Below are positions 1-64,000 of a stretch of 64,000 bases of DNA, piece after piece. Made by a program: the position numbers and the translations under genes. Origin of the DNA: a plasmid; the sequence record OW967251.1; one strand, written 5' to 3'. How positions within the stretch are numbered: position 1 is the first letter of the stretch; every line of letters starts with the position of its first letter. The notes under the pieces were generated by a model. That model had not been told where the DNA came from. It was given only the letters and a program-made list of their open reading frames with translations, and did no database searches.

Positions 1-46
1 CCTCGTCTCGTGCCGGGTTTTTCTTGTGACGAACGAGCCGGCGACG

Positions 47-616
47 TCAGCCGTTGATCGGGATCGAGCGTCCCTGCTTCGGCGCGCTGACCTCGCGCTT
101 GTCGATCGTGACCGTGAGCACCCCGTTCTTGAACGATGCTTTGATCGAATCCTGGTTGGCGTCGTCAGGCAGGTTCAAGGCACGCTGAAAGCTGCCGTAG
201 GAGCGCTCCACACGGTGGAAGCCACCTTCCTTCTTCTCCTGTTCCTGGCGCTTCTCGCCACGCACCATCAGCACGTCGTTGTCGAGAGTGATCTGGATGT
301 CCTTCTCCTCGACACCGGGCACTTCCAGGGCAATCTTGTACTGCTTGTCGGTTTCCTGGATGTCCAGGGCCGGCTTCAGCATGCCCGACCAATCGGATGG
401 CCACTGCGGCATGTTCAACGCCGGAAAACCGAAGCCCCGGAATGCGTCATCGAACAGCCGGTCGATTTCCCGATGCAGTTGCAGGATCGGGCTGACTGGC
501 CCGCTCGCCGCTGGCAGGTCATTGCGCTGCACCGGCAGGGAAGAGACGGTCTGCTGCTCTTGCTGCTCGTTCTTGAACCAGTTCCAGGGAGCCAACTTCT
601 TGAAATCGATGTCCAT
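47..616 (-). CDS. small heat-shock protein, Hsp20/alpha-crystallin family (189 aa); resembles the sHsp of transmissible heat-resistance loci (tLST/LHR)
   Basis: ORF translation with an alpha-crystallin-like core (KIALEVPGVEEKDIQITLDNDVLMVRGEK...GFHRVERSYGSFQRALNLP). GC-rich; reverse-strand ORF 26..772 is antisense noise. Confidence 0.8.
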   Translation of the reverse strand: MDIDFKKLAPWNWFKNEQQEQQTVSSLPVQRNDLPAASGPVSPILQLHREIDRLFDDAFRGFGFPALNMPQWPSDWSGMLKPALDIQETDKQYKIALEVPGVEEKDIQITLDNDVLMVRGEKRQEQEKKEGGFHRVERSYGSFQRALNLPDDANQDSIKASFKNGVLTVTIDKREVSAPKQGRSIPING

Positions 617-650
617 GTCATACCTCCAGAAAAATTGGAAAACGAGTTAC

Positions 651-932
651 TCAAGCCCTTTGCCTGCTGTGACGGGCAGTGCGCCCAGGCGACACGGGCT
701 GCTCGGATGACTTCTGCTGTTCACGCTTGCGCATCACCTCCTTCTTTGCTGCGGCTCGGGTCTGATCATTGATCCACTGATCGATTTCACTTTGAGGAAA
801 CCGCCACGTCCCGCCCACCTTGAAAGCCGGAATTTCCCCGTGCGCGGCGAGCCGATAAAGCGTCCGCTTGCCGACTTTCAAGTACGCAGCCAATTCATCG
901 AGCGTGAAAATCACCTGTAGGTGCGCTTTCAT
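651..932 (-). CDS. excisionase/AlpA-type helix-turn-helix DNA-binding protein (93 aa)
   Basis: HTH signature LDELAAYLKVGKRTLYRLAAHGEIPAFKVGGTWRF; sits immediately upstream of the sHsp gene; start codon lies inside a tandem 20-bp duplication. Confidence 0.65.
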   Translation of the reverse strand: MKAHLQVIFTLDELAAYLKVGKRTLYRLAAHGEIPAFKVGGTWRFPQSEIDQWINDQTRAAAKKEVMRKREQQKSSEQPVSPGRTARHSRQRA

Positions 933-953
933 CCCTGTAGGTGCGCTTTCATC
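914..953. repeat. perfect tandem duplication of 20 bp (cctgtaggtgcgctttcatc x2) overlapping the start codon of the HTH gene
   Basis: direct reading of sequence at 914-933 and 934-953. Confidence 0.95.
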
Positions 954-1453
954 TCACCCTCTCCAATCGCGTCGCTTTGCGGTTCCGGCCAAGGAAATCC
1001 TTGTAATACTTTGTAAGATATTACGCTTACCATGACAGCCTTCAAGAGTCAATGTACAGCGTTCTCCCGCCCCATTGATGCAGGTCAACTGCTCAGGCAA
1101 GGCGCAGCGGGGCGGTCTGATCAGGCAATGGACAGCGCCTGGCTCGTCAGCCTGCGTGTACCACAGGCGCCTCGATCAAACACCGATCCTCACGTTGTAG
1201 CCGAGTGCCCGCAGCCCCTTGCTCGTCTGCATGTTCCTTGGCGGAAACTCGTCTGGGCGCGCCCAGACGACGATTTCCCCGAGGCTGCTCAGGCTAACGT
1301 GCGGAATTGCCCAGTCGTCGCTGCGGATCGCGTTCCAGAGTCGGGCCGAAACACTTCCGTTGCCCCAGACAACGTAGTTCAACAGTATCCGTCCGGCCAA
1401 CACACCTTCCCGACACCGCCGCCGAAGGCCATGGCCCATCAAGCGGATTTTCC

Positions 1454-1778
1454 ATGCGCCCTCAGCGCCGTACCTACAGCAAATCTTTCAAGGCTCAGGT
1501 CATTCAGGAGTGTTCTGAACCCGGTGCCTCCATCGCAAACATCGCCTTGGGCTACAGCCTCAATGCCAACCTCGACCACAAATGGATTCGGCTGCCTACC
1601 CAGAAAACCACGGCTATCCAGCCAGCGTTCATCCCGTTGCCTTCTCAAATGCTCGGCGTGGGTTCGCATACTCAAGCGCGCTGCTGCGATCATGAGTTTG
1701 ATCCAGTCGGCCCGTAATAATGGGCACGATCCGTATGCCTATCTCAAGGATGTGCTGACACGGTTGCCGTCCCTGTAA
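1454..1778 (+). mobile_element. degenerate IS66-family scar: orf1(TnpA)-like fragment fused out of frame to a TnpC C-terminal fragment
   Basis: frame of ORF 1307..1717 contains RRTYSKSFKAQVIQECSEPGASIANIALGYSLNANLDHKWIR (IS66 orf1 motif); frame of ORF 1032..1778 ends ...NNGHDPYAYLKDVLTRLPSL (IS66 TnpC C-terminus motif, compare [21 protein letters not shown] at 38040). Confidence 0.5.
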
Positions 1779-1938
1779 CAGCCTGAAGTTGACCTGGGTA
1801 ATCAAATACCGGTGTAGTGATTAGGAAACAGGGCTCGGATAACATCATGGCGCAGGTCACCCTGATCTTGACCCTCCATCTCCGAACAGCTTTTGTATCT
1901 TAAGTTAACGATGTCCGCTGCCGGTATTCCCTCGGGGA

Positions 1939-2238
1939 GTGATATCCCAGCGCGCTGTGCGGGTGGCTTCCATTTCCATCAGATGTCCTTCCTGCTCCGC
2001 TACTGAAGGCGTGGTGCGTAACGGCAAAAGCACTGCCGGACATCAGCGCTATCTCTGCTCTCACTGCCGTAAAACATGGCAACTACAGTTCACTTACACC
2101 GCCTCTCAGCCCGGTACGCACCAGAAAATCATTGATATGGCCATGAATGGCGTTGGATGCCGGGCAACCGCCCGCATTATGGGCGTTGGCCTCAACACGA
2201 TTTTACGTCACTTAAAAAACTCAGACCGCAGTCGGTAA
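1939..2238 (+). CDS. insA: IS1 InsA (possibly starts at GTG 1963)
   Basis: ...[85 protein letters not shown]. Confidence 0.85.
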
Positions 2239-2660
2239 CCTCACGCATACAACCGGGCAGTGACGTCATTGTTTGCGCGGAAATGGACGAACAGTGGGGT
2301 TACGTCGGTGCTAAATCACGCCAGCGCTGGTTGTTTTACGCGTATGACAGGATACGGAGGACGGTTGTGGCGCACGTATTCGGTGAACGCACGTTGTCCA
2401 CGCTGGAGCGTCTTCTGGGCCTGCTGTCGGCCTTTGAGGTCGTGGTATGGATGACGGATGGCTGGCCGCTTTATGAATCACGCCTGAAGGGAGAACTGCA
2501 CGTTATCAGCAAGCGATATACGCAGCGCATTGAGCGGCATAACCTGAATCTGAGGCAGCATCTGGCAAGGCTGGGCAGGAAGTCACTGTCGTTCTCAAAA
2601 TCGGTGGAGCTGCATGACAAAGTCATCGGGCATTATCTGAACATAAAACACTATCAGTAA
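2157..2660 (+). CDS. insB: IS1 InsB frame (expressed as InsAB' by frameshift)
   Basis: 167-aa ORF with canonical InsB sequence ...[26 protein letters not shown]...[21 protein letters not shown]. Confidence 0.85.
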
Positions 2661-2850
2661 GTTGGAGTCATTACCTTCTTTGCCGCCGGACATTGTCCGG
2701 CGCAACACCAAACGGGTCTGGCGGGCTGAGCCAATCCCGCAGGCAAATTCAGCCCTTACCGGATGGCTCAGCCCCCTACTCATTGGAATTGGATATTCAA
2801 CTTTCAGGGGCTACTGCGCCAGACTTCAGTCTTTAAAGTGATTGACTTAG

Positions 2851-4046
<1,196 letters not shown>

Positions 4047-4469
4047 CTGTCATCGGCGGCGGTACGCTGGCTACCGTGAGCACCTACACACTCAGCTGCC
4101 TGATGAGCGCCGCTCTGGAGTTACCGCGTTGCTGCATTGTGATTGCCAACCTATCCGGCAGCTATGTGGCTCAGACCAAGGCAATTGCCGAAGCAATCTC
4201 TAACCTCCAGCAAGAAGCCAGTCGCCAAGCGAGCACCATCACCCCCGTGCAGTTGGCGGGTACCTGTTCATCCCTGGCGCCTCTCCGCCTTGATGCTGGC
4301 AGATTCAGTCTGGCCTCGCGGTTCGACCTACCGAAATATCGGCGGTTACATTGTCCCCAGAGCTTCAGACCCGGCTGTTACCGGCCACGCCTGTCTGGGT
4401 AGGGAACGAGTGGTGGAACAGTCGGTTCCGTCGGGCGTTAACCTGCGGAACAGAAACCCATGCGACTTT

Positions 4470-5000
4470 CAGGTCGCACTGCCGAAATAATACTGGTTTC
4501 CCTTCTTGGTCTGGTGCATTTCCGGGTCGCGCTTGCCGTCCTTGTTCTTGGTCGAACTGGGCGCATTGATCAGCGTTGCATCGACGATGGTGCCCTGGCG
4601 CAGCGACAGGCCGCGGTCGCCCAGAGCCATTGATGACAGCGAGGATGCCGGCCGCCAGCTCGTGTTTCTCCAGCAAGCGGCGGAAGTTGAGAATGGTGGT
4701 TTCGTCGGGGATGCGCTCCAGGTTCAGCCCGGCAAACTGGCGCAGGATCGTGGTTTCGTACAGCGCTTCCTCCATCGCTGGATCGCTGTAGCCGAACCAG
4801 TTCTGCAGCAGATGCACACGCAGCATCGCCATCAACGGGTAGGCCGGACGGCCACCTTCACCCTTCGGATAATGTGGCTCGATCAAAGCAATCAAGCCCT
4901 TCCACGGCACCACCCGATCCATCTCGATCAGGAACAACTCCTTGCGGGTTTGCTTGCGCTTGCCAGCGTACTCGGCGTCGGCGAAGGTCATCTGCTTCAT
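4470..5000 (-). pseudogene. IS5-family transposase gene, 1-nt frameshift after ...ILAVING and 3' truncation
   Basis: two reading frames needed to recover a contiguous transposase alignment (ORF 4365..5000 plus reverse frame of 4500-4640). Confidence 0.75.
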
Positions 5001-5068
5001 CGGGAAACTCGGTGGGTGGGGGCGCGGTATTTTGCCAAATCAGAAAGTCTTTTTCAGAGTTTCCCTAG
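4470..5068 (-). mobile_element. truncated copy A of a second IS5-family IS (left end plus 5' ~530 bp of the transposase gene, frameshifted)
   Basis: Terminal sequence gggaaactctgaaaaagac at 5049-5068 (reverse strand). Transposase N-terminus MKQMTFADAEYAGKRKQTRKELFLIEMDRVVPWKGL.... Reading continues in another frame as [48 protein letters not shown], then homology stops near 4470. Confidence 0.8.
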
Positions 5069-5107
5069 GCTGACAAGCCAAGCGCTGGATCGCAACCATC
5101 CATCACC

Positions 5108-9513
<4,406 letters not shown>

Positions 9514-9791
9514 TTGATCACCTTTTGCAATATTGCTGGCCGCACAATTGCGGTTCGCGATGCAAAGGATAGAAATTCCTTGTTAACGCACTGTTTCTAA
9601 AGGATGACATTTCGATGAATACTTCGAATCTGCCGTAGCGGGGCGGCAAGCGAAGCCGTGGAAGAACGGGCGCAACGTAGCGTCTTTCTTCACGCGGGAT
9701 ACAGGAGGCTTTGATTGATACTGCTGCGGATTCGCTACAGTAACGTTGGGCCAGAACGTAATGCCATCCAAGCAAGAGAGCGCACACTAGG

Positions 9792-10164
9792 GAAACTCTG
9801 AAAAAGACTTTCTGATTTGGCAAAATACCGCGCCCCCACCCACCGAGTTTCCCGATGAAGCAGATGACCTTCGCCGACGCCGAGTACGCTGGCAAGCGCA
9901 AGCAAACCCGCAAGGAGTTGTTCCTGATCGAGATGGATCGGGTGGTGCCGTGGAAGGGCTTGATTGCTTTGATCGAGCCACATTATCCGAAGGGTGAAGG
10001 TGGCCGTCCGGCCTACCCGTTGATGGCGATGCTGCGTGTGCATCTGCTGCAGAACTGGTTCGGCTACAGCGATCCAGCGATGGAGGAAGCGCTGTACGAA
10101 ACCACGATCCTGCGCCAGTTTGCCGGGCTGAACCTGGAGCGCATCCCCGACGAAACCACCATTT
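9792..10164 (+). mobile_element. truncated copy B of the same IS5-family IS (left end plus first ~100 codons of transposase), inverted relative to copy A
   Basis: gggaaactctgaaaaagac at 9792; ORF 9855..10175 identical N-terminus MKQMTFADAEYAGKRKQTRKELFLIEMDRVVPWKGL...; homology to copy A ends after ...DETTI at 10164. Confidence 0.8.
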
Positions 10165-10316
10165 GTTGGCGCTGATGGAAAATTGACCCACCCTGCCGAT
10201 TGAAATTTGACCCAGGGCGGATTGCTGATTTTGTTACCAGCAACTGTGGATAAGTCTACCAGCGCAGCTGCTGTTGCCCCCACTCCTTCGCTAGCCCAGT
10301 TCAGTTGTTTAAGACC

Positions 10317-11136
10317 GGCACTGTTGCAAAGTTAGCGATGAGGCAGCCTTTTGTCTTATTCAAAGGCCTTACATTTCAAAAACTCTGCTTACCAGGCGCA
10401 TTTCGCCCAGGGGATCACCATAATAAAATGCTGAGGCCTGGCCTTTGCGTAGTGCACGCATCACCTCAATACCTTTGATGGTGGCGTAAGCCGTCTTCAT
10501 GGATTTAAATCCCAGCGTGGCGCCGATTATCCGTTTCAGTTTGCCATGATCGCATTCAATCACGTTGTTCCGGTACTTAATCTGTCGGTGTTCAACGTCA
10601 GACGGGCACCGGCCTTCGCGTTTGAGCAGAGCAAGCGCGCGACCATAGGCGGGCGCTTTATCCGTGTTGATGAATCGCGGGATCTGCCACTTCTTCACGT
10701 TGTTGAGGATTTTACCCAGAAACCGGTATGCAGCTTTGCTGTTACGACGGGAGGAGAGATAAAAATCGACAGTGCGGCCCCGGCTGTCGACGGCCCGGTA
10801 CAGATACGCCCAGCGGCCATTGACCTTCACGTAGGTTTCATCCATGTGCCACGGGCAAAGATCGGAAGGGTTACGCCAGTACCAGCGCAGCCGTTTTTCC
10901 ATTTCAGGCGCATAACGCTGAACCCAGCGGTAAATCGTGGAGTGATCGACATTCACTCCGCGTTCAGCCAGCATCTCCTGCAGCTCACGGTAACTGATGC
11001 CGTATTTGCAGTACCAGCGTACGGCCCACCGAATGATGTCACGCTGAAAATGCCGGCCTTTGAATGGGTTCATGTGCAGCTCCATCAGCAAAAGGGGATG
11101 ATAAGTTTATCACCACCGACTATTTGCAACAGTGCC
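10317..11136 (-). mobile_element. IS26 (820 bp), copy 1
   Basis: 14-bp IRs ggcactgttgcaaa at 10317 and tttgcaacagtgcc ending 11136. Confidence 0.95.
10369..11073 (-). CDS. tnp26: IS26 transposase Tnp26 (234 aa from MNPFKG)
   Basis: [68 protein letters not shown]... Confidence 0.95.
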
Positions 11137-12329
11137 AAAACAATCACGTCAGACCTAAAGACAGAAAGTTGTTACTGACCACCATCCTGGCCGATGGTAT
11201 CAACCTTGGACTGACAAAAATGGCCGAATCCTGTCCGGGAACGACCAAATCGTCACTCGAGGGCATTCAGGCCTGGTACATCAGGGATGAAACCTATTCA
11301 GCTGCGCTGGCCGAGTTGGTCAATGCCCAGAAAAAAAGCCCTCTGGCGGCATTCTGGGGCGATGGAACAACGTCATCGTCTGATGGACAGAACTTTCGGG
11401 TGGGGAGTCACGGGCGTTATGCTGGTCAGGTCAATCTTAAATACGGTCAGGATCCAAGCGTGCAGATTTATACGCATATTTCGGACCAATACAGCCCGTT
11501 TTACACCAAAGTTATCAGCCGCGTGCGGGATTCAACACACGTACTTGATGGTCTGCTGTACCACGAAACTGATCTGGAAATTACAGAGCATTACACCGAC
11601 ACAGCAGGTTTCACTGAGCATGTTTTTGCGCTAATGCATCTGCTCGGATTCGCTTTTGCGCCAAGGATCCGGGATCTTCATGACAAACGGCTGTTTATTC
11701 ATGGAAAAGCTGAGTTGTATCAGGGGCTTCAGTCAATCATCTCGACAACCAGCCTGAATCTAAAGGAAATTGAAACCCACTGGCATGAGGTGCTGCGTCT
11801 GGCAAGTTCTATAAAGCAGGGAACGGTAACAGCATCACTGATGATGAAAAAGCTGGCAAGCTATCCGAAGCAGAATGGTCTGGCAAAGGCGCTGAGAGAG
11901 ATTGGCCGCATCGAAAGGTCATTGTTTATGCTGGACTGGTTCAGGGATCCTTTACTGCGTCGACGCGTACAGGCGGGGCTGAATAAAGGTGAGGCTCGCA
12001 ATGCCCTTGCGCGAGCGGTCTTTATGCATCGGCTGGGTGAAATCAGAGATCGGGGGCTGGAGAATCAGAGCTATCGAGCCAGCGGTCTGACGTTGCTGAC
12101 TGCGGCGATCTCACTGTGGAATACGGTATATATAGAAAGAGCGATAGATTCTTTGAGACGAAAAGGGATCCCGATTAATGAGCAACTGATTACCCATCTG
12201 TCACCACTGGGATGGGAACATATCAACCTGAGCGGGGATTACGTCTGGAGAACGAACCTCAAACTGGGACAGGGTAAATACCGCGCATTACGCTCAGTGA
12301 ATAGTAATATGTACAAAAAACAGGCTTAG
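11137..12329 (+). pseudogene. 3' part (C-terminal ~397 aa) of a Tn3-family (Tn21-subgroup-like) transposase gene, 5' end removed at the IS26 boundary
   Basis: ORF 11064..12329 aligns with the C-terminus of the complete Tn21 TnpA at 28500-29649 ([25 protein letters not shown]...[15 protein letters not shown]...) but clearly diverged. Confidence 0.85.
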
Positions 12330-12362
12330 CGTAGGATAATTTCCGTTTTCCAAGCGGACCCC
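12325..12362 (+). repeat. 38-bp terminal inverted repeat of the truncated Tn3-family transposon (cttagcgtaggataatttccgttttccaagcggacccc, outer end at 12362)
   Basis: typical GGGG...TAAG Tn3-family IR overlapping the tnpA stop; abuts IS26-internal sequence. Confidence 0.8.
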
Positions 12363-13097
12363 ATTTTCAGCGTGACATCATTCTGTGGGCCGTACGCTGG
12401 TACTGCAAATACGGCATCAGTTACCGTGAGCTGCAGGAGATGCTGGCTGAACGCGGAGTGAATGTCGATCACTCCACGATTTACCGCTGGGTTCAGCGTT
12501 ATGCGCCTGAAATGGAAAAACGGCTGCGCTGGTACTGGCGTAACCCTTCCGATCTTTGCCCGTGGCACATGGATGAAACCTACGTGAAGGTCAATGGCCG
12601 CTGGGCGTATCTGTACCGGGCCGTCGACAGCCGGGGCCGCACTGTCGATTTTTATCTCTCCTCCCGTCGTAACAGCAAAGCTGCATACCGGTTTCTGGGT
12701 AAAATCCTCAACAACGTGAAGAAGTGGCAGATCCCGCGATTCATCAACACGGATAAAGCGCCCGCCTATGGTCGCGCGCTTGCTCTGCTCAAACGCGAAG
12801 GCCGGTGCCCGTCTGACGTTGAACACCGACAGATTAAGTACCGGAACAACGTGATTGAATGCGATCATGGCAAACTGAAACGGATAATCGGCGCCACGCT
12901 GGGATTTAAATCCATGAAGACGGCTTACGCCACCATCAAAGGTATTGAGGTGATGCGTGCACTACGCAAAGGCCAGGCCTCAGCATTTTATTATGGTGAT
13001 CCCCTGGGCGAAATGCGCCTGGTAAGCAGAGTTTTTGAAATGTAAGGCCTTTGAATAAGACAAAAGGCTGCCTCATCGCTAACTTTGCAACAGTGCC
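12363..13097 (+). mobile_element. truncated IS26 (lacks the first ~95 bp), part of a rearranged Tn4352
   Basis: sequence identical to IS26 from attttcagcgtgacatc... to terminal tttgcaacagtgcc (13084-13097); ORF 12440..13045 is the Tnp26 C-terminal 201 aa. Confidence 0.9.
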
Positions 13098-13234
13098 AAT
13101 TTATGAGTAAAGGATTATGTCCACGATAAGCACCTGGGTCGATTCCTGGGAGGCGGCCATGAGGGTAGGGAAGCGCCGTCCCGTCAAGTCAGCGTAATGC
13201 TCTGCCAGTGTTACAACCAATTAACCAATTCTGA

Positions 13235-14050
13235 TTAGAAAAACTCATCGAGCATCAAATGAAACTGCAATTTATTCATATCAGGATTATCAATACCATA
13301 TTTTTGAAAAAGCCGTTTCTGTAATGAAGGAGAAAACTCACCGAGGCAGTTCCATAGGATGGCAAGATCCTGGTATCGGTCTGCGATTCCGACTCGTCCA
13401 ACATCAATACAACCTATTAATTTCCCCTCGTCAAAAATAAGGTTATCAAGTGAGAAATCACCATGAGTGACGACTGAATCCGGTGAGAATGGCAAAAGCT
13501 TATGCATTTCTTTCCAGACTTGTTCAACAGGCCAGCCATTACGCTCGTCATCAAAATCACTCGCATCAACCAAACCGTTATTCATTCGTGATTGCGCCTG
13601 AGCGAGACGAAATACGCGATCGCTGTTAAAAGGACAATTACAAACAGGAATCGAATGCAACCGGCGCAGGAACACTGCCAGCGCATCAACAATATTTTCA
13701 CCTGAATCAGGATATTCTTCTAATACCTGGAATGCTGTTTTCCCGGGGATCGCAGTGGTGAGTAACCATGCATCATCAGGAGTACGGATAAAATGCTTGA
13801 TGGTCGGAAGAGGCATAAATTCCGTCAGCCAGTTTAGTCTGACCATCTCATCTGTAACATCATTGGCAACGCTACCTTTGCCATGTTTCAGAAACAACTC
13901 TGGCGCATCGGGCTTCCCATACAATCGATAGATTGTCGCACCTGATTGCCCGACATTATCGCGAGCCCATTTATACCCATATAAATCAGCATCCATGTTG
14001 GAATTTAATCGCGGCCTCGAGCAAGACGTTTCCCGTTGAATATGGCTCAT
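13235..14050 (-). CDS. aph(3')-Ia: aminoglycoside 3'-phosphotransferase APH(3')-Ia (kanamycin/neomycin resistance)
   Basis: MSHIQRETSCSRPRLNSNMDADLYGYKWARDNVGQSGATIYRLYGKPDAPELFLKHGKGS... 271 aa, Tn903/Tn4352 aphA1. Confidence 0.95.
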   Translation of the reverse strand: MSHIQRETSCSRPRLNSNMDADLYGYKWARDNVGQSGATIYRLYGKPDAPELFLKHGKGSVANDVTDEMVRLNWLTEFMPLPTIKHFIRTPDDAWLLTTAIPGKTAFQVLEEYPDSGENIVDALAVFLRRLHSIPVCNCPFNSDRVFRLAQAQSRMNNGLVDASDFDDERNGWPVEQVWKEMHKLLPFSPDSVVTHGDFSLDNLIFDEGKLIGCIDVGRVGIADRYQDLAILWNCLGEFSPSLQKRLFQKYGIDNPDMNKLQFHLMLDEFF

Positions 14051-14137
14051 AACACCCCTTGTATTACTGTTTATGTAAGCAGACAGTTTTATTGTTCATG
14101 ATGATATATTTTTATCTTGTGCAATGTAACATCAGAG

Positions 14138-14957
14138 GGCACTGTTGCAAATAGTCGGTGGTGATAAACTTATCATCCCCTTTTGCTGATGGAGCTGCAC
14201 ATGAACCCATTCAAAGGCCGGCATTTTCAGCGTGACATCATTCTGTGGGCCGTACGCTGGTACTGCAAATACGGCATCAGTTACCGTGAGCTGCAGGAGA
14301 TGCTGGCTGAACGCGGAGTGAATGTCGATCACTCCACGATTTACCGCTGGGTTCAGCGTTATGCGCCTGAAATGGAAAAACGGCTGCGCTGGTACTGGCG
14401 TAACCCTTCCGATCTTTGCCCGTGGCACATGGATGAAACCTACGTGAAGGTCAATGGCCGCTGGGCGTATCTGTACCGGGCCGTCGACAGCCGGGGCCGC
14501 ACTGTCGATTTTTATCTCTCCTCCCGTCGTAACAGCAAAGCTGCATACCGGTTTCTGGGTAAAATCCTCAACAACGTGAAGAAGTGGCAGATCCCGCGAT
14601 TCATCAACACGGATAAAGCGCCCGCCTATGGTCGCGCGCTTGCTCTGCTCAAACGCGAAGGCCGGTGCCCGTCTGACGTTGAACACCGACAGATTAAGTA
14701 CCGGAACAACGTGATTGAATGCGATCATGGCAAACTGAAACGGATAATCGGCGCCACGCTGGGATTTAAATCCATGAAGACGGCTTACGCCACCATCAAA
14801 GGTATTGAGGTGATGCGTGCACTACGCAAAGGCCAGGCCTCAGCATTTTATTATGGTGATCCCCTGGGCGAAATGCGCCTGGTAAGCAGAGTTTTTGAAA
14901 TGTAAGGCCTTTGAATAAGACAAAAGGCTGCCTCATCGCTAACTTTGCAACAGTGCC
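14138..14957 (+). mobile_element. IS26 (820 bp), copy 3
   Basis: ggcactgttgcaaa at 14138, tttgcaacagtgcc ending 14957. Confidence 0.95.
14201..14905 (+). CDS. tnp26: IS26 transposase Tnp26 (differs from copy 1 at one residue, ...DIILWAV... vs DIIRWAV)
   Basis: ORF translation. Confidence 0.95.
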   Translation: MNPFKGRHFQRDIILWAVRWYCKYGISYRELQEMLAERGVNVDHSTIYRWVQRYAPEMEKRLRWYWRNPSDLCPWHMDETYVKVNGRWAYLYRAVDSRGRTVDFYLSSRRNSKAAYRFLGKILNNVKKWQIPRFINTDKAPAYGRALALLKREGRCPSDVEHRQIKYRNNVIECDHGKLKRIIGATLGFKSMKTAYATIKGIEVMRALRKGQASAFYYGDPLGEMRLVSRVFEM

Positions 14958-15026
14958 GGATTGAATATAACCGACGTGACTGTTACATTTAGGTGGCTAA
15001 ACCCGTCAAGCCCTCAGGAGTGAATC

Positions 15027-15932
15027 ATGACCGTAGTCACGACCGCCGATACCTCCCAACTGTACGCACTTGCAGCCCGACATGGGCTCAAGCTCCATGG
15101 CCCGCTGACTGTCAATGAGCTTGGGCTCGACTATAGGATCGTGATCGCCACCGTCGACGATGGACGTCGGTGGGTGCTGCGCATCCCGCGCCGAGCCGAG
15201 GTAAGCGCGAAGGTCGAACCAGAGGCGCGGGTGCTGGCAATGCTCAAGAATCGCCTGCCGTTCGCGGTGCCGGACTGGCGCGTGGCCAACGCCGAGCTCG
15301 TTGCCTATCCCATGCTCGAAGACTCGACTGCGATGGTCATCCAGCCTGGTTCGTCCACGCCCGACTGGGTCGTGCCGCAGGACTCGGAGGTCTTCGCGGA
15401 GAGCTTCGCGACCGCGCTCGCCGCCCTGCATGCCGTCCCCATTTCCGCCGCCGTGGATGCGGGGATGCTCATCCGTACACCGACGCAGGCCCGTCAGAAG
15501 GTGGCCGACGACGTTGACCGCGTCCGACGCGAGTTCGTGGTGAACGACAAGCGCCTCCACCGGTGGCAGCGCTGGCTCGACGACGATTCGTCGTGGCCAG
15601 ATTTCTCCGTGGTGGTGCATGGCGATCTCTACGTGGGCCATGTGCTCATCGACAACACGGAGCGCGTCAGCGGGATGATCGACTGGAGCGAGGCCCGCGT
15701 TGATGACCCTGCCATCGACATGGCCGCGCACCTTATGGTCTTTGGTGAAGAGGGGCTCGCGAAGCTCCTCCTCACGTATGAAGCGGCCGGTGGCCGGGTG
15801 TGGCCGCGGCTCGCCCACCACATCGCGGAGCGCCTTGCGTTCGGGGCGGTCACCTACGCACTCTTCGCCCTCGACTCGGGTAACGAAGAGTACCTCGCTG
15901 CGGCGAAGGCGCAGCTCGCCGCAGCGGAATGA
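15027..15932 (+). CDS. mph(A): macrolide 2'-phosphotransferase Mph(A)
   Basis: MTVVTTADTSQLYALAARHGLKLHGPLTVNELGLDYRIVIATVDDGRRWVLRIPRR... 301 aa. Confidence 0.95.
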   Translation: MTVVTTADTSQLYALAARHGLKLHGPLTVNELGLDYRIVIATVDDGRRWVLRIPRRAEVSAKVEPEARVLAMLKNRLPFAVPDWRVANAELVAYPMLEDSTAMVIQPGSSTPDWVVPQDSEVFAESFATALAALHAVPISAAVDAGMLIRTPTQARQKVADDVDRVRREFVVNDKRLHRWQRWLDDDSSWPDFSVVVHGDLYVGHVLIDNTERVSGMIDWSEARVDDPAIDMAAHLMVFGEEGLAKLLLTYEAAGGRVWPRLAHHIAERLAFGAVTYALFALDSGNEEYLAAAKAQLAAAE

Positions 15933-17167
15933 GCGAACGTCGATATAGCCCGCTCGCGACGCTGTTCGCGGCGACCTTTCTCTTCCGGATCGGCAACGCG
16001 GTGGCGGCCCTCGCGCTTCCATGGTTCGTCCTGTCTCATACAAAGAGCGCGGCCTGGGCGGGCGCCACGGCCGCTAGCAGCGTCATCGCGACCATCATCG
16101 GCGCGTGGGTTGGTGGTGGCCTCGTCGATCGGTTCGGGCGCGCGCCCGTCGCATTGATCTCGGGTGTGGTGGGCGGCGTGGCCATGGCGAGCATCCCACT
16201 GCTCGATGCCGTTGGCGCCCTCTCGAACACTGGGCTGATCGCTTGCGTGGTGCTCGGTGCCGCGTTCGACGCACCCGGTATGGCCGCGCAGGACAGTGAG
16301 CTGCCCAAACTCGGCCACGTCGCCGGGCTCTCCGTTGAGCGCGTCTCGTCACTGAAAGCGGTGATCGGGAACGTCGCGATTCTAGGTGGCCCGGCCCTTG
16401 GGGGGGCCGCAATCGGCCTGCTTGGCGCTGCGCCAACGCTCGGGCTGACGGCGTTCTGCTCCGTCCTTGCAGGTCTGCTCGGCGCGTGGGTGCTTCCCGC
16501 GCGTGCCGCTCGGACGATGACCACGACGGCGACTCTCTCCATGCGCGCCGGCGTCGCTTTTCTCTGGAGCGAACCCCTGCTGCGCCCTCTCTTTGGTATA
16601 GTGATGATCTTCGTGGGCATCGTTGGCGCCAACGGCAGCGTCATCATGCCTGCGCTGTTTGTAGATGCAGGACGCCAAGTAGCAGAGCTCGGGCTGTTCT
16701 CCTCAATGATGGGGGCTGGTGGTCTCCTTGGCATTGCCATTCATGCGTCGGTCGGCGCCCGGATATCAGCGCAGAACTGGCTGGCGGTGGCATTTTGTGG
16801 CTCTGCGGTGGGCTCGCTTCTGCTTTCACAGTTGCCAGGCGTGCCGGTGCTGATGTTGTTGGGCGCGCTCGTGGGACTGCTGACCGGCTCAGTCTCTCCC
16901 ATTCTCAACGCTGCCATCTACAACCGCACGCCGCCAGAACTTCTCGGCCGGGTACTCGGCACGGTCTCGGCGGTGATGCTGTCAGCCTCGCCCATGGTTA
17001 TGCTTGCGGCCGGCGCGTTTGTCGACCTTGCTGGTCCGCTCCCTGGCCTCGTTGTATCGGCCGTGTTTGCGGGGCTCGTGGCTCTACTCTCGCTCCGTCT
17101 TCAATTTGCTACAATGGCGGCGGCAGCCACAGCCTCCGCCCCAACCCATACAGAAGGTGAACACTGA
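15929..17167 (+). CDS. mrx(A): Mrx(A) MFS-type membrane protein of the mph(A) operon
   Basis: 412-aa polytopic membrane protein immediately downstream of mph(A) with 4-nt overlap. Confidence 0.9.
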   Translation: MSERRYSPLATLFAATFLFRIGNAVAALALPWFVLSHTKSAAWAGATAASSVIATIIGAWVGGGLVDRFGRAPVALISGVVGGVAMASIPLLDAVGALSNTGLIACVVLGAAFDAPGMAAQDSELPKLGHVAGLSVERVSSLKAVIGNVAILGGPALGGAAIGLLGAAPTLGLTAFCSVLAGLLGAWVLPARAARTMTTTATLSMRAGVAFLWSEPLLRPLFGIVMIFVGIVGANGSVIMPALFVDAGRQVAELGLFSSMMGAGGLLGIAIHASVGARISAQNWLAVAFCGSAVGSLLLSQLPGVPVLMLLGALVGLLTGSVSPILNAAIYNRTPPELLGRVLGTVSAVMLSASPMVMLAAGAFVDLAGPLPGLVVSAVFAGLVALLSLRLQFATMAAAATASAPTHTEGEH

Positions 17168-17751
17168 TGCCCCGCCCCAAGCTCAAGTCCGATGACGAGG
17201 TACTCGAGGCCGCCACCGTAGTGCTGAAGCGTTGCGGTCCCATAGAGTTCACGCTCAGCGGAGTAGCAAAGGAGGTGGGGCTCTCCCGCGCAGCGTTAAT
17301 CCAGCGCTTCACCAACCGCGATACGCTGCTGGTGAGGATGATGGAGCGCGGCGTCGAGCAGGTGCGGCATTACCTGAATGCGATACCGATAGGCGCAGGG
17401 CCGCAAGGGCTCTGGGAATTTTTGCAGGTGCTCGTTCGGAGCATGAACACTCGCAACGACTTCTCGGTGAACTATCTCATCTCCTGGTACGAGCTCCAGG
17501 TGCCGGAGCTACGCACGCTTGCGATCCAGCGGAACCGCGCGGTGGTGGAGGGGATCCGCAAGCGACTGCCCCCAGGTGCTCCTGCGGCAGCTGAGTTGCT
17601 CCTGCACTCGGTCATCGCTGGCGCGACGATGCAGTGGGCCGTCGATCCGGATGGTGAGCTAGCTGATCATGTGCTGGCTCAGATCGCTGCCATCCTGTGT
17701 TTAATGTTTCCCGAACACGACGATTTCCAACTCCTCCAGGCACATGCGTAA
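17167..17751 (+). CDS. mphR(A): TetR-family repressor MphR(A)
   Basis: MPRPKLKSDDEVLEAATVVLKRCGPIEFTLSGVAKEVGLSRAALIQRFTNRDTLLVRMM... 194 aa. Confidence 0.9.
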   Translation: MPRPKLKSDDEVLEAATVVLKRCGPIEFTLSGVAKEVGLSRAALIQRFTNRDTLLVRMMERGVEQVRHYLNAIPIGAGPQGLWEFLQVLVRSMNTRNDFSVNYLISWYELQVPELRTLAIQRNRAVVEGIRKRLPPGAPAAAELLLHSVIAGATMQWAVDPDGELADHVLAQIAAILCLMFPEHDDFQLLQAHA

Positions 17752-18188
17752 ACGGAGGTGTGCAGAGTCCCTGCGGCAGGCGACGAACACGACCGTCGTC
17801 GATTAGTACCGGTACGGTCGGTGGTATCGAAGTCTTGATCACCACTCAGGTCTACGGCTTACAAATGGTGACCATCCCGATACTTGCGTCAGAGCACCGG
17901 GCCGATTCTTTGACAGTGAATCACTCCCGTAAGGTTGTGCCGGTGTGGGTGTCCCGGGTCGAGACGATACTCCGCCAATGCGCCCAGCAAACAACCTGGC
18001 CATCGCAGGTGGTGGGGAGCGGTGTGGCGGATGAGTTGGACAAGTTGGTGTAGCAGCACGAGCACGGCGAGATAACATCGCAGGAGTTCGACATGCTCAA
18101 GAGACAGCTGATTGCGAATCGCGATGCAGATTCATAACCCGATTGCGGGTTGGCTTCACTCCACCATCACCGAGCAGACTAGCACGGC

Positions 18189-19069
18189 GGGCTCTGTTGC
18201 AAAGATTGGCGGCAGTCAGAGGTAGGCTGTCGCTCTGCGCCGATCAGGCGGCTGCTGCGAAATGGTGGTTGAGCATGCCCATGGCCTCCGTCAGCGCCGA
18301 GGGCCCAATGCCAAAAGCTCTCTCCACAAGGCGCACCTCGCCCCTGATGCCGGGCTGCAGGCACCAGGGGCGAGCCTGTCCTTTGCGCAGGGCTCGCATG
18401 ACTTCGAATCCCTTGATCGTGGCATAGGCCGTGGGGATCGATTTGAAACCGCGCACCGGCTTGATCAGTATCTTGAGCTTTCCGTGATCGGCCTCGATCA
18501 CGTTATTGAGATACTTCACCTGCCGGTGGGCCGTCTCCCGGTCCAGCTTTCCTTCGCGCTTCAATTCGGTGATCGCTGCACCATAGCTCGGCGCTTTGTC
18601 GGTATTGAGCGTGGCAGGCTTTTCCCAGTGCTTCAGGCCTCGCAGGGCCTTGCCCAGGAACCGCTTCGCTGCCTTGGCGCTGCGGGTCGGCGACAGGTAG
18701 AAATCGATCGTGTCGCCCCGCTTGTCGACTGCCCGGTACAGGTAGGTCCACTTGCCCCGCACCTTGACGTAGGTTTCATCCAGGCGCCAGCTCGGATCAA
18801 AGCCACGCCGCCAGAACCAGCGCAGCCGCTTCTCCATCTCCGGGGCGTAGCACTGGACCCAGCGATAGATCGTCGTATGGTCGACCGAAATGCCGCGTTC
18901 CGCCAGCATTTCCTCAAGGTCGCGATAGCTGATCGGATAGCGACAATACCAGCGCACCGCCCACAGGATCACATCACCCTGGAAATGGCGCCACTTGAAA
19001 TCCGTCATCGTTCCGTCCGTCCAATCTCCGCCAAGCATGCTCAAGCTTCACGATTTTTGCAACAGAGCC
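18189..19069 (-). mobile_element. IS6100 (IS6 family)
   Basis: terminal repeats ggctctgttgcaaa (18189) and tttgcaacagagcc (ending 19069). Confidence 0.9.
18244..19008 (-). CDS. IS6100 transposase (254 aa from MTDFKW)
   Basis: MTDFKWRHFQGDVILWAVRWYCRYPISYRDLEEMLAERGISVDHTTIYRWVQCYAPEME... Confidence 0.9.
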   Translation of the reverse strand: MTDFKWRHFQGDVILWAVRWYCRYPISYRDLEEMLAERGISVDHTTIYRWVQCYAPEMEKRLRWFWRRGFDPSWRLDETYVKVRGKWTYLYRAVDKRGDTIDFYLSPTRSAKAAKRFLGKALRGLKHWEKPATLNTDKAPSYGAAITELKREGKLDRETAHRQVKYLNNVIEADHGKLKILIKPVRGFKSIPTAYATIKGFEVMRALRKGQARPWCLQPGIRGEVRLVERAFGIGPSALTEAMGMLNHHFAAAA

Positions 19070-19234
19070 CACACGAGTATTGAGCATAGTCGAGATTGGT
19101 GCAGATCACTTCTGATATTGAACTGTCAGGAGCTGGCTGCACAACAGCCATTACGCCCAATCAACTGGTGCAGTCGTCTTCTGAAAATGACAATCCAGTT
19201 AGGGTATAGCTCAACCTGACATAGAAGCAAAAAC

Positions 19235-19540
19235 TCAACCACCTTCTACCAACTCTCCGAACAGCTCCTTGACCTTTGTTTTCGCATCAGCAAGTGCAGT
19301 TCTGCCTTGTTCAGTGATGTCATAAACACGCCGTTCACGTCGCCCGGTGCGTTCGTGGCGTGAGGTCAGATAGCCTTTTTTTTCCAGGCCGTGCAGCATC
19401 GGGTACACGGTGCCAGCGCTCATCTCGTAGCCGTGTCGGCGTAGCTCTTCGATGATCCCCAGCCCAAAGACAGGTTCCTCGGCTGCATGGTGAAGGATGT
19501 GCAGGCGGATCAAACCGCCGTAGAGGTCTTTGTCAGTCAT
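19235..19540 (-). CDS. padR: PadR-family transcriptional regulator
   Basis: 101-aa winged-helix protein (…GTVYPMLHGLEKKGYLTS…) directly downstream of chrA. Confidence 0.85.
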   Translation of the reverse strand: MTDKDLYGGLIRLHILHHAAEEPVFGLGIIEELRRHGYEMSAGTVYPMLHGLEKKGYLTSRHERTGRRERRVYDITEQGRTALADAKTKVKELFGELVEGG

Positions 19541-19550
19541 TTTTTGTGCC

Positions 19551-20756
19551 TCACAGAGCGACGCTCAACAGCCACCCAGCTGCACCGCTACCGAGGACAA
19601 CCAGCCACGGCGGGAGCTTCCAGAACATAAGTGCGACAAGGGCAACTAATGCCAAGCCAAAGTCTTGCGGCTGAAAGATGGCGCTAGTCCATACAGGCTG
19701 ATACAGCGCGGCCAGCAGCAAGCCGACTACAGCGGCATTGATCCCGGCCAGCGCAGCTTGGATGCCTGTATTGCGGCGCAAACGCTCCCAAAATGGCATT
19801 GATCCGACGACCAGCAAGAACGAGGGCGCGAAGATAGCCAGCAGACACACAATGCCGCCGATCCAGCCCGACGGGGCGGTGTTCATCGAGGCACCAAGAA
19901 ACGCGGCGAACGTGAACAAAGGGCCGGGCACCGCTTGAGCTGCCCCGTACCCCGCGAGAAAGGATTCATTGTTGACCCAGCCGGAGGGCACCACTTCGGC
20001 TTGCAGTAATGGCAGCACAACGTGACCACCGCCGAACACCAGTGATCCGACACGATAGAAGGAATCCACCATTGCCATGGTTTGACTTGGCATCAGTTCG
20101 GCCAACACCGGCAGGCCAATCAGCAAGACAAAGAACAGCGAGAGCCAAAGCACGCCGGCCCGGTGACTGACCGTGATAGGTAGGGGGTCATGCTCAACAA
20201 CTTTCGCTGGCTTGAACAATAACCGGCCTGCGATGCCTGCGATAGCAATCACGCCAACCTGTCCCCACGCGGACGGCACAAGTAAAACGACGCAGGTAGC
20301 AATTGCCATGATGGTGACTCGCAGCCCATCCGTGCATAGGTTACGCGCCATGCCCCATACTGCTTGAGCGACCACGGCCACAGCCACCACTTTTAAGCCA
20401 TGCAACGCGCCCTGCGAGACGTAATCGCCATAGCTGGAGATGCCGAGCGCAAAAAGGATCAAGGCTATGGCAGACGGCAGCGTGAAGCCAGCCCAAGCAG
20501 CCAGCGCCCCGCTGTATCCAGCCCGAGACAGTCCTACCGCTATGCCGACCTGGCTGCTTGCAGGCCCTGGCAAGAACTGACAAAGCGCGACCAAGTCAGC
20601 ATAGCTCCGTTCGGAGAGCCAGCGCCGCCGTGTGACAAATTCGGCGCGGAAGTAGCCCAAGTGCGCAATGGGGCCGCCAAAAGATGTCAATCCAAGCCGC
20701 AGAAAAATAAGAAAGACCGACCATGGTCTGCTGTCATCGGTAGGGTTATTCGTCAT
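19551..20756 (-). CDS. chrA: chromate ion transporter ChrA
   Basis: 401-aa CHR-family membrane protein with duplicated halves. Confidence 0.9.
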   Translation of the reverse strand: MTNNPTDDSRPWSVFLIFLRLGLTSFGGPIAHLGYFRAEFVTRRRWLSERSYADLVALCQFLPGPASSQVGIAVGLSRAGYSGALAAWAGFTLPSAIALILFALGISSYGDYVSQGALHGLKVVAVAVVAQAVWGMARNLCTDGLRVTIMAIATCVVLLVPSAWGQVGVIAIAGIAGRLLFKPAKVVEHDPLPITVSHRAGVLWLSLFFVLLIGLPVLAELMPSQTMAMVDSFYRVGSLVFGGGHVVLPLLQAEVVPSGWVNNESFLAGYGAAQAVPGPLFTFAAFLGASMNTAPSGWIGGIVCLLAIFAPSFLLVVGSMPFWERLRRNTGIQAALAGINAAVVGLLLAALYQPVWTSAIFQPQDFGLALVALVALMFWKLPPWLVVLGSGAAGWLLSVAL

Positions 20757-20900
20757 ACTTTCGCCTTCATGATCTGCAACGAGTTGATCAATAATAAGCG
20801 AAATTCGATAACGAAATTCGATATAAATCTAGAAAAAAATACCTCTATGTGTACTACGCAGTTTTAGCTGTGGCTTTCACAGGAGCACGCTTACTTACGG

Positions 20901-20938
20901 CTTAGCGTGCTTTATTTTCCGTTTTCTGAGGCGATCCC
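20901..20938 (+). repeat. 38-bp Tn21-family-type terminal IR (36/38 identical to IRtnp at 29645), marking the end of the chrA-padR module; outer end at 20938
   Basis: cttagcgtgctttattttccgttttctgaggcgatccc vs cttagcgtgctttattttccgttttctgagacgacccc. Confidence 0.75.
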
Positions 20939-21115
20939 TAGGAGCTCGGATCTCAGGACGAAGGTCTCCGCGAATGTCCGGTCGATCCGCGCGACGTCCC
21001 AGGCGGGCGTTCCCTTGGCGGACATCCACGCCGCAGCGTCGTGCATCAGCCGCACAACCTCGTCGATATCACCCGAGCAGGCGACCCGAACGTTCGGAGG
21101 CTCCTCGCTGTCCAT
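20939..21115 (-). pseudogene. orf5: 3'-conserved-segment orf5 (GNAT-type) N-terminal remnant, truncated by the IR at 20938
   Basis: MDSEEPPNVRVACSGDIDEVVRLMHDAAAWMSAKGTPAWDVARIDRTF... then reads into IR sequence. Confidence 0.6.
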
Positions 21116-21242
21116 TCGCTCCCCTGGCGCGGTATGAACCGCCGCCTCATAGTGCAGTTTGATCCTGACGAGCCCAGCATGTCTGCGCCCACCTTCGCGG
21201 AACCTGACCAGGGTCCGCTAGCGGGCGGCCGGAAGGTGAATG

Positions 21243-22082
21243 CTAGGCATGATCTAACCCTCGGTCTCTGGCGTCGCGACTGCGAAATTTCGCGAGGGTT
21301 TCCGAGAAGGTGATTGCGCTTCGCAGATCTCCAGGCGCGTGGGTGCGGACGTAGTCAGCGCCATTGCCGATCGCGTGAAGTTCCGCCGCAAGGCTCGCTG
21401 GACCCAGATCCTTTACAGGAAGGCCAACGGTGGCGCCCAAGAAGGATTTCCGCGACACCGAGACCAATAGCGGAAGCCCCAACGCCGACTTCAGCTTTTG
21501 AAGGTTCGACAGCACGTGCAGCGATGTTTCCGGTGCGGGGCTCAAGAAAAATCCCATCCCCGGATCGAGGATGAGCCGGTCGGCAGCGACCCCGCTCCGT
21601 CGCAAGGCGGAAACCCGCGCCTCGAAGAACCGCACAATCTCGTCGAGCGCGTCTTCGGGTCGAAGGTGACCGGTGCGGGTGGCGATGCCATCCCGCTGCG
21701 CTGAGTGCATAACCACCAGCCTGCAGTCCGCCTCAGCAATATCGGGATAGAGCGCAGGGTCAGGAAATCCTTGGATATCGTTCAGGTAGCCCACGCCGCG
21801 CTTGAGCGCATAGCGCTGGGTTTCCGGTTGGAAGCTGTCGATTGAAACACGGTGCATCTGATCGGACAGGGCGTCTAAGAGCGGCGCAATACGTCTGATC
21901 TCATCGGCCGGCGATACAGGCCTCGCGTCCGGATGGCTGGCGGCCGGTCCGACATCCACGACGTCTGATCCGACTCGCAGCATTTCGATCGCCGCGGTGA
22001 CAGCGCCGGCGGGGTCTAGCCGCCGGCTCTCATCGAAGAAGGAGTCCTCGGTGAGATTCAGAATGCCGAACACCGTCACCAT
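21243..22082 (-). CDS. sul1: sulfonamide-resistant dihydropteroate synthase Sul1
   Basis: [56 protein letters not shown]... 279 aa (ORF call extended upstream). Confidence 0.95.
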
Positions 22083-22423
22083 GGCGTCGGCCTCCGCAGC
22101 GACTTCCACGATGGGGATCGGGCGAGCAAAAAGGCAGCAATTATGAGCCCCATACCTACAAAGCCCCACGCATCAAGCTTTTGCCCATGAAGCAACCAGG
22201 CAATGGCTGTAATTATGACGACGCCGAGTCCCGACCAGACTGCATAAGCAACACCGACAGGGATGGATTTCAGAACCAGAGAAAGAAAATAAAATGCGAT
22301 GCCATAACCGATTATGACAACGGCGGAAGGGGCAAGCTTAGTAAAGCCCTCGCTAGATTTTAATGCGGATGTTGCGATTACTTCGCCAACTATTGCGATA
22401 ACAAGAAAAAGCCAGCCTTTCAT
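22076..22423 (-). CDS. qacEdelta1: QacEdelta1 SMR efflux protein
   Basis: [115 protein letters not shown]. Confidence 0.9.
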
Positions 22424-22525
22424 GATATATCTCCCAATTTGTGTAGGGCTTATTATGCACGCTTAAAAATAATAAAAGCAGACTTGACCTGATAGTTTGG
22501 CTGTGAGCAATTATGTGCTTAGTGC

Positions 22526-22585
22526 ATCTAACGCCGGAGTTAAGCCGCCGCGCGTAGCGCGGTCGGCTTGAACGAATTGTTAGAC
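22526..22585 (-). other. attC recombination site of the aadA2 cassette (60 bp imperfect palindrome)
   Basis: gtctaacaattcgttcaagccgaccgcgctacgcgcggcggcttaactccggcgttagat on the cassette strand. Confidence 0.7.
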
Positions 22586-22586
22586 A

Positions 22587-23378
22587 TCATTTACCAACTG
22601 ACTTGATGATCTCGCCTTTCACAAAGCGAATAAATTCTTCCAAGTGATCTGCGCGTGAGGCCAAGTGATCTTCTTTTTGTCCCAGATAAGCTTGCTTAGC
22701 TTCAAGTAAGACGGGCTGATACTGGGCAGGTAGGCGTTTTATTGCCCAGTCGGCAGCGACATCCTTCGGCGCGATTTTGCCGGTTATTGCGCTGTACCAA
22801 ATGCGGGACAACGTAAGCACTACATTTCGCTCATCGCCGGCCCAGTCGGGCTGCGAGTTCCATAGCTTCAAGGTTTCCCTCAGCGCCTCGAATAGATCCT
22901 GTTCAGGAACCGGGTCAAAGAATTCCTCCGCTGCCGGACCTACCAAGGCAACGCTATGTTCTCTTGCTTTTGTAAGCAGGATAGCTAGATCAATGTCGAT
23001 CATGGCTGGCTCGAAGATACCCGCAAGAATGTCATTGCGCTGCCATTCTCCAAATTGCAGCTCGCGCTTAGCCGGATAACGCCACGGGATGATGTCGTCA
23101 TGCACGACAAGGGTGACTTCTATAGCGCGGAGCGTCTCGCTCTCGCCAGGGAAAGCCGAAGCCTCCATAAGATCATTGAGCAATGCTCGCCGCGTCGTTT
23201 CATCAAGCTTTACGGCCACAGTAACCAACAAATCAATATCGCTGTATGGCTTCAGGCCGCCATCCACTGCGGAGCCGTACAAATGCACGGCCAGCAACGT
23301 TGATTCCAGATGGCGCTCAATGACGCTTAGCACCTCTGATAGTTGGTTCGAAATTTCGATGGTCACCGCTTCCCTCAT
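22587..23378 (-). CDS. aadA2: aminoglycoside (3'')(9) adenylyltransferase AadA2-type
   Basis: MREAVTIEISNQLSEVLSVIERHLESTLLAVHLYGSAVDGGLKPYSDIDLLVTVAVKLDETTRRALLNDLMEASAFPGESETLRAIEVTLVVHDDIIPWRYPAKRELQFGEWQRNDILAGIFEPAMIDIDLAILLTKAREHSVALVGPAAEEFFDPVPEQDLFEALRETLKLWNSQPDWAGDERNVVLTLSRIWYSAITGKIAPKDVAADWAIKRLPAQYQPVLLEAKQAYLGQKEDHLASRADHLEEFIRFVKGEIIKSVGK (263 aa). Confidence 0.9.
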   Translation of the reverse strand: MREAVTIEISNQLSEVLSVIERHLESTLLAVHLYGSAVDGGLKPYSDIDLLVTVAVKLDETTRRALLNDLMEASAFPGESETLRAIEVTLVVHDDIIPWRYPAKRELQFGEWQRNDILAGIFEPAMIDIDLAILLTKAREHSVALVGPAAEEFFDPVPEQDLFEALRETLKLWNSQPDWAGDERNVVLTLSRIWYSAITGKIAPKDVAADWAIKRLPAQYQPVLLEAKQAYLGQKEDHLASRADHLEEFIRFVKGEIIKSVGK

Positions 23379-23383
23379 GATGT

Positions 23384-23674
23384 CTAACGGGCGAGGTAAG
23401 CCGACCGCAGAATGCGGGTCGGCTTGACCGAAATGTTAGAACCAGAAGCCAAAACGGATAACTTGAATTTGGCGACGGGCGCTAACCGTGAAAAAACGCT
23501 GCGCCACCGAGGCGGCACAGCACTGCAAAAACGATAGCTGCTTGCGCTTGCTACGCAAGGGCTAGAGGCCAAAAAGACTGAAAACCTGCGCAGCCCATGC
23601 AGGCGAAGCCCGGAAAAAAGGCAAAACAGGCACTGAATAACGCCTGAAAAGCTAAATGCCGTTTGAATAAACAT
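23384..23674 (-). CDS. gcuF: gene cassette of unknown function between dfrA12 and aadA2 (orfF/gcuF type)
   Basis: 96-aa ORF in cassette orientation; array dfrA12-orfF-aadA2 is a well-known arrangement. Confidence 0.55.
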   Translation of the reverse strand: MFIQTAFSFSGVIQCLFCLFSGLRLHGLRRFSVFLASSPCVASASSYRFCSAVPPRWRSVFSRLAPVAKFKLSVLASGSNISVKPTRILRSAYLAR

Positions 23675-23785
23675 GAGCTAAATAAAGCTGGGTTTCAGTG
23701 GTGCTAACGTTGGACGTAACGAGAGCCGGAGCGCAGCGGAGGGAACCAAAATGCGCAGCATTTTGGCGTCCCGTTGACGGAATGG

Positions 23786-24283
23786 TTAGCCGTTTCGACG
23801 CGCATAAACGGAGTGGGTGTACGGAATTACAGCTTGAATGGTTTCGGTTGAGACAAGCTCGAATTCTGTTTCGTTGAGCATTGGGAAGAAGGCGTCACCC
23901 TCGAAGGTTTGATGTACCTCAGATAGAAACACGCCGTGGGCGTGAGGTAGTGCCAGAGTGTATATCTCAGCTCCGCCCGCGACGTAGAGTTCATTGCCGA
24001 GTTCGGATGCCAAAGCGATAGCGTGCGACAGCGTTGAAACAACTACGCAGCCAGTGGCGCGGTAGTTAGCTTGGCGTGAGATTACCAATGTGTGACGGTT
24101 CGGTAGAGGCTTGCCGATAGACTCAAAGGTCTTTCGCCCCATGACAACGACTTTTCCCTCAGTGAGTCTGCGAAAAATCTTCTGCTCACCCGGAATTTTC
24201 CAGGGGATATTAGGACCATTGCCAATAACCCGATTGGCTCCCATCGCAGCAACGAGATAAATGCGTACTGATTCCGAGTTCAT
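23786..24283 (-). CDS. dfrA12: trimethoprim-resistant dihydrofolate reductase DfrA12
   Basis: MNSESVRIYLVAAMGANRVIGNGPNIPWKIPGEQKIFRRLTEGKVVVMGRKTFESIGKPLPNRHTLVISRQANYRATGCVVVSTLSHAIALASELGNELYVAGGAEIYTLALPHAHGVFLSEVHQTFEGDAFFPMLNETEFELVSTETIQAVIPYTHSVYARRNG (165 aa). Confidence 0.9.
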   Translation of the reverse strand: MNSESVRIYLVAAMGANRVIGNGPNIPWKIPGEQKIFRRLTEGKVVVMGRKTFESIGKPLPNRHTLVISRQANYRATGCVVVSTLSHAIALASELGNELYVAGGAEIYTLALPHAHGVFLSEVHQTFEGDAFFPMLNETEFELVSTETIQAVIPYTHSVYARRNG

Positions 24284-24427
24284 ATGGCTAACTTTGTTTT
24301 AGGGCGACTGCCCTGCTGCGTAACATCGTTGCTGCTCCATAACATCAAACATCGACCCACGGCGTAACGCGCTTGCTGCTTGGATGCCCGAGGCATAGAC
24401 TGTACAAAAAAACAGTCATAACAAGCC

Positions 24428-25441
24428 ATGAAAACCGCCACTGCGCCGTTACCACCGCTGCGTTCGGTCAAGGTTCTGGACCAGTTGCGTGAGCGCATAC
24501 GCTACTTGCATTACAGCTTACCAACCGAACAGGCTTATGTCCACTGGGTTCGTGCCTTCATCCGTTTCCACGGTGTGCGTCACCCGGCAACCTTGGGCAG
24601 CAGCGAAGTCGAGGCATTTCTGTCCTGGCTGGCGAACGAGCGCAAGGTTTCGGTCTCCACGCATCGTCAGGCATTGGCGGCCTTGCTGTTCTTCTACGGC
24701 AAGGTGCTGTGCACGGATCTGCCCTGGCTTCAGGAGATCGGAAGACCTCGGCCGTCGCGGCGCTTGCCGGTGGTGCTGACCCCGGATGAAGTGGTTCGCA
24801 TCCTCGGTTTTCTGGAAGGCGAGCATCGTTTGTTCGCCCAGCTTCTGTATGGAACGGGCATGCGGATCAGTGAGGGTTTGCAACTGCGGGTCAAGGATCT
24901 GGATTTCGATCACGGCACGATCATCGTGCGGGAGGGCAAGGGCTCCAAGGATCGGGCCTTGATGTTACCCGAGAGCTTGGCACCCAGCCTGCGCGAGCAG
25001 CTGTCGCGTGCACGGGCATGGTGGCTGAAGGACCAGGCCGAGGGCCGCAGCGGCGTTGCGCTTCCCGACGCCCTTGAGCGGAAGTATCCGCGCGCCGGGC
25101 ATTCCTGGCCGTGGTTCTGGGTTTTTGCGCAGCACACGCATTCGACCGATCCACGGAGCGGTGTCGTGCGTCGCCATCACATGTATGACCAGACCTTTCA
25201 GCGCGCCTTCAAACGTGCCGTAGAACAAGCAGGCATCACGAAGCCCGCCACACCGCACACCCTCCGCCACTCGTTCGCGACGGCCTTGCTCCGCAGCGGT
25301 TACGACATTCGAACCGTGCAGGATCTGCTCGGCCATTCCGACGTCTCTACGACGATGATTTACACGCATGTGCTGAAAGTTGGCGGTGCCGGAGTGCGCT
25401 CACCGCTTGATGCGCTGCCGCCCCTCACTAGTGAGAGGTAG
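24428..25441 (+). CDS. intI1: class 1 integron integrase IntI1 (P32 variant)
   Basis: [64 protein letters not shown]... 337 aa. Confidence 0.95.
24515..24543 (-). promoter_or_regulatory. cassette promoter Pc, PcW with TGN extended -10 (bottom strand: TGGACA-N17-TGG TAAGCT)
   Basis: top strand agctta (24515-20), cca (24521-23), 17-nt spacer, tgtcca (24538-43) inside intI1. Confidence 0.7.
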
Positions 25442-25618
25442 GGCAGCGCAAGTCAATCCTGGCGGATTCACTACCCCTGCGCGAAGGCCATCGGTGCCGC
25501 ATCGAACGGCCGGTTGCGGAAAGTCCTCCCTGCGTCCGCTGATGGCCGGCAGCAGCCCGTCGTTGCCTGATGGATCCAACCCCTCCGCTGCTATAGTGCA
25601 GTCGGCTTCTGACGTTCA

Positions 25619-25643
25619 GTGCAGCCGTCTTCTGAAAACGACA
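25619..25643. repeat. 25-bp integron inverted repeat IRi (gtgcagccgtcttctgaaaacgaca)
   Basis: reverse complement of TGTCGTTTTCAGAAGACGGCTGCAC. Confidence 0.8.
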
Positions 25644-25994
25644 ATGGAGGTGGTAGCCGAGGGTGTGGAAACACCCGACTGCCTTGCGTGGTTGCGGCAG
25701 GCGGGTTGCGACACGGTGCAGGGTTTCCTGTTCGCCAGGCCGATGCCGGCGGCGGCCTTCGTCGGCTTCGTCAACCAATGGAGGAACACCACCATGAACG
25801 CCAATGAACCGAGCACCAGTTGCTGCGTGTGCTGCAAGGAAATCCCGCTCGATGCCGCCTTCACGCCGGAAGGGGCCGAGTACGTGGAGCATTTCTGCGG
25901 GCTGGAGTGCTATCAGCGCTTCCAGGCGCGGGCCAGCACTGCGACCGAAACCAGCGTCAAACCGGACGCTTGTGATTCGCCGCCGTCAGGTTGA
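25644..25994 (+). CDS. tnpM: TnpM / C-terminal part of the EAL-domain urf2 gene interrupted by the integron (Tn21 arrangement)
   Basis: [42 protein letters not shown]... (EAL C-terminal motif) starting immediately after IRi. Confidence 0.55.
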
Positions 25995-25999
25995 GGCAT

Positions 26000-26119
26000 A
26001 CCCTAACCTGATGTCAGATGCCATGTGTAAATTGCGTCAGGATAGGATTGAATTTTGAATTTATTGACATATCTCGTTGAAGGTCATAGAGTCTTCCCTG
26101 ACATTTTGCAGGGAATTCC
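26000..26119. promoter_or_regulatory. Tn21 res (resolution) region upstream of tnpR
   Basis: position between tnpM and tnpR; AT-rich with repeated tgtca/tgaca-type half sites; boundaries approximate. Confidence 0.45.
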
Positions 26120-26680
26120 ATGACTGGACAGCGCATTGGGTATATCAGGGTCAGCACCTTCGACCAGAACCCGGAACGGCAACTGGAAGGCGTCAAGGTT
26201 GATCGCGCTTTTAGCGACAAGGCATCCGGCAAGGATGTCAAGCGTCCGCAACTGGAAGCGCTGATAAGCTTCGCCCGCACCGGCGACACCGTGGTGGTGC
26301 ATAGCATGGATCGCCTGGCGCGCAATCTCGATGATTTGCGCCGGATCGTGCAAACGCTGACACAACGCGGCGTGCATATCGAATTCGTCAAGGAACACCT
26401 CAGTTTTACTGGCGAAGACTCTCCGATGGCGAACCTGATGCTCTCGGTGATGGGCGCGTTCGCCGAGTTCGAGCGCGCCCTGATCCGCGAGCGTCAGCGC
26501 GAGGGTATTGCGCTCGCCAAGCAACGCGGGGCTTACCGTGGCAGGAAGAAATCCCTGTCGTCTGAGCGTATTGCCGAACTGCGCCAACGTGTCGAGGCTG
26601 GCGAGCAAAAGACCAAGCTTGCTCGTGAATTCGGAATCAGTCGCGAAACCCTGTATCAATACTTGAGAACGGATCAGTAA
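26120..26680 (+). CDS. tnpR: Tn21 resolvase TnpR (serine recombinase)
   Basis: [69 protein letters not shown]... Confidence 0.95.
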
Positions 26681-26682
26681 AT

Positions 26683-29649
26683 ATGCCACGTCGTTCCATC
26701 CTGTCCGCCGCCGAGCGGGAAAGCCTGCTGGCGTTGCCGGACTCCAAGGACGACCTGATCCGACATTACACATTCAACGATACCGACCTCTCGATCATCC
26801 GACAGCGGCGCGGGCCAGCCAATCGGCTGGGCTTCGCGGTGCAGCTCTGTTACCTGCGCTTTCCCGGCGTCATCCTGGGCGTCGATGAACTACCGTTCCC
26901 GCCCTTGTTGAAGCTGGTCGCCGACCAGCTCAAGGTCGGCGTCGAAAGCTGGAACGAGTACGGCCAGCGGGAGCAGACCCGGCGCGAGCACCTGAGCGAG
27001 CTGCAAACCGTGTTCGGTTTCCGGCCCTTCACCATGAGCCATTACCGGCAGGCCGTCCAGATGCTGACCGAGCTGGCGATGCAAACCGACAAAGGCATCG
27101 TGCTGGCCAGCGCCTTGATCGGGCACCTGCGGCGGCAGTCGGTCATTCTGCCCGCCCTCAACGCCGTCGAGCGGGCGAGTGCCGAGGCGATCACCCGTGC
27201 TAACCGGCGCATCTACGACGCCTTGGCCGAACCACTGGCGGACGCGCATCGCCGCCGCCTCGACGATCTGCTCAAGCGCCGGGACAACGGCAAGACGACC
27301 TGGTTGGCTTGGTTGCGCCAGTCTCCGGCCAAGCCAAATTCGCGGCATATGCTGGAACACATCGAACGCCTCAAGGCATGGCAGGCACTCGATCTGCCTA
27401 CCGGCATCGAGCGGCTGGTTCACCAGAACCGCCTGCTCAAGATTGCCCGCGAGGGCGGCCAGATGACACCCGCCGACCTGGCCAAATTCGAGCCGCAACG
27501 GCGCTACGCCACTCTCGTGGCGCTGGCCACCGAGGGCATGGCCACCGTCACCGACGAAATCATCGACCTGCACGACCGCATCCTGGGTAAGCTGTTTAAC
27601 GCTGCCAAGAATAAGCATCAGCAGCAGTTCCAGGCGTCAGGCAAGGCCATCAACGCCAAGGTACGTCTGTACGGGCGCATCGGTCAGGCGCTGATCGACG
27701 CCAAGCAATCAGGCCGCGATGCGTTTGCCGCCATCGAGGCCGTCATGTCCTGGGATTCCTTTGCCGAGAGCGTCACCGAGGCGCAGAAGCTCGCGCAACC
27801 CGATGACTTCGATTTCCTGCATCGCATCGGCGAGAGCTACGCCACCCTGCGCCGCTATGCACCGGAATTCCTTGCCGTGCTCAAGCTGCGGGCCGCGCCC
27901 GCCGCCAAAAACGTGCTTGATGCCATTGAGGTGCTGCGCGGCATGAACACCGACAACGCCCGCAAGCTGCCAGCCGATGCACCGACCGGCTTCATCAAGC
28001 CGCGCTGGCAGAAACTGGTGATGACCGACGCCGGCATCGACCGGCGCTACTACGAACTGTGCGCGCTGTCCGAGTTGAAGAACTCCCTGCGCTCGGGCGA
28101 CATCTGGGTGCAGGGTTCACGCCAGTTCAAGGACTTCGAGGACTACCTGGTACCGCCCGAGAAGTTCACCAGCCTCAAGCAGTCCAGCGAATTGCCGCTG
28201 GCCGTGGCCACCGACTGCGAACAATATCTGCATGAGCGGCTGACGCTGCTGGAAGCACAACTTGCCACCGTCAACCGCATGGCGGCAGCCAACGACCTGC
28301 CGGATGCCATCATCACCGAGTCGGGCTTGAAGATCACGCCGCTGGATGCGGCGGTGCCCGACACCGCGCAGGCGCTGATAGACCAGACAGCCATGGTCCT
28401 GCCGCACGTCAAGATCACCGAACTGCTGCTCGAAGTCGATGAGTGGACGGGCTTCACCCGGCACTTCACGCACTTGAAATCGGGCGATCTGGCCAAGGAC
28501 AAGAACCTGTTGTTGACCACGATCCTGGCCGACGCGATCAACCTGGGCCTGACCAAGATGGCCGAGTCCTGCCCCGGCACGACCTACGCGAAGCTCGCTT
28601 GGCTGCAAGCCTGGCATACCCGCGACGAAACGTACTCGACAGCGTTGGCTGAACTGGTCAACGCTCAGTTTCGGCATCCCTTTGCCGGGCACTGGGGCGA
28701 TGGCACCACATCATCATCGGACGGACAGAATTTCCGAACCGCTAGCAAGGCAAAGAGCACGGGGCACATCAACCCAAAATATGGCAGCAGCCCAGGACGG
28801 ACTTTCTACACCCACATCTCCGACCAATACGCGCCATTCCACACCAAGGTGGTCAATGTCGGCCTGCGCGACTCAACCTACGTGCTCGACGGCCTGCTGT
28901 ACCACGAATCCGACCTGCGGATCGAGGAGCACTACACCGACACGGCGGGCTTCACCGATCACGTCTTCGCCCTGATGCACCTCTTGGGCTTCCGCTTCGC
29001 GCCGCGCATCCGCGACCTGGGCGACACCAAGCTCTACATCCCGAAGGGCGATGCCGCCTATGACGCGCTCAAGCCGATGATCGGCGGCACGCTCAACATC
29101 AAGCACGTCCGCGCCCATTGGGACGAAATCCTGCGGCTGGCCACCTCGATCAAGCAGGGCACGGTGACGGCCTCGCTGATGCTCAGGAAACTCGGCAGCT
29201 ACCCGCGCCAGAACGGCTTGGCCGTCGCGCTGCGCGAGTTGGGCCGCATCGAGCGCACGCTGTTCATCCTCGACTGGCTGCAAAGCGTCGAGCTACGCCG
29301 CCGCGTGCATGCCGGGCTGAACAAGGGCGAGGCGCGCAATGCGCTGGCCCGTGCCGTGTTCTTCAACCGCCTTGGTGAAATCCGTGACCGCAGTTTCGAG
29401 CAGCAGCGCTACCGGGCCAGCGGCCTCAACCTGGTGACGGCGGCCATCGTGCTGTGGAACACGGTCTACCTGGAGCGTGCGGCGCATGCGTTGCGCGGCA
29501 ATGGTCATGCCGTCGATGACTCGCTATTGCAGTACCTGTCGCCACTCGGCTGGGAGCACATCAACCTGACCGGTGATTACCTATGGCGCAGCAGCGCCAA
29601 GATCGGCGCGGGGAAGTTCAGGCCGCTACGGCCTCTGCAACCGGCTTAG
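26683..29649 (+). CDS. tnpA: Tn21-type Tn3-family transposase TnpA (988 aa)
   Basis: full-length ORF ending ...[25 protein letters not shown] with stop inside the 38-bp IR. Confidence 0.95.
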
Positions 29650-29682
29650 CGTGCTTTATTTTCCGTTTTCTGAGACGACCCC
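29645..29682 (+). repeat. Tn21 IRtnp (38 bp)
   Basis: cttagcgtgctttattttccgttttctgagacgacccc. Confidence 0.85.
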
Positions 29683-29712
29683 TATTATGGCGAAGGTATC
29701 ATTCAGGAAGCG

Positions 29713-30093
29713 TTGATGAAGGATTATCTCTGTAAAAAGTTATTCAACCGGCTTTCCGGTACCCTGGTGATCAGAGCGCGCTGCGGCAATAACATTACTG
29801 GCCTGGCATGTTGCAATATTCTTTATCCCTCGCCCCGATACAGCGGTCAGCTGCATATTAAAGAGCTGTATGTTTCTCAGTGCGATCGAAATAAGGGCAC
29901 GGGTAAAGCGATAATGCGCTTTATAGCCCGGCTTGCGCTTGAACAGGAATGCCTTAGCCTTAGCTGGAACGCTGAAAAATCCAACCCCGGCGCTAACCGT
30001 TTTTATCAGGCTCTGGGAGGCAGAATAAATGATCATATCGTCAATTATTACCTCCACGGGGAGAGCCTGAGCAAACTGGCCTCAGGCATTTGA
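29713..30093 (+). pseudogene. C-terminal half of a GNAT acetyltransferase (ybjA-like) interrupted by the Tn21 insertion
   Basis: ...QCDRNKGTGKAIMRFIARLALEQECLSLSWNAEKSNPGANRFYQALGG... GNAT motif; ORF begins 30 bp from the IR. Confidence 0.5.
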
Positions 30094-30293
30094 GAAGCAC
30101 ACGGTCACACTGCTTCCGGTAGTCAATAAACCGGTAAACCAGCAATAGACATAAGCGGCTATTTAACGACCCTGCCCTGAACCGACGACCGGGTCGAATT
30201 TGCTTTCGAATTTCTGCCATTCATCCGCTTATTATCACTTATTCAGGCGTAGCAACCAGGCGTTTAAGGGCACCAATAACTGCCTTAAAAAAA

Positions 30294-30953
30294 TTACGCC
30301 CCGCCCTGCCACTCATCGCAGTACTGTTGTAATTCATTAAGCATTCTGCCGACATGGAAGCCATCACAAACGGCATGATGAACCTGAATCGCCAGCGGCA
30401 TCAGCACCTTGTCGCCTTGCGTATAATATTTGCCCATGGTGAAAACGGGGGCGAAGAAGTTGTCCATATTGGCCACGTTTAAATCAAAACTGGTGAAACT
30501 CACCCAGGGATTGGCTGAGACGAAAAACATATTCTCAATAAACCCTTTAGGGAAATAGGCCAGGTTTTCACCGTAACACGCCACATCTTGCGAATATATG
30601 TGTAGAAACTGCCGGAAATCGTCGTGGTATTCACTCCAGAGCGATGAAAACGTTTCAGTTTGCTCATGGAAAACGGTGTAACAAGGGTGAACACTATCCC
30701 ATATCACCAGCTCACCGTCTTTCATTGCCATACGGAATTCCGGATGAGCATTCATCAGGCGGGCAAGAATGTGAATAAAGGCCGGATAAAACTTGTGCTT
30801 ATTTTTCTTTACGGTCTTTAAAAAGGCCGTAATATCCAGCTGAACGGTCTGGTTATAGGTACATTGAGCAACTGACTGAAATGCCTCAAAATGTTCTTTA
30901 CGATGCCATTGGGATATATCAACGGTGGTATATCCAGTGATTTTTTTCTCCAT
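30294..30953 (-). CDS. catA1: chloramphenicol acetyltransferase CatA1 (Tn9 type)
   Basis: [72 protein letters not shown]... 219 aa. Confidence 0.95.
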
Positions 30954-31231
30954 TTTAGCTTCCTTAGCTCCTGAAAATCTCGATAACTCAAAAAATACGC
31001 CCGGTAGTGATCTTATTTCATTATGGTGAAAGTTGGAACCTCTTACGTGCCGATCAACGTCTCATTTTCGCCAAAAGTTGGCCCAGGGCTTCCCGGTATC
31101 AACAGGGACACCAGGATTTATTTATTCTGCGAAGTGATCTTCCGTCACAGGTATTTATTCGGCGCAAAGTGCGTCGGGTGATGCTGCCAACTTACTGATT
31201 TAGTGTATGATGGTGTTTTTGAGGTGCTCCA

Positions 31232-31507
31232 GTGGCTTCTGTTTCTATCAGCTGTCCCTCCTGTTCAGCTACTGACGGGGTGGTGCGTAACGGCAAAAGC
31301 ACCGCCGGACATCAGCGCTATCTCTGCTCTCACTGCCGTAAAACATGGCAACTGCAGTTCACTTACACCGCTTCTCAACCCGGTACGCACCAGAAAATCA
31401 TTGATATGGCCATGAATGGCGTTGGATGCCGGGCAACCGCCCGCATTATGGGCGTTGGCCTCAACACGATTTTCCGCCATTTAAAAAACTCAGGCCGCAG
31501 TCGGTAA
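31232..31507 (+). CDS. insA: IS1 InsA
   Basis: [91 protein letters not shown]. Confidence 0.95.
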
Positions 31508-31929
31508 CCTCGCGCATACAGCCGGGCAGTGACGTCATCGTCTGCGCGGAAATGGACGAACAGTGGGGATACGTCGGGGCTAAATCGCGCCAGCGCTGGC
31601 TGTTTTACGCGTATGACAGGCTCCGGAAGACGGTTGTTGCGCACGTATTCGGTGAACGCACTATGGCGACGCTGGGGCGTCTTATGAGCCTGCTGTCACC
31701 CTTTGACGTGGTGATATGGATGACGGATGGCTGGCCGCTGTATGAATCCCGCCTGAAGGGAAAGCTGCACGTAATCAGCAAGCGATATACGCAGCGAATT
31801 GAGCGGCATAACCTGAATCTGAGGCAGCACCTGGCACGGCTGGGACGGAAGTCGCTGTCGTTCTCAAAATCGGTGGAGCTGCATGACAAAGTCATCGGGC
31901 ATTATCTGAACATAAAACACTATCAATAA
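31426..31929 (+). CDS. insB: IS1 InsB frame
   Basis: 167-aa ORF, canonical InsB. Confidence 0.9.
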
Positions 31930-31930
31930 G

Positions 31931-32161
31931 TTGGAGTCATTACCCCTATACTGGATGACTCCACTTACTCGATGGAAACTCCTTGAGGAGTTGTCCTCTT
32001 GGACGATCTCTTTTGAAAACGATAGTCCCGAATGCCTCTATGAATTCGAGAGACTGCTGAATGATTACGCTTTGCGAGAAAAGCTACAGCATAAAACAGG
32101 GGCGTTGAGAGATTCTATTGTCCATAAAGTGCTTCGCAGCGTAGATGAAAGGCTTTCGTAA
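31931..32161 (+). CDS. hxsD: HxsD-like small protein of the His-Xaa-Ser system (LLNDYxLRE motif), N-terminus replaced or truncated by the IS1 end
   Basis: ...YEFERLLNDYALREKLQHKTGALRD... contains LLNDYALRE. ORF call starts at a TTG inside IS1; first in-frame ATG outside IS1 is at 31955. Stop overlaps hxsB start (TAATG). Confidence 0.55.
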   Translation: MESLPLYWMTPLTRWKLLEELSSWTISFENDSPECLYEFERLLNDYALREKLQHKTGALRDSIVHKVLRSVDERLS

Positions 32162-33549
32162 TGGAATTGATGCCATTCAATTTTGACAGATTGCCTAATG
32201 GACGGGTTTTTATAAGCAACCTCGCAGGCTTTCATCACTTCATTAATGAGCAAGAGCTGCTTGATCTTTCTGATGAGCAAATCAGTGCGGAGCAATCAAA
32301 CCCACTAGAAAGCAAGCTGTTCATAACCAACGAAAGCTCATCAGCTATTGCTCCCTATGCTTTAAGTTCTGCTTTTGCAAAAAGATTGATGAATGAACTG
32401 GCGATCAGGCCAATTTTCATGATTGTGTCCACATTGCGTTGCGACCATACCTGCAAGTATTGTCAGGTCAGTAGAGCTTCAGTGAACGCCTCTGGTTATG
32501 ATCTAGATCCCGATCTCATCCCTCATATCATTTCGACTATCAAAAAACTATCGATACCACCTTACAAGATAGAGATACAGGGTGGAGAGCCACTCTTGCG
32601 GTTCGATTTAATTCAGTCTATCTATGAGCAATGTACTGAAACGTTGGGAAGCTCCGATTTTGAGATGGTGATAGCATCAAGCCTGTCTGTCTTGAATGAG
32701 GATATGCTTCAATGGTCGAGAGGCAGGAACATAACGTTCTCTGTTTCGCTTGATGGTGAGGAGGTTGTTCACAACAGTAATCGAATTCTTGGTCATGGGC
32801 TTGCTTACAGTAGAACAGTATCAGGAGTAGAGGCTATCAAACGGTCTTTAGGCGCTGGTCGCGTTGCAACGGTTACTACAGTTACTAAAGATCTTATCAG
32901 GCATCCTGAATCGATTGTCCAGGCTCACTTGTCTCTTGGCCTCAAGGACATGTTTATCCGACCTGTTAGTCCCTATGGGTTTGCACAAAAAGCATCGTTC
33001 ACATTTTCTATGGAGGAATACTTCAGTTTCTATGCCTCGTTGATAGATGAAATCCTTAAGATGAATAATGAAGGGATAAGGGTTGTGGAACATTCGGCCT
33101 CCATTCATCTGAAAAGGATCTTCAATCCCGGCTTTAGTGGTTATGCGGATTTAAAGTCGCCAAGCGGGGTCGTGCTTAACAGTATTCTTTTCAATTATGA
33201 CGGTCGAGTATATGGTAGCGATGAGAGCCGTATGTTGCAGAAGGTGAACCCTGAAACGGAGTTCAGTGCGGGTGAGGTTAAAACGCTATCATTTTCTAAG
33301 AGTCCTTACTATAACGCAGTGTTGAGTTCATCGTTCAATTTTGCTCTGCCGGGTTGTGATACATGTGCATATCAACCATTTTGCGGTGCAGATCCATGCC
33401 AGAACATAAGTGTACAGGGTGAGCCTGTCGGTGATAGGAGTCGTTCAACGTTTTGTCAGTATCACAAGGGGATGTTCAGGTATCTGATGAACTGCATCTC
33501 AGAAGGTGGTCCGAAGGCTGAGATGCTAAAAGGATGGGCATATGTCTGA
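32161..33549 (+). CDS. hxsB: radical SAM/SPASM-domain maturase, HxsB-like (462 aa)
   Basis: CxxxCxxC motif RCDHTCKYC; Cys-rich C-terminal SPASM-like region (CDTCAYQPFCGADPC...CQYHKG); AT-rich coding sequence. Confidence 0.8.
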   Translation: MELMPFNFDRLPNGRVFISNLAGFHHFINEQELLDLSDEQISAEQSNPLESKLFITNESSSAIAPYALSSAFAKRLMNELAIRPIFMIVSTLRCDHTCKYCQVSRASVNASGYDLDPDLIPHIISTIKKLSIPPYKIEIQGGEPLLRFDLIQSIYEQCTETLGSSDFEMVIASSLSVLNEDMLQWSRGRNITFSVSLDGEEVVHNSNRILGHGLAYSRTVSGVEAIKRSLGAGRVATVTTVTKDLIRHPESIVQAHLSLGLKDMFIRPVSPYGFAQKASFTFSMEEYFSFYASLIDEILKMNNEGIRVVEHSASIHLKRIFNPGFSGYADLKSPSGVVLNSILFNYDGRVYGSDESRMLQKVNPETEFSAGEVKTLSFSKSPYYNAVLSSSFNFALPGCDTCAYQPFCGADPCQNISVQGEPVGDRSRSTFCQYHKGMFRYLMNCISEGGPKAEMLKGWAYV

Positions 33550-34654
33550 GGTTATTAGGAACGATATCTTTCATTTTGCTTCAAAAAAGAATGTGCCCAC
33601 GGGGTTCTATCGGTTATGCAAACAAAAACCAATGAACCCTTTATTCTTTTTACCCAATTTACTGGTAGTTGCTGAAGGCAATAATGATGCCATTCAACCA
33701 TGCTTTGATTTCTCTGTTATTAGCACTGAATTATATGAGTCAATTGAAGATGGAGATATTGGGATAATCAACAATGGCAATATGATACGCGTAATTCTGT
33801 CCCGCAGAGCCAATCATAATACTGTCTTAGTAACGGAACGCTGCAATAACTTGTGTCTGTTTTGTTCGCAGCCACCTAAGAAATCAAATGATGACTGGCT
33901 ACTTACCCAATCAGCTCTTGCTATAGCTTCATTTGGTTTGGATGGAGTTGTTGGGGTCAGCGGTGGAGAACCTTTGCTGTATGGAGATGATTTCCTTCAC
34001 TTCATTGATTTTATCATCGAGAATTCACCAGATACTGCTTTGCATGTTTTAACAAACGGACGCAAATTTTCTGATATCAACTTTACTCAGGAAATGGCAA
34101 AGCGAAGCAAAAAGATAAAAATCACCTTTGGTATCCCGCTCTACTCATCAAGACCACTTGTGCATGATCATCTGGTAGGGAATGATGGCGCATTTAATGA
34201 AACGGTTAAGGGATTAATTAATGCAGGAAACTCAGGGATTAATATCGAACTTAGAGTTATTCCGACACTGGCTAACTATACAGAATTGGATGATATTGTA
34301 GAGTTCGTTGGCCGTGTGTTCTCCAACATCAATCAGATTTCCCTTATGGGGCTGGAATCTATCGGTTGGGCACGAAAGAACTGGTCAACAATCTTCATTG
34401 AGCACAGCAGTTATAGTGAGAAAATAATCTCCGCCATAGACGCTGCGCACAGGTCAGGTATACCTCTAACAATTTTTAATTATCCTTTGTGTCATCTTCC
34501 CGAAAGAGCTTGGGAGCTTGCTGCTCAGTCGATCTCTGATTGGAAAAATTACTATCCTAAAGAATGTGATGAATGCACTCAGAAGTCTTCCTGTACTGGT
34601 TATTTCAGTTCCTCAACAGGCCGTTTTCATCAACCACCGAGACCAATTTTATGA
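33542..34654 (+). CDS. hxsC: second radical SAM enzyme, HxsC-like (370 aa)
   Basis: CxxxCxxC motif ERCNNLCLFC, GGEPLL glycine-rich SAM-binding motif, C-terminal Cys cluster CDECTQKSSC; 8-nt overlap with hxsB and 4-nt overlap with hxsA. Confidence 0.75.
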   Translation: MSEVIRNDIFHFASKKNVPTGFYRLCKQKPMNPLFFLPNLLVVAEGNNDAIQPCFDFSVISTELYESIEDGDIGIINNGNMIRVILSRRANHNTVLVTERCNNLCLFCSQPPKKSNDDWLLTQSALAIASFGLDGVVGVSGGEPLLYGDDFLHFIDFIIENSPDTALHVLTNGRKFSDINFTQEMAKRSKKIKITFGIPLYSSRPLVHDHLVGNDGAFNETVKGLINAGNSGINIELRVIPTLANYTELDDIVEFVGRVFSNINQISLMGLESIGWARKNWSTIFIEHSSYSEKIISAIDAAHRSGIPLTIFNYPLCHLPERAWELAAQSISDWKNYYPKECDECTQKSSCTGYFSSSTGRFHQPPRPIL

Positions 34655-35286
34655 AAAAATTTAATTTTGCTGCTCTACTTCCGGGATTTTTGGCGCTCAA
34701 TAATTCTGTATGGGCAAGTGATTCATCCACCGGAGCAAGTGATTTGCCTGGTATGACCCTTAATGAACATGATTTAGTGATAGCCCCACTTAACACCGAA
34801 GTTCCATTCTACATTGCAGGGCATCGCAGTCATAGCTCCCATCGAAGCCATAGTTCTCACCGATCATCATCAGGTGGCGGGTACTATGGTGGCAGCACTC
34901 CTTATTATCCAAAAACATACAGCTCACCAAGCTCATCTGAGTCTTCAAGTTCAGGAACAAGTTCCTCATCGTCCTCTTCCTCTGTGCGTTCGCTTCGTTC
35001 TAACGACAATAACAACTCTACTACTACGAATTCTGTTGGAACTACAGAAGCTAACCGTGCAAGTAATGGGCTGACTTCTGGTACAGAGAAGCGTAAGCGC
35101 TTAATCATGCGGGTTCAATTCGCTTTGCTGGACAAAGGTTATTACAACGGGAATATTGACGGCATAATGGGGCCTTCCACAAGGCAGTCCATAAAAAATT
35201 ATCGCATTGCGAACGGACTACCAACACCTGCAACTGAAACGCTGGATACTCAATTATTGAACTCGTTAAATATTTTGGCTCGTTAA
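34651..35286 (+). CDS. hxsA: His-Xaa-Ser repeat protein HxsA-like: signal peptide, HRSHSSHRSHSSHRSSS repeat tract, Ser-rich linker, C-terminal peptidoglycan-binding-like domain (211 aa)
   Basis: MKKFNFAALLPGFLALNNSVWA | ...IAGHRSHSSHRSHSSHRSSSGGGYYGG... | SSPSSSESSSSGTSSSSSSSS | ...LLDKGYYNGNIDGIMGPSTRQSIKNYRIANGLPTPATETLDTQLLNSL. Confidence 0.75.
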   Translation: MKKFNFAALLPGFLALNNSVWASDSSTGASDLPGMTLNEHDLVIAPLNTEVPFYIAGHRSHSSHRSHSSHRSSSGGGYYGGSTPYYPKTYSSPSSSESSSSGTSSSSSSSSVRSLRSNDNNNSTTTNSVGTTEANRASNGLTSGTEKRKRLIMRVQFALLDKGYYNGNIDGIMGPSTRQSIKNYRIANGLPTPATETLDTQLLNSLNILAR

Positions 35287-35821
35287 ATCTCAGTGGGGCA
35301 TAAAATGAAAAGTAATAAATTGCATTAGTCGCGTGCACACTATTGGTCACTAAGAGCAAGCAACGTCCGTGAACCACTCCCCATAAATTAAGATATTGCG
35401 ATGTTATCAATGTCCGCTTCTGGCACAAAGCAGACGTTAAGACTTACAGCATCGGGAAACTTCTGGATGCCGCGTCAGCGGCATGGAGGCGCCAGATGAG
35501 GTTACATGTGTCTGTGGCGTCAAATGGCGCCGAAAGCCCGGCGTAGCCGGTTACCGGGCTATAAATTCTGCCACCCTACCCCCTGCCCTGATTAGCCTTA
35601 ACCATCTAACAGCAATGAAGAAGTCAAAGTAATCCCTTTTAACCCCGGTGAGCGGGCTTTACGGCGTTTACGACGTAAAGGGCGTGATTTCCGGGGCCTA
35701 AGCGGCGGCAGCTTGCTGCTGACGCTTAGGGGGATGTTCTTCAGTTATTTGTAAGCGTACAGCGTGAACCGTCTGGTCATAATCTGAAGCATCCGACAAA
35801 GTGGTGTCCACCAAATAAGTA

Positions 35822-36220
35822 GTGGGAACCAAAGTGTCAGATATGCAGAAAAATATGACTCCCGGCAGGCGTAAAGGCTGCCCTAATTATTCTCCTGAGT
35901 TTAAACAGCAACTCGTTGCTGCCTCCTGCGAACCCGGGATATCCATCTCAAAACTGGCGCTTGAAAATGGCATTAATGCCAATCTGCTCTTTAAATGGCG
36001 CCAGCAGTGGCGCGAGGGAAAGCTGCTATTACCTTCCTCTGAGAGTCCTCAGTTACTTCCTGTGACTCTCGATGCCACCGCCGTACAACCAGAACCGCCC
36101 GCTGAGGACTCAGAGCTCAGCATCTGCTGTGAGGTAACGTTCCGGCACGGGACACTCCGCCTCAACGGCACTGTCAGCGAAAAGCTTCTGACTCTGCTGA
36201 TACAGGAACTGAAGCGATGA
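35822..36220 (+). CDS. tnpA: IS66 family accessory protein TnpA (orf1)
   Basis: MQKNMTPGRRKGCPNYSPEFKQQLVAASCEPGISISKLALENGINANLLFKWRQQW... Confidence 0.85.
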   Translation: MGTKVSDMQKNMTPGRRKGCPNYSPEFKQQLVAASCEPGISISKLALENGINANLLFKWRQQWREGKLLLPSSESPQLLPVTLDATAVQPEPPAEDSELSICCEVTFRHGTLRLNGTVSEKLLTLLIQELKR

Positions 36221-36564
36221 TCCCGCTACCAACAGGCATCAAAATCTGGCTGGTTGCCGGTATTACCGATATGAGAAACGGCTTCAACGGGCTGGCTGCA
36301 AAAGTGCAGACGGCGCTGAAAGACGAACCGATGTCCGGCCATGTCTTCATCTTCCGGGGCCGCAGCGGCAGTCAGGTTAAACTTCTGTGGTCCACCGGCG
36401 ACGGGCTGTGCCTGCTGACCAAACGGCTGGAGCGCGGGCGCTTCGCCTGGCCGTCAGCTCGCGATGGCAAAGTGTTCCTGACCCCGGCGCAGCTGGCAAT
36501 GCTGCTGGAAGGCATCGACTGGCGACAGCCGAAGCGGTTGCTGACCTCCCTGACCATGCTGTAG
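36217..36564 (+). CDS. tnpB: IS66 family TnpB (orf2)
   Basis: MIPLPTGIKIWLVAGITDMRNGFNGLAAKVQTALKDEPMSGHVFIFRGRSGSQVKLLWSTGDGLCLLTKRLERGRF... Confidence 0.85.
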   Translation: MIPLPTGIKIWLVAGITDMRNGFNGLAAKVQTALKDEPMSGHVFIFRGRSGSQVKLLWSTGDGLCLLTKRLERGRFAWPSARDGKVFLTPAQLAMLLEGIDWRQPKRLLTSLTML

Positions 36565-36613
36565 GCTTCTTTATCCTGGTTGTCGCAGAATAAGCCTGGT
36601 AAAATGCTGGCTT

Positions 36614-38151
36614 ATGAATGACATCTCTTCTGACGACATCCTTCTGCTGAAACAGCGCCTTGCCGAACAGGAAGCGCTGAACCGTGCCCTGCTGGAAAAG
36701 CTGGCAGACCGGGAGCGCGAAATAGACCATCTGCAGGCGCAGCTGGATAAACTTCGCCGGATGAACTTCGGCAGCCGTTCCGAAAAAGTCTCCCGCCGTA
36801 TCGCACAAATGGAAGCCGATCTGAACCGGCTTCAGAAAGAGAGCGATACGCTGACCGGTCGGGTGGATGACCCGGCAGTACAGCGCACTCTGCGTCAGAC
36901 CCGCACCCGCAAACCGTTCCCCGAATCACTCCCCCGCGATGAAAAACGCCTGCGGCCAGCGGGTTCCTGCTGCCCGGAGTGTGGTGGTGCGCTGAGTTAC
37001 CTGGGTGAGGATGCCGCTGAACAGCTGGAGCTGATGCGCAGCGCCTTCCGGGTGATCCGGACCGTACGGGAAAAACATGCCTGCACAAAATGTGATGCCA
37101 TCGTGCAGGCCCCCGCGCCTTCGCGCCCCATTGAGCGGGGTATCGCCGGACCGGGGCTGATGGCCCGCGTGCTGACCTCAAAGTATGCAGAGCACACACC
37201 GCTGTATCGTCAGTCTGAAATATACGGTCGCCAGGGCGTGGAACTGAGCCGTTCACTGCTGTCGGGCTGGGTGGATGCATGCTGCCGGCTGCTGTCCCCG
37301 CTGGAGGAGGCGCTTCAGGACTATGTCCTGACTGAAGGTAAACTCCATGCCGATGATACCCCGGTCCAGGTGCTGTTGCCGGGCAATAAGAAGACGAAGA
37401 CCGGGCGGTTGTGGACGTATGTTCGTGATGACCGCAACGCCGGGTCAGCGCTGGCACCGGCGGTGTGGTTCGCCTACAGCCCGACAGAAAAGGCATCCAT
37501 CCGCAGACCCATCTTGCGGGGTTCAGCGGTGTGCTACAGGCGGATGCGTACGCCGGGTTCAACGAGCTGTACCGCGATGGCCGGATAACGGAAGCCGCCT
37601 GCTGGGCTCACGCCCGCCGTAAAATCCACGATGTGCACGTTCGCACGCCGTCAGCCCTGACGGAGGAAGCCCTGAAGCGTATCGGCGAACTGTATGCCGT
37701 GGAGGCGGAAATAAGAGGAATGCTGGCGGAACAACGGCTTGCTGAACGTCAGCGGAAAACGAAACCGCTGCTTAGTACCCTGGAAAGCTGGTTGCGTGAA
37801 AAAATGAAAACGCTGTCGCGACACTCGGAGCTGGCAAAGGCGTTCACGTACACCCTGAACCAGTGGCCGGCCCTGACGTACTATGCAGAAAACGGCTGGG
37901 CCGAAGCCGATAATAACATCGCTGAAAATGCGCTGCGGATGGTCAGTCTGGGTCGTAAAAACTGGTTGTTCTTCGGCTCAGACCACGGTGGTGAGCGGGG
38001 AGCGTTGCTGTACAGTCTGATCGGGACGTGCAAACTGAACGGCGTGGATCCAGAAAGCTACCTTCGCCATGTCCTTGACGTCATAGCTGACTGGCCGGTC
38101 AACCGGGTCAGCGAGCTGCTACCCTGGCGCATCACACTGCCAACTGAATAA
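36614..38151 (+). pseudogene. tnpC: IS66 family transposase TnpC, interrupted by a frameshift near 37490
   Basis: ORF 36614..37588 (N-terminal leucine zipper, zinc-finger CPECGG, DDE region) and ORF 37465..38151 (C-terminus) are in different frames; junction ...VWFAYSP|[13 protein letters not shown]. Confidence 0.75.
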
Positions 38152-38191
38152 CACATCCCCGTCAATACGGTTCTCGCTGTACGCTTACAAA

Positions 38192-38603
38192 TCCCTGGAA
38201 AGCTGGCTGCGTGAAAAGATGAAAACCCTGTCGCGACACTCAGAACTGGCGAAAGCGATCGCATACGCCCTGAACCAGTGGCCGGCGCTGACGTACTATG
38301 CAGATGATGGCTGGGCTGAGGCGGACAATAACATCGCTGAAAATGCGCTGCGGATGGTCAGTCTGGGCCGCAAAAACTACCTGTTCTTCGGTTCGGATCA
38401 TGGAGGAGAGCGGGGAGCGCTGCTGTACAACCTGATCGGGACGTGCAAACTGAACGGAGTGGAGCCAGAAAGCTACCTCCGCTATGTCCTTGACGTCATA
38501 GCCGACTGGCCGATAAACCGGGTCGGCGAACTGCTCCCCTGGCGCGTAGCACTGCCGACTGAATAACACATCCCCGTCAATACGGTTCTTGCTGCACGCT
38601 TAC
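38192..38603 (+). mobile_element. tandem second copy of an IS66-family right end (about 410 bp, roughly 85-90% identical to 37778-38188), including a TnpC C-terminal ORF (38219..38566)
   Basis: [47 protein letters not shown]... parallels the 37465..38151 C-terminus; ends ...gcacgcttac at 38603. Confidence 0.8.
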
Positions 38604-39909
38604 TTAAATTCTTTGATGTAAACAATATCATACTCAGGAAATAACAACGCCCAGTTCACCTTACGTTCAGAAAGCCGTTTTCTTCTGACCCCTTCGGCTG
38701 CACCGAGGGGGACAGTCGCTCAGGCATCCCCGGTAACTCTACCGGGCGTATTGCCATTCCTGAATGAGGATCGCTTTTTAACCCCCGCGATCCGATGGCC
38801 AGTATTTCACTATCCCGACAAACATGGCGGGTATCTCAGACGGCCGTCAGACCGCTAACTCACGTACCACCGGTGCCGCCATGGCCAACAGACTCCGAAC
38901 ATGCGTAAGAGTGGAGACACTGGAAAGCTGTGTTCATCCCATTTGCCTTGCCTGGAAATGAAGAAAACTACTTTACTTATTAAAATGTACGTTTGAAAAG
39001 TAGACTTCTGCGGTACACTCTGACGGTATCATTTACACGCATCGTGCCGGATGATTTCGGTCCGGACACAGCCTTGGACTAGAGTTCTCCTGGTCTCTAG
39101 CACAACCATAATCAGTGCTGGTACGTCAGCCTACTCAGAAAACCATGTTAGCCGGAAAACCGCCTTCTTTCCTCCCCGGCCTGAAGGACGAGGTTTCCCC
39201 AAGGCATCACGGTATCTGGTTGCATTATTTTCCACGGCCCCGGGTTGCTGTCTGTGCTGCGATGTTGCCGCCTTTCGCACTAAAAACTTTCACTATCACC
39301 TACTGACTGCCTATTCTGCCGAACAATACATTGCACAGCAATTTACGGTTAGTAGCGTCAAACCCGGGTCAGGATCTTAGGCGAAGGTGGGAAAAATACA
39401 GCTCAGCATTTCAGACGTTTTCCGCAGCGAGCCGTGCCGTCCGCAGTGGGACTACCCTGTGTTCATTGCTGTACCTGACCAACTCGGCCATGTAATCCCT
39501 TCCGGCTTTTTCAGCGAGATAAGACCTGCCGCATATAAAAAAGTTGGCTACATGCTACTGGTGAGCGTTCATTACAAACCCAGCTGGTTGAGTACAAAAA
39601 ACAGACAGCTAAATTTACATTTCTTGCCATGGCCTGCCGTCTGTGCTCCCACCTTTTTACCTTGTTCTGGGTCAATAAAAAAGAAAACATCTATGATGCA
39701 AATCACTACATTTACAAATTAGAATGCATCTTGTAAACAAAGACATACATAACTCTATTATGTGTCATCCAGCCTCTGTTCGGTGATACTGCCAGATCAC
39801 TTTGCGTTAAAACAGAGTCTTTTTTTTGGTGGCAAGACTTCGCTCAACTAGTCGTTCCGTCACAGAAGCGCATATAGTGTCGGAGGCCGCCCTGATTCCC
39901 GGAGGCGAT

Positions 39910-40023
39910 ATGAACAGAGTGTGTCTATGCATTCTTGTTCTAACTCTCTTTGGCTACCCTGTTGGTAGTCAAAGTGGTTGGTCTATATATGTCAGCCATA
40001 TCAATGTAAATATTTCTTTATAA
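39910..40023 (+). CDS. candidate small hydrophobic peptide (37 aa) with strong Shine-Dalgarno, followed by an intrinsic terminator
   Basis: ggagg-N4-atg; MNRVCLCILVLTLFGYPVGSQSGWSIYVSHINVNISL; speculative. Confidence 0.3.
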   Translation: MNRVCLCILVLTLFGYPVGSQSGWSIYVSHINVNISL

Positions 40024-40042
40024 ATCAGATGGTAATAAACAA

Positions 40043-40072
40043 AAAAACCACCTGCCAGGGTGGTTTTTTTGC
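40043..40072. terminator. bidirectional rho-independent terminator: 12-bp perfect stem aaaaaaaccacc/ggtggttttttt with 6-nt loop
   Basis: direct reading; A-tract and T-tract on either side. Confidence 0.8.
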
Positions 40073-40386
40073 GTTTCCTCTTTCACATTAAAGAACTGGC
40101 AAGACTTCGCTCACGGCAAATTATGCTTTGTCCATCATAGACCCGCAACGGATTTATTAGCCAAAATGGCGTATTTTCTATGACAGGAATCAACAAAATC
40201 ACTCACCTGACTGTGCTAATCACCGACAGTGATCAGATGAAATAAAGGCTATTTGCATTTAGGGCATTTTAGACCGGCTCTATGTCCTGCTATGTGCTAA
40301 CTTTTCCAGTTTAATGGCCTCTCGTCGAGTTGTGTGGCAACAGTGTTGCCACCGGCGGAAATCCGCCGGTTTGAATGCTTTTTTGT

Positions 40387-42120
40387 TCAGCATGCGACGA
40401 GGTGCCCGTCGCCAAAATCGGTAAAGCGCTGCGGTACTCTCTGATAGCCGATGGGTTTGATCGGTTCTGGTCTTATCGGCATTGCGCTGGTGGCTCGGGG
40501 TTGCCGTCTTTGCTGAACGTCAGGTATAGGAACGGCGCTGAGCAAGTGCTGAGTATAAGGATGCTGCGGATGGTGCAACACTCGATCTCGTGGGCCGATC
40601 TCCACGAGCTGGCCGCCAAACATCACCGCTACCCGGTGGCAGATGCGCTCCACCACCGCCATATCATGGGAAATAAACAGATAGCTGAGCCGATAGCGCT
40701 GACGCAAATCTTCCAGCAGCGTCAGCACCTGCGCCTGTACTGAAACATCCAGCGCGGAAACCGATTCATCGGCGATGATCACTTTCGGGTTCAGCGCCAG
40801 CGCGCGGGCAATGCAAATGCGCTGGCGCTGGCCGCCGGAAAACTGGTGCGGATAACGCCGCATCGCTTCCGCTGGCAGGCCGACCTGCTGCAATAGCTGC
40901 GCCACCCGCTCCGTGCGCTGTACTGCGGGCATCTGCTCATGAATCAGCAGCGGCTCCCCAACCAGGTCGAAAATAGTTTTGCGCGGATTGAGCGCCGCCC
41001 AGGGATCCTGAAACACCATCTGCAAATCGCGGCGTACCGCTCTTAACGCCTCGTCCTTCAGGCCGTGCAGCTCCTGTCCGTTAAGCTGCGCGCTGCCGCT
41101 AAATGGCACCATATTCATCAGCGCTTTTGCCGTCGTCGATTTACCGCAGCCGCTTTCACCGACGATGCCCAACGTCTCGCCGGGGAAAAGATCGAAGCTG
41201 ACGCCATCGACGGCATGGACTTCGCGACGCACGCGCAGGCCGTCGCCGCGCACCGGAAAGCGCACGCTGAGGTCGCGGACGCTGAGCAACGGTCGCGTCG
41301 CCTCGACCGGCGCCAGCGCGGGCGCCTGGCCCAGCACCGGTACCGCCTGCAACAGCTGGCGGGTATAAGCCGCCTGCGGCGAGGTAAACAGCGTTTTTGC
41401 CGGAGCCTGCTCCATGATTTTGCCGTGACTCATGACCAGCACATCATCGGCCATTTCTGCCACCACTCCCATATCGTGGGTGATCAACAGCAGGCTGGTG
41501 GAAAACGCCTGCTGCAGTTCGCGCATCAACTCGAGGATCTGCGCCTGAATAGTGACGTCGAGGGCCGTGGTCGGCTCATCGGCAATCAGCACCTGTGGCT
41601 GGCACAGCATTGCCATGGCGATCATCACCCGCTGGCGCATACCGCCGGAAAGCTCGTGCGGATACTGTTGCAGGCGCTTCTCCACATGACTGATTTTGAC
41701 CGCGTCCAGCATCGTGCTGACCCGGCTGCGCCGTTCACGGCGGCCCAGCACTTCGTGGCGTTGCAGCGTCTCTTCCAGCTGCTGGCCCACCGTCATCAGC
41801 GGATTGAGCGAGGTCATCGGTTCCTGAAAAATCATGGCAACCGACTTGCCGCGCAGCAACTGCATTTGCCGCTCCGGCAGGCTGAGCAAATCCTGGTTAT
41901 CAAAAATAATCGCGCCGCCTGGAATCTGTGCCTCCTCCGGAAGCAAACCCATGATCGCCAGCGAAGTCAGCGATTTACCGCTGCCCGACTCGCCGGCAAT
42001 GCACAGAGTTTTTCCCGGCCAGAGCGCAAAGCTGACGTCATCCACCACCCGCTGTGTACCAAACTGGATCGACAGGCGCTCGACCGAGAGCAGCGGCGCC
42101 GGAAATAGGACTGCTGACAT
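40387..42120 (-). CDS. fused double ABC ATPase of a peptide/opine-type importer (GsiA/DppD-DppF-like, 577 aa)
   Basis: two Walker A motifs ([16 protein letters not shown]) and two LSGG signatures; start [11 protein letters not shown]... (ORF call extended upstream). Confidence 0.85.
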
Positions 42121-42127
42121 AACGCTC

Positions 42128-43075
42128 CTAATTAAACACGCTGTTGGGAAAATAGAACGACACCACCCAGTTAGGCCGATCGACGATTTCGCTGATGCGC
42201 AGATCGCCGCACACGGAGCAGAGCATATAGGCCTCTTCCGCCGACATCCCTTGTTCGCGGCACAGCGCATCGATGGTATAGCTTACCGCGTCGCGGGCGG
42301 CGGTCATCAGGTCAGGGCCAATGCCGGTGAAGGCGCTGTAGCCGTGCCGATCCAGATGTTGGGTCACTGGGCCAGGGGTGGCGAAACGCGGCGTTTTCAG
42401 CGGCATATCTTTAACCACTTCCAGCTTCACCACCACGTCCATCGCGCTTTCAATCGCCGTGCCGCAGACTTCACCATCGCCCTGCGCGGCGTGGGTGTCA
42501 CCAATAGAAAACAACGCGCCTTCTACTTCCACCGGTAGCCATAATGTGCAGCCAGCGGCCAGATCGCGAATATCCAGATTGCCGCCCACGCGGCGCGGCG
42601 GCACCACCGAATGATGGCCCGCGGCGGCGGGAGCGACGCCGAGGGTACCGGCGAAGGGTTTCAGCGGTACGCGGCCATATCGGCCAAAGGCGCAGGGGGT
42701 TAAGCCCTGGCGGTCATATTGCCACAGCGTCAGCGCCGGATCAGAAAACTGATCGGCCAGCAGGCCGAAGCCCGGGATATTCGCAGTCCAGCCAAAGCCG
42801 CTGGGACGAAAGGATTCCAGCGTCACCTTTAGCGCATCGCCCGGCTGAGCGCCTTCCACATAGACCGGGCCACTGACCGGGTTGAGCTTATCAAACGGCA
42901 GCGTTGGGATATCCGCTGCGGTAGAACCGGCGTTGAACCAGCCGTTAGCCGCATCCAGGCAGTGAAACTCCAGTTGGCTGCCGGAAGCTACGTGCAGGAC
43001 CGGGCTCAGGCTGTTATCCCAGCCGAAATGATGTTGAGCATGATGAATGGTCTTCACCAGACAATTTTGGCACAT
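42128..43075 (-). CDS. acetamidase/formamidase family amidohydrolase (FmdA/AmdA-like, 315 aa)
   Basis: family-typical motifs ...GPVYVEGAQPGDALKV..., ...GGNLDIRDLAAGCTLWLPVEVEGALFSIGDTHAAQGDGEV... Confidence 0.75.
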   Translation of the reverse strand: MCQNCLVKTIHHAQHHFGWDNSLSPVLHVASGSQLEFHCLDAANGWFNAGSTAADIPTLPFDKLNPVSGPVYVEGAQPGDALKVTLESFRPSGFGWTANIPGFGLLADQFSDPALTLWQYDRQGLTPCAFGRYGRVPLKPFAGTLGVAPAAAGHHSVVPPRRVGGNLDIRDLAAGCTLWLPVEVEGALFSIGDTHAAQGDGEVCGTAIESAMDVVVKLEVVKDMPLKTPRFATPGPVTQHLDRHGYSAFTGIGPDLMTAARDAVSYTIDALCREQGMSAEEAYMLCSVCGDLRISEIVDRPNWVVSFYFPNSVFN

Positions 43076-43119
43076 CCTGACTCTCCTTTAAGCAGCGGCG
43101 CCGTCCCGGCGCCATCAAA

Positions 43120-44727
43120 TTATTTCAGTCCGATATAGTCGTAGTTGACTGGTACATGCACTGGATCGACATACAGCGCGTCCTCGCCCCCCATGCGTGC
43201 GGAATGTACGGTGTAGCGCTTCTCGTTGAATACCGGCACCCAGGGCGCGTCATCCATTGCAGTGATGAAGATTTTGCGCCAGGCTTCAATGCGCGCGTCC
43301 TGCTGGTCGGGTTTCACCATGCTGTCCGCCGCGGCCGCCTGCGCGTCCAGCGCTTTGTTGCAGTAGCGCGCCCAGTTCCAGCCGCCCTCTACCGCCCCGG
43401 CGCAGCCGAGGATCGGGCCATAGAAGTTGGAGGGATCCGGGAAATCGGCGATCCACGCCATGCCGCCGGACCAGACCATCGGCGCTTGGCTGGCGGAGCC
43501 GCCCGCCGCAATCACATTCGCCTGCGCCAGGGATTTGATGCTGGCGTGGATGCCCACTTTGGCCAGATCCTGCTGGATAGACTGAGCGATACGCGGCTGC
43601 GGATCGGTATTCATCACGTACAGTTCGGTAGCAAAACCGTTGGGGAAACCCGCTTCGCTGAGCAGTTGCTTCGCTTTTGCCGGGTCGTAGCTGAAACCCT
43701 GATATGCCTTGTCATAACCGGGCATGGCGGGTGGCAGTGGCTGGTTGGCCGGCGCCGCGCGTCCATTAATGATGCGCACGATGCGATCTTTGTTGACCGC
43801 CATGTTCACCGCCTGGCGGACTTTGAGATTATCGAAAGGCGGCAGCGTGGTTTTCATCGTCACGTAGCCGGTCTGCAACTGGTCGCCGGTGACCATCAGG
43901 CCCTTATAGGCCGGGTTGTTTTTAAACGACAGAAACTGTGCGGGCGGTACGCCGTCGCCGGCAATATCCACTTCGCCTTTTTCCAGCCGCAGCAGAGCGA
44001 CCGAGGGATCCTGTCCCATTTCGAACTTTATGTGATCCAGCCGCGGCACGCCGGCTTTAAAGTAGTTCGGGTTTTTGCGGAAGATCAGCTCCTGGCCCAG
44101 CTTCCACTCCTGGAGCTCAAACGCGCCGCTGCCGACCGGATGCTTGCCGAAGTCGGCACCCCATTTCTCCACCTCCTCACGGGGAACCACCGAGGCAAAG
44201 TTCAGCGCCAGCACATGCAGGAAGGTGGCGTTGGGCTCTTTCAGAGTGATTTTTACCGTATGATCGTCGACGACCTCGATACCGCTCAGGGTCGTGCTTT
44301 TACCGCTGGCCTCCTCGTCATAGCCCGCGATGGGACTGAAGAACCCGGCGCCCGGACTTTGGGTTTTCGGGTTGACTGTGCGTTCCAGAGAATATTTCAC
44401 GTCCGCCGCCGTGACCTCGCGGCCGTTGTGGAATTTCACCCCTTTGCGTAGCACAAAGGTGTAGACCTTGCCGTCCTCGGAAATGGCGTAGCTCTCCGCC
44501 AGGTCGTTCACCAACTCGGTGGTGCCGGGACGATAGTCCATCAGGCCGTCGAACAGGCTTTTGATCATCGACCAGTTTTGCCAGTCATAGCCAATGGCCG
44601 GATCGAGGGTCGCCACGTCGTTCTGGTAGGTCACCACGATATCGCCGCCAGTCTTCTCGTCAGCCTGCGCGCCATAAGAGAAACAGGCCGCGGCCACCGC
44701 CATTGTCAATAACGCATTTTTCATCAT
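43120..44727 (-). CDS. ABC transporter substrate-binding protein, family 5 (peptide/nickel/opine type), with signal peptide
   Basis: MMKNALLTMAVAAACFSYGAQA signal; 535 aa. Confidence 0.85.
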   Translation of the reverse strand: MMKNALLTMAVAAACFSYGAQADEKTGGDIVVTYQNDVATLDPAIGYDWQNWSMIKSLFDGLMDYRPGTTELVNDLAESYAISEDGKVYTFVLRKGVKFHNGREVTAADVKYSLERTVNPKTQSPGAGFFSPIAGYDEEASGKSTTLSGIEVVDDHTVKITLKEPNATFLHVLALNFASVVPREEVEKWGADFGKHPVGSGAFELQEWKLGQELIFRKNPNYFKAGVPRLDHIKFEMGQDPSVALLRLEKGEVDIAGDGVPPAQFLSFKNNPAYKGLMVTGDQLQTGYVTMKTTLPPFDNLKVRQAVNMAVNKDRIVRIINGRAAPANQPLPPAMPGYDKAYQGFSYDPAKAKQLLSEAGFPNGFATELYVMNTDPQPRIAQSIQQDLAKVGIHASIKSLAQANVIAAGGSASQAPMVWSGGMAWIADFPDPSNFYGPILGCAGAVEGGWNWARYCNKALDAQAAAADSMVKPDQQDARIEAWRKIFITAMDDAPWVPVFNEKRYTVHSARMGGEDALYVDPVHVPVNYDYIGLK

Positions 44728-44736
44728 CTTCCCCTG

Positions 44737-45657
44737 CTACTTTTTGACATCAATGCGCGGATCGACCCACGGCAGCACCAGATCCGCAATAAGGTTGCCG
44801 CCAACAATGGCAACCGCTGACACGGTGGTTACCCCGACAATCACCGGGATATCCACCTGTTGAATCGCCTGCCAGGCCAGCTGACCGATACCCGGCCAGC
44901 CAAAGACCGATTCGACTACCACCAGTCCGCCCATAAAAATGCCGATATCAATGCCTATCATCGGAATTAGCGGCAGCACGGCATTCGGCAGCACGTGACG
45001 CAGCAGTACGCGGGTTCGGCCCAGCCCTTTGGCCCGCGCGGTACGGATAAAATCCTGATGCAGCACCTCAATCATCGACGAGCGCAACATGCGTGAATAC
45101 CAGCCGCTGCCGAGCAGGCCGAGGGTTAGCGCCGGTAGCGCCAGATGGCTGAAGCCGCCATAGCCTCCCATCGGGAACCAGTTGAGTACCACGGCGAAAA
45201 GATAGAGAAAAAGCATCGCGGCGATGAACTGCGGCGCCGAAACACCGATAAAGGAGAGCGCCATCAGAAGCCGGTCCGCCAGCCCGCCGCGTTTTAACGC
45301 CGCCAGGGTGCCGAGTGCGATCCCCAGTACCAACTCGCAGAGAATACCCGCCGCCATCAGCTGCAGTGACGGCCCAATACGGGCGGAAACCAGTTCACTC
45401 ACTTCGCTGCGCTGAATAAACGAGCGTCCCAGATCGCCGTGCAGCAGCCCCTGCAGATAACGCCAATATTGCTGATAAAACGGCAGATCCAACCCCAACT
45501 GATGGCGGATGTTTTCGACTACTTCCGGCGTGGCACTGCGCCCGGCGATTTGGCGCGCTGGATCGGCGGGCAACATAAACAGCAGCAAATAGCAGATCAA
45601 CGTAACGCCAAGCAGGATCAGCCCGGCATGCAACAGACGTTTTCCCAGAAATAGCAT
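44737..45657 (-). CDS. ABC transporter permease (DppB-like)
   Basis: 306-aa membrane protein with permease EAA-like region. Confidence 0.85.
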   Translation of the reverse strand: MLFLGKRLLHAGLILLGVTLICYLLLFMLPADPARQIAGRSATPEVVENIRHQLGLDLPFYQQYWRYLQGLLHGDLGRSFIQRSEVSELVSARIGPSLQLMAAGILCELVLGIALGTLAALKRGGLADRLLMALSFIGVSAPQFIAAMLFLYLFAVVLNWFPMGGYGGFSHLALPALTLGLLGSGWYSRMLRSSMIEVLHQDFIRTARAKGLGRTRVLLRHVLPNAVLPLIPMIGIDIGIFMGGLVVVESVFGWPGIGQLAWQAIQQVDIPVIVGVTTVSAVAIVGGNLIADLVLPWVDPRIDVKK

Positions 45658-46505
45658 TAGTTTCGTCCTTTTAAGCCGGGATCGAGGGCGTCGCGCAGGG
45701 CGTCACCAGCGATATTGAAAGAGAGCGACAGCAGCACAATCGCCGCGCCGGGAAAGAACACCAGCCAGGGAGCCGAAGTAAAATAGCTCTGGCTTTCAAA
45801 GATGATGTTGCCCCAACTCGGCGTTGGCGGCTGTACCCCCACCCCGAGGAACGATAGAGTAGCTTCCAGCAGGACTGTGGTGGAGATGCCTAGTGTGGCC
45901 CAGACCAGCACCGTTGGCGCCAGATGTGGAATTAAATGCACGCCGAGAATACGCAACGTTCCGGCCCCCAGGGTGCGTTCCACGGCGATAAAGTCGCGGG
46001 CGCTAAGCGCGCTAGTTTCGGCGTAGGTAACCCTGGCGATCTGCACCCAGTTCACCATGGCGATCACCAGGGACACGATCCAGACACTTGGCTGGAAAAT
46101 CGCCGCCAGGGCAATCGCCAGCAGCAGTGCGGGAAACGCCATCATCAGATCGGTAAAGCGCATCAGCAGCCCTCCGATACGCCCCTGCAGATAACCTGCG
46201 CTAAGCCCTACCAGGACGCCGATCAGTACTGCAGTGCCGTTGGCGACAACACCGATGAGTAACGAAGTACGAGCTCCGTAAATTAAACGCGAGAAGAGAT
46301 CGCGTCCCAGCAGATCGGTTCCCAGCCAGTAAGTGCTGTTGGGAGAAAGCGGTGCGCCTTCCAGGCTCAGTCCCTCGACAAACTGTTCATCGGGATCGAA
46401 GGGGGTGAGCCAGGGGGCAAACAGCGCGCTCATCACCACCAGGAGAATAAACAGCAGCGAGAGCAGCAGGGCTGGCCGGCGCAGAAAATATCCGACTCTA
46501 TTCAT
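45657..46505 (-). CDS. ABC transporter permease (DppC-like)
   Basis: start MNRVGYFLRRPALLL...; ORF call extended upstream; 4-nt overlap with the ANTAR regulator gene. Confidence 0.8.
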   Translation of the reverse strand: MNRVGYFLRRPALLLSLLFILLVVMSALFAPWLTPFDPDEQFVEGLSLEGAPLSPNSTYWLGTDLLGRDLFSRLIYGARTSLLIGVVANGTAVLIGVLVGLSAGYLQGRIGGLLMRFTDLMMAFPALLLAIALAAIFQPSVWIVSLVIAMVNWVQIARVTYAETSALSARDFIAVERTLGAGTLRILGVHLIPHLAPTVLVWATLGISTTVLLEATLSFLGVGVQPPTPSWGNIIFESQSYFTSAPWLVFFPGAAIVLLSLSFNIAGDALRDALDPGLKGRN

Positions 46506-47095
46506 TGTGCTCCCCGCTTGCCGGACGACATTCGTAGCAGCCACTTCTGCGCCACCTGTGCCACCGACTGGTTCGTACACATTGATTCCGAGCGCAGGCG
46601 AACCCATGCCTGTTGTTCATCAATACTTTCCGCTTGCATCTGGGCCGCCAGAGCTTGGGTAATCTGCGGCATTGCTGCCAGACGCTGGCGCAGTAGCATC
46701 TGTTGCTGTTGAATGTCATGCAACTGCTGACGCAGCCCCACTGCCATCATCAGGGTGGTATAGATGGCTCGCTGTGTAATAGGCTTGGTAAGGAGCGCTG
46801 TTGCCCCTAACTCCAGCGCGCGCTGTACCTGGTAAAGTCCCTCATGTGAGGTCAGCGCGATCACCGGTATTCCCGCCAGATTGATCTGGCTCAGGGTTAG
46901 CGGGCTGGCGAATGCCTCCAGTTCCACCAGTACTGCACAGGGGGTGAGAGGAGGTAAAGCCTCATCTCCGGTCAGGTGATGCCAGCGGATACCCATCCGC
47001 GTCAGGTTTTTTTCCAGCGCTTCGCGACTCCTTGCTTCACAGTCTACCAGCAGGAGCGGCTGAGCATCTAAATCCGGGGACAGCAGCGTTTTCAT
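46502..47095 (-). CDS. amiR: response-regulator-receiver + ANTAR RNA-binding antiterminator (AmiR-like, 197 aa)
   Basis: receiver-like N-terminal half, C-terminal ANTAR helix region ...QRAIYTTLMMAVGLRQQLHDIQ... Confidence 0.7.
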   Translation of the reverse strand: MKTLLSPDLDAQPLLLVDCEARSREALEKNLTRMGIRWHHLTGDEALPPLTPCAVLVELEAFASPLTLSQINLAGIPVIALTSHEGLYQVQRALELGATALLTKPITQRAIYTTLMMAVGLRQQLHDIQQQQMLLRQRLAAMPQITQALAAQMQAESIDEQQAWVRLRSESMCTNQSVAQVAQKWLLRMSSGKRGAQ

Positions 47096-48219
47096 TTAAC
47101 AATCCTCAGAGCAGGTCTGGCTGCAACCGTTCGGCTTTCACGTAGCTCGGTCGCGGAGAGATAGGGATCGGGCATAACCGGCAGCGGTTCGCGATGCAGT
47201 ATCTGAAAGCAAGTTTGTTGCAACTCAGCGATGTAGCAGGGCAAACAGGCGTGGTTGTTTCGAGCCATTACTGAGCGAGCGCCCGGAGAATCAACGTCGT
47301 GCTGACGATGCAGTGCCGCCAGCACCGCACCCGGCTCGCTGTTTCCGGCCTCGCGCAGGCTATTGGCAAACAGCCTTACTGCCCGCCAGCCGCCGATGTA
47401 GTAGTGGGAGATGCGCTGTGCGCCATGTTGCAGGTGCTGCCGCGCGCAAAAATCGAGATCGACGCTCTCAAAAAACGGTCCGCAGGAAAGCAAACGTACC
47501 GCCCTTAGTGGCGCGACTTCGGCGACTTCGGCTTCGGTAAAATTACAGCTGAGCACCGCTAACGTCCGCCGATCGCGAAGACAGGCCTCGTCCAGTGCGC
47601 GCAGAAACGCATAAGAGGTTTCGCCTACCAGGTTATTGAGTACAAAATCTACCTCTGTGCTGAGAATCGCCTCAATCAACTCGGTCACGTTGCTGTTTCT
47701 CAGGTGCAGATATTTTTCGCCCACCACCGTACCGCCGGAACCTTCCACTACCTCACGGGCGATACGATTGCTTTCCCAGCCCCAGACGTAGTTAGAGCCG
47801 ATCAGCCAGGAGCGATTTCCGAACATATCCAGCGCCAGCCGCAGGAGTGGCAGCAGAGTCTGGTTCGGACAACCGCCCAGATATACGACCTGCTCGCAGC
47901 TCTCGAACCCCTCGTAAGGACAGCCATACCACAGCAGCAGGTTATGCTGCTCCAGGTCCGGGATAATCTCCTTCCGACTGGCAGAGGTAATGGTTCCGAA
48001 GATATGGCGGATGCCGTGAGCGATAAAGGTGCTCACCGCTTCACTGTAGGCTGCGAGTTCACCCGCAGGGTTGATATGTCGGGCCCGCAGCTGAAAAGGA
48101 TAAGCAGGATCGGCATTGATTTCCTCTAAGGCATGGCGCGCACCAAGCAGTGTGCTGTTCGCCAGGTGGCTGTAGGTACCTTCTGTGGAAAGCAAAATTC
48201 CAATATCAATAGTTTGCAC
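47092..48219 (-). CDS. amiC: AmiC-like periplasmic-binding-fold amide sensor / negative regulator (375 aa)
   Basis: Type-I PBP fold protein without signal peptide directly upstream of and overlapping the ANTAR gene, as in the Pseudomonas amiC-amiR pair. Confidence 0.65.
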   Translation of the reverse strand: MQTIDIGILLSTEGTYSHLANSTLLGARHALEEINADPAYPFQLRARHINPAGELAAYSEAVSTFIAHGIRHIFGTITSASRKEIIPDLEQHNLLLWYGCPYEGFESCEQVVYLGGCPNQTLLPLLRLALDMFGNRSWLIGSNYVWGWESNRIAREVVEGSGGTVVGEKYLHLRNSNVTELIEAILSTEVDFVLNNLVGETSYAFLRALDEACLRDRRTLAVLSCNFTEAEVAEVAPLRAVRLLSCGPFFESVDLDFCARQHLQHGAQRISHYYIGGWRAVRLFANSLREAGNSEPGAVLAALHRQHDVDSPGARSVMARNNHACLPCYIAELQQTCFQILHREPLPVMPDPYLSATELRESRTVAARPALRIVK

Positions 48220-48240
48220 GTATGTTTGCTCTCTGCATTA

Positions 48241-48280
48241 ATAAAAAAGCCTGATTGTCCTTATTAGGACAATCAGGCTT
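48241..48280 (-). terminator. leader terminator/attenuator upstream of amiC: 14-bp perfect stem (aagcctgattgtcc/ggacaatcaggctt) + U-tract on the coding (minus) strand, about 25-40 nt before the amiC start
   Basis: direct reading; minus-strand transcript ...aagccugauuguccuaauaaggacaaucaggcuuuuuuauu... Confidence 0.7.
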
Positions 48281-48551
48281 CATTACCTGTCGATATTTAA
48301 TGGATTCAAGGCTTAAGGGTTGCCCCTGCTTGCATATACCCGACATGAAAAATTCATGCCATTTTTAAAGCACAGTTAAATCAATGGATTATTTATTTTT
48401 GGAGACACTTTTGCACCAATGGGATGCGGCTTGCTCAGTTATGGTGCAATTTTCTGATGCAGTCTGGTCTCTTCAACATGAGGTGGAGTAATGCACACCT
48501 GTTTTAGTTCCACGCACTTTTTGAGAGTTCCGGTTTTTCAGCCATCAGCAG

Positions 48552-48812
48552 GTGATCCTCCGGCGTCAGGTTATTCAGGGATTCATGGGGACGCTCTGGA
48601 TGGAAGATCCTCGTGACGAAGCCGAATTTGCCCCCGGCCACGTGCTTTTTTTCGAGCGTAATGTTGTCCATGCATTACCAACCCTTCTTGAAGAACCCGT
48701 AATATTTCTGTCATTGGCCAGCCCTCGTCGTGATCCTGAAGATATTACCTTTGTTGACCCGAAAGATGGCACTGCCAGAACCTTTATGGCCAGAAATAAT
48801 GAGTCAGCATAA
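48552..48812 (+). pseudogene. possible cupin-fold gene fragment
   Basis: 86-aa ORF, weak similarity pattern only; low confidence. Confidence 0.25.
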
Positions 48813-48833
48813 AGGGCCAGAACCAAAGGTAAG

Positions 48834-49298
48834 GTGGAGCGGATGGTGAAATACCTCAAGGAGAACTTCTTCGTCCGGTACCGCCGGTTCGACAGCTTCG
48901 CCCAGGTTAATCAGCTACTGGAGCAGTGGATGGCTGACGTTGCCGACAGGCGGGAACTTCGCCAGTTCAGGCAGACACCGGAACAGCGCTTCACGCAGGA
49001 ACAGGAGCATCTGCAGCCGTTGCCGGATACGGACTTCGATACCAGCTACTTCGATATCCGTCATGTCTCCTGGGATGGCTATATCGAGGTTGGCGGAAAC
49101 CGTTACAGCGTGCCGGAAAGCCTGTGTGGCCAGCCGGTATCAATACGGATCTCGCTGGATGATGAACTGCGGATCTACAGTAATGAGCAGCAGATGGCAT
49201 CGCACCGTCTCTGTTCGGCTGCATCCGGCTGGCAGACCGTGCCGGAGCATCACGCCCCGCTCTGGCAGCAGGTCAGTCAGGTGGAACCCGAAATCTGA
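48834..49298 (+). pseudogene. istA: C-terminal remnant of an IS21-family transposase (IstA)
   Basis: ...YLKENFFVRYRRFDSF...TSYFDIRHVSWDGYIEVGGNRYSVPESLCGQPVSIRISLDDELRIY... characteristic IstA C-terminus; no upstream part and no istB. Confidence 0.7.
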
Positions 49299-49531
49299 TT
49301 TATTCAACAAAGCCGCACCAAATCATCACTCGAAGATATTCAGGCATGGTACATCCGCGGCAAGCCCCTAATTTGTACTGAGGGGCAAAGTGAAAAAAGT
49401 TACTTTTTGTTGAAACGACAGTTAGCAATATCCCCCGCTTGCGGGGGCCATACCCACCAGGAGCAAACGCAGAAAGCCCGAGATACTTCTGCTGTACCGG
49501 GGGCTGGCGACATTTCAGGCAACACTCATAG

Positions 49532-49571
49532 TTGACATCCTCCCCGCCCTAAAGGGCGGGGAGGATGTCAA
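49532..49571. repeat. 18-bp perfect palindrome with 4-nt loop (ttgacatcctccccgccc taaa gggcggggaggatgtcaa)
   Basis: direct reading; sits at the junction between the IS21 relic and the fec module. Confidence 0.9.
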
Positions 49572-49710
49572 TAATAGCAGACCACATCATGATGTCATTC
49601 TGACCGACAGATGCCAGAAGCAGAGGATCCATCCCATTTTATACCTACCTTATAACACTTAGAAAAACAACATGTTAAAAATGTTTATTGGAAACAATTT
49701 TATTTACAAT

Positions 49711-49735
49711 TGTAATGATAACCATTCTCATATTA
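49711..49735 (+). promoter_or_regulatory. Fur box in the fecI promoter (tgtaatgataaccattctcatatta)
   Basis: matches GATAATGATAATCATTATC consensus and the known E. coli fecI promoter arrangement. Confidence 0.7.
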
Positions 49736-49773
49736 ATATGGCTACGTGATAATTAACTTTTGATGCACTCCGC

Positions 49774-50291
49774 ATGTCTGACCGTGCCACTACCACAGCT
49801 TCCTTAACGTTCGAGTCGCTTTATGGCACCCATCACGGCTGGTTGAAAAGTTGGCTGACGCGCAAACTCCAGTCTGCCTTTGATGCAGATGACATTGCCC
49901 AGGACACTTTTTTGCGGGTAATGAGCAGCGAAACGCTCTCGACGATCCGCGATCCTCGCTCTTTCCTGTGCACTATCGCCAAACGCGTGATGGTGGACCT
50001 GTTTCGCCGAAACGCGCTGGAAAAAGCGTATCTGGAGATGCTGGCGCTTATGCCGGAGGGGGTAGCGCCTTCACCTGAGGAACGCGAAAGCCAGCTCGAG
50101 ACCCTACAACTCGTCGACAGCATGCTGGACGGGCTAAACGGAAAAACACGTGAAGCGTTTCTGCTTTCGCAACTGGATGGCCTGACATACAGCGAGATTG
50201 CGCACAAACTCGGTGTTTCCGTCAGCTCCGTGAAAAAATACGTGGCGAAAGCCGTCGAGCACTGCCTGCTGTTTCGTCTGGAGCATGGGTT

Positions 50292-50295
<4 letters not shown>
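49774..50295 (+). CDS. fecI: ECF sigma factor FecI
   Basis: [50 protein letters not shown]... Confidence 0.95.
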
Positions 50296-53655
<3,360 letters not shown>

Positions 53656-53693
53656 TGTGTTAACGCCCGGCTTGCCGGGCTTTTAGCTGGAAT

Positions 53694-54602
53694 GTGACTA
53701 TGTTGGCATTTATCCGTTTTCTTTTTGCAGGCCTGCTGCTGGTGATCGGCCACGCCTTTGCCGCCACGGTTCAGGACGAACACGGCACGTTTACACTCGA
53801 TAAAACGCCACAACGGATTGTGGTGCTGGAACTCTCGTTCGCCGATGCGCTGGCCGCCGTGGACGTCAGCCCGATCGGTATTGCCGACGATAACGATGCA
53901 AAACGCATCCTGCCCGAAGTGCGTGCGCACCTGAAACCGTGGCAGTCCGTCGGAACGCGCGCGCAGCCGAGCCTGGAAGCCATTGCTGCCCTGAAACCAG
54001 ACCTGATCATTGCCGACAGCAGTCGCCATGCGGGGATTTACACCGCCTTGCAGCAAATCGCGCCGGTACTGCTGCTTAAGTCCCGCAACGAAACCTACGC
54101 TGAAAATTTGCACTCAGCGGCTATCATCGGCGAAGTGGTAGGTAAAAAACGAGAGATGCAGGCGCGTCTGGAACAACATAAAGAGAAGATGGCGCAGTGG
54201 GCCAGCCAGCTTCCCACAGGGACACGCGTGGCCTTTGGCACATCACGCGAACAGCTATTCAACCTGCATACCCAGGAGACCTGGACCGGCAGCGTGCTGG
54301 CTTCTCTGGGGCTGAACGTTCCCGCTGCGATGGCGGGCGCGTCCATGCCGTCCATCGGCCTGGAGCAACTGCTGGCGGTCAATCCTGCCTGGCTGCTGGT
54401 TGCCCACTATCGCGAAGAGAGCATTGTTAAACGCTGGCAACAAGATCCGCTCTGGCAGATATTAACCGCCGCGCAGAAGCAGCAGGTTGCTTCAGTCGAC
54501 AGTAACGCCTGGGCGCGGATGCGCGGTATTTTTGCCGCAGAGCGTATTGCCGCTGACACGGTAAAAATCTTCCACCATCAGCCGCTTACCGATGTGAAAT
54601 GA
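53694..54602 (+). CDS. fecB: ferric dicitrate periplasmic binding protein FecB
   Basis: 302 aa. Confidence 0.95.
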   Translation: MTMLAFIRFLFAGLLLVIGHAFAATVQDEHGTFTLDKTPQRIVVLELSFADALAAVDVSPIGIADDNDAKRILPEVRAHLKPWQSVGTRAQPSLEAIAALKPDLIIADSSRHAGIYTALQQIAPVLLLKSRNETYAENLHSAAIIGEVVGKKREMQARLEQHKEKMAQWASQLPTGTRVAFGTSREQLFNLHTQETWTGSVLASLGLNVPAAMAGASMPSIGLEQLLAVNPAWLLVAHYREESIVKRWQQDPLWQILTAAQKQQVASVDSNAWARMRGIFAAERIAADTVKIFHHQPLTDVK

Positions 54603-55597
54603 CCGCGCTAAAACACCCGGTGCTGCTGTGGGGGCTTCCCGTTGCAGTACTTATTATTATTTTCTGGCTGAGTCTGTTTTGCTACTCGGCCATTCCTGTT
54701 TCCGGAGCAGACGCAATCCGCGCCCTGCTGCCTGGACACACGCCAACGCTACCAGAAGCGCTGGTGCAAAACCTTCGTTTGCCGCGAAGCCTGGTCGCCG
54801 TTCTGATCGGCGCAAGCCTGGCGCTCGCGGGCACGCTGCTGCAAACCCTGACCCACAACCCAATGGCCTCTCCTTCACTGCTCGGCATTAACAGCGGCGC
54901 GGCGCTGGCTATGGCGCTTACCAGCGCGCTGAGTCCGACGCCGGTTGCAGGCTATTCCCTGTCGTTCATCGCGGCATGCGGGGGCGGCGTGAGCTGGCTG
55001 CTGGTCATGACCGCAGGAGGCGGGTTTCGTCATACCCAGGACAGAAACAAACTGATCCTCGCGGGTATCGCGCTGTCGGCCTTTTGTATGGCCCTGACCC
55101 GCATCACCCTACTGCTGGCCGAAGATCATGCTTACGGCATCTTTTACTGGCTGGCAGGCGGAGTGTCCCACGCCCACTGGCAGGATGTCTGGCAGCTCTT
55201 GCCGGTGGTGGTCACTGCAGTCCCTGTCGTGTTGCTGCTGGCGAATCAACTGAACCTGCTCAACGTCAGCGACAGTACCGCCCATACGCTGGGAGTGAAC
55301 CTGCCGAGACTACGTTTGATCATCAATATGTTAGTGCTGCTTCTGGTTGGCGCGTGCGTCAGTGTGGCAGGTCCGGTGGCGTTTATCGGCCTGCTGGTGC
55401 CACATCTGGCGCGCTTCTGGGCAGGCTTCGATCAGCGCAACGTACTGCCGGTGAGCATGCTGCTGGGGGCCACGCTGATGCTGATGGCAGATGTACTCGC
55501 ACGCGCGCTGGCCTTCCCCGGCGATCTGCCCGCAGGCGCAGTGCTGGCGCTGATTGGCAGTCCTTGCTTTGTCTGGCTGGTGAGGAGGCGAGGATGA
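54599..55597 (+). CDS. fecC: ferric dicitrate ABC permease FecC
   Basis: 332 aa. Confidence 0.95.
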   Translation: MTALKHPVLLWGLPVAVLIIIFWLSLFCYSAIPVSGADAIRALLPGHTPTLPEALVQNLRLPRSLVAVLIGASLALAGTLLQTLTHNPMASPSLLGINSGAALAMALTSALSPTPVAGYSLSFIAACGGGVSWLLVMTAGGGFRHTQDRNKLILAGIALSAFCMALTRITLLLAEDHAYGIFYWLAGGVSHAHWQDVWQLLPVVVTAVPVVLLLANQLNLLNVSDSTAHTLGVNLPRLRLIINMLVLLLVGACVSVAGPVAFIGLLVPHLARFWAGFDQRNVLPVSMLLGATLMLMADVLARALAFPGDLPAGAVLALIGSPCFVWLVRRRG

Positions 55598-56550
55598 AAA
55601 TTGCGCTGGTCATTTCCATCACCCTTGCCCTGGCAGGCTGTGCGCTGTTATCACTCCATATGGGGGTGATCCCCGTGCCGTGGCGCGCGCTGCTGACCGA
55701 CTGGCAGGACGGACGCGAGCATTATTATGTATTGATGGAGTACCGACTGCCGCGCTTGCTGCTGGCACTGTTTGTCGGTGCAGCCCTCGCCGTGGCGGGC
55801 GTGCTGGTACAGGGGATTGTGCGTAACCCGCTAGCATCACCGGATATTCTCGGCATTAACCATGCCGCCAGCCTTGCCTCTGTGGGAGCACTGCTTCTTA
55901 TGCCATCACTATCCGTGATGGTGCTGCCGCTGCTGGCCTTTGCGGGCGGTATGGCGGGGTTGATCTTGCTGAAGATGCTGGCAAAGACCCACCAGCCGAT
56001 GAAGCTGGCGCTCACCGGCGTGGCGCTTTCCGCCTGCTGGGCGAGCCTGACGGATTACCTGATGCTCCTGCACCCGCAGGATGTAAACAGTGCCCTGCTG
56101 TGGCTGACGGGTAGCTTATGGGGGCGCGACTGGCACTTTGTGAAGATTGCCGTGCCGTTGCTCATTCTGTTTTTGCCGCTGAGCCTGCGCTTTTGTCGCG
56201 ATCTCGACCTGCTGGCGCTGGGCGATGCACGAGCAGCCACGCTCGGCGTGTCGGTTCAGCGCACCCGGTTCCAGGGGCTGATGCTGGCTGTCGCGATGAC
56301 AGCAACCGGCGTGGCCGTCTGTGGCCCGATAAGTTTTATTGGTCTCGTCGTGCCGCACATGGTGCGCAGGATCGCCGGCGGGCGTCACCGCTGGCTGATG
56401 CCCGTTTCGGCCCTGACGGGCGCGTTGTTGCTGGTCATTGCCGATCTGCTGGCACGAATCATTCATCCGCCGCTGGAGCTTCCGGCAGGCGTGCTGACCG
56501 CCATTATCGGCGCACCGTGGTTTGTCTGGCTGCTTGTGAGAATGCGATAA
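55594..56550 (+). CDS. fecD: ferric dicitrate ABC permease FecD (318 aa; the 524-aa ORF call is an upstream extension)
   Basis: MKIALVISITLALAGCALLSLHMGVIPVPW... start with RBS gaggagg. Confidence 0.9.
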   Translation: MKIALVISITLALAGCALLSLHMGVIPVPWRALLTDWQDGREHYYVLMEYRLPRLLLALFVGAALAVAGVLVQGIVRNPLASPDILGINHAASLASVGALLLMPSLSVMVLPLLAFAGGMAGLILLKMLAKTHQPMKLALTGVALSACWASLTDYLMLLHPQDVNSALLWLTGSLWGRDWHFVKIAVPLLILFLPLSLRFCRDLDLLALGDARAATLGVSVQRTRFQGLMLAVAMTATGVAVCGPISFIGLVVPHMVRRIAGGRHRWLMPVSALTGALLLVIADLLARIIHPPLELPAGVLTAIIGAPWFVWLLVRMR

Positions 56551-57318
56551 ATGAGATTACGTACTGAAAATCTGACCGTCAGCTATGGCGCACAAACCGT
56601 GCTGGATGGACTTTCTCTCGCCCTGCCTGCCGGAAAAATCACGGCCCTGCTCGGCCCTAACGGTTGCGGGAAATCGACGCTGTTGAACTGTTTTTCTCGC
56701 CTGTTAACACCAGACTCTGGCGAGATATTGCTTGATGAAAAACCCATAGCCGGTTTTTCCGCCCGCCAGCTGGCTCGCCGCCTGGCTTTACTGCCGCAAC
56801 ACCATTTATCCCCCGAGGGGATCACTGTACGGGAACTGGTTTCCTACGGCCGCAGCCCGTGGCTGTCGTTGTGGGGGCGACTCTCCGCGGAAGACAACGA
56901 GCGGGTCAACGTGGCAATGAGTCAGACCCGGACGCGCAATCTGGCTGACCGCAGGTTAACCCAGCTTTCCGGCGGCCAGCGCCAGCGTGCGTTTCTGGCG
57001 ATGGTGCTGGCACAGGATACCCCACTCATTCTTCTTGATGAGCCTACGACCTACCTCGATATCAATCATCAGGTTGAACTGATGCGCCTGATGGTTGAAC
57101 TCAAAAGGCAGGGGAAAACCGTAGTGACGGTACTCCACGATCTGAATCAGGCCAGCCGCTATTGCGATCATCTGGTGGTACTGGCAAGCGGTCGCGTGAT
57201 GGCGCAAGGTGCTCCGGAAGCAGTGATGAAACCAGAGCTTCTAAAGACGGTGTTCAGCGTAGAAGCGGAAATCCATCCCGAACCGGTATCTGGCAGACCC
57301 ATGTGTGTGGTGAAGTAG
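56551..57318 (+). CDS. fecE: ferric dicitrate ABC ATPase FecE
   Basis: Walker A GPNGCGKST, LSGGQRQR, 255 aa. Confidence 0.95.
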   Translation: MRLRTENLTVSYGAQTVLDGLSLALPAGKITALLGPNGCGKSTLLNCFSRLLTPDSGEILLDEKPIAGFSARQLARRLALLPQHHLSPEGITVRELVSYGRSPWLSLWGRLSAEDNERVNVAMSQTRTRNLADRRLTQLSGGQRQRAFLAMVLAQDTPLILLDEPTTYLDINHQVELMRLMVELKRQGKTVVTVLHDLNQASRYCDHLVVLASGRVMAQGAPEAVMKPELLKTVFSVEAEIHPEPVSGRPMCVVK

Positions 57319-57369
57319 TCTGGCGAAGTCATAAGGATCATCACAGGACAGATAAAGGAAGTGATAACC

Positions 57370-58030
57370 ACCTGCCAACAGGCACCAAAATCTGGCTGGT
57401 TGCCGGTATCACCGACATGCGCAACGGCTTCAATGGTCTCGCCGCAAAGGTGCAGACGATGCTGAAAGATGACCCGATGTCCGGCCATGTCTTCATCTTC
57501 CGGGGCCGCAGCGGCAGTAAGGTCAAACTGCTGTGGTCCACCGGCGACGGGCTGTGCCTGCTGACCAAACGGCTGGAACGCGGCCGCTTCGCCTGGCCCT
57601 CTGCCCGCGATGGCAAAGTGTTCCTGACCCCGGCGCAGCTGGCAATGCTTCTGGAAGGCATCGACTGGCGGCAGCCTAAAAGACTGCTTACGTCCCTGAC
57701 CATGTTGTAGGCCTCTTTATCCTGGTTGTCGTTGAATAAGCCTGGTAAAATGCGGGCTTATGAACAACACCTCCCCCTGACGACATCCTTCTGCTGAAAC
57801 AGCGCCTGTCCGAACAGGAAGCGCTGAACCGCGCCCTGCTGGAAAAGCAGGCCGACCGGGAGCGCGAAATAGACCATCTGCAGGCGCAGCTGGATAAGCT
57901 TCGCCGGATGAACTTCGGCAGTCGTTCTGAATAAATCTCCCGCCGCATCGCGCAGATAGAAGCCGACCTGAACCGGCTTCAGACAGAAAGCGATACGCTG
58001 ACGGGTCGGGTTGCCGATACGGGCCGGGCC
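57370..58030 (+). mobile_element. IS66-family relic: 3' two-thirds of tnpB plus a decayed 5' part of tnpC (internal stops), no IRs
   Basis: ...KIWLVAGITDMRNGFNGLAAKVQTMLKDDPMSGHVFIFRGRSGSKVKLLWSTGDGLCLLTKRLERGRF...; tnpC start reads MNNTSP-stop. Confidence 0.75.
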
Positions 58031-58040
58031 CCGTATCGTT

Positions 58041-58303
58041 TTAACCCTGAATATTCATCGCAGATATTGTTTCGGGTTTTCCGGTATACCAGCCCTGAAC
58101 TAGGTAACCGGGGCCAAGAGAACGGACGAATTCAAACTGTCCTGGCGTTTCCACCCCTTCAAACACCAGTGGTTTGCCAGTACCACGTAACCCTTTCACC
58201 ACAGAAACAAGTAGCGCTCGCTTCACCGGGTCATCAATATTGGCAATAAAAATACGGTCTATTTTTATCTCATCGAAATCCAGTACCGTCAGCCATTCAA
58301 TAT
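58041..58303 (-). pseudogene. C-terminal remnant of an EAL-domain (c-di-GMP phosphodiesterase-type) gene, truncated at the IR at 58304
   Basis: ...DFDEIKIDRIFIANIDDPVKRALLVSVVKGLRGTGKPLVFEGVETPGQFEFVRSLGPGYLVQGWYTGKP... Confidence 0.55.
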
Positions 58304-58341
58304 GGGGGCCGCTTGGAAAACGGAAAATATCCTACGTTAAG
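58304..58341 (+). repeat. solo 38-bp Tn3-family terminal IR (gggggccgcttggaaaacggaaaatatcctacgttaag, outer end at 58304), 35/38 identical to the inverted IR at 12325-12362
   Basis: direct comparison with reverse complement of 12325..12362. Confidence 0.75.
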
Positions 58342-58423
58342 CCTGTTTTTTGAGCTGGCATGACGGGCAGCTATGAGCGAAGTATAGTCATTCGCCCTAT
58401 CTCTTTTGTCGCACTTTCAACAA

Positions 58424-58454
58424 GGGGGTCGCTTGGAAAGCGGAACGAGGTCAG
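58424..58454 (+). repeat. second, partial Tn3-family-like IR (gggggtcgcttggaaagcggaacgaggtcag) in the same orientation 120 bp downstream
   Basis: shares GGGG(G)YCGCTTGGAAA-CGGAA core. Confidence 0.5.
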
Positions 58455-58661
58455 TCTCCGCCCGGACTGCTCAGCTCTTTAAACAGCAAAAGAGAGGCAT
58501 CTTATGAGAAGGGATTATTCAGTATGTCAGGGCAGACTGCTTTTTCATCCGCAGGTACTGAGGGTAAATGCTCAATTCCGGTACGATTCTTACTCTATAG
58601 CCAGACAGAATTCAGCATTGTGCTGAACCCGAATCTTTTTTTACTCTGACAGGCCTGTTCA

Positions 58662-59672
58662 TCAGAACCCTGAAAAAACAATTTTCCCGTTCACATTTTT
58701 ATTTTCCATGTCCTCATGAGCCCGGCGAAGTGCTTTAGCATTCAGCCTGCCATACTCTGCCAGCAACGGAGGTTTGAGCTTACCGGAATCCAGCATGCAT
58801 GAGAGTTTGTTAAGAATATCATGCTGTTTAGACATGTCCGCAGTAGCATGCATGGGGCGGGTAAACATTGCCTCCCAGTGAACAGAAACGCTCTTAAATT
58901 TGATCAAACGCAGATCCAGTGGTTCAGGGTCGTCGATGAGTCCGATACGGCCTTGTGGGGCAATAATTTCGGCCATATTTTCCCAGGCAGATGGCGTGGT
59001 GTACGTTGAGAAAATCCGGGTAATGGGAGGGAGTCCAGCAAGGCTGGCAACCTGTGGCGCAAGCGCACATGAATGATCCAGGACATAATGCGCACCAAAC
59101 CCGCGAACCGCTCTGACACTCTCCTGCCGGGAGGCAGTCCCGATGATGTTCACCCGACTCAGAGTGCGGGCAAGCTGTATAGCCATACAAGGGACTCCGC
59201 CCGCACCGCCAAGCATCAACAGGGTCTGATCAGCATCTCCGTTCACTGACAACTGCAGACGATCAAATAACATTTCCCAGGCTGTCAGACCGGTCAGAGG
59301 AACCGACGCTGCAGCTTCAAAACTTAGTGCTGCCGGCTTTATCCCCGTAATGCGTTCGTCAACCAGCTGAAACTCTGCGTTGGCTCCCTGGCGATCGAGC
59401 ACACCGGCATAGAAAACGTGGTCACCTGGCCTGAACAGCGTCACATCTGGTCCGGTTGCTTCAACAACACCGGAAGCGTCGTATCCCATAACTACCGGAT
59501 TGCCTGCAGAGGGACTGATGTTTCGCCGGCTTTTCAGGTCCCGTGGGTTAACCGCGACCGCCCTGACTCTGATCAAAAGATCACGCCCCTTGGGCATGGA
59601 TGGGTGGGGAAGCGACAAATCTTCAATAACGGATGTACTTTCCCCGGGTTGCCAGAAACCAACGGCTTTCAT
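58662..59672 (-). CDS. zinc-type alcohol dehydrogenase / quinone oxidoreductase family (MDR superfamily, 336 aa)
   Basis: GroES-like N-domain and Rossmann ...MLGGAGGVPCMAIQLAR... Confidence 0.8.
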   Translation of the reverse strand: MKAVGFWQPGESTSVIEDLSLPHPSMPKGRDLLIRVRAVAVNPRDLKSRRNISPSAGNPVVMGYDASGVVEATGPDVTLFRPGDHVFYAGVLDRQGANAEFQLVDERITGIKPAALSFEAAASVPLTGLTAWEMLFDRLQLSVNGDADQTLLMLGGAGGVPCMAIQLARTLSRVNIIGTASRQESVRAVRGFGAHYVLDHSCALAPQVASLAGLPPITRIFSTYTTPSAWENMAEIIAPQGRIGLIDDPEPLDLRLIKFKSVSVHWEAMFTRPMHATADMSKQHDILNKLSCMLDSGKLKPPLLAEYGRLNAKALRRAHEDMENKNVNGKIVFSGF

Positions 59673-59694
59673 TCTGTCTCCTTAAAAAGGTCAG

Positions 59695-59910
59695 TCACCA
59701 GATAAATAAATGTAAAAGTGTGCGGAACGCGATACCCGCCAGTGCCCCCGGCAGTGCAAATCGAAAAATACGCAGAAAGCGGGCGCTGATGCCCATGAAT
59801 ATACCAATGCCCGGCAAATCAAAACTGTTGATGAGAAATCCGGCTGAGCGGTTAATTTCGTTAACGGTCAGGTTACCGCTATGGATAAGGTCAGTCGGTA
59901 ATGCTGTCAA
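59695..59910 (-). CDS. hypothetical small hydrophobic protein (71 aa) immediately upstream of the dehydrogenase gene
   Basis: ORF only; could be a remnant. Confidence 0.25.
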   Translation of the reverse strand: MTALPTDLIHSGNLTVNEINRSAGFLINSFDLPGIGIFMGISARFLRIFRFALPGALAGIAFRTLLHLFIW

Positions 59911-60132
59911 CCTGTTGATGACTATTTTAATCTGTAGTCATTCAATCCTTGTAACATCAGGATGATCCTGGTGTCAGTGAAAATACGAAATCAACACGTT
60001 GGTATCATTACCCACCTGTGAACTGACGTCGGCATTTTGAATCTCACTTCGGCGTGCCCCCTCCGAATGGCGCAAAACATTTCGTGGTATGGCATGATAG
60101 CACCCGAAGAGAGTCAATTCAGGGTGGTAAAT

Positions 60133-61215
60133 GTGAAACCAGTAACGCTATACGATGTCGCAGAGTATGCCGGTGTCTCTTATCAGACCGTTTCCCGCGT
60201 GGTGAACCAGGCCAGCCACGTCTCTGCGAAAACGCGGGAAAAGGTGGAAGCGGCGATGGCGCAGCTGAACTACATTCCCAACCGCGTGGCACAACAACTG
60301 GCGGGCAAACAGTCGTTGCTGATTGGCGTTGCTACCTCCAGTCTGGCCCTGCACGCGCCGTCGCAAATTGTCGCGGCGATTAAATCTCGCGCCGATCAAC
60401 TGGGTGCCAGCGTGGTGGTGTCGATGGTAGAACGAAGCAGCGTCGAAGCCTGTAAAGCGGCGGTACATAACCTTCTCGCGCAACGCGTCAGTGGTCTGAT
60501 CATTAACTATCCGCTGGATGACGAGGATGCCATTGCTGTGGAAGCTGCCTGCGCTAATGTTCCGGCCCTATTTCTTGATGTCTCTGACCAGACTCCCATC
60601 AACAGTATTATTTTTTCCCATGAAGACGGTACGCGACTGGGCGTGGAGCATCTGATCGCATTGGGTCACCAGCAAATCGCGTTGTTAGCCGGTCCATTAA
60701 GTTCTGTCTCGGCGCGTCTGCGTCTGGCGGACTGGCATAAATATCTCACACGCAATCAAATTCATCCGATAGCGGAACGGGAAGGCGACTGGAGTGCCAT
60801 GTCCGGTTTTCAACAAACTATGCAAATGCTGAATGAGGGCATCGTTCCCACTGCGATGCTGGTTGCCAACGATCAGATGGCGCTGGGCGCAATGCGCGCT
60901 ATTACCGAGTCCGGGCTGCGCGTTGGTGCGGATATCTCGGTAGTGGGATACGACGATACCGAAGACAGCTCGTGTTATATCCCGCCGTTAACCACCATCA
61001 AACAGGATTTTCGCCTGCTGGGGAAAACTAGCGTGGACCGCTTGCTGAAACTCTCTCAGGGCCAGGCGGTGAAGAGCAATCAGCTGTTGCCCGTCTCACT
61101 GGTGAAAAGAAAAACCACCCTACCGCCCAATACGCAAACCACCTCTCCCCGCACGTTGGCAGATTCCTTAATGCAGCTGGCACGACAAGTTTCCCGACTT
61201 GAAAGCGGGCAGTGA
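60133..61215 (+). CDS. lacI: lactose operon repressor LacI (GTG start, 360 aa)
   Basis: VKPVTLYDVAEYAGVSYQTVSRVVNQASHVSAKTREKVEAAMAQLNYIPNRVAQQLAGKQS... Confidence 0.95.
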   Translation: MKPVTLYDVAEYAGVSYQTVSRVVNQASHVSAKTREKVEAAMAQLNYIPNRVAQQLAGKQSLLIGVATSSLALHAPSQIVAAIKSRADQLGASVVVSMVERSSVEACKAAVHNLLAQRVSGLIINYPLDDEDAIAVEAACANVPALFLDVSDQTPINSIIFSHEDGTRLGVEHLIALGHQQIALLAGPLSSVSARLRLADWHKYLTRNQIHPIAEREGDWSAMSGFQQTMQMLNEGIVPTAMLVANDQMALGAMRAITESGLRVGADISVVGYDDTEDSSCYIPPLTTIKQDFRLLGKTSVDRLLKLSQGQAVKSNQLLPVSLVKRKTTLPPNTQTTSPRTLADSLMQLARQVSRLESGQ

Positions 61216-61221
61216 GCGCAA

Positions 61222-64000
<2,779 letters not shown>

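Follow-up and report, generated by a model that had tools for sequence, protein, structure and literature searches.

The stretch of plasmid DNA that we analysed (the window, 64,000 nucleotides of sequence record OW967251.1) carries an hxsDBCA defence operon on a plasmid of the pKPN-498 type, and this copy is probably an eroding, hitch-hiking remnant whose defence activity is lost or strongly attenuated. Experiments have established HXS as a defence against phages that stops their DNA from entering the cell (Li et al., Nat Commun 2026;17:3910, PMC13128918). HxsA is matured by the other three proteins, HxsB, HxsC and HxsD, into an effector that sits in the periplasm anchored to peptidoglycan, and all four genes are required (PMC13128918). 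The initial annotation regarded the system as defined only computationally and of unknown function, a view now out of date because both the anti-phage role and a +8 Da change on SHRSS have been demonstrated (PMC13128918). The most likely reading of the window is a known system in a decaying, probably inactive copy.

The published work, on the operon of E. coli strain MEM, provides the reference against which the copy can be read (PMC13128918). HxsB and HxsC are cytoplasmic radical-SAM enzymes, and HxsD bound to HxsC in pull-down assays. Maturation of HxsA includes radical-SAM-dependent N-terminal processing and the +8 Da modification, which falls on the SHRSS of the last HxS repeat. The mature protein is exported and anchored to peptidoglycan by its C-terminal peptidoglycan-binding domain, and its basic HxS array delays phage DNA entry. 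Broad phage restriction needs the signal peptide, the peptidoglycan-binding domain and every HxS repeat. HxsB, HxsC and HxsD are effective at levels below Western blot detection, and HxsD is absent from natural systems ‘in a few cases’.

An hxs cassette of four coupled genes

Judged by its sequence, the cassette is a His-Xaa-Ser (Hxs) radical-SAM cassette, hxsD-hxsB-hxsC-hxsA. Four co-oriented open reading frames lie where the initial annotation had placed them (Table 1). They follow this operon order with coupled junctions, and the letters give the overlaps that had been claimed: TAATG for hxsD/hxsB (32157-32163), ATGTCTGA for hxsB/hxsC (33542-33549) and ATGA for hxsC/hxsA (34651-34654). The reported motifs (LLNDYALRE, CDHTCKYC, CNNLCLFC, GGEPLL and HRSHSSHRSHSSHRS) are all found in these frames. 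In profile searches HxsD, HxsB, HxsC and HxsA each exceed the NCBIfam equivalog cut-offs of TIGR03976-TIGR03979, at E-values (1.9e-19 to 3.4e-167) far beyond chance. All four genes stand in D-B-C-A order in 26 of 29 loci of other species, an order kept by 99.6% of systems (PMC13128918). The identification as Hxs is therefore correct on the profile thresholds, on the conservation of the radical-SAM cysteine triads and on the co-occurrence of the four genes.

Table 1. Features in and around the hxs cassette (positions in the window)
Feature	Position	Strand	Basis or remark
catA1, type A-1 chloramphenicol acetyltransferase	30294..30953	-	219-aa ORF; 100% identity annotated in pKPN-498
IS1 (IS1B-like, 768 bp)	31177..31944	+	ends GGTGATGCTGCC...GAGTCATTACC; insA/insB ORFs; IS1B-family annotation
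hxsD′ remnant	31945..32161	+	native codons 22-92 (92-aa numbering); TIGR03976 match and alignments to intact copies
hxsB, radical SAM/SPASM maturase, 462 aa	32161..33549	+	TIGR03978, Pfam Radical_SAM match
hxsC, second radical SAM maturase, 370 aa	33542..34654	+	TIGR03977
hxsA, effector precursor, 211 aa	34651..35286	+	TIGR03979, Pfam PG_binding_1
3′ flank travelling with the hxs module	35287..35424	+	matches E. coli VREC0864 as far as 35424
Unannotated 326 bp, higher GC, unrelated to hxs	35425..35750	.	found mostly on plasmids
IS66-family element, right boundary of the islet	35751..38188	+	inverted repeats, tnpA/tnpB annotation, ORFs

Three of the four genes are full length, and their radical-SAM and auxiliary cysteines do not vary in 25-26 other species. 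HxsB matches its maturase model along the whole length (556.9 bits, cut-off 370), and its radical-SAM cysteines (C94, C98, C101) and auxiliary-cluster cysteines (C399, C402, C408, C413, C432) are invariant in 26/26 sequences. HxsC scores 402.3 bits (cut-off 267.9); its radical-SAM cysteines (C101, C105, C108) and C-terminal cysteines (C317, C342, C345, C351) are invariant in 27/27 sequences, and its accession, WP_000005560.1, is also that of annotated E. coli chromosomal copies. HxsA scores 163.2 bits (cut-off 121.65). Its signal peptide (residues 1-22, MKKFNFAALLPGFLALNNSVWA) is followed by a leader (23-47). The five HxS repeats (HRS HSS HRS HSS HRS) span 58-72 and the SHRSS motif falls at 69-73; beyond them come a Ser-rich linker and, at the C-terminus, a peptidoglycan-binding domain (PG_binding_1, 25.3 bits, cut-off 23). 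Across genera, residues 1-90 hardly vary, leader and repeats included. The longer, 237-aa frame from 34573 is simply hxsA extended mechanically in the upstream direction.

A GC content of 0.40-0.46 sets the cassette apart, as had been noted, from the IS66-family element and the resistance DNA, which have 0.55-0.66. The hxs DNA differs by three mismatches in 3480 bp from a chromosomal copy in E. coli (VREC0864) whose hxsD is intact. The proposal that it is horizontally acquired cargo is supported. On the right, hxs-origin DNA ends at 35424 (in other genera homology stops between 35286 and 35368). The 326-bp segment beyond it is colinear with hxsD-intact Klebsiella plasmids and, in the E. coli collection, occurs at 1263 plasmid and 21 chromosomal places. 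The inverted repeat of the IS66-family element begins at about 35751, 464 bp past the hxsA stop codon and close to the estimated 460 bp; the 31-nt repeats occupy 35742-35772 and 38167-38197, and tnpC is split into two overlapping frames (36614-37588 and 37465-38151).

Loss of the hxsD 5′ end and probable decay on plasmids

The cassette is not complete. It had been described as apparently so, but the 5′ end of hxsD, a conserved block within it and the native upstream region have been lost to IS1. That IS1, correctly located at the left edge of the cassette, is part of a Tn9-like catA1-IS1 unit, and its insA and insB run in the same direction as hxs. Alignments to native copies begin exactly at 31945, directly after the end of IS1. 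The native hxsD start lies 56-62 bp farther upstream, which amounts to 19-21 codons replaced by IS1; residues 1-21, the start codon and the ribosome-binding site are gone. The remnant keeps the LYW and LLNDYALRE motifs and still scores 69.8 bits against TIGR03976 (cut-off 50), but the match covers only positions 15-90 of the 90 and HxsD is not full length. A 76-aa frame begins at a TTG inside IS1 (31931), and the 79-aa HxsD called by PGAP begins at an ATC inside IS1 (31922).

The lost segment, MAMCERMFEKELYSEWVIRNS, includes a SEWV.RNS block (SEWV(I/L)RNS) whose conservation over 26 species is at least 90%. An AF2 model of full-length HxsD (pLDDT 92.9) places strand β1 at residues 4-9 and helix α1 at 15-25; by this model the truncation takes away β1 and most of α1. 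Expression signals have gone too. The native DNA upstream of hxsD, in which an intact plasmid has a promoter-like site 70 bp from the gene, is replaced by IS1. We found no Shine-Dalgarno sequence at a usable distance from TTG 31931 or ATG 31955, and hxsB has a weak AAGG of its own 8 nt upstream of its ATG. A promoter scan, a weak test that performed no better here or on the intact plasmid than on shuffled sequence, found no promoter-like site between IS1 and hxsD; the sole site on the left side is that of IS1 itself, in the left inverted repeat (31184-31211). No target-site duplication flanks IS1 (left agtgcgtcg, right cctatactg), which fits IS1-mediated deletion or recombination rather than simple insertion.

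HxsB carries a second, lineage-specific change. A T at 32428 gives P90S, four residues before the CxxxCxxC motif, at a position where 25/25 other species, as well as loci L003, L004 and L036, have proline. The IS1 junction is also present in plasmid AR_362 unnamed1, which retains P90, so the substitution arose after the truncation of hxsD. As a single substitution, P90S is anecdotal evidence for relaxed selection.

The carrier is a multiresistance plasmid of Klebsiella pneumoniae with IncFIB(K)/IncFII(K) replicon types. Except for 206 extra bases, the window matches K. pneumoniae plasmid pKPN-498 at 100% identity, and hxsDBCA is already annotated there by NCBI PGAP. Plasmid carriage, which the initial annotation had thought rarely discussed in a resistance context, is not unusual: the same DNA is on 352 PLSDB plasmids (345 from Klebsiella), RefSeq annotates hxsD/B/C/A, and HXS is present in 27% of Klebsiella genomes (PMC13128918). 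Among the 303 PLSDB plasmids with at least 80% of the cassette, the 5′ end of hxsD is intact in 210, which answers whether the gene survives on other replicons, and the remaining 93 have the exact IS1 junction of the window. Other plasmids have lost more. In pMBR_F_DHA-1 the junction of the same catA1-IS1 unit lies within hxsB, and in pC17KP0020-1 hxsA alone is left beside it; in pKLP1_4 an IS26 junction lies within hxsB. At the 5′ end of hxsD the IS1 and IS26 junctions are 1 bp apart. The window copy thus appears to be one step among nested IS1 and IS26 deletions that erode the cassette from the resistance-region side.

Relationship to known systems

The closest experimentally characterized relative is the HXS operon of E. 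coli MEM (PMC13128918), a likeness that rests on families, gene order and residue numbering. The two agree in their four families, in gene order and in having junctions that overlap. All catalytic cysteines, and every residue mutated in the MEM operon, recur in the window under the same numbers (HxsB C98/C101/C399/C402, HxsC C105/C108/C342/C345, HxsD Y23/D61/R65). In HxsA the numbering also agrees for the signal peptide (1-22), for the 48-78 peptide and for SHRSS. Both HxsA proteins have five HxS repeats and the peptidoglycan-binding domain, though that of the window has 211 residues and the published one 214. Unlike the MEM operon, the window lacks hxsD codons 1-21 and the native promoter region and has P90S in HxsB. 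Moreover, a conjugative IncF plasmid of Klebsiella carries the window copy, and the E. coli copies in the collection are all chromosomal (155/155).

Among plasmids, the pKPN3-like p1_020049 (NZ_CP028784.1) has the same backbone and the same right flank, the 326-bp segment and IS66-family element among it, with two mismatches in 12480 bp. Its hxsD is complete (273 bp) and keeps the DNA upstream, with a mer operon before it; catA1-IS1 takes that place in the window, which also has P90S. The TIGRFAM/NCBIfam His-Xaa-Ser system (TIGR03976-TIGR03979; Haft & Basu 2011) is matched in all four models, with HxsD reaching only 15-90 of 90. PADLOC-DB v2.0.0 contains no HXS model.

More distant are the radical SAM/SPASM peptide maturases of solved structure CteB (5wgg) and SkfB (6efn) and the His-directed cyclophane synthases HaaB and HtkB. 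Like the Hxs enzymes they have the radical-SAM core, CxxxCxxC and C-terminal auxiliary-cluster cysteines, and they act on a short repeated motif of a ribosomally made substrate. Sequence similarity is remote (E = 1e-4 to 8e-5, in the radical-SAM core). The Hxs substrate differs in being a 211-aa protein that needs two radical-SAM enzymes and HxsD, and the reported +8 Da change does not match a simple -2 Da cross-link. HxsB falls outside the cyclophane/thioether RiPP maturase families with which it was compared: its scores for PapB (72.8 bits, cut-off 340), YhhB (40.8/445), GrrM/OscB (30.7/310), AmcB (30.0/425) and the SCIFF maturase (29.4/425) are all far below the curated cut-offs. Prokaryotic viperin (pVip) was also rejected, on matches of 21-27 bits that are confined to part of the radical-SAM core and not full length. 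T4 Imm and Sp, superinfection-exclusion proteins compared with HXS in the discussion of PMC13128918, are phage-encoded and narrow in spectrum, involve no radical-SAM maturation and have no sequence relationship to HXS.

Activity of the plasmid copy and its consequences

We infer the inactivity of the window copy from its sequence. The IS1 of the catA1-IS1 unit has replaced the upstream region and first 21 codons of hxsD; a sub-lineage has then gained P90S at an invariant proline beside the radical-SAM cluster motif of HxsB; and the remnant would now hitch-hike on an epidemic plasmid, probably with no defence or a strongly attenuated one.

The cassette might instead still be a working HXS defence, which we regard as a less likely but serious contender. 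HxsD′ would be made from TTG 31931 (MESLP-LYWM...) or ATC 31922 by read-through from the IS1 promoter, the 21 N-terminal residues of HxsD would be dispensable and the epidemic plasmid would shield its host from phage DNA entry. Several observations speak against inactivity. The hxsD′ frame is open from either codon within IS1, and both experimentally tested HxsD motifs, LYW and LLNDYxLRE with D61 and R65, are kept; hxsB, hxsC and hxsA are full length, with every cysteine ligand in place, and hxsB has its weak AAGG; and the promoter-like site of IS1 is directed towards hxs. Even weak read-through might suffice because HxsB, HxsC and HxsD act at such low abundance, and a few natural systems do without HxsD (PMC13128918). 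That 93 plasmids keep this exact truncated form also seems to favour function, but these copies are near-identical and clonal, and their intactness is therefore uninformative about selection in either direction. Weighing against a working cassette is the nature of what is missing: a block at least 90% conserved, β1 and most of α1, from a small and confidently modelled domain. The putative start codons are non-canonical and without a Shine-Dalgarno sequence, and nothing is left of the native upstream region. IS1 exerts strong polarity, and InsA represses its promoter. P90S alters an invariant residue beside the radical-SAM motif, and the deeper deletions by the same IS1 in sister plasmids imply no strong selection for keeping the cassette. 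We consider it rather improbable that the IS1-fused HxsD′ supports HxsA maturation, or else that the repeated loss of the hxsD 5′ end to insertion sequences was selected, with HXS switched off on conjugative plasmids.

A quite different product was reportedly imagined when the family was defined from the co-occurrence of radical-SAM enzymes and target peptides, namely a peptide or protein that is modified, secreted and serves some purpose other than defence. Such a product, for example a metal-binding or bacteriocin-like RiPP, would be in keeping with a His-rich repeat that could bind metals, with the cyclophane synthases HaaB and HtkB, known radical-SAM enzymes that act on His-X-X motifs, and with the secondary HxsB matches to PapB and, at 30-41 bits, to GrrM/OscB, YhhB and AmcB. 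We think this very improbable. Those matches are too weak for family membership, HxsA is a protein with a peptidoglycan-anchoring domain rather than a short exported peptide, and the cassette is found in defence-island or prophage-cargo settings. Furthermore, the phage-restriction experiments are direct, and restriction depends on the signal peptide, the peptidoglycan-binding domain and the HxS repeats (PMC13128918).

The window gives no new biology of the HXS mechanism; the system had been a puzzle for fifteen years until the answer came in 2026. The practical use of the window is cautionary. About a third of the plasmid-borne Klebsiella hxs cassettes in PLSDB (93/303) are truncated by IS1, and further plasmids are deleted more deeply. 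The cassette nonetheless seems complete in annotation because PGAP names a 79-aa ‘HxsD’ that starts inside IS1. Since truncated copies are annotated, surveys that count HxsA (27% of Klebsiella genomes) and future defence-system callers may overestimate the number of functional systems. Were HxsD′ active after all, epidemic KPC-era K. pneumoniae plasmids would carry a working block to phage DNA entry, and HxsD could do without its N-terminus. Naturally truncated copies that have or lack P90S are a ready allelic series on the parts of HxsD and HxsB that are needed, and the truncated copies bear on the prediction of phage susceptibility and on phage therapy of epidemic carbapenem-resistant K. pneumoniae lineages.

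Identity and function of the HXS cassette

The cassette hxsD-hxsB-hxsC-hxsA is a His-Xaa-Ser (HXS) radical-SAM system, and this identification is essentially certain. ORF calling places four genes in one orientation, and the overlaps and motifs quoted in the initial annotation are all found in the sequence. All four products score above the curated NCBIfam equivalog cut-offs (see table). Radical_SAM domains are present in both HxsB and HxsC, and PG_binding_1 forms the HxsA C-terminus (Pfam). The cassette is indeed AT-rich, with a GC content of 0.40–0.46 against 0.55–0.66 in the flanking resistance DNA and IS66-family element. The true start of hxsA is at 34651, giving a 211-aa product; a 237-aa ORF from 34573 was rejected as a mere upstream extension of this gene.

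Comparison with homologues bears out the identification. Using an HxsC query we retrieved 29 loci from other species, and 26 of them contain the complete set of genes in D-B-C-A order; the remaining three are contig ends or a remote match. In the homologue alignments the cysteines C94/C98/C101 and C399/C402/C408/C413/C432 of HxsB are invariant, as are C101/C105/C108 and C317/C342/C345/C351 of HxsC. Because synteny and cysteines are both conserved, the identification stands.

HxsA residues 1–90, which comprise the signal peptide, the leader and the HxS core, hardly vary among the genera of a cross-genus set (L007–L034) in which HxsC identity is only about 80% and DNA identity only about 72%. 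This pattern points to an unusually strong constraint acting on the HxsA N-terminus.

Other searches added little. Rfam gave no match within the cassette; sequence searches of the PDB returned only remote radical-SAM matches (CteB, SkfB), with none for HxsA. PADLOC-DB (2023) gave only weak pVip-like matches over the radical-SAM core, and is uninformative here because it has no HXS model.

The earlier view that no function is known for the system no longer holds (Nat Commun 2026;17:3910, PMC13128918). Working with a cloned hxsDBCA operon of E. coli strain MEM, Li et al. reported restriction of 110 of 113 coliphages, involving neither abortive infection nor a block to adsorption (PMC13128918). 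In T7, escape arises through mutations in the ejectosome proteins gp15 and gp16, and the phage DNA enters the cell with a delay. Defence needs all four genes, and within HxsA the signal peptide (residues 1–22), the PG-binding domain and each of the HxS repeats are required. HxsA is processed at its N-terminus and gains 8 Da on SHRSS, and both changes need HxsB, HxsC and HxsD. HxsC binds HxsD, and defence is abolished by HxsD Y23A and by D61A/R65A (PMC13128918). All residue numbers used by Li et al. coincide with those of the window proteins. The strain MEM operon was not found among the matches listed for the E. coli collection, so the equivalence of the two systems rests on this matching numbering.

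Features of the window and their supporting observations
Feature	Position	Observation
Group II intron domains D1-D4-7	4277-4425 (-)	122.7 bits (Rfam)
AAC_AAD_leader / attI	24260-24338 (-)	71.2 bits (Rfam)
catA1-IS1 interval	30971-31176	206 bp
IS1	31177-31944	ends read from sequence
hxs-origin DNA	31945-35424	
hxs cassette	31945-35286	four ORFs
HxsD		TIGR03976, 69.8 bits, cut-off 50 (NCBIfam)
HxsB		TIGR03978, 556.9 bits, cut-off 370 (NCBIfam)
HxsC		TIGR03977, 402.3 bits, cut-off 267.9 (NCBIfam)
HxsA		TIGR03979, 163.2 bits, cut-off 121.65 (NCBIfam)
hxsD/hxsB junction		overlap TAATG
hxsB/hxsC junction		overlap ATGTCTGA
hxsC/hxsA junction		overlap ATGA
HxsA residues 1-90	34651-34920	signal peptide, leader, HxS core
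Unannotated segment	35425-35750	326 bp, not hxs-related; between hxs module and IS66-family element
IS66-family element	35751-38188	31-nt inverted repeats
IS66-family tnpC	36614-38151	two overlapping ORFs, 36614-37588 and 37465-38151

Replacement of the hxsD 5′ end by IS1

The initial annotation considered the cassette apparently complete. It is not: IS1 has replaced the 5′ end of hxsD and its upstream region. No native copy aligns to the window before position 31945. Native HxsD reads MAMCERMFEKELYSEWVIRNS-LYWMTPL..., and the window reads IS1 up to the LYW motif; HxsD residues 1–21 (92-aa numbering of Li et al.) are therefore gone, and with them the start codon, the ribosome-binding site and the entire upstream region. 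Among the lost residues is the block SEWV(I/L)RNS, whose conservation over 26 species is at least 90% and extends to the about 50%-identical systems of Vibrio and Rheinheimera. Consistently, the TIGR03976 match spans only profile positions 15–90 of 90. In an AlphaFold2 model of a full-length HxsD homologue (pLDDT 92.9) the order is β1 (4–9), α1 (15–25), β2, β3 and a long α2, so the truncation removes β1, one strand out of three, together with most of α1.

A simple insertion of IS1 was considered and rejected, since we found no target-site duplication around the element and the DNA upstream of it is the catA1 unit, not hxs.

The truncated gene (hxsD′) has only three possible starts. Two of them lie inside IS1, a TTG (31931) and the ATC (31922) chosen by PGAP; a third, the ATG at 31955, would remove the LYW motif. 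No Shine-Dalgarno sequence was found at a usable distance from any of the three. A scan found no promoter-like site between IS1 and hxsD; on an hxsD-intact plasmid such a site precedes hxsD by about 70 bp. Promoter and terminator scans carry little weight, though, because their site counts were no higher than in shuffled sequence.

Distribution, junctions and neighbouring DNA

The window is 100% identical to the conjugative IncFIB/IncFII plasmid pKPN-498 of K. pneumoniae KPNIH1, bar 206 extra bases. These form the catA1-IS1 interval, a Tn9-type cat upstream spacer missing from the pKPN-498 record. Across PLSDB, hxs DNA occurs on 352 plasmids (345 from Klebsiella, 290 conjugative), 303 of which carry at least 80% of it. 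Among those 303 the hxsD 5′ region is intact in 210, and the window's exact IS1/hxsD junction is present in 93. In the intact form a mer operon lies upstream of hxsD.

Other plasmids have lost more. The same catA1-IS1 unit abuts inside hxsB on pMBR_F_DHA-1 and leaves only hxsA on pC17KP0020-1; on pKLP1_4 it is IS26 that abuts inside hxsB. The breakpoints lie progressively deeper, the remnants being hxsC and hxsA or hxsA only, and together these junctions form a series of nested deletions with one end fixed in the resistance region.

An independent hxsD truncation occurs in K. pneumoniae GCA_004402035.1 (L036, 1–180), where the IS26 end …TTTGCAACAGTGCC abuts native GCCTATACTGG. This junction lies 1 bp upstream of the IS1 junction in the window (compared at window 31940–31950) and yields a different fused HxsD N-terminus (protein P0002). 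Derivation of this variant from the window type was rejected, as the native G directly before CCTATAC is kept. That IS1 and IS26 ends fall 1 bp apart in the same hxsD codon could reflect a hot spot, selection or coincidence.

In E. coli, 155 of 5426 complete genomes contain hxs DNA, every copy is chromosomal, and their identities form tiers between about 75% and 99.9%. The nearest, in isolate VREC0864 (3 mismatches in 3480 bp), lies on an island adjoining a tRNA-Thr gene, with antirestriction and toxin-antitoxin genes. In native chromosomal contexts (L001, L003) the neighbours of hxs are of a defence or mobile type: DUF6119 and TIGR04141 families, a three-component ABC system, antirestriction, toxin-antitoxin and the tRNA-Thr island. 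IS2, IS3 or ISVsa5 interrupts several of the E. coli copies. A P88-like prophage of S. Typhi is reported to carry hxsDBCA as cargo (PMC10686908).

Beyond the hxs DNA, the unannotated segment occurs at 1263 plasmid places versus 21 chromosomal ones in the E. coli collection. The IS66-family tnpC is split; a frameshift has probably left this copy of the element inactive. Carrying the pKPN-498 annotation over by offset puts the group II intron match between ISKpn26 and a gene for a LysR-family regulator; the PLSDB table annotates no intron-encoded protein there. The attI match sits at a class 1 integron (intI1, dfrA12, aadA2, qacEdelta1, sul1), as is expected for a resistance region.

Is this copy active?

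Judged from its sequence, the window copy is probably inactive or strongly attenuated. The main rival is that the IS1-fused HxsD′, expressed by read-through from IS1, still suffices for function. It retains LYW and LLNDYxLRE, and the HXS enzymes act even when very scarce (PMC13128918); we regard this as the less likely reading.

HxsB of the window differs at one position, P90S (T at 32428), from the intact plasmids, E. coli VREC0864 and L036. Position 90 is proline in 25 of 25 other species, inside the invariant block PIFMIVPTLRCDHTCKYCQV and four residues ahead of the first cluster cysteine (CxxxCxxC motif). The substitution is present in the window/pKPN-498 type and absent from p1_020049, the hxsD-intact plasmid examined. 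It arose later than the truncation, because AR_362 unnamed1 has the IS1 junction and retains P90. As a single substitution it is anecdotal, but it agrees with the decay evidence.

The HXS system is already known, and the window-type copy is already annotated: RefSeq lists hxsD, hxsB, hxsC and hxsA on pKPN-498. What the present analysis adds is small: many hxs copies on Klebsiella plasmids are truncated, yet annotated as complete.

Follow-up and report, generated by a model that had tools for sequence, protein, structure and literature searches.

The window analysed, a stretch of 64,000 nucleotides of plasmid DNA, carries an hxsDBCA operon borne by a Klebsiella pneumoniae IncFIB/FII resistance plasmid, the first gene being interrupted by an insertion sequence. 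The features of the locus were assigned as follows.

31177..31944, plus strand: IS1 (768 bp, IS1B-like), inserted in the 5' end of hxsD; identified by its inverted repeats and by the transposase annotated in an identical plasmid.
31931..32161, plus strand: hxsD', a 5'-truncated hxsD (76-aa ORF); TIGR03976, 69.8 bits, model positions 15–90 of 90.
32161..33549, plus strand: hxsB, a radical SAM/SPASM-type maturase (462 aa); TIGR03978, 556.9 bits, full length.
33542..34654, plus strand: hxsC, a radical SAM (rSAM) maturase (370 aa); TIGR03977, 402.3 bits.
34651..35286, plus strand: hxsA, the effector precursor (211 aa plus stop); TIGR03979 match, identical to RefSeq WP_004118217.1.

The hxs system was reportedly first described in silico by Haft and Basu in 2011. 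All four Hxs proteins scored above the NCBIfam curated cutoffs (TIGR03976, TIGR03977, TIGR03978 and TIGR03979), and stop and start codons overlapped along the operon. The cysteine motifs of the HXS maturases were found in both enzymes, with CxxxCxxC at C94/C98/C101 and a second Cys pair at C399/C402 in HxsB, and the corresponding residues at C101/C105/C108 and C342/C345 in HxsC. HxsB also resembled SPASM peptide maturases, namely PapB (72.8 bits) and the anaerobic sulfatase maturase (53.6 bits). PADLOC-DB 2023 contained no HXS model; HxsB and HxsC drew only weak matches there, of a generic rSAM kind, to pVip. When 80 diverse hxsA loci were inspected, HxsB was present at 78 and HxsC at 79, directly upstream of hxsA wherever contig sequence exists there.

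The hxsA ORF was confirmed at 34651..35286 on the plus strand in the ORF list of the window, which also gave a longer alternative starting at 34573. The ATG at 34651, which overlaps the hxsC stop codon as ATGA, is supported as the start by the register of the NCBIfam alignment (residue 4 pairs with model position 4), by the invariance of M1 among 70 homologues and by the annotation of WP_004118217.1. The 34573 start (237 aa) was rejected, as it lies inside hxsC and was supported by no homologue or model. HxsA matched TIGR03979 at 162.8 bits (cutoff 121.65), residues 4–209 aligning with model positions 4–189 of 190, a span that takes in the signal peptide, repeats, linker and C-terminal domain. 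Membership of the family was assigned on a score above the curated cutoff, end-to-end coverage of the model and the place of hxsA immediately after the rSAM gene pair hxsB and hxsC. The protein was 98% identical to one E. coli chromosomal HxsA. A total of 617 homologues were found, and among the 120 listed, 108 were at least 160 aa long with a Met start; nearly all of these 108 had a basic, hydrophobic N-terminus and most had 4–6 tandem HxS repeats.

Based on conservation, composition and predicted structure, HxsA was divided into six parts.

34651..34716, plus strand: residues 1–22, putative Sec-type signal peptide MKKFNFAALLPGFLALNNSVWA; sequence heuristics and family conservation.
34717..34821, plus strand: residues 23–57, a variable acidic part (23–44) followed by a conserved APLN...P-Y-I-A-G block (45–57); conservation profile.
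34822..34866, plus strand: residues 58–72, five tandem HxS repeats (HRS HSS HRS HSS HRS); sequence and homologue alignment.
34867..34920, plus strand: residues 73–90, a conserved SSSGGGY..P..P Gly/Tyr/Pro stretch, SSGGGYYGGSTPYYPKTY; conservation.
34921..35088, plus strand: residues 91–146, a Ser/Thr/Asn-rich disordered linker; composition, pLDDT <50 and low conservation.
35089..35283, plus strand: residues 147–211, a basic KRKR lead-in and a three-helix PG_binding_1 domain; PF01471, AlphaFold2 and Foldseek/profile matches.

The N-terminus was inspected heuristically and had the properties of a Sec-type (SPase I) signal peptide: a basic n-region (K2 and K3), a hydrophobic core with a 12-residue Kyte-Doolittle mean of 1.72 from residue 6, and V20-W21-A22 before S23, which places small residues at −3/−1. 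The inspection of this N-terminal sequence revealed no lipobox and no twin-Arg motif, and HxsA contains 0 Cys. The n and h regions were kept across the family, and SignalP 6.0 assigned a signal peptide at 1–22 to the E. coli orthologue (PMC13128918). In that paper, recovery of periplasmic HxsA depended on the signal peptide, and the mature periplasmic protein was covered by mass spectrometry over residues 48–214. N-terminal processing occurred somewhere in residues 23–47, a segment needed for defence, required HxsB, HxsC and HxsD, and persisted after the signal peptide was replaced (PMC13128918). The original prediction of an N-terminal cleavable Sec signal peptide thus stood for the peptide itself but was too simple as regards plain signal-peptidase cleavage: since the HxsBCD-dependent processing in 23–47 survives replacement of the signal peptide, simple SPase I maturation at A22/S23 is doubtful.

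The repeat tract, the Gly/Tyr-rich stretch and the Ser/Thr/Asn linker were located where the earlier reading had them. The sequence HRSHSSHRSHSSHRS at residues 58–72 conforms to the TIGR03979 repeat pattern, starting with HRS-HSS and ending with HRS-S. Three or more tandem HxS repeats arose in only 6 of 200,000 composition-preserving shuffles of HxsA, and H58, S60, H61, S69, H70 and S72 were invariant in 70 sequences. The SHRSS motif (69–73) is the published site of a +8 Da (+C −4H) modification (PMC13128918). In the adjoining stretch, G75, Y78, P84 and P87 were at least 90% conserved in the homologue alignment. The linker, of which 68% is Ser, Thr or Asn, was poorly conserved and varied in length and sequence across the family; AlphaFold2 assigned it a pLDDT below 50, and residues 114–139 are dispensable (PMC13128918).

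The C-terminal block had been predicted to fit the PG_binding_1 pattern, and the profile search, structure prediction and fold comparison all agreed. PF01471 matched residues 154–191 at 25.5 bits (E 1.5e-5), barely over the gathering score of 23, whereas other members of the HxsA family scored far higher. The domain was present in 62 of 70 diverse homologues (best E 5.9e-18), and its conservation in the family profile was 0.55. In the AlphaFold2 model the pLDDT was 92–98 over about residues 145–210, with helices at 142–161, 175–187 and 200–205. A three-helix PG-binding-like fold was indicated by AlphaFold2, Foldseek and the profile together. The top Foldseek matches were the PG-binding domains of SleB, SltB3, CtpB, L,D-transpeptidases and endolysins, the first entries (6tci, 5anz, 4c2f, 4lpq, 5tv7 and 5nm7) having probabilities of 0.92–1.00 with E-values of at least 0.09. 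These E-values are weak because the domain comprises only ~57 residues within a mostly disordered model; the assignment relies instead on how well the matches agree with one another and on searches by sequence profile, such as the match of the HxsA family profile to SleB (E 3.3e-7). The best PDB profile match, 9emm (OpcA), was set aside as not meaningful for the HxS tract, as it apparently combines a His-tag or low-complexity segment with a PG_binding_1-like segment.

The SleB N-terminal domain (6tci), SltB3 (5anz), CtpB (4c2c), L,D-transpeptidases and phage endolysins have the same three-helix fold and share the G-Y-Y..G..DG..G..T signature with HxsA, superposing on the HxsA model with an rmsd of 1.7–3.3 Å over 54–64 columns. 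Unlike these cell-wall enzymes, HxsA has no enzyme attached to the domain, which is preceded only by the modified repeats and their disordered linker. Mutants in the PG-binding region of HxsA lose function and defence (PMC13128918). HxsA had been described as a 211-aa secreted protein with a C-terminal PG-binding-like domain rather than a short exported peptide, and the TIGR03979 match (162.8 bits) together with that to PF01471 bore this out. As TIGR03979 itself spans 190 positions and is matched end to end, and most homologues carry PF01471, a full-length, domain-bearing HxsA is the norm of the family and nothing special to the copy in the window.

According to Li et al. (Nat Commun 2026, PMC13128918), the hxsDBCA genes defend against a broad range of phages by preventing phage DNA from entering the cell. 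HXS restricted 110 of 113 phages, with all four genes required; T7 escape mutations fell in the ejectosome proteins gp15 and gp16, and delayed DNA entry was seen in a DpnI assay and by electron microscopy (PMC13128918). Periplasmic HxsA bound DNA, its function required HxsB, HxsC and HxsD, and defence was lost in signal-peptide mutants (PMC13128918). Phage resistance through delayed DNA entry was demonstrated for the operon of E. coli strain MEM only (PMC13128918). The periplasmic location of HxsA, the need for all four genes, the position of the modification and the delayed DNA entry are thus taken from the literature alone (PMC13128918). The architecture of HxsA, its periplasmic location, its modification ahead of export and its anti-phage role were already known from that work (PMC13128918), and no new HxsA biology is added here.

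The gene identities, the domain architecture of HxsA, the family-wide conservation of that architecture and the operon coupling were observed directly. We consider it highly probable that hxsA codes for the standard precursor of the effector in the four-gene HXS defence against phages, with its published mechanism, here in a copy 5'-truncated by IS1 whose activity is uncertain. In this mechanism, the last HxS repeat (SHRSS) is covalently modified by +8 Da in the cytoplasm through HxsB and HxsC, with their small partner HxsD, and the three proteins also promote N-terminal processing of HxsA. The N-terminal signal peptide directs HxsA to the periplasm, where the C-terminal PG_binding_1 domain would hold it at the cell wall by putative peptidoglycan binding. 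The basic, modified HxS array would then delay or block phage DNA entry, possibly through electrostatic capture of the DNA. The proposal that the rSAM enzymes modify a periplasmic HxsA before export is supported by the +8 Da on SHRSS, the signal-peptide-dependent periplasmic recovery and the need for HxsBCD (PMC13128918).

To place the truncation, the IS1–hxsD junction was read directly in the window. The terminal inverted repeats of IS1 read GGTGATGCTGCCAACTTACTGAT and ...ATCAATAAGTTGGAGTCATTACC, and native hxsD sequence starts exactly at 31945, as judged by homology to intact E. coli hxsD and by alignment to the 90/92-aa HxsD. IS1 has taken the place of the native promoter and of 56 nt at the start of hxsD (numbered from the 90-aa start), leaving an operon that lacks both a complete HxsD and its original upstream sequence. 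The hxsD' ORF restarts at a TTG within the right inverted repeat of IS1, 1 nt past the insB stop. Because of the truncation, HxsD matches only positions 15–90 of TIGR03976. Native residues 1–21 are lost, including the conserved K..YSEWV.RN block, in which K, SE, V and R were conserved at 80% or more across 53 loci. AlphaFold2, applied to intact HxsD, placed strand 1 and the greater part of helix 1 in the lost segment; the homologue search yielded only close relatives, so the alignment was shallow, and two of the five models were confident. Both HXS motifs of HxsD (LYW and LLNDYxLRE) were retained in hxsD', as LYW at residues 6–8 and LLNDYALRE at 42–50.

With the promoter and HxsD residues 1–21 lost to IS1, the copy in the window may be impaired. 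Its activity is uncertain, and would require both IS1 read-through and a start codon other than ATG. The strongest alternative to a working system is that IS1 has left only an inactive or crippled locus, in which HxsA is poorly expressed or unmatured and no wall-tethered modified protein is made; we regard this as a serious possibility, at somewhat below even odds. Besides the junction itself and the conserved, structured nature of the lost segment, this reading draws on the finding that deletion of hxsD abolishes HxsA processing and defence (PMC13128918). The sole in-frame ATG (31955) would also remove the essential LYW motif. A promoter scan from IS1 to hxsD' and a terminator scan downstream of hxsA gave no signal exceeding that of shuffled sequence, which leaves the scans silent on expression.

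Against a remnant, hxsB, hxsC and hxsA are intact, both HxsD motifs are kept, and the in-frame TTG so close to the insB stop could allow IS1 read-through to express the operon. Native levels of HxsB, HxsC and HxsD are very low in any case (PMC13128918). The allele also persists: in PLSDB the same IS1–hxsD junction occurred in 96 plasmid records, compared to 213 with intact hxsD, although this may reflect mere clonal spread. HxsA and HxsC of the window share their RefSeq entries with those of a plasmid copy with intact hxsD. One example of the intact allele lies at 87600-91200 of NZ_CP095151.1. The hxs-bearing plasmids in PLSDB were almost all from Klebsiella, with IS1-truncated hxsD in about one third. 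HXS has been reported in 27% of Klebsiella genomes (PMC13128918). Since about a third of the hxs plasmid records carry the truncated gene, surveys that count the presence of hxsA, such as this one, may overestimate the strains with a working system. The status of hxsD is relevant to the choice of phages for therapy against K. pneumoniae, and the IS1-hxsD' allele offers a natural test of the need for the HxsD N-terminus.

Comparison with the nearly identical HXS of E. coli strain MEM (PMC13128918) showed the same gene order (D-B-C-A) and the same layout of HxsA, with a signal peptide at 1–22, five HxS repeats, SHRSS at 69–73 and a PG-binding domain. The catalytic Cys residues mutated in MEM, HxsB C98/C101/C399/C402 and HxsC C105/C108/C342/C345, bear the same numbers in the window, as do HxsA 48–78 and SHRSS, a likeness that rests on residue numbering (PMC13128918); the MEM genome (CP012378) was absent from the E. 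coli matches listed. The two differ in the length of HxsA (211 aa in the window, 214 aa in MEM) and in location, a Klebsiella IncFIB/FII plasmid as opposed to the E. coli chromosome (PMC13128918). They differ also in HxsD, which has 76 aa in the window owing to IS1 and 92 aa in MEM, so that Y23 of MEM corresponds to Y7 here (PMC13128918).

The original prediction also linked HxsA to metals, proposing that a cross-linked His-rich motif on murein forms a metal or redox site functionally tied to the neighbouring fec and chrA genes. The tract is basic and contains five His in 15 residues, and both fec and chrA share the 64-kb window with hxs. However, chrA (~19551-20756) belongs to a class-1-integron module, sul1-chrA-padR-IS6100, about 11 kb upstream. 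The fecIRABC genes begin around 49774, some 14.5 kb downstream, with remnants of IS66 and an amidase/ABC cluster lying in between. IS1 borders the hxs block at 31944/31945, and the homology with chromosomal hxs loci stops precisely at 31945 on one side and at 35288 on the other. Unrelated neighbours were seen elsewhere: a mer operon lies upstream of an intact hxs copy carried by the same plasmid backbone, and the E. coli chromosomal copies lie in genomic islands beside toxin-antitoxin, antirestriction and ABC-three-component genes. Among 80 diverse hxsA loci, none had a FecA/B/I/R or ChrA homologue within 10 kb, so in this set hxs showed no conserved genomic association with genes for iron citrate or chromate. 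The phenotype shown by experiment is phage defence (PMC13128918), and the word ‘metal’ occurs 0 times in the main text of that paper, which leaves metal binding by the tract a small probability. A role tied to fec and chrA was therefore abandoned as very improbable, and on the sequence context their proximity to hxs is an artefact of plasmid mosaicism. A version independent of these neighbours, in which the rSAM-modified His/Ser array is metal-binding or redox-active and blocks phage DNA entry in that way rather than by plain electrostatic capture, is only slightly less improbable.

Separate families of short HxS proteins share the repeat motif with HxsA of the window. The matches to HxsA2 (NF038296, 96 positions) and HxsA3 (NF038309, 81 positions) were confined to residues 54–77 and reached 25.0 and 16.6 bits, below the respective cutoffs of 48 and 65; assignment of HxsA to either family was rejected on these scores. 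The reading that HxsA is a mere carrier of a short, released, modified HxS peptide, with an unrelated fused tail, could appeal to these short families (though as weak partial matches), to the resemblance of HxsB to SPASM peptide maturases and to the N-terminal processing that does occur (PMC13128918), yet it is barely credible given that most of the family retains the C-terminal domain (62/70; conservation 0.55) and that the TIGR03979 model itself contains it, that the mature periplasmic species spans residues 48–214 by mass spectrometry (PMC13128918) and that mutations in the PG domain abolish defence (PMC13128918).

HxsA as the effector precursor of an anti-phage system makes HXS an unusual form of immunity, in which a radical-SAM-matured protein effector at the cell wall would stop phage DNA entry. 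The Imm/Sp superinfection exclusion of T4, which likewise blocks phage DNA entry at the envelope (PMC13128918), is a functional analogue only; unlike HXS it is phage-encoded, narrow in spectrum and without rSAM maturation or HxS repeats.

The ATG at 34651 was taken as the start of hxsA because it overlaps the hxsC stop as ATGA, because residue 4 of the product aligned to position 4 of the NCBIfam HxsA model in a profile search, and because Met1 was invariant in an alignment of 70 homologues. A longer frame starting at 34573, inside hxsC, was rejected. In identical plasmids, RefSeq annotates the same 636-nt gene (WP_004118217.1). All parts of HxsA listed in the original prediction, which had been read from the sequence alone, were present:

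34651..35286, plus strand: hxsA open reading frame, 211 codons plus stop
HxsA, MKKFNFAALLPGFLALNNSVWA: signal peptide by sequence criteria; two Lys residues, hydrophobic core, site V-W-A|S
HxsA residues 58-72: HxS array of five tandem repeats, HRS-HSS-HRS-HSS-HRS
HxsA residues 73-90: Gly/Tyr/Pro stretch
HxsA residues 91-146: linker, 68% Ser/Thr/Asn
HxsA residues 154-191: Pfam PG_binding_1 (PF01471) block

Inspection of the signal peptide revealed no twin-Arg and no Cys, hence no lipobox. When HxsA was shuffled 200,000 times, three or more tandem HxS repeats came up just 6 times.

The match of the C-terminal block to PF01471 was significant (25.5 bits against a gathering score of 23, E 1.5e-5). 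In the AlphaFold2 model, built from a 70-sequence alignment, HxsA was disordered before approximately residue 142 (pLDDT <55 in most 10-residue blocks), followed by a three-helix domain (helices 142-161, 175-187 and 200-205; pLDDT 92-98). The top Foldseek matches in the PDB were all peptidoglycan-binding modules, namely the SleB N-terminal domain, SltB3, CtpB, L,D-transpeptidases, a C. difficile PG-binding protein and phage endolysins, with probabilities of 0.92-1.00 and E-values that were weak because the domain is short. The family profile also matched SleB (3.3e-7) and SltB3 (5e-6) in a PDB search. The C-terminal domain is a bona fide PG_binding_1 fold. The top PDB match of the profile was 9emm chain E, a cyanobacterial 'OxPP cycle protein OpcA' construct, whose His-tag/linker pairs with the HxS tract, probably a tag artefact, and whose segment GYYTGPIDGITGP, which is genuinely PG_binding_1-like, pairs with the C-terminal domain.

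Based on profile scores, HxsA is assigned to TIGR03979, an equivalog model of 190 positions, of which it covers 4 to 189 at 162.8 bits (cutoff 121.65). The separate short HxS families HxsA2 and HxsA3 both scored it under their cutoffs. The description of HxsA as 'not a short exported peptide' was therefore true, but is no peculiarity of this copy, as the family model itself has 190 positions. A large protein collection contained 617 relatives; among the 120 matches listed, 108 had at least 160 aa and a Met start. Nearly all of these 108 possessed a basic, hydrophobic N-terminus and most had 4-6 tandem HxS repeats, the first HRS-HSS and the last HRS. PF01471 was matched independently by 62 of 70 aligned members (best E 5.9e-18) and PG_binding_2 by five; the tail is thus not an unrelated fusion to this copy. 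Conservation was seen in the signal peptide's n and h regions, APLN...P-Y-L-A-G, the HxS array, SSSGGGY..P..P and the C-terminal domain, while residues 23-44 and the linker varied in the alignment. The architecture is canonical for the family rather than special to the window copy.

The E. coli orthologue of the locus was characterized experimentally in 2026 as the HXS anti-phage system (Li et al., Nat Commun 2026, PMC13128918). It restricts 110 of 113 coliphages, with no abortive infection and adsorption unblocked. T7 escape mutations fell in the ejectosome proteins gp15 and gp16, and DpnI-protection assays and electron microscopy showed strongly delayed entry of phage DNA. E. coli HxsA has a signal peptide at 1-22 (SignalP 6.0) and a PG-binding domain; it was recovered from the periplasm only with the signal peptide, and defence was lost when the signal peptide was replaced or the PG region mutated. 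N-terminal processing and defence needed HxsB, HxsC and HxsD, including the Fe-S Cys residues and the LYW and LLNDYxLRE motifs of these proteins. Mass-spectrometry coverage of mature HxsA was 48-214, and SHRSS bore a +8 Da modification; no HxS repeat was dispensable, and periplasmic HxsA bound DNA. In the authors' model, HxsA would be matured in the cytoplasm, exported after maturation and anchored to peptidoglycan, where it would interfere with incoming phage DNA (PMC13128918).

The earlier reading of HxsA as a periplasmic, wall-tethered rSAM substrate is supported, and modification before export coincides with this published model. The signal peptide is present, but a plain cleavage picture was too simple, as processing is HxsBCD-dependent and persists without it (PMC13128918). 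The earlier observation is thus confirmed and its interpretation partly supported; both the observation and the order of modification and export were already known from the literature and NCBI family models. The residual interest lies in the IS1-truncated hxsD allele and the chemistry of the +8 Da modification.

At window 34651-34698 (HxsA residues 1-16), the n and h consensus was MKK..LAALLpGFL. Mean top-residue frequency among distant homologues was 0.57 for these regions versus 0.55 for the PG-binding domain, a level unusual for a signal peptide. Because processing in PMC13128918 is HxsBCD-dependent and non-canonical, residues 1-16 might also be a recognition region for the maturases.

Upstream of hxsA, the truncated hxsD (hxsD'), hxsB and hxsC each scored above their NCBIfam cutoffs, with overlapping stops and starts. 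C98/C101/C399/C402 of HxsB and C105/C108/C342/C345 of HxsC occupy the same positions as in E. coli HXS, as do SHRSS at 69-73 and the chymotryptic boundaries L47|N48 and Y78|Y79 of HxsA (PMC13128918). On all sequence criteria but one the locus is an HXS system; the exception is full-length hxsD, which is interrupted by:

31177-31944: complete IS1, 768 bp, inserted in hxsD, both inverted repeats read

Compared with intact HxsD (90-92 aa), hxsD' is without the upstream region, including the promoter, and native residues 1-21. Its frame restarts at a TTG within the IS1 right repeat, one base past the insB stop, giving MESLP-LYW...; use of the sole in-frame ATG (31955) would delete the LYW motif as well, the Tyr of which (Y23 in PMC13128918 numbering) is essential. 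Since neither HxsA processing nor defence survives the deletion of hxsD (PMC13128918), the window copy may be impaired. The lost segment holds K..YSEWV.RN, with K, S, E, V and R at least 80% conserved across 53 diverse HxsD sequences, and in AlphaFold2 models of intact HxsD it made up strand 1 together with the greater part of helix 1 (best model pLDDT 83.7, with a shallow alignment and three of five models poor). Against impairment, hxsB, hxsC and hxsA are intact, both known HxsD motifs (LYW and LLNDYxLRE) are kept, and IS1 read-through could drive the operon, maturase levels being naturally very low (PMC13128918). The identical IS1-hxsD junction was found in 96 plasmid records, and intact hxsD with its upstream region in 213; the truncated records would score positive if HXS were counted by hxsA presence. 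A 96-aa K. pneumoniae HxsD variant carried another foreign N-terminus of 25 residues joined immediately before LYW, which suggests that hxsD was rearranged a further time, independently, at almost this position.

Among 5,426 complete E. coli genomes, hxsA was present in 155, chromosomal in all and on plasmids in none. In strain ECC-1470 the operon adjoins DUF3732, ABC-three-component genes and a DUF6119 pseudogene; in VREC0864 its island is associated with tRNA-Thr and also contains antirestriction, YeeU/YkfI toxin-antitoxin and WYL-domain genes. These E. coli chromosomal operons lie in mobile genomic islands, and both settings are consistent with a defence island. Near-identical plasmid copies were from Klebsiella in 303 of 308 matching records; their plasmids are large and for the most part conjugative (IncFIB/FII in both examined).

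The window matched a conjugative IncFIB/FII K. pneumoniae plasmid at 99.998% identity over 43.5 kb. Around hxs, the following were located:

~13235-30953: multiresistance region upstream of IS1 (basis: identical plasmid NZ_CP029101.1), with aph(3')-Ia, IS26, mph(A)-mrx-mphR, IS6100, padR-chrA, sul1-qacEdelta1-aadA2-dfrA12-intI1, TnAs3 tnpR/tnpA, a GNAT gene and catA1
~19551-20756, minus strand: chrA, in the module sul1-chrA-padR-IS6100-mph(A), which is joined to a class 1 integron
30294-30953, minus strand: catA1, mapped from NZ_CP029101.1
35822-38566: IS66-family element downstream of hxsA, fragmented and partly duplicated
from ~49774: fecIRABC, past IS66 remnants and an amidase/ABC-transporter cluster

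The hxs block is a separate piece of the plasmid: the stretch homologous to hxs loci on E. coli chromosomes begins precisely at 31945 and ends at 35288, two bases beyond the hxsA stop. Another plasmid with the same backbone had a mer operon upstream of hxs. In a set of 80 species-level hxsA loci, taken with flanks of at most 10 kb, HxsB was present at 78 and HxsC at 79, directly upstream wherever contig sequence exists there, and FecA, FecB, FecI, FecR and ChrA at none. The original prediction had linked a metal or redox site to the fec and chrA neighbours; this link is not supported, the adjacency being attributable to plasmid mosaicism. The main text of PMC13128918 makes no mention of metals, and the His-rich tract might still bind them, but nothing in the analysis supports this. 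In the IS66-family element, the tnpC frame was split (36614-37588 and 37465-38151), and a second C-terminal fragment of 115 aa (38219-38566) was ~88% identical to the first.

Follow-up and report, generated by a model that had tools for sequence, protein, structure and literature searches.

A candidate ANTAR-controlled attenuator in the leader of a plasmid-borne amiC-amiR operon

Genes of the operon and the terminator in its leader

The window analysed here (64,000 nucleotides of a plasmid, sequence record OW967251.1) carries on its minus strand an operon with the gene order amiC-amiR-permease-permease-binding protein-amidase-ATPase. The first gene after the putative attenuator, amiC (47092..48219), encodes a cytosolic amide sensor of 375 amino acids with a GTG start and no signal peptide. 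This protein matches the Pfam family Peripla_BP_5 (E = 9e-77) and the PDB structures of AmiC (1PEA/1QO0; E = 2.7e-38), and its N-terminus lies directly in the mature fold. The second gene, amiR (46502..47095), encodes a 197-residue protein with a divergent ANTAR domain (Pfam ANTAR, E = 5.9e-8, 32.8 bits for a cut-off of 27.3; AmiR_N, E = 1.6e-4), similar to the PDB entries of AmiR (1QO0_D; E = 5.8e-7) and EutV (6WSH; E = 1.4e-4). These matches bear out the statement of an earlier note on this DNA that the operon encodes its own ANTAR-type antiterminator. The receiver domain is a pseudo-receiver, with Glu at the position of the phospho-acceptor Asp (VLVELE). The locus has, then, the make-up of an AmiC-AmiR pair: a Peripla_BP-fold sensor without signal peptide beside a pseudo-receiver-ANTAR protein. 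The amiR ATG overlaps the amiC stop codon (ATGA), which suggests translational coupling of both genes and, consequently, synthesis of AmiC and AmiR at a fixed ratio.

When the AmiR-like protein is aligned with EutV, Trp is found at the position of Tyr164, the residue that stacks on G4 (the fourth base of the RNA hexaloop), Glu160 is kept, and the basic patch N173/R175/R177 corresponds to C/N/S. Triple mutation of this patch abolishes RNA binding by EutV. In EutV, G4 is contacted by an aromatic residue and a Glu (PMC8934654).

The downstream genes (40387..46607, minus strand) were assigned by means of Pfam and the RefSeq annotation of an identical Escherichia coli locus. They encode two Opp/Dpp-type permeases, an SBP_bac_5 binding protein (44727..43120), an FmdA_AmdA amidase (43075..42128) and a fused double ABC ATPase (42270..40387); position 46607 is the start of the longest open reading frame, which overlaps amiR, while in RefSeq the first permease begins next to the amiR stop. 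The amidase resembles PDB acetamidases (E = 5e-36) and the transporter binding protein matches the MeAmi_SBP structure (PDB 8UPI; E = 2.5e-253). By protein similarity, the operon is a member of the MeAmi family (L-amino-acid-amide transporter plus amidase), and acetamidase activity has been reported for a Klebsiella strain that carries the same plasmid operon (PMC13209695). Due to the 8UPI match and this activity, L-amino-acid amides, acetamide or both are the likely inducers, and not formamide or urea. Acetamide thus stands as a possible inducer among the three candidates put forward earlier (formamide, acetamide and urea), but the other two are less likely than L-amino-acid amides.

Upstream of amiC, the minus strand reads aagccugauugucc (48280..48267), uaauaa (48266..48261), ggacaaucaggcuu (48260..48247) and uuuuauu (48246..48240), i.e., exactly the 14-bp perfect stem, 6-nt loop and U-run described in the earlier note. 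With the addition of G48281-U48246 and U48266-A48261 to the 14 Watson-Crick pairs, the intrinsic terminator hairpin (48246..48281) has 16 pairs and a 4-nt loop: its 5' arm extends over 48281..48266, the loop over 48265..48262, and the 3' arm over 48261..48246. The GC-containing core pairs G48278..C48267 with G48260..C48249 (7 G-C among the 16 pairs), and the isolated hairpin has a folding energy of -26.6 kcal/mol. The run that follows the stem is U6-A-UU; the whole U-tract, UUUUUUAUU (48240..48248), has a T-run of at least 6 in 39/39 aligned leaders, and its first three U residues can pair with G-A-A at the stem base. The transcribed strand therefore presents what defines an intrinsic terminator: a stable GC-containing stem-loop with an immediate U-tract. 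On the plus strand a T-run after the hairpin is absent and, hence, the hairpin is strand-specific. A terminator scan of 10 kb returned it as the sole terminator-like site with more than 6 pairs, and the fold of the 206-nt leader region (z = -4.06 with respect to dinucleotide shuffles) was equalled by 0/200 of them.

The hairpin does lie upstream of the amiC start (48219), but the proposed distance of about 30-40 nt was slightly generous: 27 nt separate the GTG from the stem's 3' end, and 21 nt separate it from the end of the U-run. A weak Shine-Dalgarno sequence (AGAGAG, 48234..48229) is found outside the hairpin. Indeed, this sequence and the start codon are outside every predicted helix, and translational control was accordingly discarded. 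Termination of an upstream minus-strand gene was also discarded: there is no such gene, the 94-aa open reading frame found there is spurious, and the IS/integrase debris is on the other strand.

The comparative set comprised 39 distinct gamma- and betaproteobacterial leaders from at least 10 genera, all of them located directly 5' of amiC. In the alignment, 95.8% of the terminator cells are paired and 10 of the 16 pairs have changed on both sides, a level of covariation reached by 0/500 shuffles; slid controls were paired in only 25-55%. What is conserved among relatives is, in other words, the pairing rather than the sequence. A terminator with compensatory changes at the same position in 39 leaders cannot be a chance hairpin.

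Hairpins and predicted promoter upstream of the terminator

Nascent-RNA folding, covariation and loop conservation point to a candidate antitermination hairpin, P2 (CAGGU-AAUGAA-GCCUG; 48274..48289, minus strand). Its hexaloop occupies 48284..48279, with A1 at 48284 and G4 at 48281. The core terminator stem opens with the five bases of the P2 3' arm (GCCUG, 48278..48274), and three bases of the hexaloop (G48281, A48280 and A48279) also take part in terminator pairs. Since the 3' arm of P2 is shared with the 5' arm of the terminator, the two folds are mutually exclusive. P2 has 5 bp and an energy of -6.2 kcal/mol, and, as long as the terminator 3' arm is not yet made, RNAfold gives P1 (the hairpin described below) plus P2 as the lowest-energy structure of the nascent RNA. 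Across the 39 leaders, 97.4% of P2 cells are paired, and its loop is strongly conserved (A1 in 35/39, G4 in 39/39, A5 in 39/39 and A6 in 38/39). Only 2 pairs have changed on both sides, a limited covariation attributable to the fact that the P2 3' arm is also constrained by the terminator; in one leader (L016) there is a triple covariation of P2 5' arm, shared arm and terminator 3' arm.

The loops found at the P2 position (AAUGAA, AACGAA, ACCGAA and GAUGAA) agree in their A1/G4 pattern with the published ANTAR seed alignment, which itself holds ACCGAA (P. aeruginosa ami P1) and GAUGAA (L. monocytogenes eutA P2). In agreement with the definition by Ramesh et al. (2012), P2 (i) has at least 3 bp and an A1/G4 hexaloop; and (ii) places its 3' side over the terminator 5' arm, with exclusive folds. 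It also has the single hexaloop with G4 that constitutes the minimal site of Walshe et al. (2022). The fold check suggested in the earlier note, a search for small hairpins that overlap the 5' half of the terminator, thus led to a hairpin with the ANTAR hexaloop signature.

Further upstream, RNAfold and covariation delimit a conserved bulged hairpin, P1 (48307..48332, minus strand), a candidate recruitment element. Its outer stem CAAG/CUUG (48332-29 with 48310-07) is followed by a 1-nt bulge (C48311) and the pair C48328-G48312; the inner part contains a UAA bulge (48315..48313), a stem (48327-24 with 48319-16) and a GCAA loop. RNAfold predicts exactly this fold. The outer stem and the C-G pair are 95.9% paired, with both sides changed in 3/5 pairs (for instance, CAAG/CUUG to GAAG/CUUC in Marinobacter, or C-G to U-A in Salinicola), and both sides have changed in 4/5 pairs of the inner stem. 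The residues of the UAAG motif are present in 39 (U), 38 (A), 39 (A) and 38 (G) of the 39 leaders.

P1 lacks the A1/G4 hexaloop that Ramesh et al. (2012) ascribe to the upstream hairpin. A search by eye and then an exhaustive one looked 5' of P2 for A..G.. hexaloops closed by 3 bp or more, and 0/39 leaders had any (shuffles expect 9%). The leader thus fits only one half of the canonical dual-hexaloop definition: of the "paired small hairpins typical of ANTAR targets" that had been anticipated, P2 is present, but P1 has no hexaloop in 39/39 leaders. The P1-P2 linker (48290..48306, minus strand) is poorly conserved in the alignment; it has 17 nt in the window and a length of 10-30 nt in the whole set of 39 leaders, unlike the short linker of canonical targets; in eut, a range of 5-12 nt is tolerated for EutV, and 3 nt or 14 nt abolish function (PMC3369931). 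Longer linkers are tolerated in some members of the published seed alignment. Pseudomonas leaders contain an extra GC hairpin within the linker.

Two other readings of this region were rejected. Pairing of AAGNCUUG in P1 with the terminator 3' arm, in the manner of a classical antiterminator, was dropped because its fourth base is variable (U/C/A) and does not co-vary with the terminator. A leader peptide was also considered, but the 9-codon open reading frame of the window (AUG at 48335) is not conserved in relatives.

The only promoter-like element of the intergenic region is a predicted sigma-54-type site, TGGCAT-N5-TTTCA (48346..48361, minus strand), with GG at 48360/59, the -12 C at 48347 and the GG-N10-TC spacing. 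It is located ~80 nt upstream of the hairpin, which places the latter inside the leader; no sigma-70-like site was found on the minus strand between 48220 and 48560. The predicted transcription start (~48335) is 3 nt before P1. This start, predicted from sequence, lies upstream of the hairpin, the opposite of the downstream start that the earlier note had regarded as fatal to its reading. Compared to the consensus TGGCAC-N5-TTGCW, the TTTCA of the window has the correct spacing and T in place of the -13 G, a position that is T or C in most members; the -12 element is canonical only in one Paraburkholderia leader (L037, TTGCT). The pattern TGGCAY-N5-TT(T/C/G)C(A/T) recurs at the corresponding site of almost all 39 leaders, the exceptions being another Paraburkholderia leader (L034), whose -24 element is degenerate, and that of Vibrio (L043), in which none was found. 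Among the window, Raoultella and Pantoea the element is invariant while its flanks diverge.

Two NtrC-like dyads (48412..48448, minus strand) precede the promoter: TGCACCATAACTGAGCA (48448..48432) and CGCATCCCATTGGTGCA (48428..48412), 20 bp apart from centre to centre. Each has 10/12 matches to TGCACC-N5-GGTGCA, for which the background is ~0.6-1 such site per kb. Their offsets from the -24 GG are conserved (-88 and -68 in the window; -89 and -69 in Raoultella and Pantoea), and the upstream similarity of these three loci stops just 5' of them. Between the dyads and the promoter there is an IHF-like site, AATCAATGGATTA (48379..48391, plus strand), recognised by consensus match (WATCAR-N4-TTR); Raoultella (AATCAGCGGTTTA) and Pantoea (AATCAGCAGGTTA) share the pattern.

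A proposed switch and its alternatives

Most probably, the hairpin is a Rho-independent terminator in the ~115-nt leader of the operon and acts as an ANTAR-type attenuator. The earlier suggestion of a candidate ANTAR-controlled attenuator appears largely supported by the P2 hexaloop, the covariation and the predicted upstream promoter. ANTAR proteins stabilise a hexaloop hairpin that overlaps the terminator 5' arm (PMC3369931; PMC8934654), and AmiC keeps AmiR sequestered until amide binding (PMC12591593). Under nitrogen limitation, an NtrC-type activator bound to the two dyads would, with the aid of IHF, activate the sigma-54 promoter, with a start near 48335. The nascent RNA would fold P1 (48332..48307) first and then P2 (48289..48274). 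With no inducer, AmiC would hold AmiR, the weak P2 would be displaced as the 3' arm emerges, and the 16-pair terminator would form; RNA polymerase would let go at the U-tract, leaving a leader transcript of ~90-95 nt. Binding of an amide (most likely an L-amino-acid amide, possibly acetamide) to AmiC would free dimeric AmiR which, recruited by P1, would clamp the P2 hexaloop through its invariant G4. [quoted passage not shown] We infer all the regulatory steps of this switch from sequence features and comparison.

It is improbable that the hairpin is a constitutive element outside AmiR control (an insulator against upstream read-through or a 5'-UTR stability element), with induction at the promoter only. 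Such an element could be expected in mobile DNA, commonly flanked by strong terminators, and IS fragments are indeed present just upstream in the window; in addition, AmiR is connected to the leader RNA by sequence reasoning. Nevertheless, the hairpin is found downstream of a conserved promoter in chromosomal, IS-free contexts of many genera. A promoter whose only operon lay behind an always active 16-pair terminator would simply leave that operon silent. Besides, the sequence just 5' of the hairpin, needless for a plain terminator, is more conserved than the stem and includes an ANTAR-type hexaloop that shares stem bases. That the palindrome is a functionless chance or mobile-element-associated inverted repeat has a negligible probability: although IS fragments abound in the mosaic plasmid island that contains the locus, simple arithmetic gives an expectation of ~0.001 perfect 14-bp Watson-Crick stems per 64 kb, and the position and compensatory changes of the stem, kept in 39 distinct leaders from at least 10 genera, already refute it.

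P1 itself, with a highly conserved asymmetric internal loop (UAAG) and no ANTAR hexaloop, might suggest a riboswitch-like cis sensor or the target of a factor other than AmiR (e.g., Hfq/Crc or a small RNA), with AmiR acting elsewhere; moreover, leader and amiR always co-occur and, in consequence, comparative data cannot separate AmiR from another trans-factor. This reading is, however, as improbable as that of a constitutive element, given that (i) no Rfam match links the leader to any riboswitch or known RNA; (ii) known amide or amino-acid aptamers are larger and more complex than the ~45 nt of RNA conserved here; (iii) the P2 loop fits the ANTAR consensus position by position; and (iv) the leader has been seen only beside the amiC-amiR pair.

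Within the attenuator reading, we tentatively consider, as a possibility that is rather doubtful, that P1 represents a new kind of ANTAR recruitment element, in which the UAA bulge and the adjacent C-G pair replace the A1/G4 hexaloop; its partner may be a divergent AmiR subfamily without the EutV-type basic patch. If P1 is an ANTAR element, its non-hexaloop form would explain why covariance searches and a 2024 preprint missed the target. The operon family would then combine one canonical hexaloop (P2) with a non-hexaloop partner, and would offer a natural test of the model in which a single hexaloop is sufficient and P1 only recruits. In any case, a non-hexaloop P1 is a natural experiment on how much "dual hexaloop" ANTAR proteins need. 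By analogy, the terminated ~95-nt leader RNA, which retains P1, might possibly serve as a built-in decoy that titrates AmiR, as EutX/Rli55 is a decoy for EutV.

Related systems and distribution of the leader

The closest parallel is the AmiC-AmiR system of the P. aeruginosa amiE leader (amiEBCRS), where an AmiC-type sensor also sequesters a pseudo-receiver-ANTAR protein, the leader contains a Rho-independent terminator and the regulators belong to their own operon. The AmiC and AmiR described here are homologous to that crystallised complex (E = 2.7e-38 and 5.8e-7), with a low protein identity to the Pseudomonas pair (~30% is quoted for the Mesorhizobium pair; bioRxiv 10.1101/2024.02.22.581678), and the ACCGAA hexaloop of one Pseudomonas (L032) and two Paraburkholderia leaders (L034, L037) is identical to the amiE P1 loop. 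But while P. aeruginosa uses a nitrilase-superfamily AmiE, here the regulators come first, the amidase is near the end and of the FmdA_AmdA type, an Opp/Dpp-type ABC importer with an SBP_bac_5 protein is included, and the predicted promoter is of the sigma-54 type. Furthermore, both leaders cannot be aligned, and P1 is here a bulged hairpin instead of a hexaloop. The earlier note had described the circuit as autoregulatory, unlike that of Pseudomonas: the gene order differs as claimed, but the contrast was overstated, as P. aeruginosa amiC and amiR also belong to an operon headed by a leader with a terminator, and all the ami genes respond to induction as a unit (PMC12591593).

In Klebsiella oxytoca, nasF has an NtrC- and sigma-54-dependent promoter for nitrogen limitation, and the ANTAR protein NasR relieves a leader terminator, which adds a control specific to the substrate (PMC12591593). 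This two-tier logic, in an enterobacterial host, is similar to the one proposed here, where Ntr/sigma-54 control is predicted from sequence; in contrast, NasR uses a fused NIT domain to sense nitrate, its gene does not belong to the nasF operon, and the nasF leader has two canonical hexaloops. The Enterococcus faecalis eut/EutV system (PDB 6WW6) is alike in having P2 over the terminator 5' arm and a hexaloop with A1 and G4. For ANTAR targets, Walshe et al. consider a single hexaloop as the minimal site, P1 being the "recruitment" and P2 the "antitermination" hairpin (PMC8934654). EutV differs in that it is activated by phosphorylation, its linker (5-12 nt) is length-sensitive, its P1 is a hexaloop, and its N173/R175/R177 patch is not kept here.

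The MeAmi family (bioRxiv 10.1101/2024.02.22.581678) and the "acetamidase operon" of Klebsiella plasmid pKOS9W-1 (PMC13209695) represent the same operon, an 8-kb unit more than 99% identical across Enterobacteriaceae plasmids (PMC13209695). In both works ANTAR control was predicted from gene content only, and, according to the MeAmi preprint, targets of the canonical dual-hexaloop kind "could not be identified"; neither work mentions the terminator of the leader, P1/P2 or the sigma-54-type promoter. The leader is thus an ordinary kind of switch at a place not mapped before. The location of the terminator, P2, P1 and the likely sigma-54/NtrC promoter makes the regulation of the operon, predicted to answer both nitrogen limitation and amide availability, directly testable. 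Likewise, the leader is a candidate for a compact, portable amide-responsive attenuator, and the engineering of AmiC/AmiR parts into biosensors is already under way (PMC13531289).

Terminator, P2 and the upstream hairpin are conserved with covariation in Klebsiella, Raoultella, Pantoea, Sodalis, Pseudomonas, Marinobacter, Halomonadaceae, Vibrio and Paraburkholderia. A covariance model of the element (R1) matched the 64-kb window once only (80.6 bits, E = 8e-18), with no second copy in the operon or the rest of the window, and one copy in each related locus, always immediately 5' of amiC. A weak match at 40035..40131 was discarded as merely a hairpin plus U-run at the 3' end of the operon. Permissive Rfam searches of 47900..48900 returned only noise (miRNA and sRNA fragments, 15-17 bits) and no described RNA family, riboswitch or attenuator. 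In alphaproteobacterial relatives, whose version of the hairpin reads GGC-N6-GCC, the equivalent loop keeps A1 in 26/30 but G4 in only 9/30. This counts against the proposed switch, as do the non-hexaloop P1 and its long linker to P2, the TTTCA of the -12 element, the divergent ANTAR domain without the EutV basic patch, and the limited covariation of P2.

A sequence-only scan of metagenomes, not conditioned on AmiC, gave 51 hits, in 47 of which an amiC start is located 53-56 nt downstream; the other 4 have no hairpin and look like chance matches. One amiC start among those 47 is at 93 nt, and its alignment begins at residue 14. Finally, the operon is common: 745 sequenced plasmids of PLSDB, mostly large and conjugative, carry the leader region with an identity of at least 99%, and 714 of these plasmids come from Klebsiella; relatives are found on the chromosomes of many Proteobacteria.

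The leader terminator and its competing hairpin

The minus strand ahead of amiC reads ...cagguaaug AAGCCUGAUUGUCC uaauaa GGACAAUCAGGCUU uuuuauuaaugcagagagcaaacauac GUG, and its description in the earlier note as a perfect 14-bp stem with a 6-nt loop and a U-run is exact. The helix (48281..48246, minus strand) reaches 16 pairs once G48281-U48246 and U48266-A48261 are added and, in isolation, the hairpin has a folding energy of -26.6 kcal/mol. According to the terminator scan, it is the sole terminator-like site with more than 6 pairs in 41-51 kb; the 206 nt around it have a folding z-score of -4.06 relative to dinucleotide shuffles, and no T-run follows the hairpin on the plus strand. The 3' end of the stem lies 27 nt from the amiC GTG (48219), with a weak Shine-Dalgarno sequence (AGAGAG) in between that is not part of any helix.

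The candidate antitermination hairpin, P2 (CAGGU-AAUGAA-GCCUG; 48289..48274, minus strand), shares its bases with this terminator: (i) its 3' arm, GCCUG, is the start of the core terminator stem; and (ii) positions 4-6 of its loop (G-A-A) pair at the terminator base. Therefore, P2 and the terminator are mutually exclusive. When folded with ViennaRNA, the RNA present before the terminator 3' arm is made has P2 plus the upstream hairpin P1 as its minimum-energy structure, and the complete leader folds into P1 plus the terminator (-36.4 kcal/mol). Since P2 by itself amounts to only -6.2 kcal/mol, it would need a protein to persist.

Conservation of the leader and its likeness to ANTAR targets

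An AmiC profile retrieved 80 loci from contigs representing one genome per species, and every gamma- or betaproteobacterial locus presents one common architecture across the 100-130 nt 5' of amiC. The alignment comprised 39 distinct leaders from Klebsiella (including the window), Raoultella, Pantoea, Sodalis, Pseudomonas, Stutzerimonas, Marinobacter, Chromohalobacter, Salinicola, Vibrio, Paraburkholderia and others. In these leaders, pairing is kept in 95.8% of terminator cells, and both sides have changed in 10 of the 16 pairs; none of 500 shuffles reaches any of these measures, and slid controls pair 25-55%. For P1 and P2 jointly, 88.4% of cells are paired, with both-side changes in 9 of 15 pairs (0 of 500 shuffles). 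In an Ectopseudomonas leader, a P2 A-U pair is replaced by G-C, with a matching change in the terminator partner, a three-way covariation of the kind that alternative pairing would predict.

Searched with a covariance model derived from this alignment, the 64-kb window contains a single copy (48334..48242; 80.6 bits, E = 8e-18); each related locus likewise has one, invariably just 5' of amiC. Metagenome contigs were also scanned with a simple sequence pattern across P1-P2 that did not presuppose AmiC; of the 51 matches, 47 have an amiC start 53-56 nt downstream (93 nt in one, whose alignment starts at residue 14). The remaining four are not followed by a hairpin and look like chance matches.

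The P2 loop carries A1 in 35, G4 in 39, A5 in 39 and A6 in 38 of the 39 leaders. The loops AAUGAA, AACGAA, AUCGAA, ACCGAA and GAUGAA conform to the A1/G4 pattern seen among loops in the published ANTAR seed alignment, where ACCGAA (P. aeruginosa ami P1) and GAUGAA (L. monocytogenes eutA P2) are themselves represented.

P1 (48332..48307, minus strand) is instead a bulged hairpin: an outer stem CAAG/CUUG, a 1-base bulge, a C-G pair, a 3-base UAA bulge and a variable inner hairpin, whose loop in the window is GCAA. The structure predicted by RNAfold is identical. Compensatory changes occur in the outer stem (GAAG/CUUC in Marinobacter, AUGAG/CUCAU in Vibrio, a longer CAAAG/CUUUG in Paraburkholderia), in the isolated C-G pair (U-A in Salinicola) and in 4 of 5 inner-stem pairs, while the U/A/A/G bases are conserved in 39, 38, 39 and 38 of the 39 leaders. 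When these leaders were searched exhaustively 5' of P2, none proved to have a hairpin (3 bp or more) capped by an A..G.. hexaloop (shuffles expect 9%). Hence, the paired small hairpins anticipated in the earlier note are present in part: the P2 hexaloop overlaps the terminator 5' arm, but P1 is non-canonical and lacks a hexaloop. Similarly, P2 and the terminator overlap agree with the dual-hexaloop definition of Ramesh et al. (PMC3369931), from which P1 and the linker depart; the leader does fit the more recent minimal definition, which asks for only one G4 hexaloop (PMC8934654). P1 may be a variant recognition element.

The P1-P2 linker measures 17 nt in the window and 10-30 nt across the family. 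In Pseudomonas and Stutzerimonas (L009-L033), an extra GC-rich hairpin, GCGCC-N3-5-GGCGC, absent in enterobacterial leaders, fills the longer linker and may hold P1 and P2 at a constant effective distance. P1 also contains a 9-codon ORF (48307..48335, minus strand; AUG CAA GCA GGG GCA ACC CUU AAG CCU UGA) where the transcript is predicted to begin; as it is not conserved in other genera, it is probably no leader peptide.

The protein partner, AmiR, has a divergent ANTAR domain (Pfam 32.8 bits versus a cut-off of 27.3) and a Glu in the phospho-acceptor position of its receiver. In the EutV-RNA structure, the flipped-out G4 stacks on Tyr164 and bonds Glu160, this being the sole base-specific contact (PMC8934654). 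Aligned with EutV (6WSH), AmiR retains Glu160 and has Trp for Tyr164, but the basic patch N173/R175/R177, whose triple mutation abolished RNA binding by EutV, corresponds to C/N/S.

Predicted promoter elements and interpretation of the leader

On the minus strand, no sigma-70-like site was found between amiC and the insertion-sequence debris upstream. A sigma-54-type element, TGGCAT-N5-TTTCA (48361..48346, minus strand), has the spacing GG-N10-(G/T)C and a -13 base off consensus, and would place the start near 48335, three bases ahead of P1. Equivalents occur in nearly all 39 leaders, except that in Paraburkholderia L034 the -24 element is degenerate and Vibrio L043 yielded none; Paraburkholderia L037 has a canonical TTGCT. 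Further upstream, an IHF-like site (WATCAR-N4-TTR, 48379..48391) and two NtrC-like dyads (48448..48432 and 48428..48412) match their consensus. When window, Raoultella and Pantoea are aligned, these elements are the only upstream conserved blocks (48346..48448); the dyads lie at -88 and -68 from the -24 GG in the window and at -89 and -69 in the other two, and similarity stops just 5' of them. Enhancer, IHF and sigma-54 form a classic layout. The sites predict nitrogen-limitation control on top of the attenuator, as in the K. oxytoca nasF operon, where Ntr/sigma-54 control of initiation is combined with NasR antitermination (PMC12591593); here, both layers are predicted from sequence.

The best-supported reading, and a highly probable one, is that the leader is an ANTAR attenuator, which upholds the earlier interpretation. 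By default, transcription would stop at 48240-48246; amide-bound AmiC would free AmiR, which would hold P2, probably once recruited at P1, and let transcription continue into amiC, amiR and the genes for the transporter and amidase. It is improbable that the hairpin is a constitutive insulator or stability element, a reading contradicted by the conserved predicted promoter upstream and by the conserved ANTAR-type sequence sharing stem bases. Equally improbable is a riboswitch, or a switch worked by another factor: the RNA is very small and has no Rfam match, and its P2 loop agrees with the ANTAR consensus. As for a chance or insertion-sequence palindrome, the covariation refutes it, leaving it a negligible probability.

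The Pseudomonas ami operon differs from this one in gene order, amidase type, transporter and promoter. The contrast drawn earlier is correct for gene order but overstated as regards autoregulation, since amiC and amiR there also belong to the terminator-leader operon and are co-induced (PMC12591593). With respect to inducers, L-amino-acid amides and/or acetamide are likelier than the formamide or urea proposed before.

The operon, its relatives and its genomic setting

Downstream of the hairpin lie seven closely packed minus-strand genes encoding: (i) an AmiC-like Peripla_BP_5 protein without signal peptide (48219..47092); (ii) the ANTAR protein AmiR (47095..46502), whose ATG overlaps the amiC stop codon; (iii) two Opp/Dpp-type permeases; (iv) an SBP_bac_5 binding protein (43120..44727), named generically as an ABC substrate-binding protein in RefSeq; (v) an FmdA_AmdA amidase; and (vi) a fused double ABC ATPase. 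If taken as its longest ORF (45657..46607), the first permease gene overlaps amiR (46502..47095) by about 100 nt; in RefSeq, this permease (282 aa) starts at the amiR stop codon. With that start, each of the seven genes touches its neighbour or overlaps it by a few bases, which fits a single transcript with translational coupling. About 310 nt past the ATPase stop, a symmetric hairpin that carries both an A-run and a T-run (AAAAAAACCACCCTGGCAGGTGGTTTTTTT, ~40043..40075, both strands) is likely a bidirectional terminator closing the operon, and accounts for a weak covariance-model match at 40035..40131.

The crystallised P. aeruginosa AmiC-AmiR pair was matched by AmiC (E = 2.7e-38) and the ANTAR protein (E = 5.8e-7). 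Because the binding protein matches PDB 8UPI (E = 2.5e-253), which is MeAmi_SBP with L-serinamide bound, the operon belongs to the 'MeAmi' family (bioRxiv 10.1101/2024.02.22.581678), and the transporter cargo is probably L-amino-acid amides. In that preprint, ANTAR control was predicted from gene content, and canonical dual-hexaloop targets 'could not be identified' (bioRxiv 10.1101/2024.02.22.581678). The mechanism class is already well known; the leader would be a previously unmapped member of it, and the RNA target hitherto lacking for this widespread operon family. The same 8-kb operon is carried by a Klebsiella megaplasmid whose host strain showed acetamidase activity, in a paper from which leader analysis is absent (PMC13209695).

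In the alphaproteobacterial AmiC loci (L044-L081, a Mesorhizobium MAG included), a GGC-N6-GCC hairpin overlaps the leader terminator ~75-185 nt 5' of amiC in 30 of 38 cases, with a variable-loop hairpin and an A(C/A)AUA motif ahead of it. Its loop has A1 in 26 of 30 and G4 in only 9 of 30, a scarcity that probably explains the preprint's negative search. Promoters in these loci look sigma-70-like (TTGAC...), not sigma-54.

Beyond ~48450, insertion-sequence and integrase fragments give way to fec-like ORFs. Debris adjoins the regulatory region both in the window (48552..49298) and in E. coli NCTC11129 (8889..9197), and consists of an IS21-type/Mu-transposase C-terminal fragment (PF22483) and 'integrase' pseudogenes. 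Three plus-strand ORFs (49774..53655), recognised by eye, look like FecI, FecR and FecA (ferric-citrate sigma factor, anti-sigma factor and TonB-dependent receptor, respectively). Together with the amide operon, they make up a cargo mosaic typical of large Klebsiella plasmids.

In PLSDB, 745 plasmids carry the leader and amiC 5' end at 99% identity or more, and 714 of these are Klebsiella plasmids; among complete E. coli genomes, 6 of 5426 have this region. On two E. coli plasmids the match ends 58-157 nt into amiC; therefore, truncated copies retaining the leader exist.
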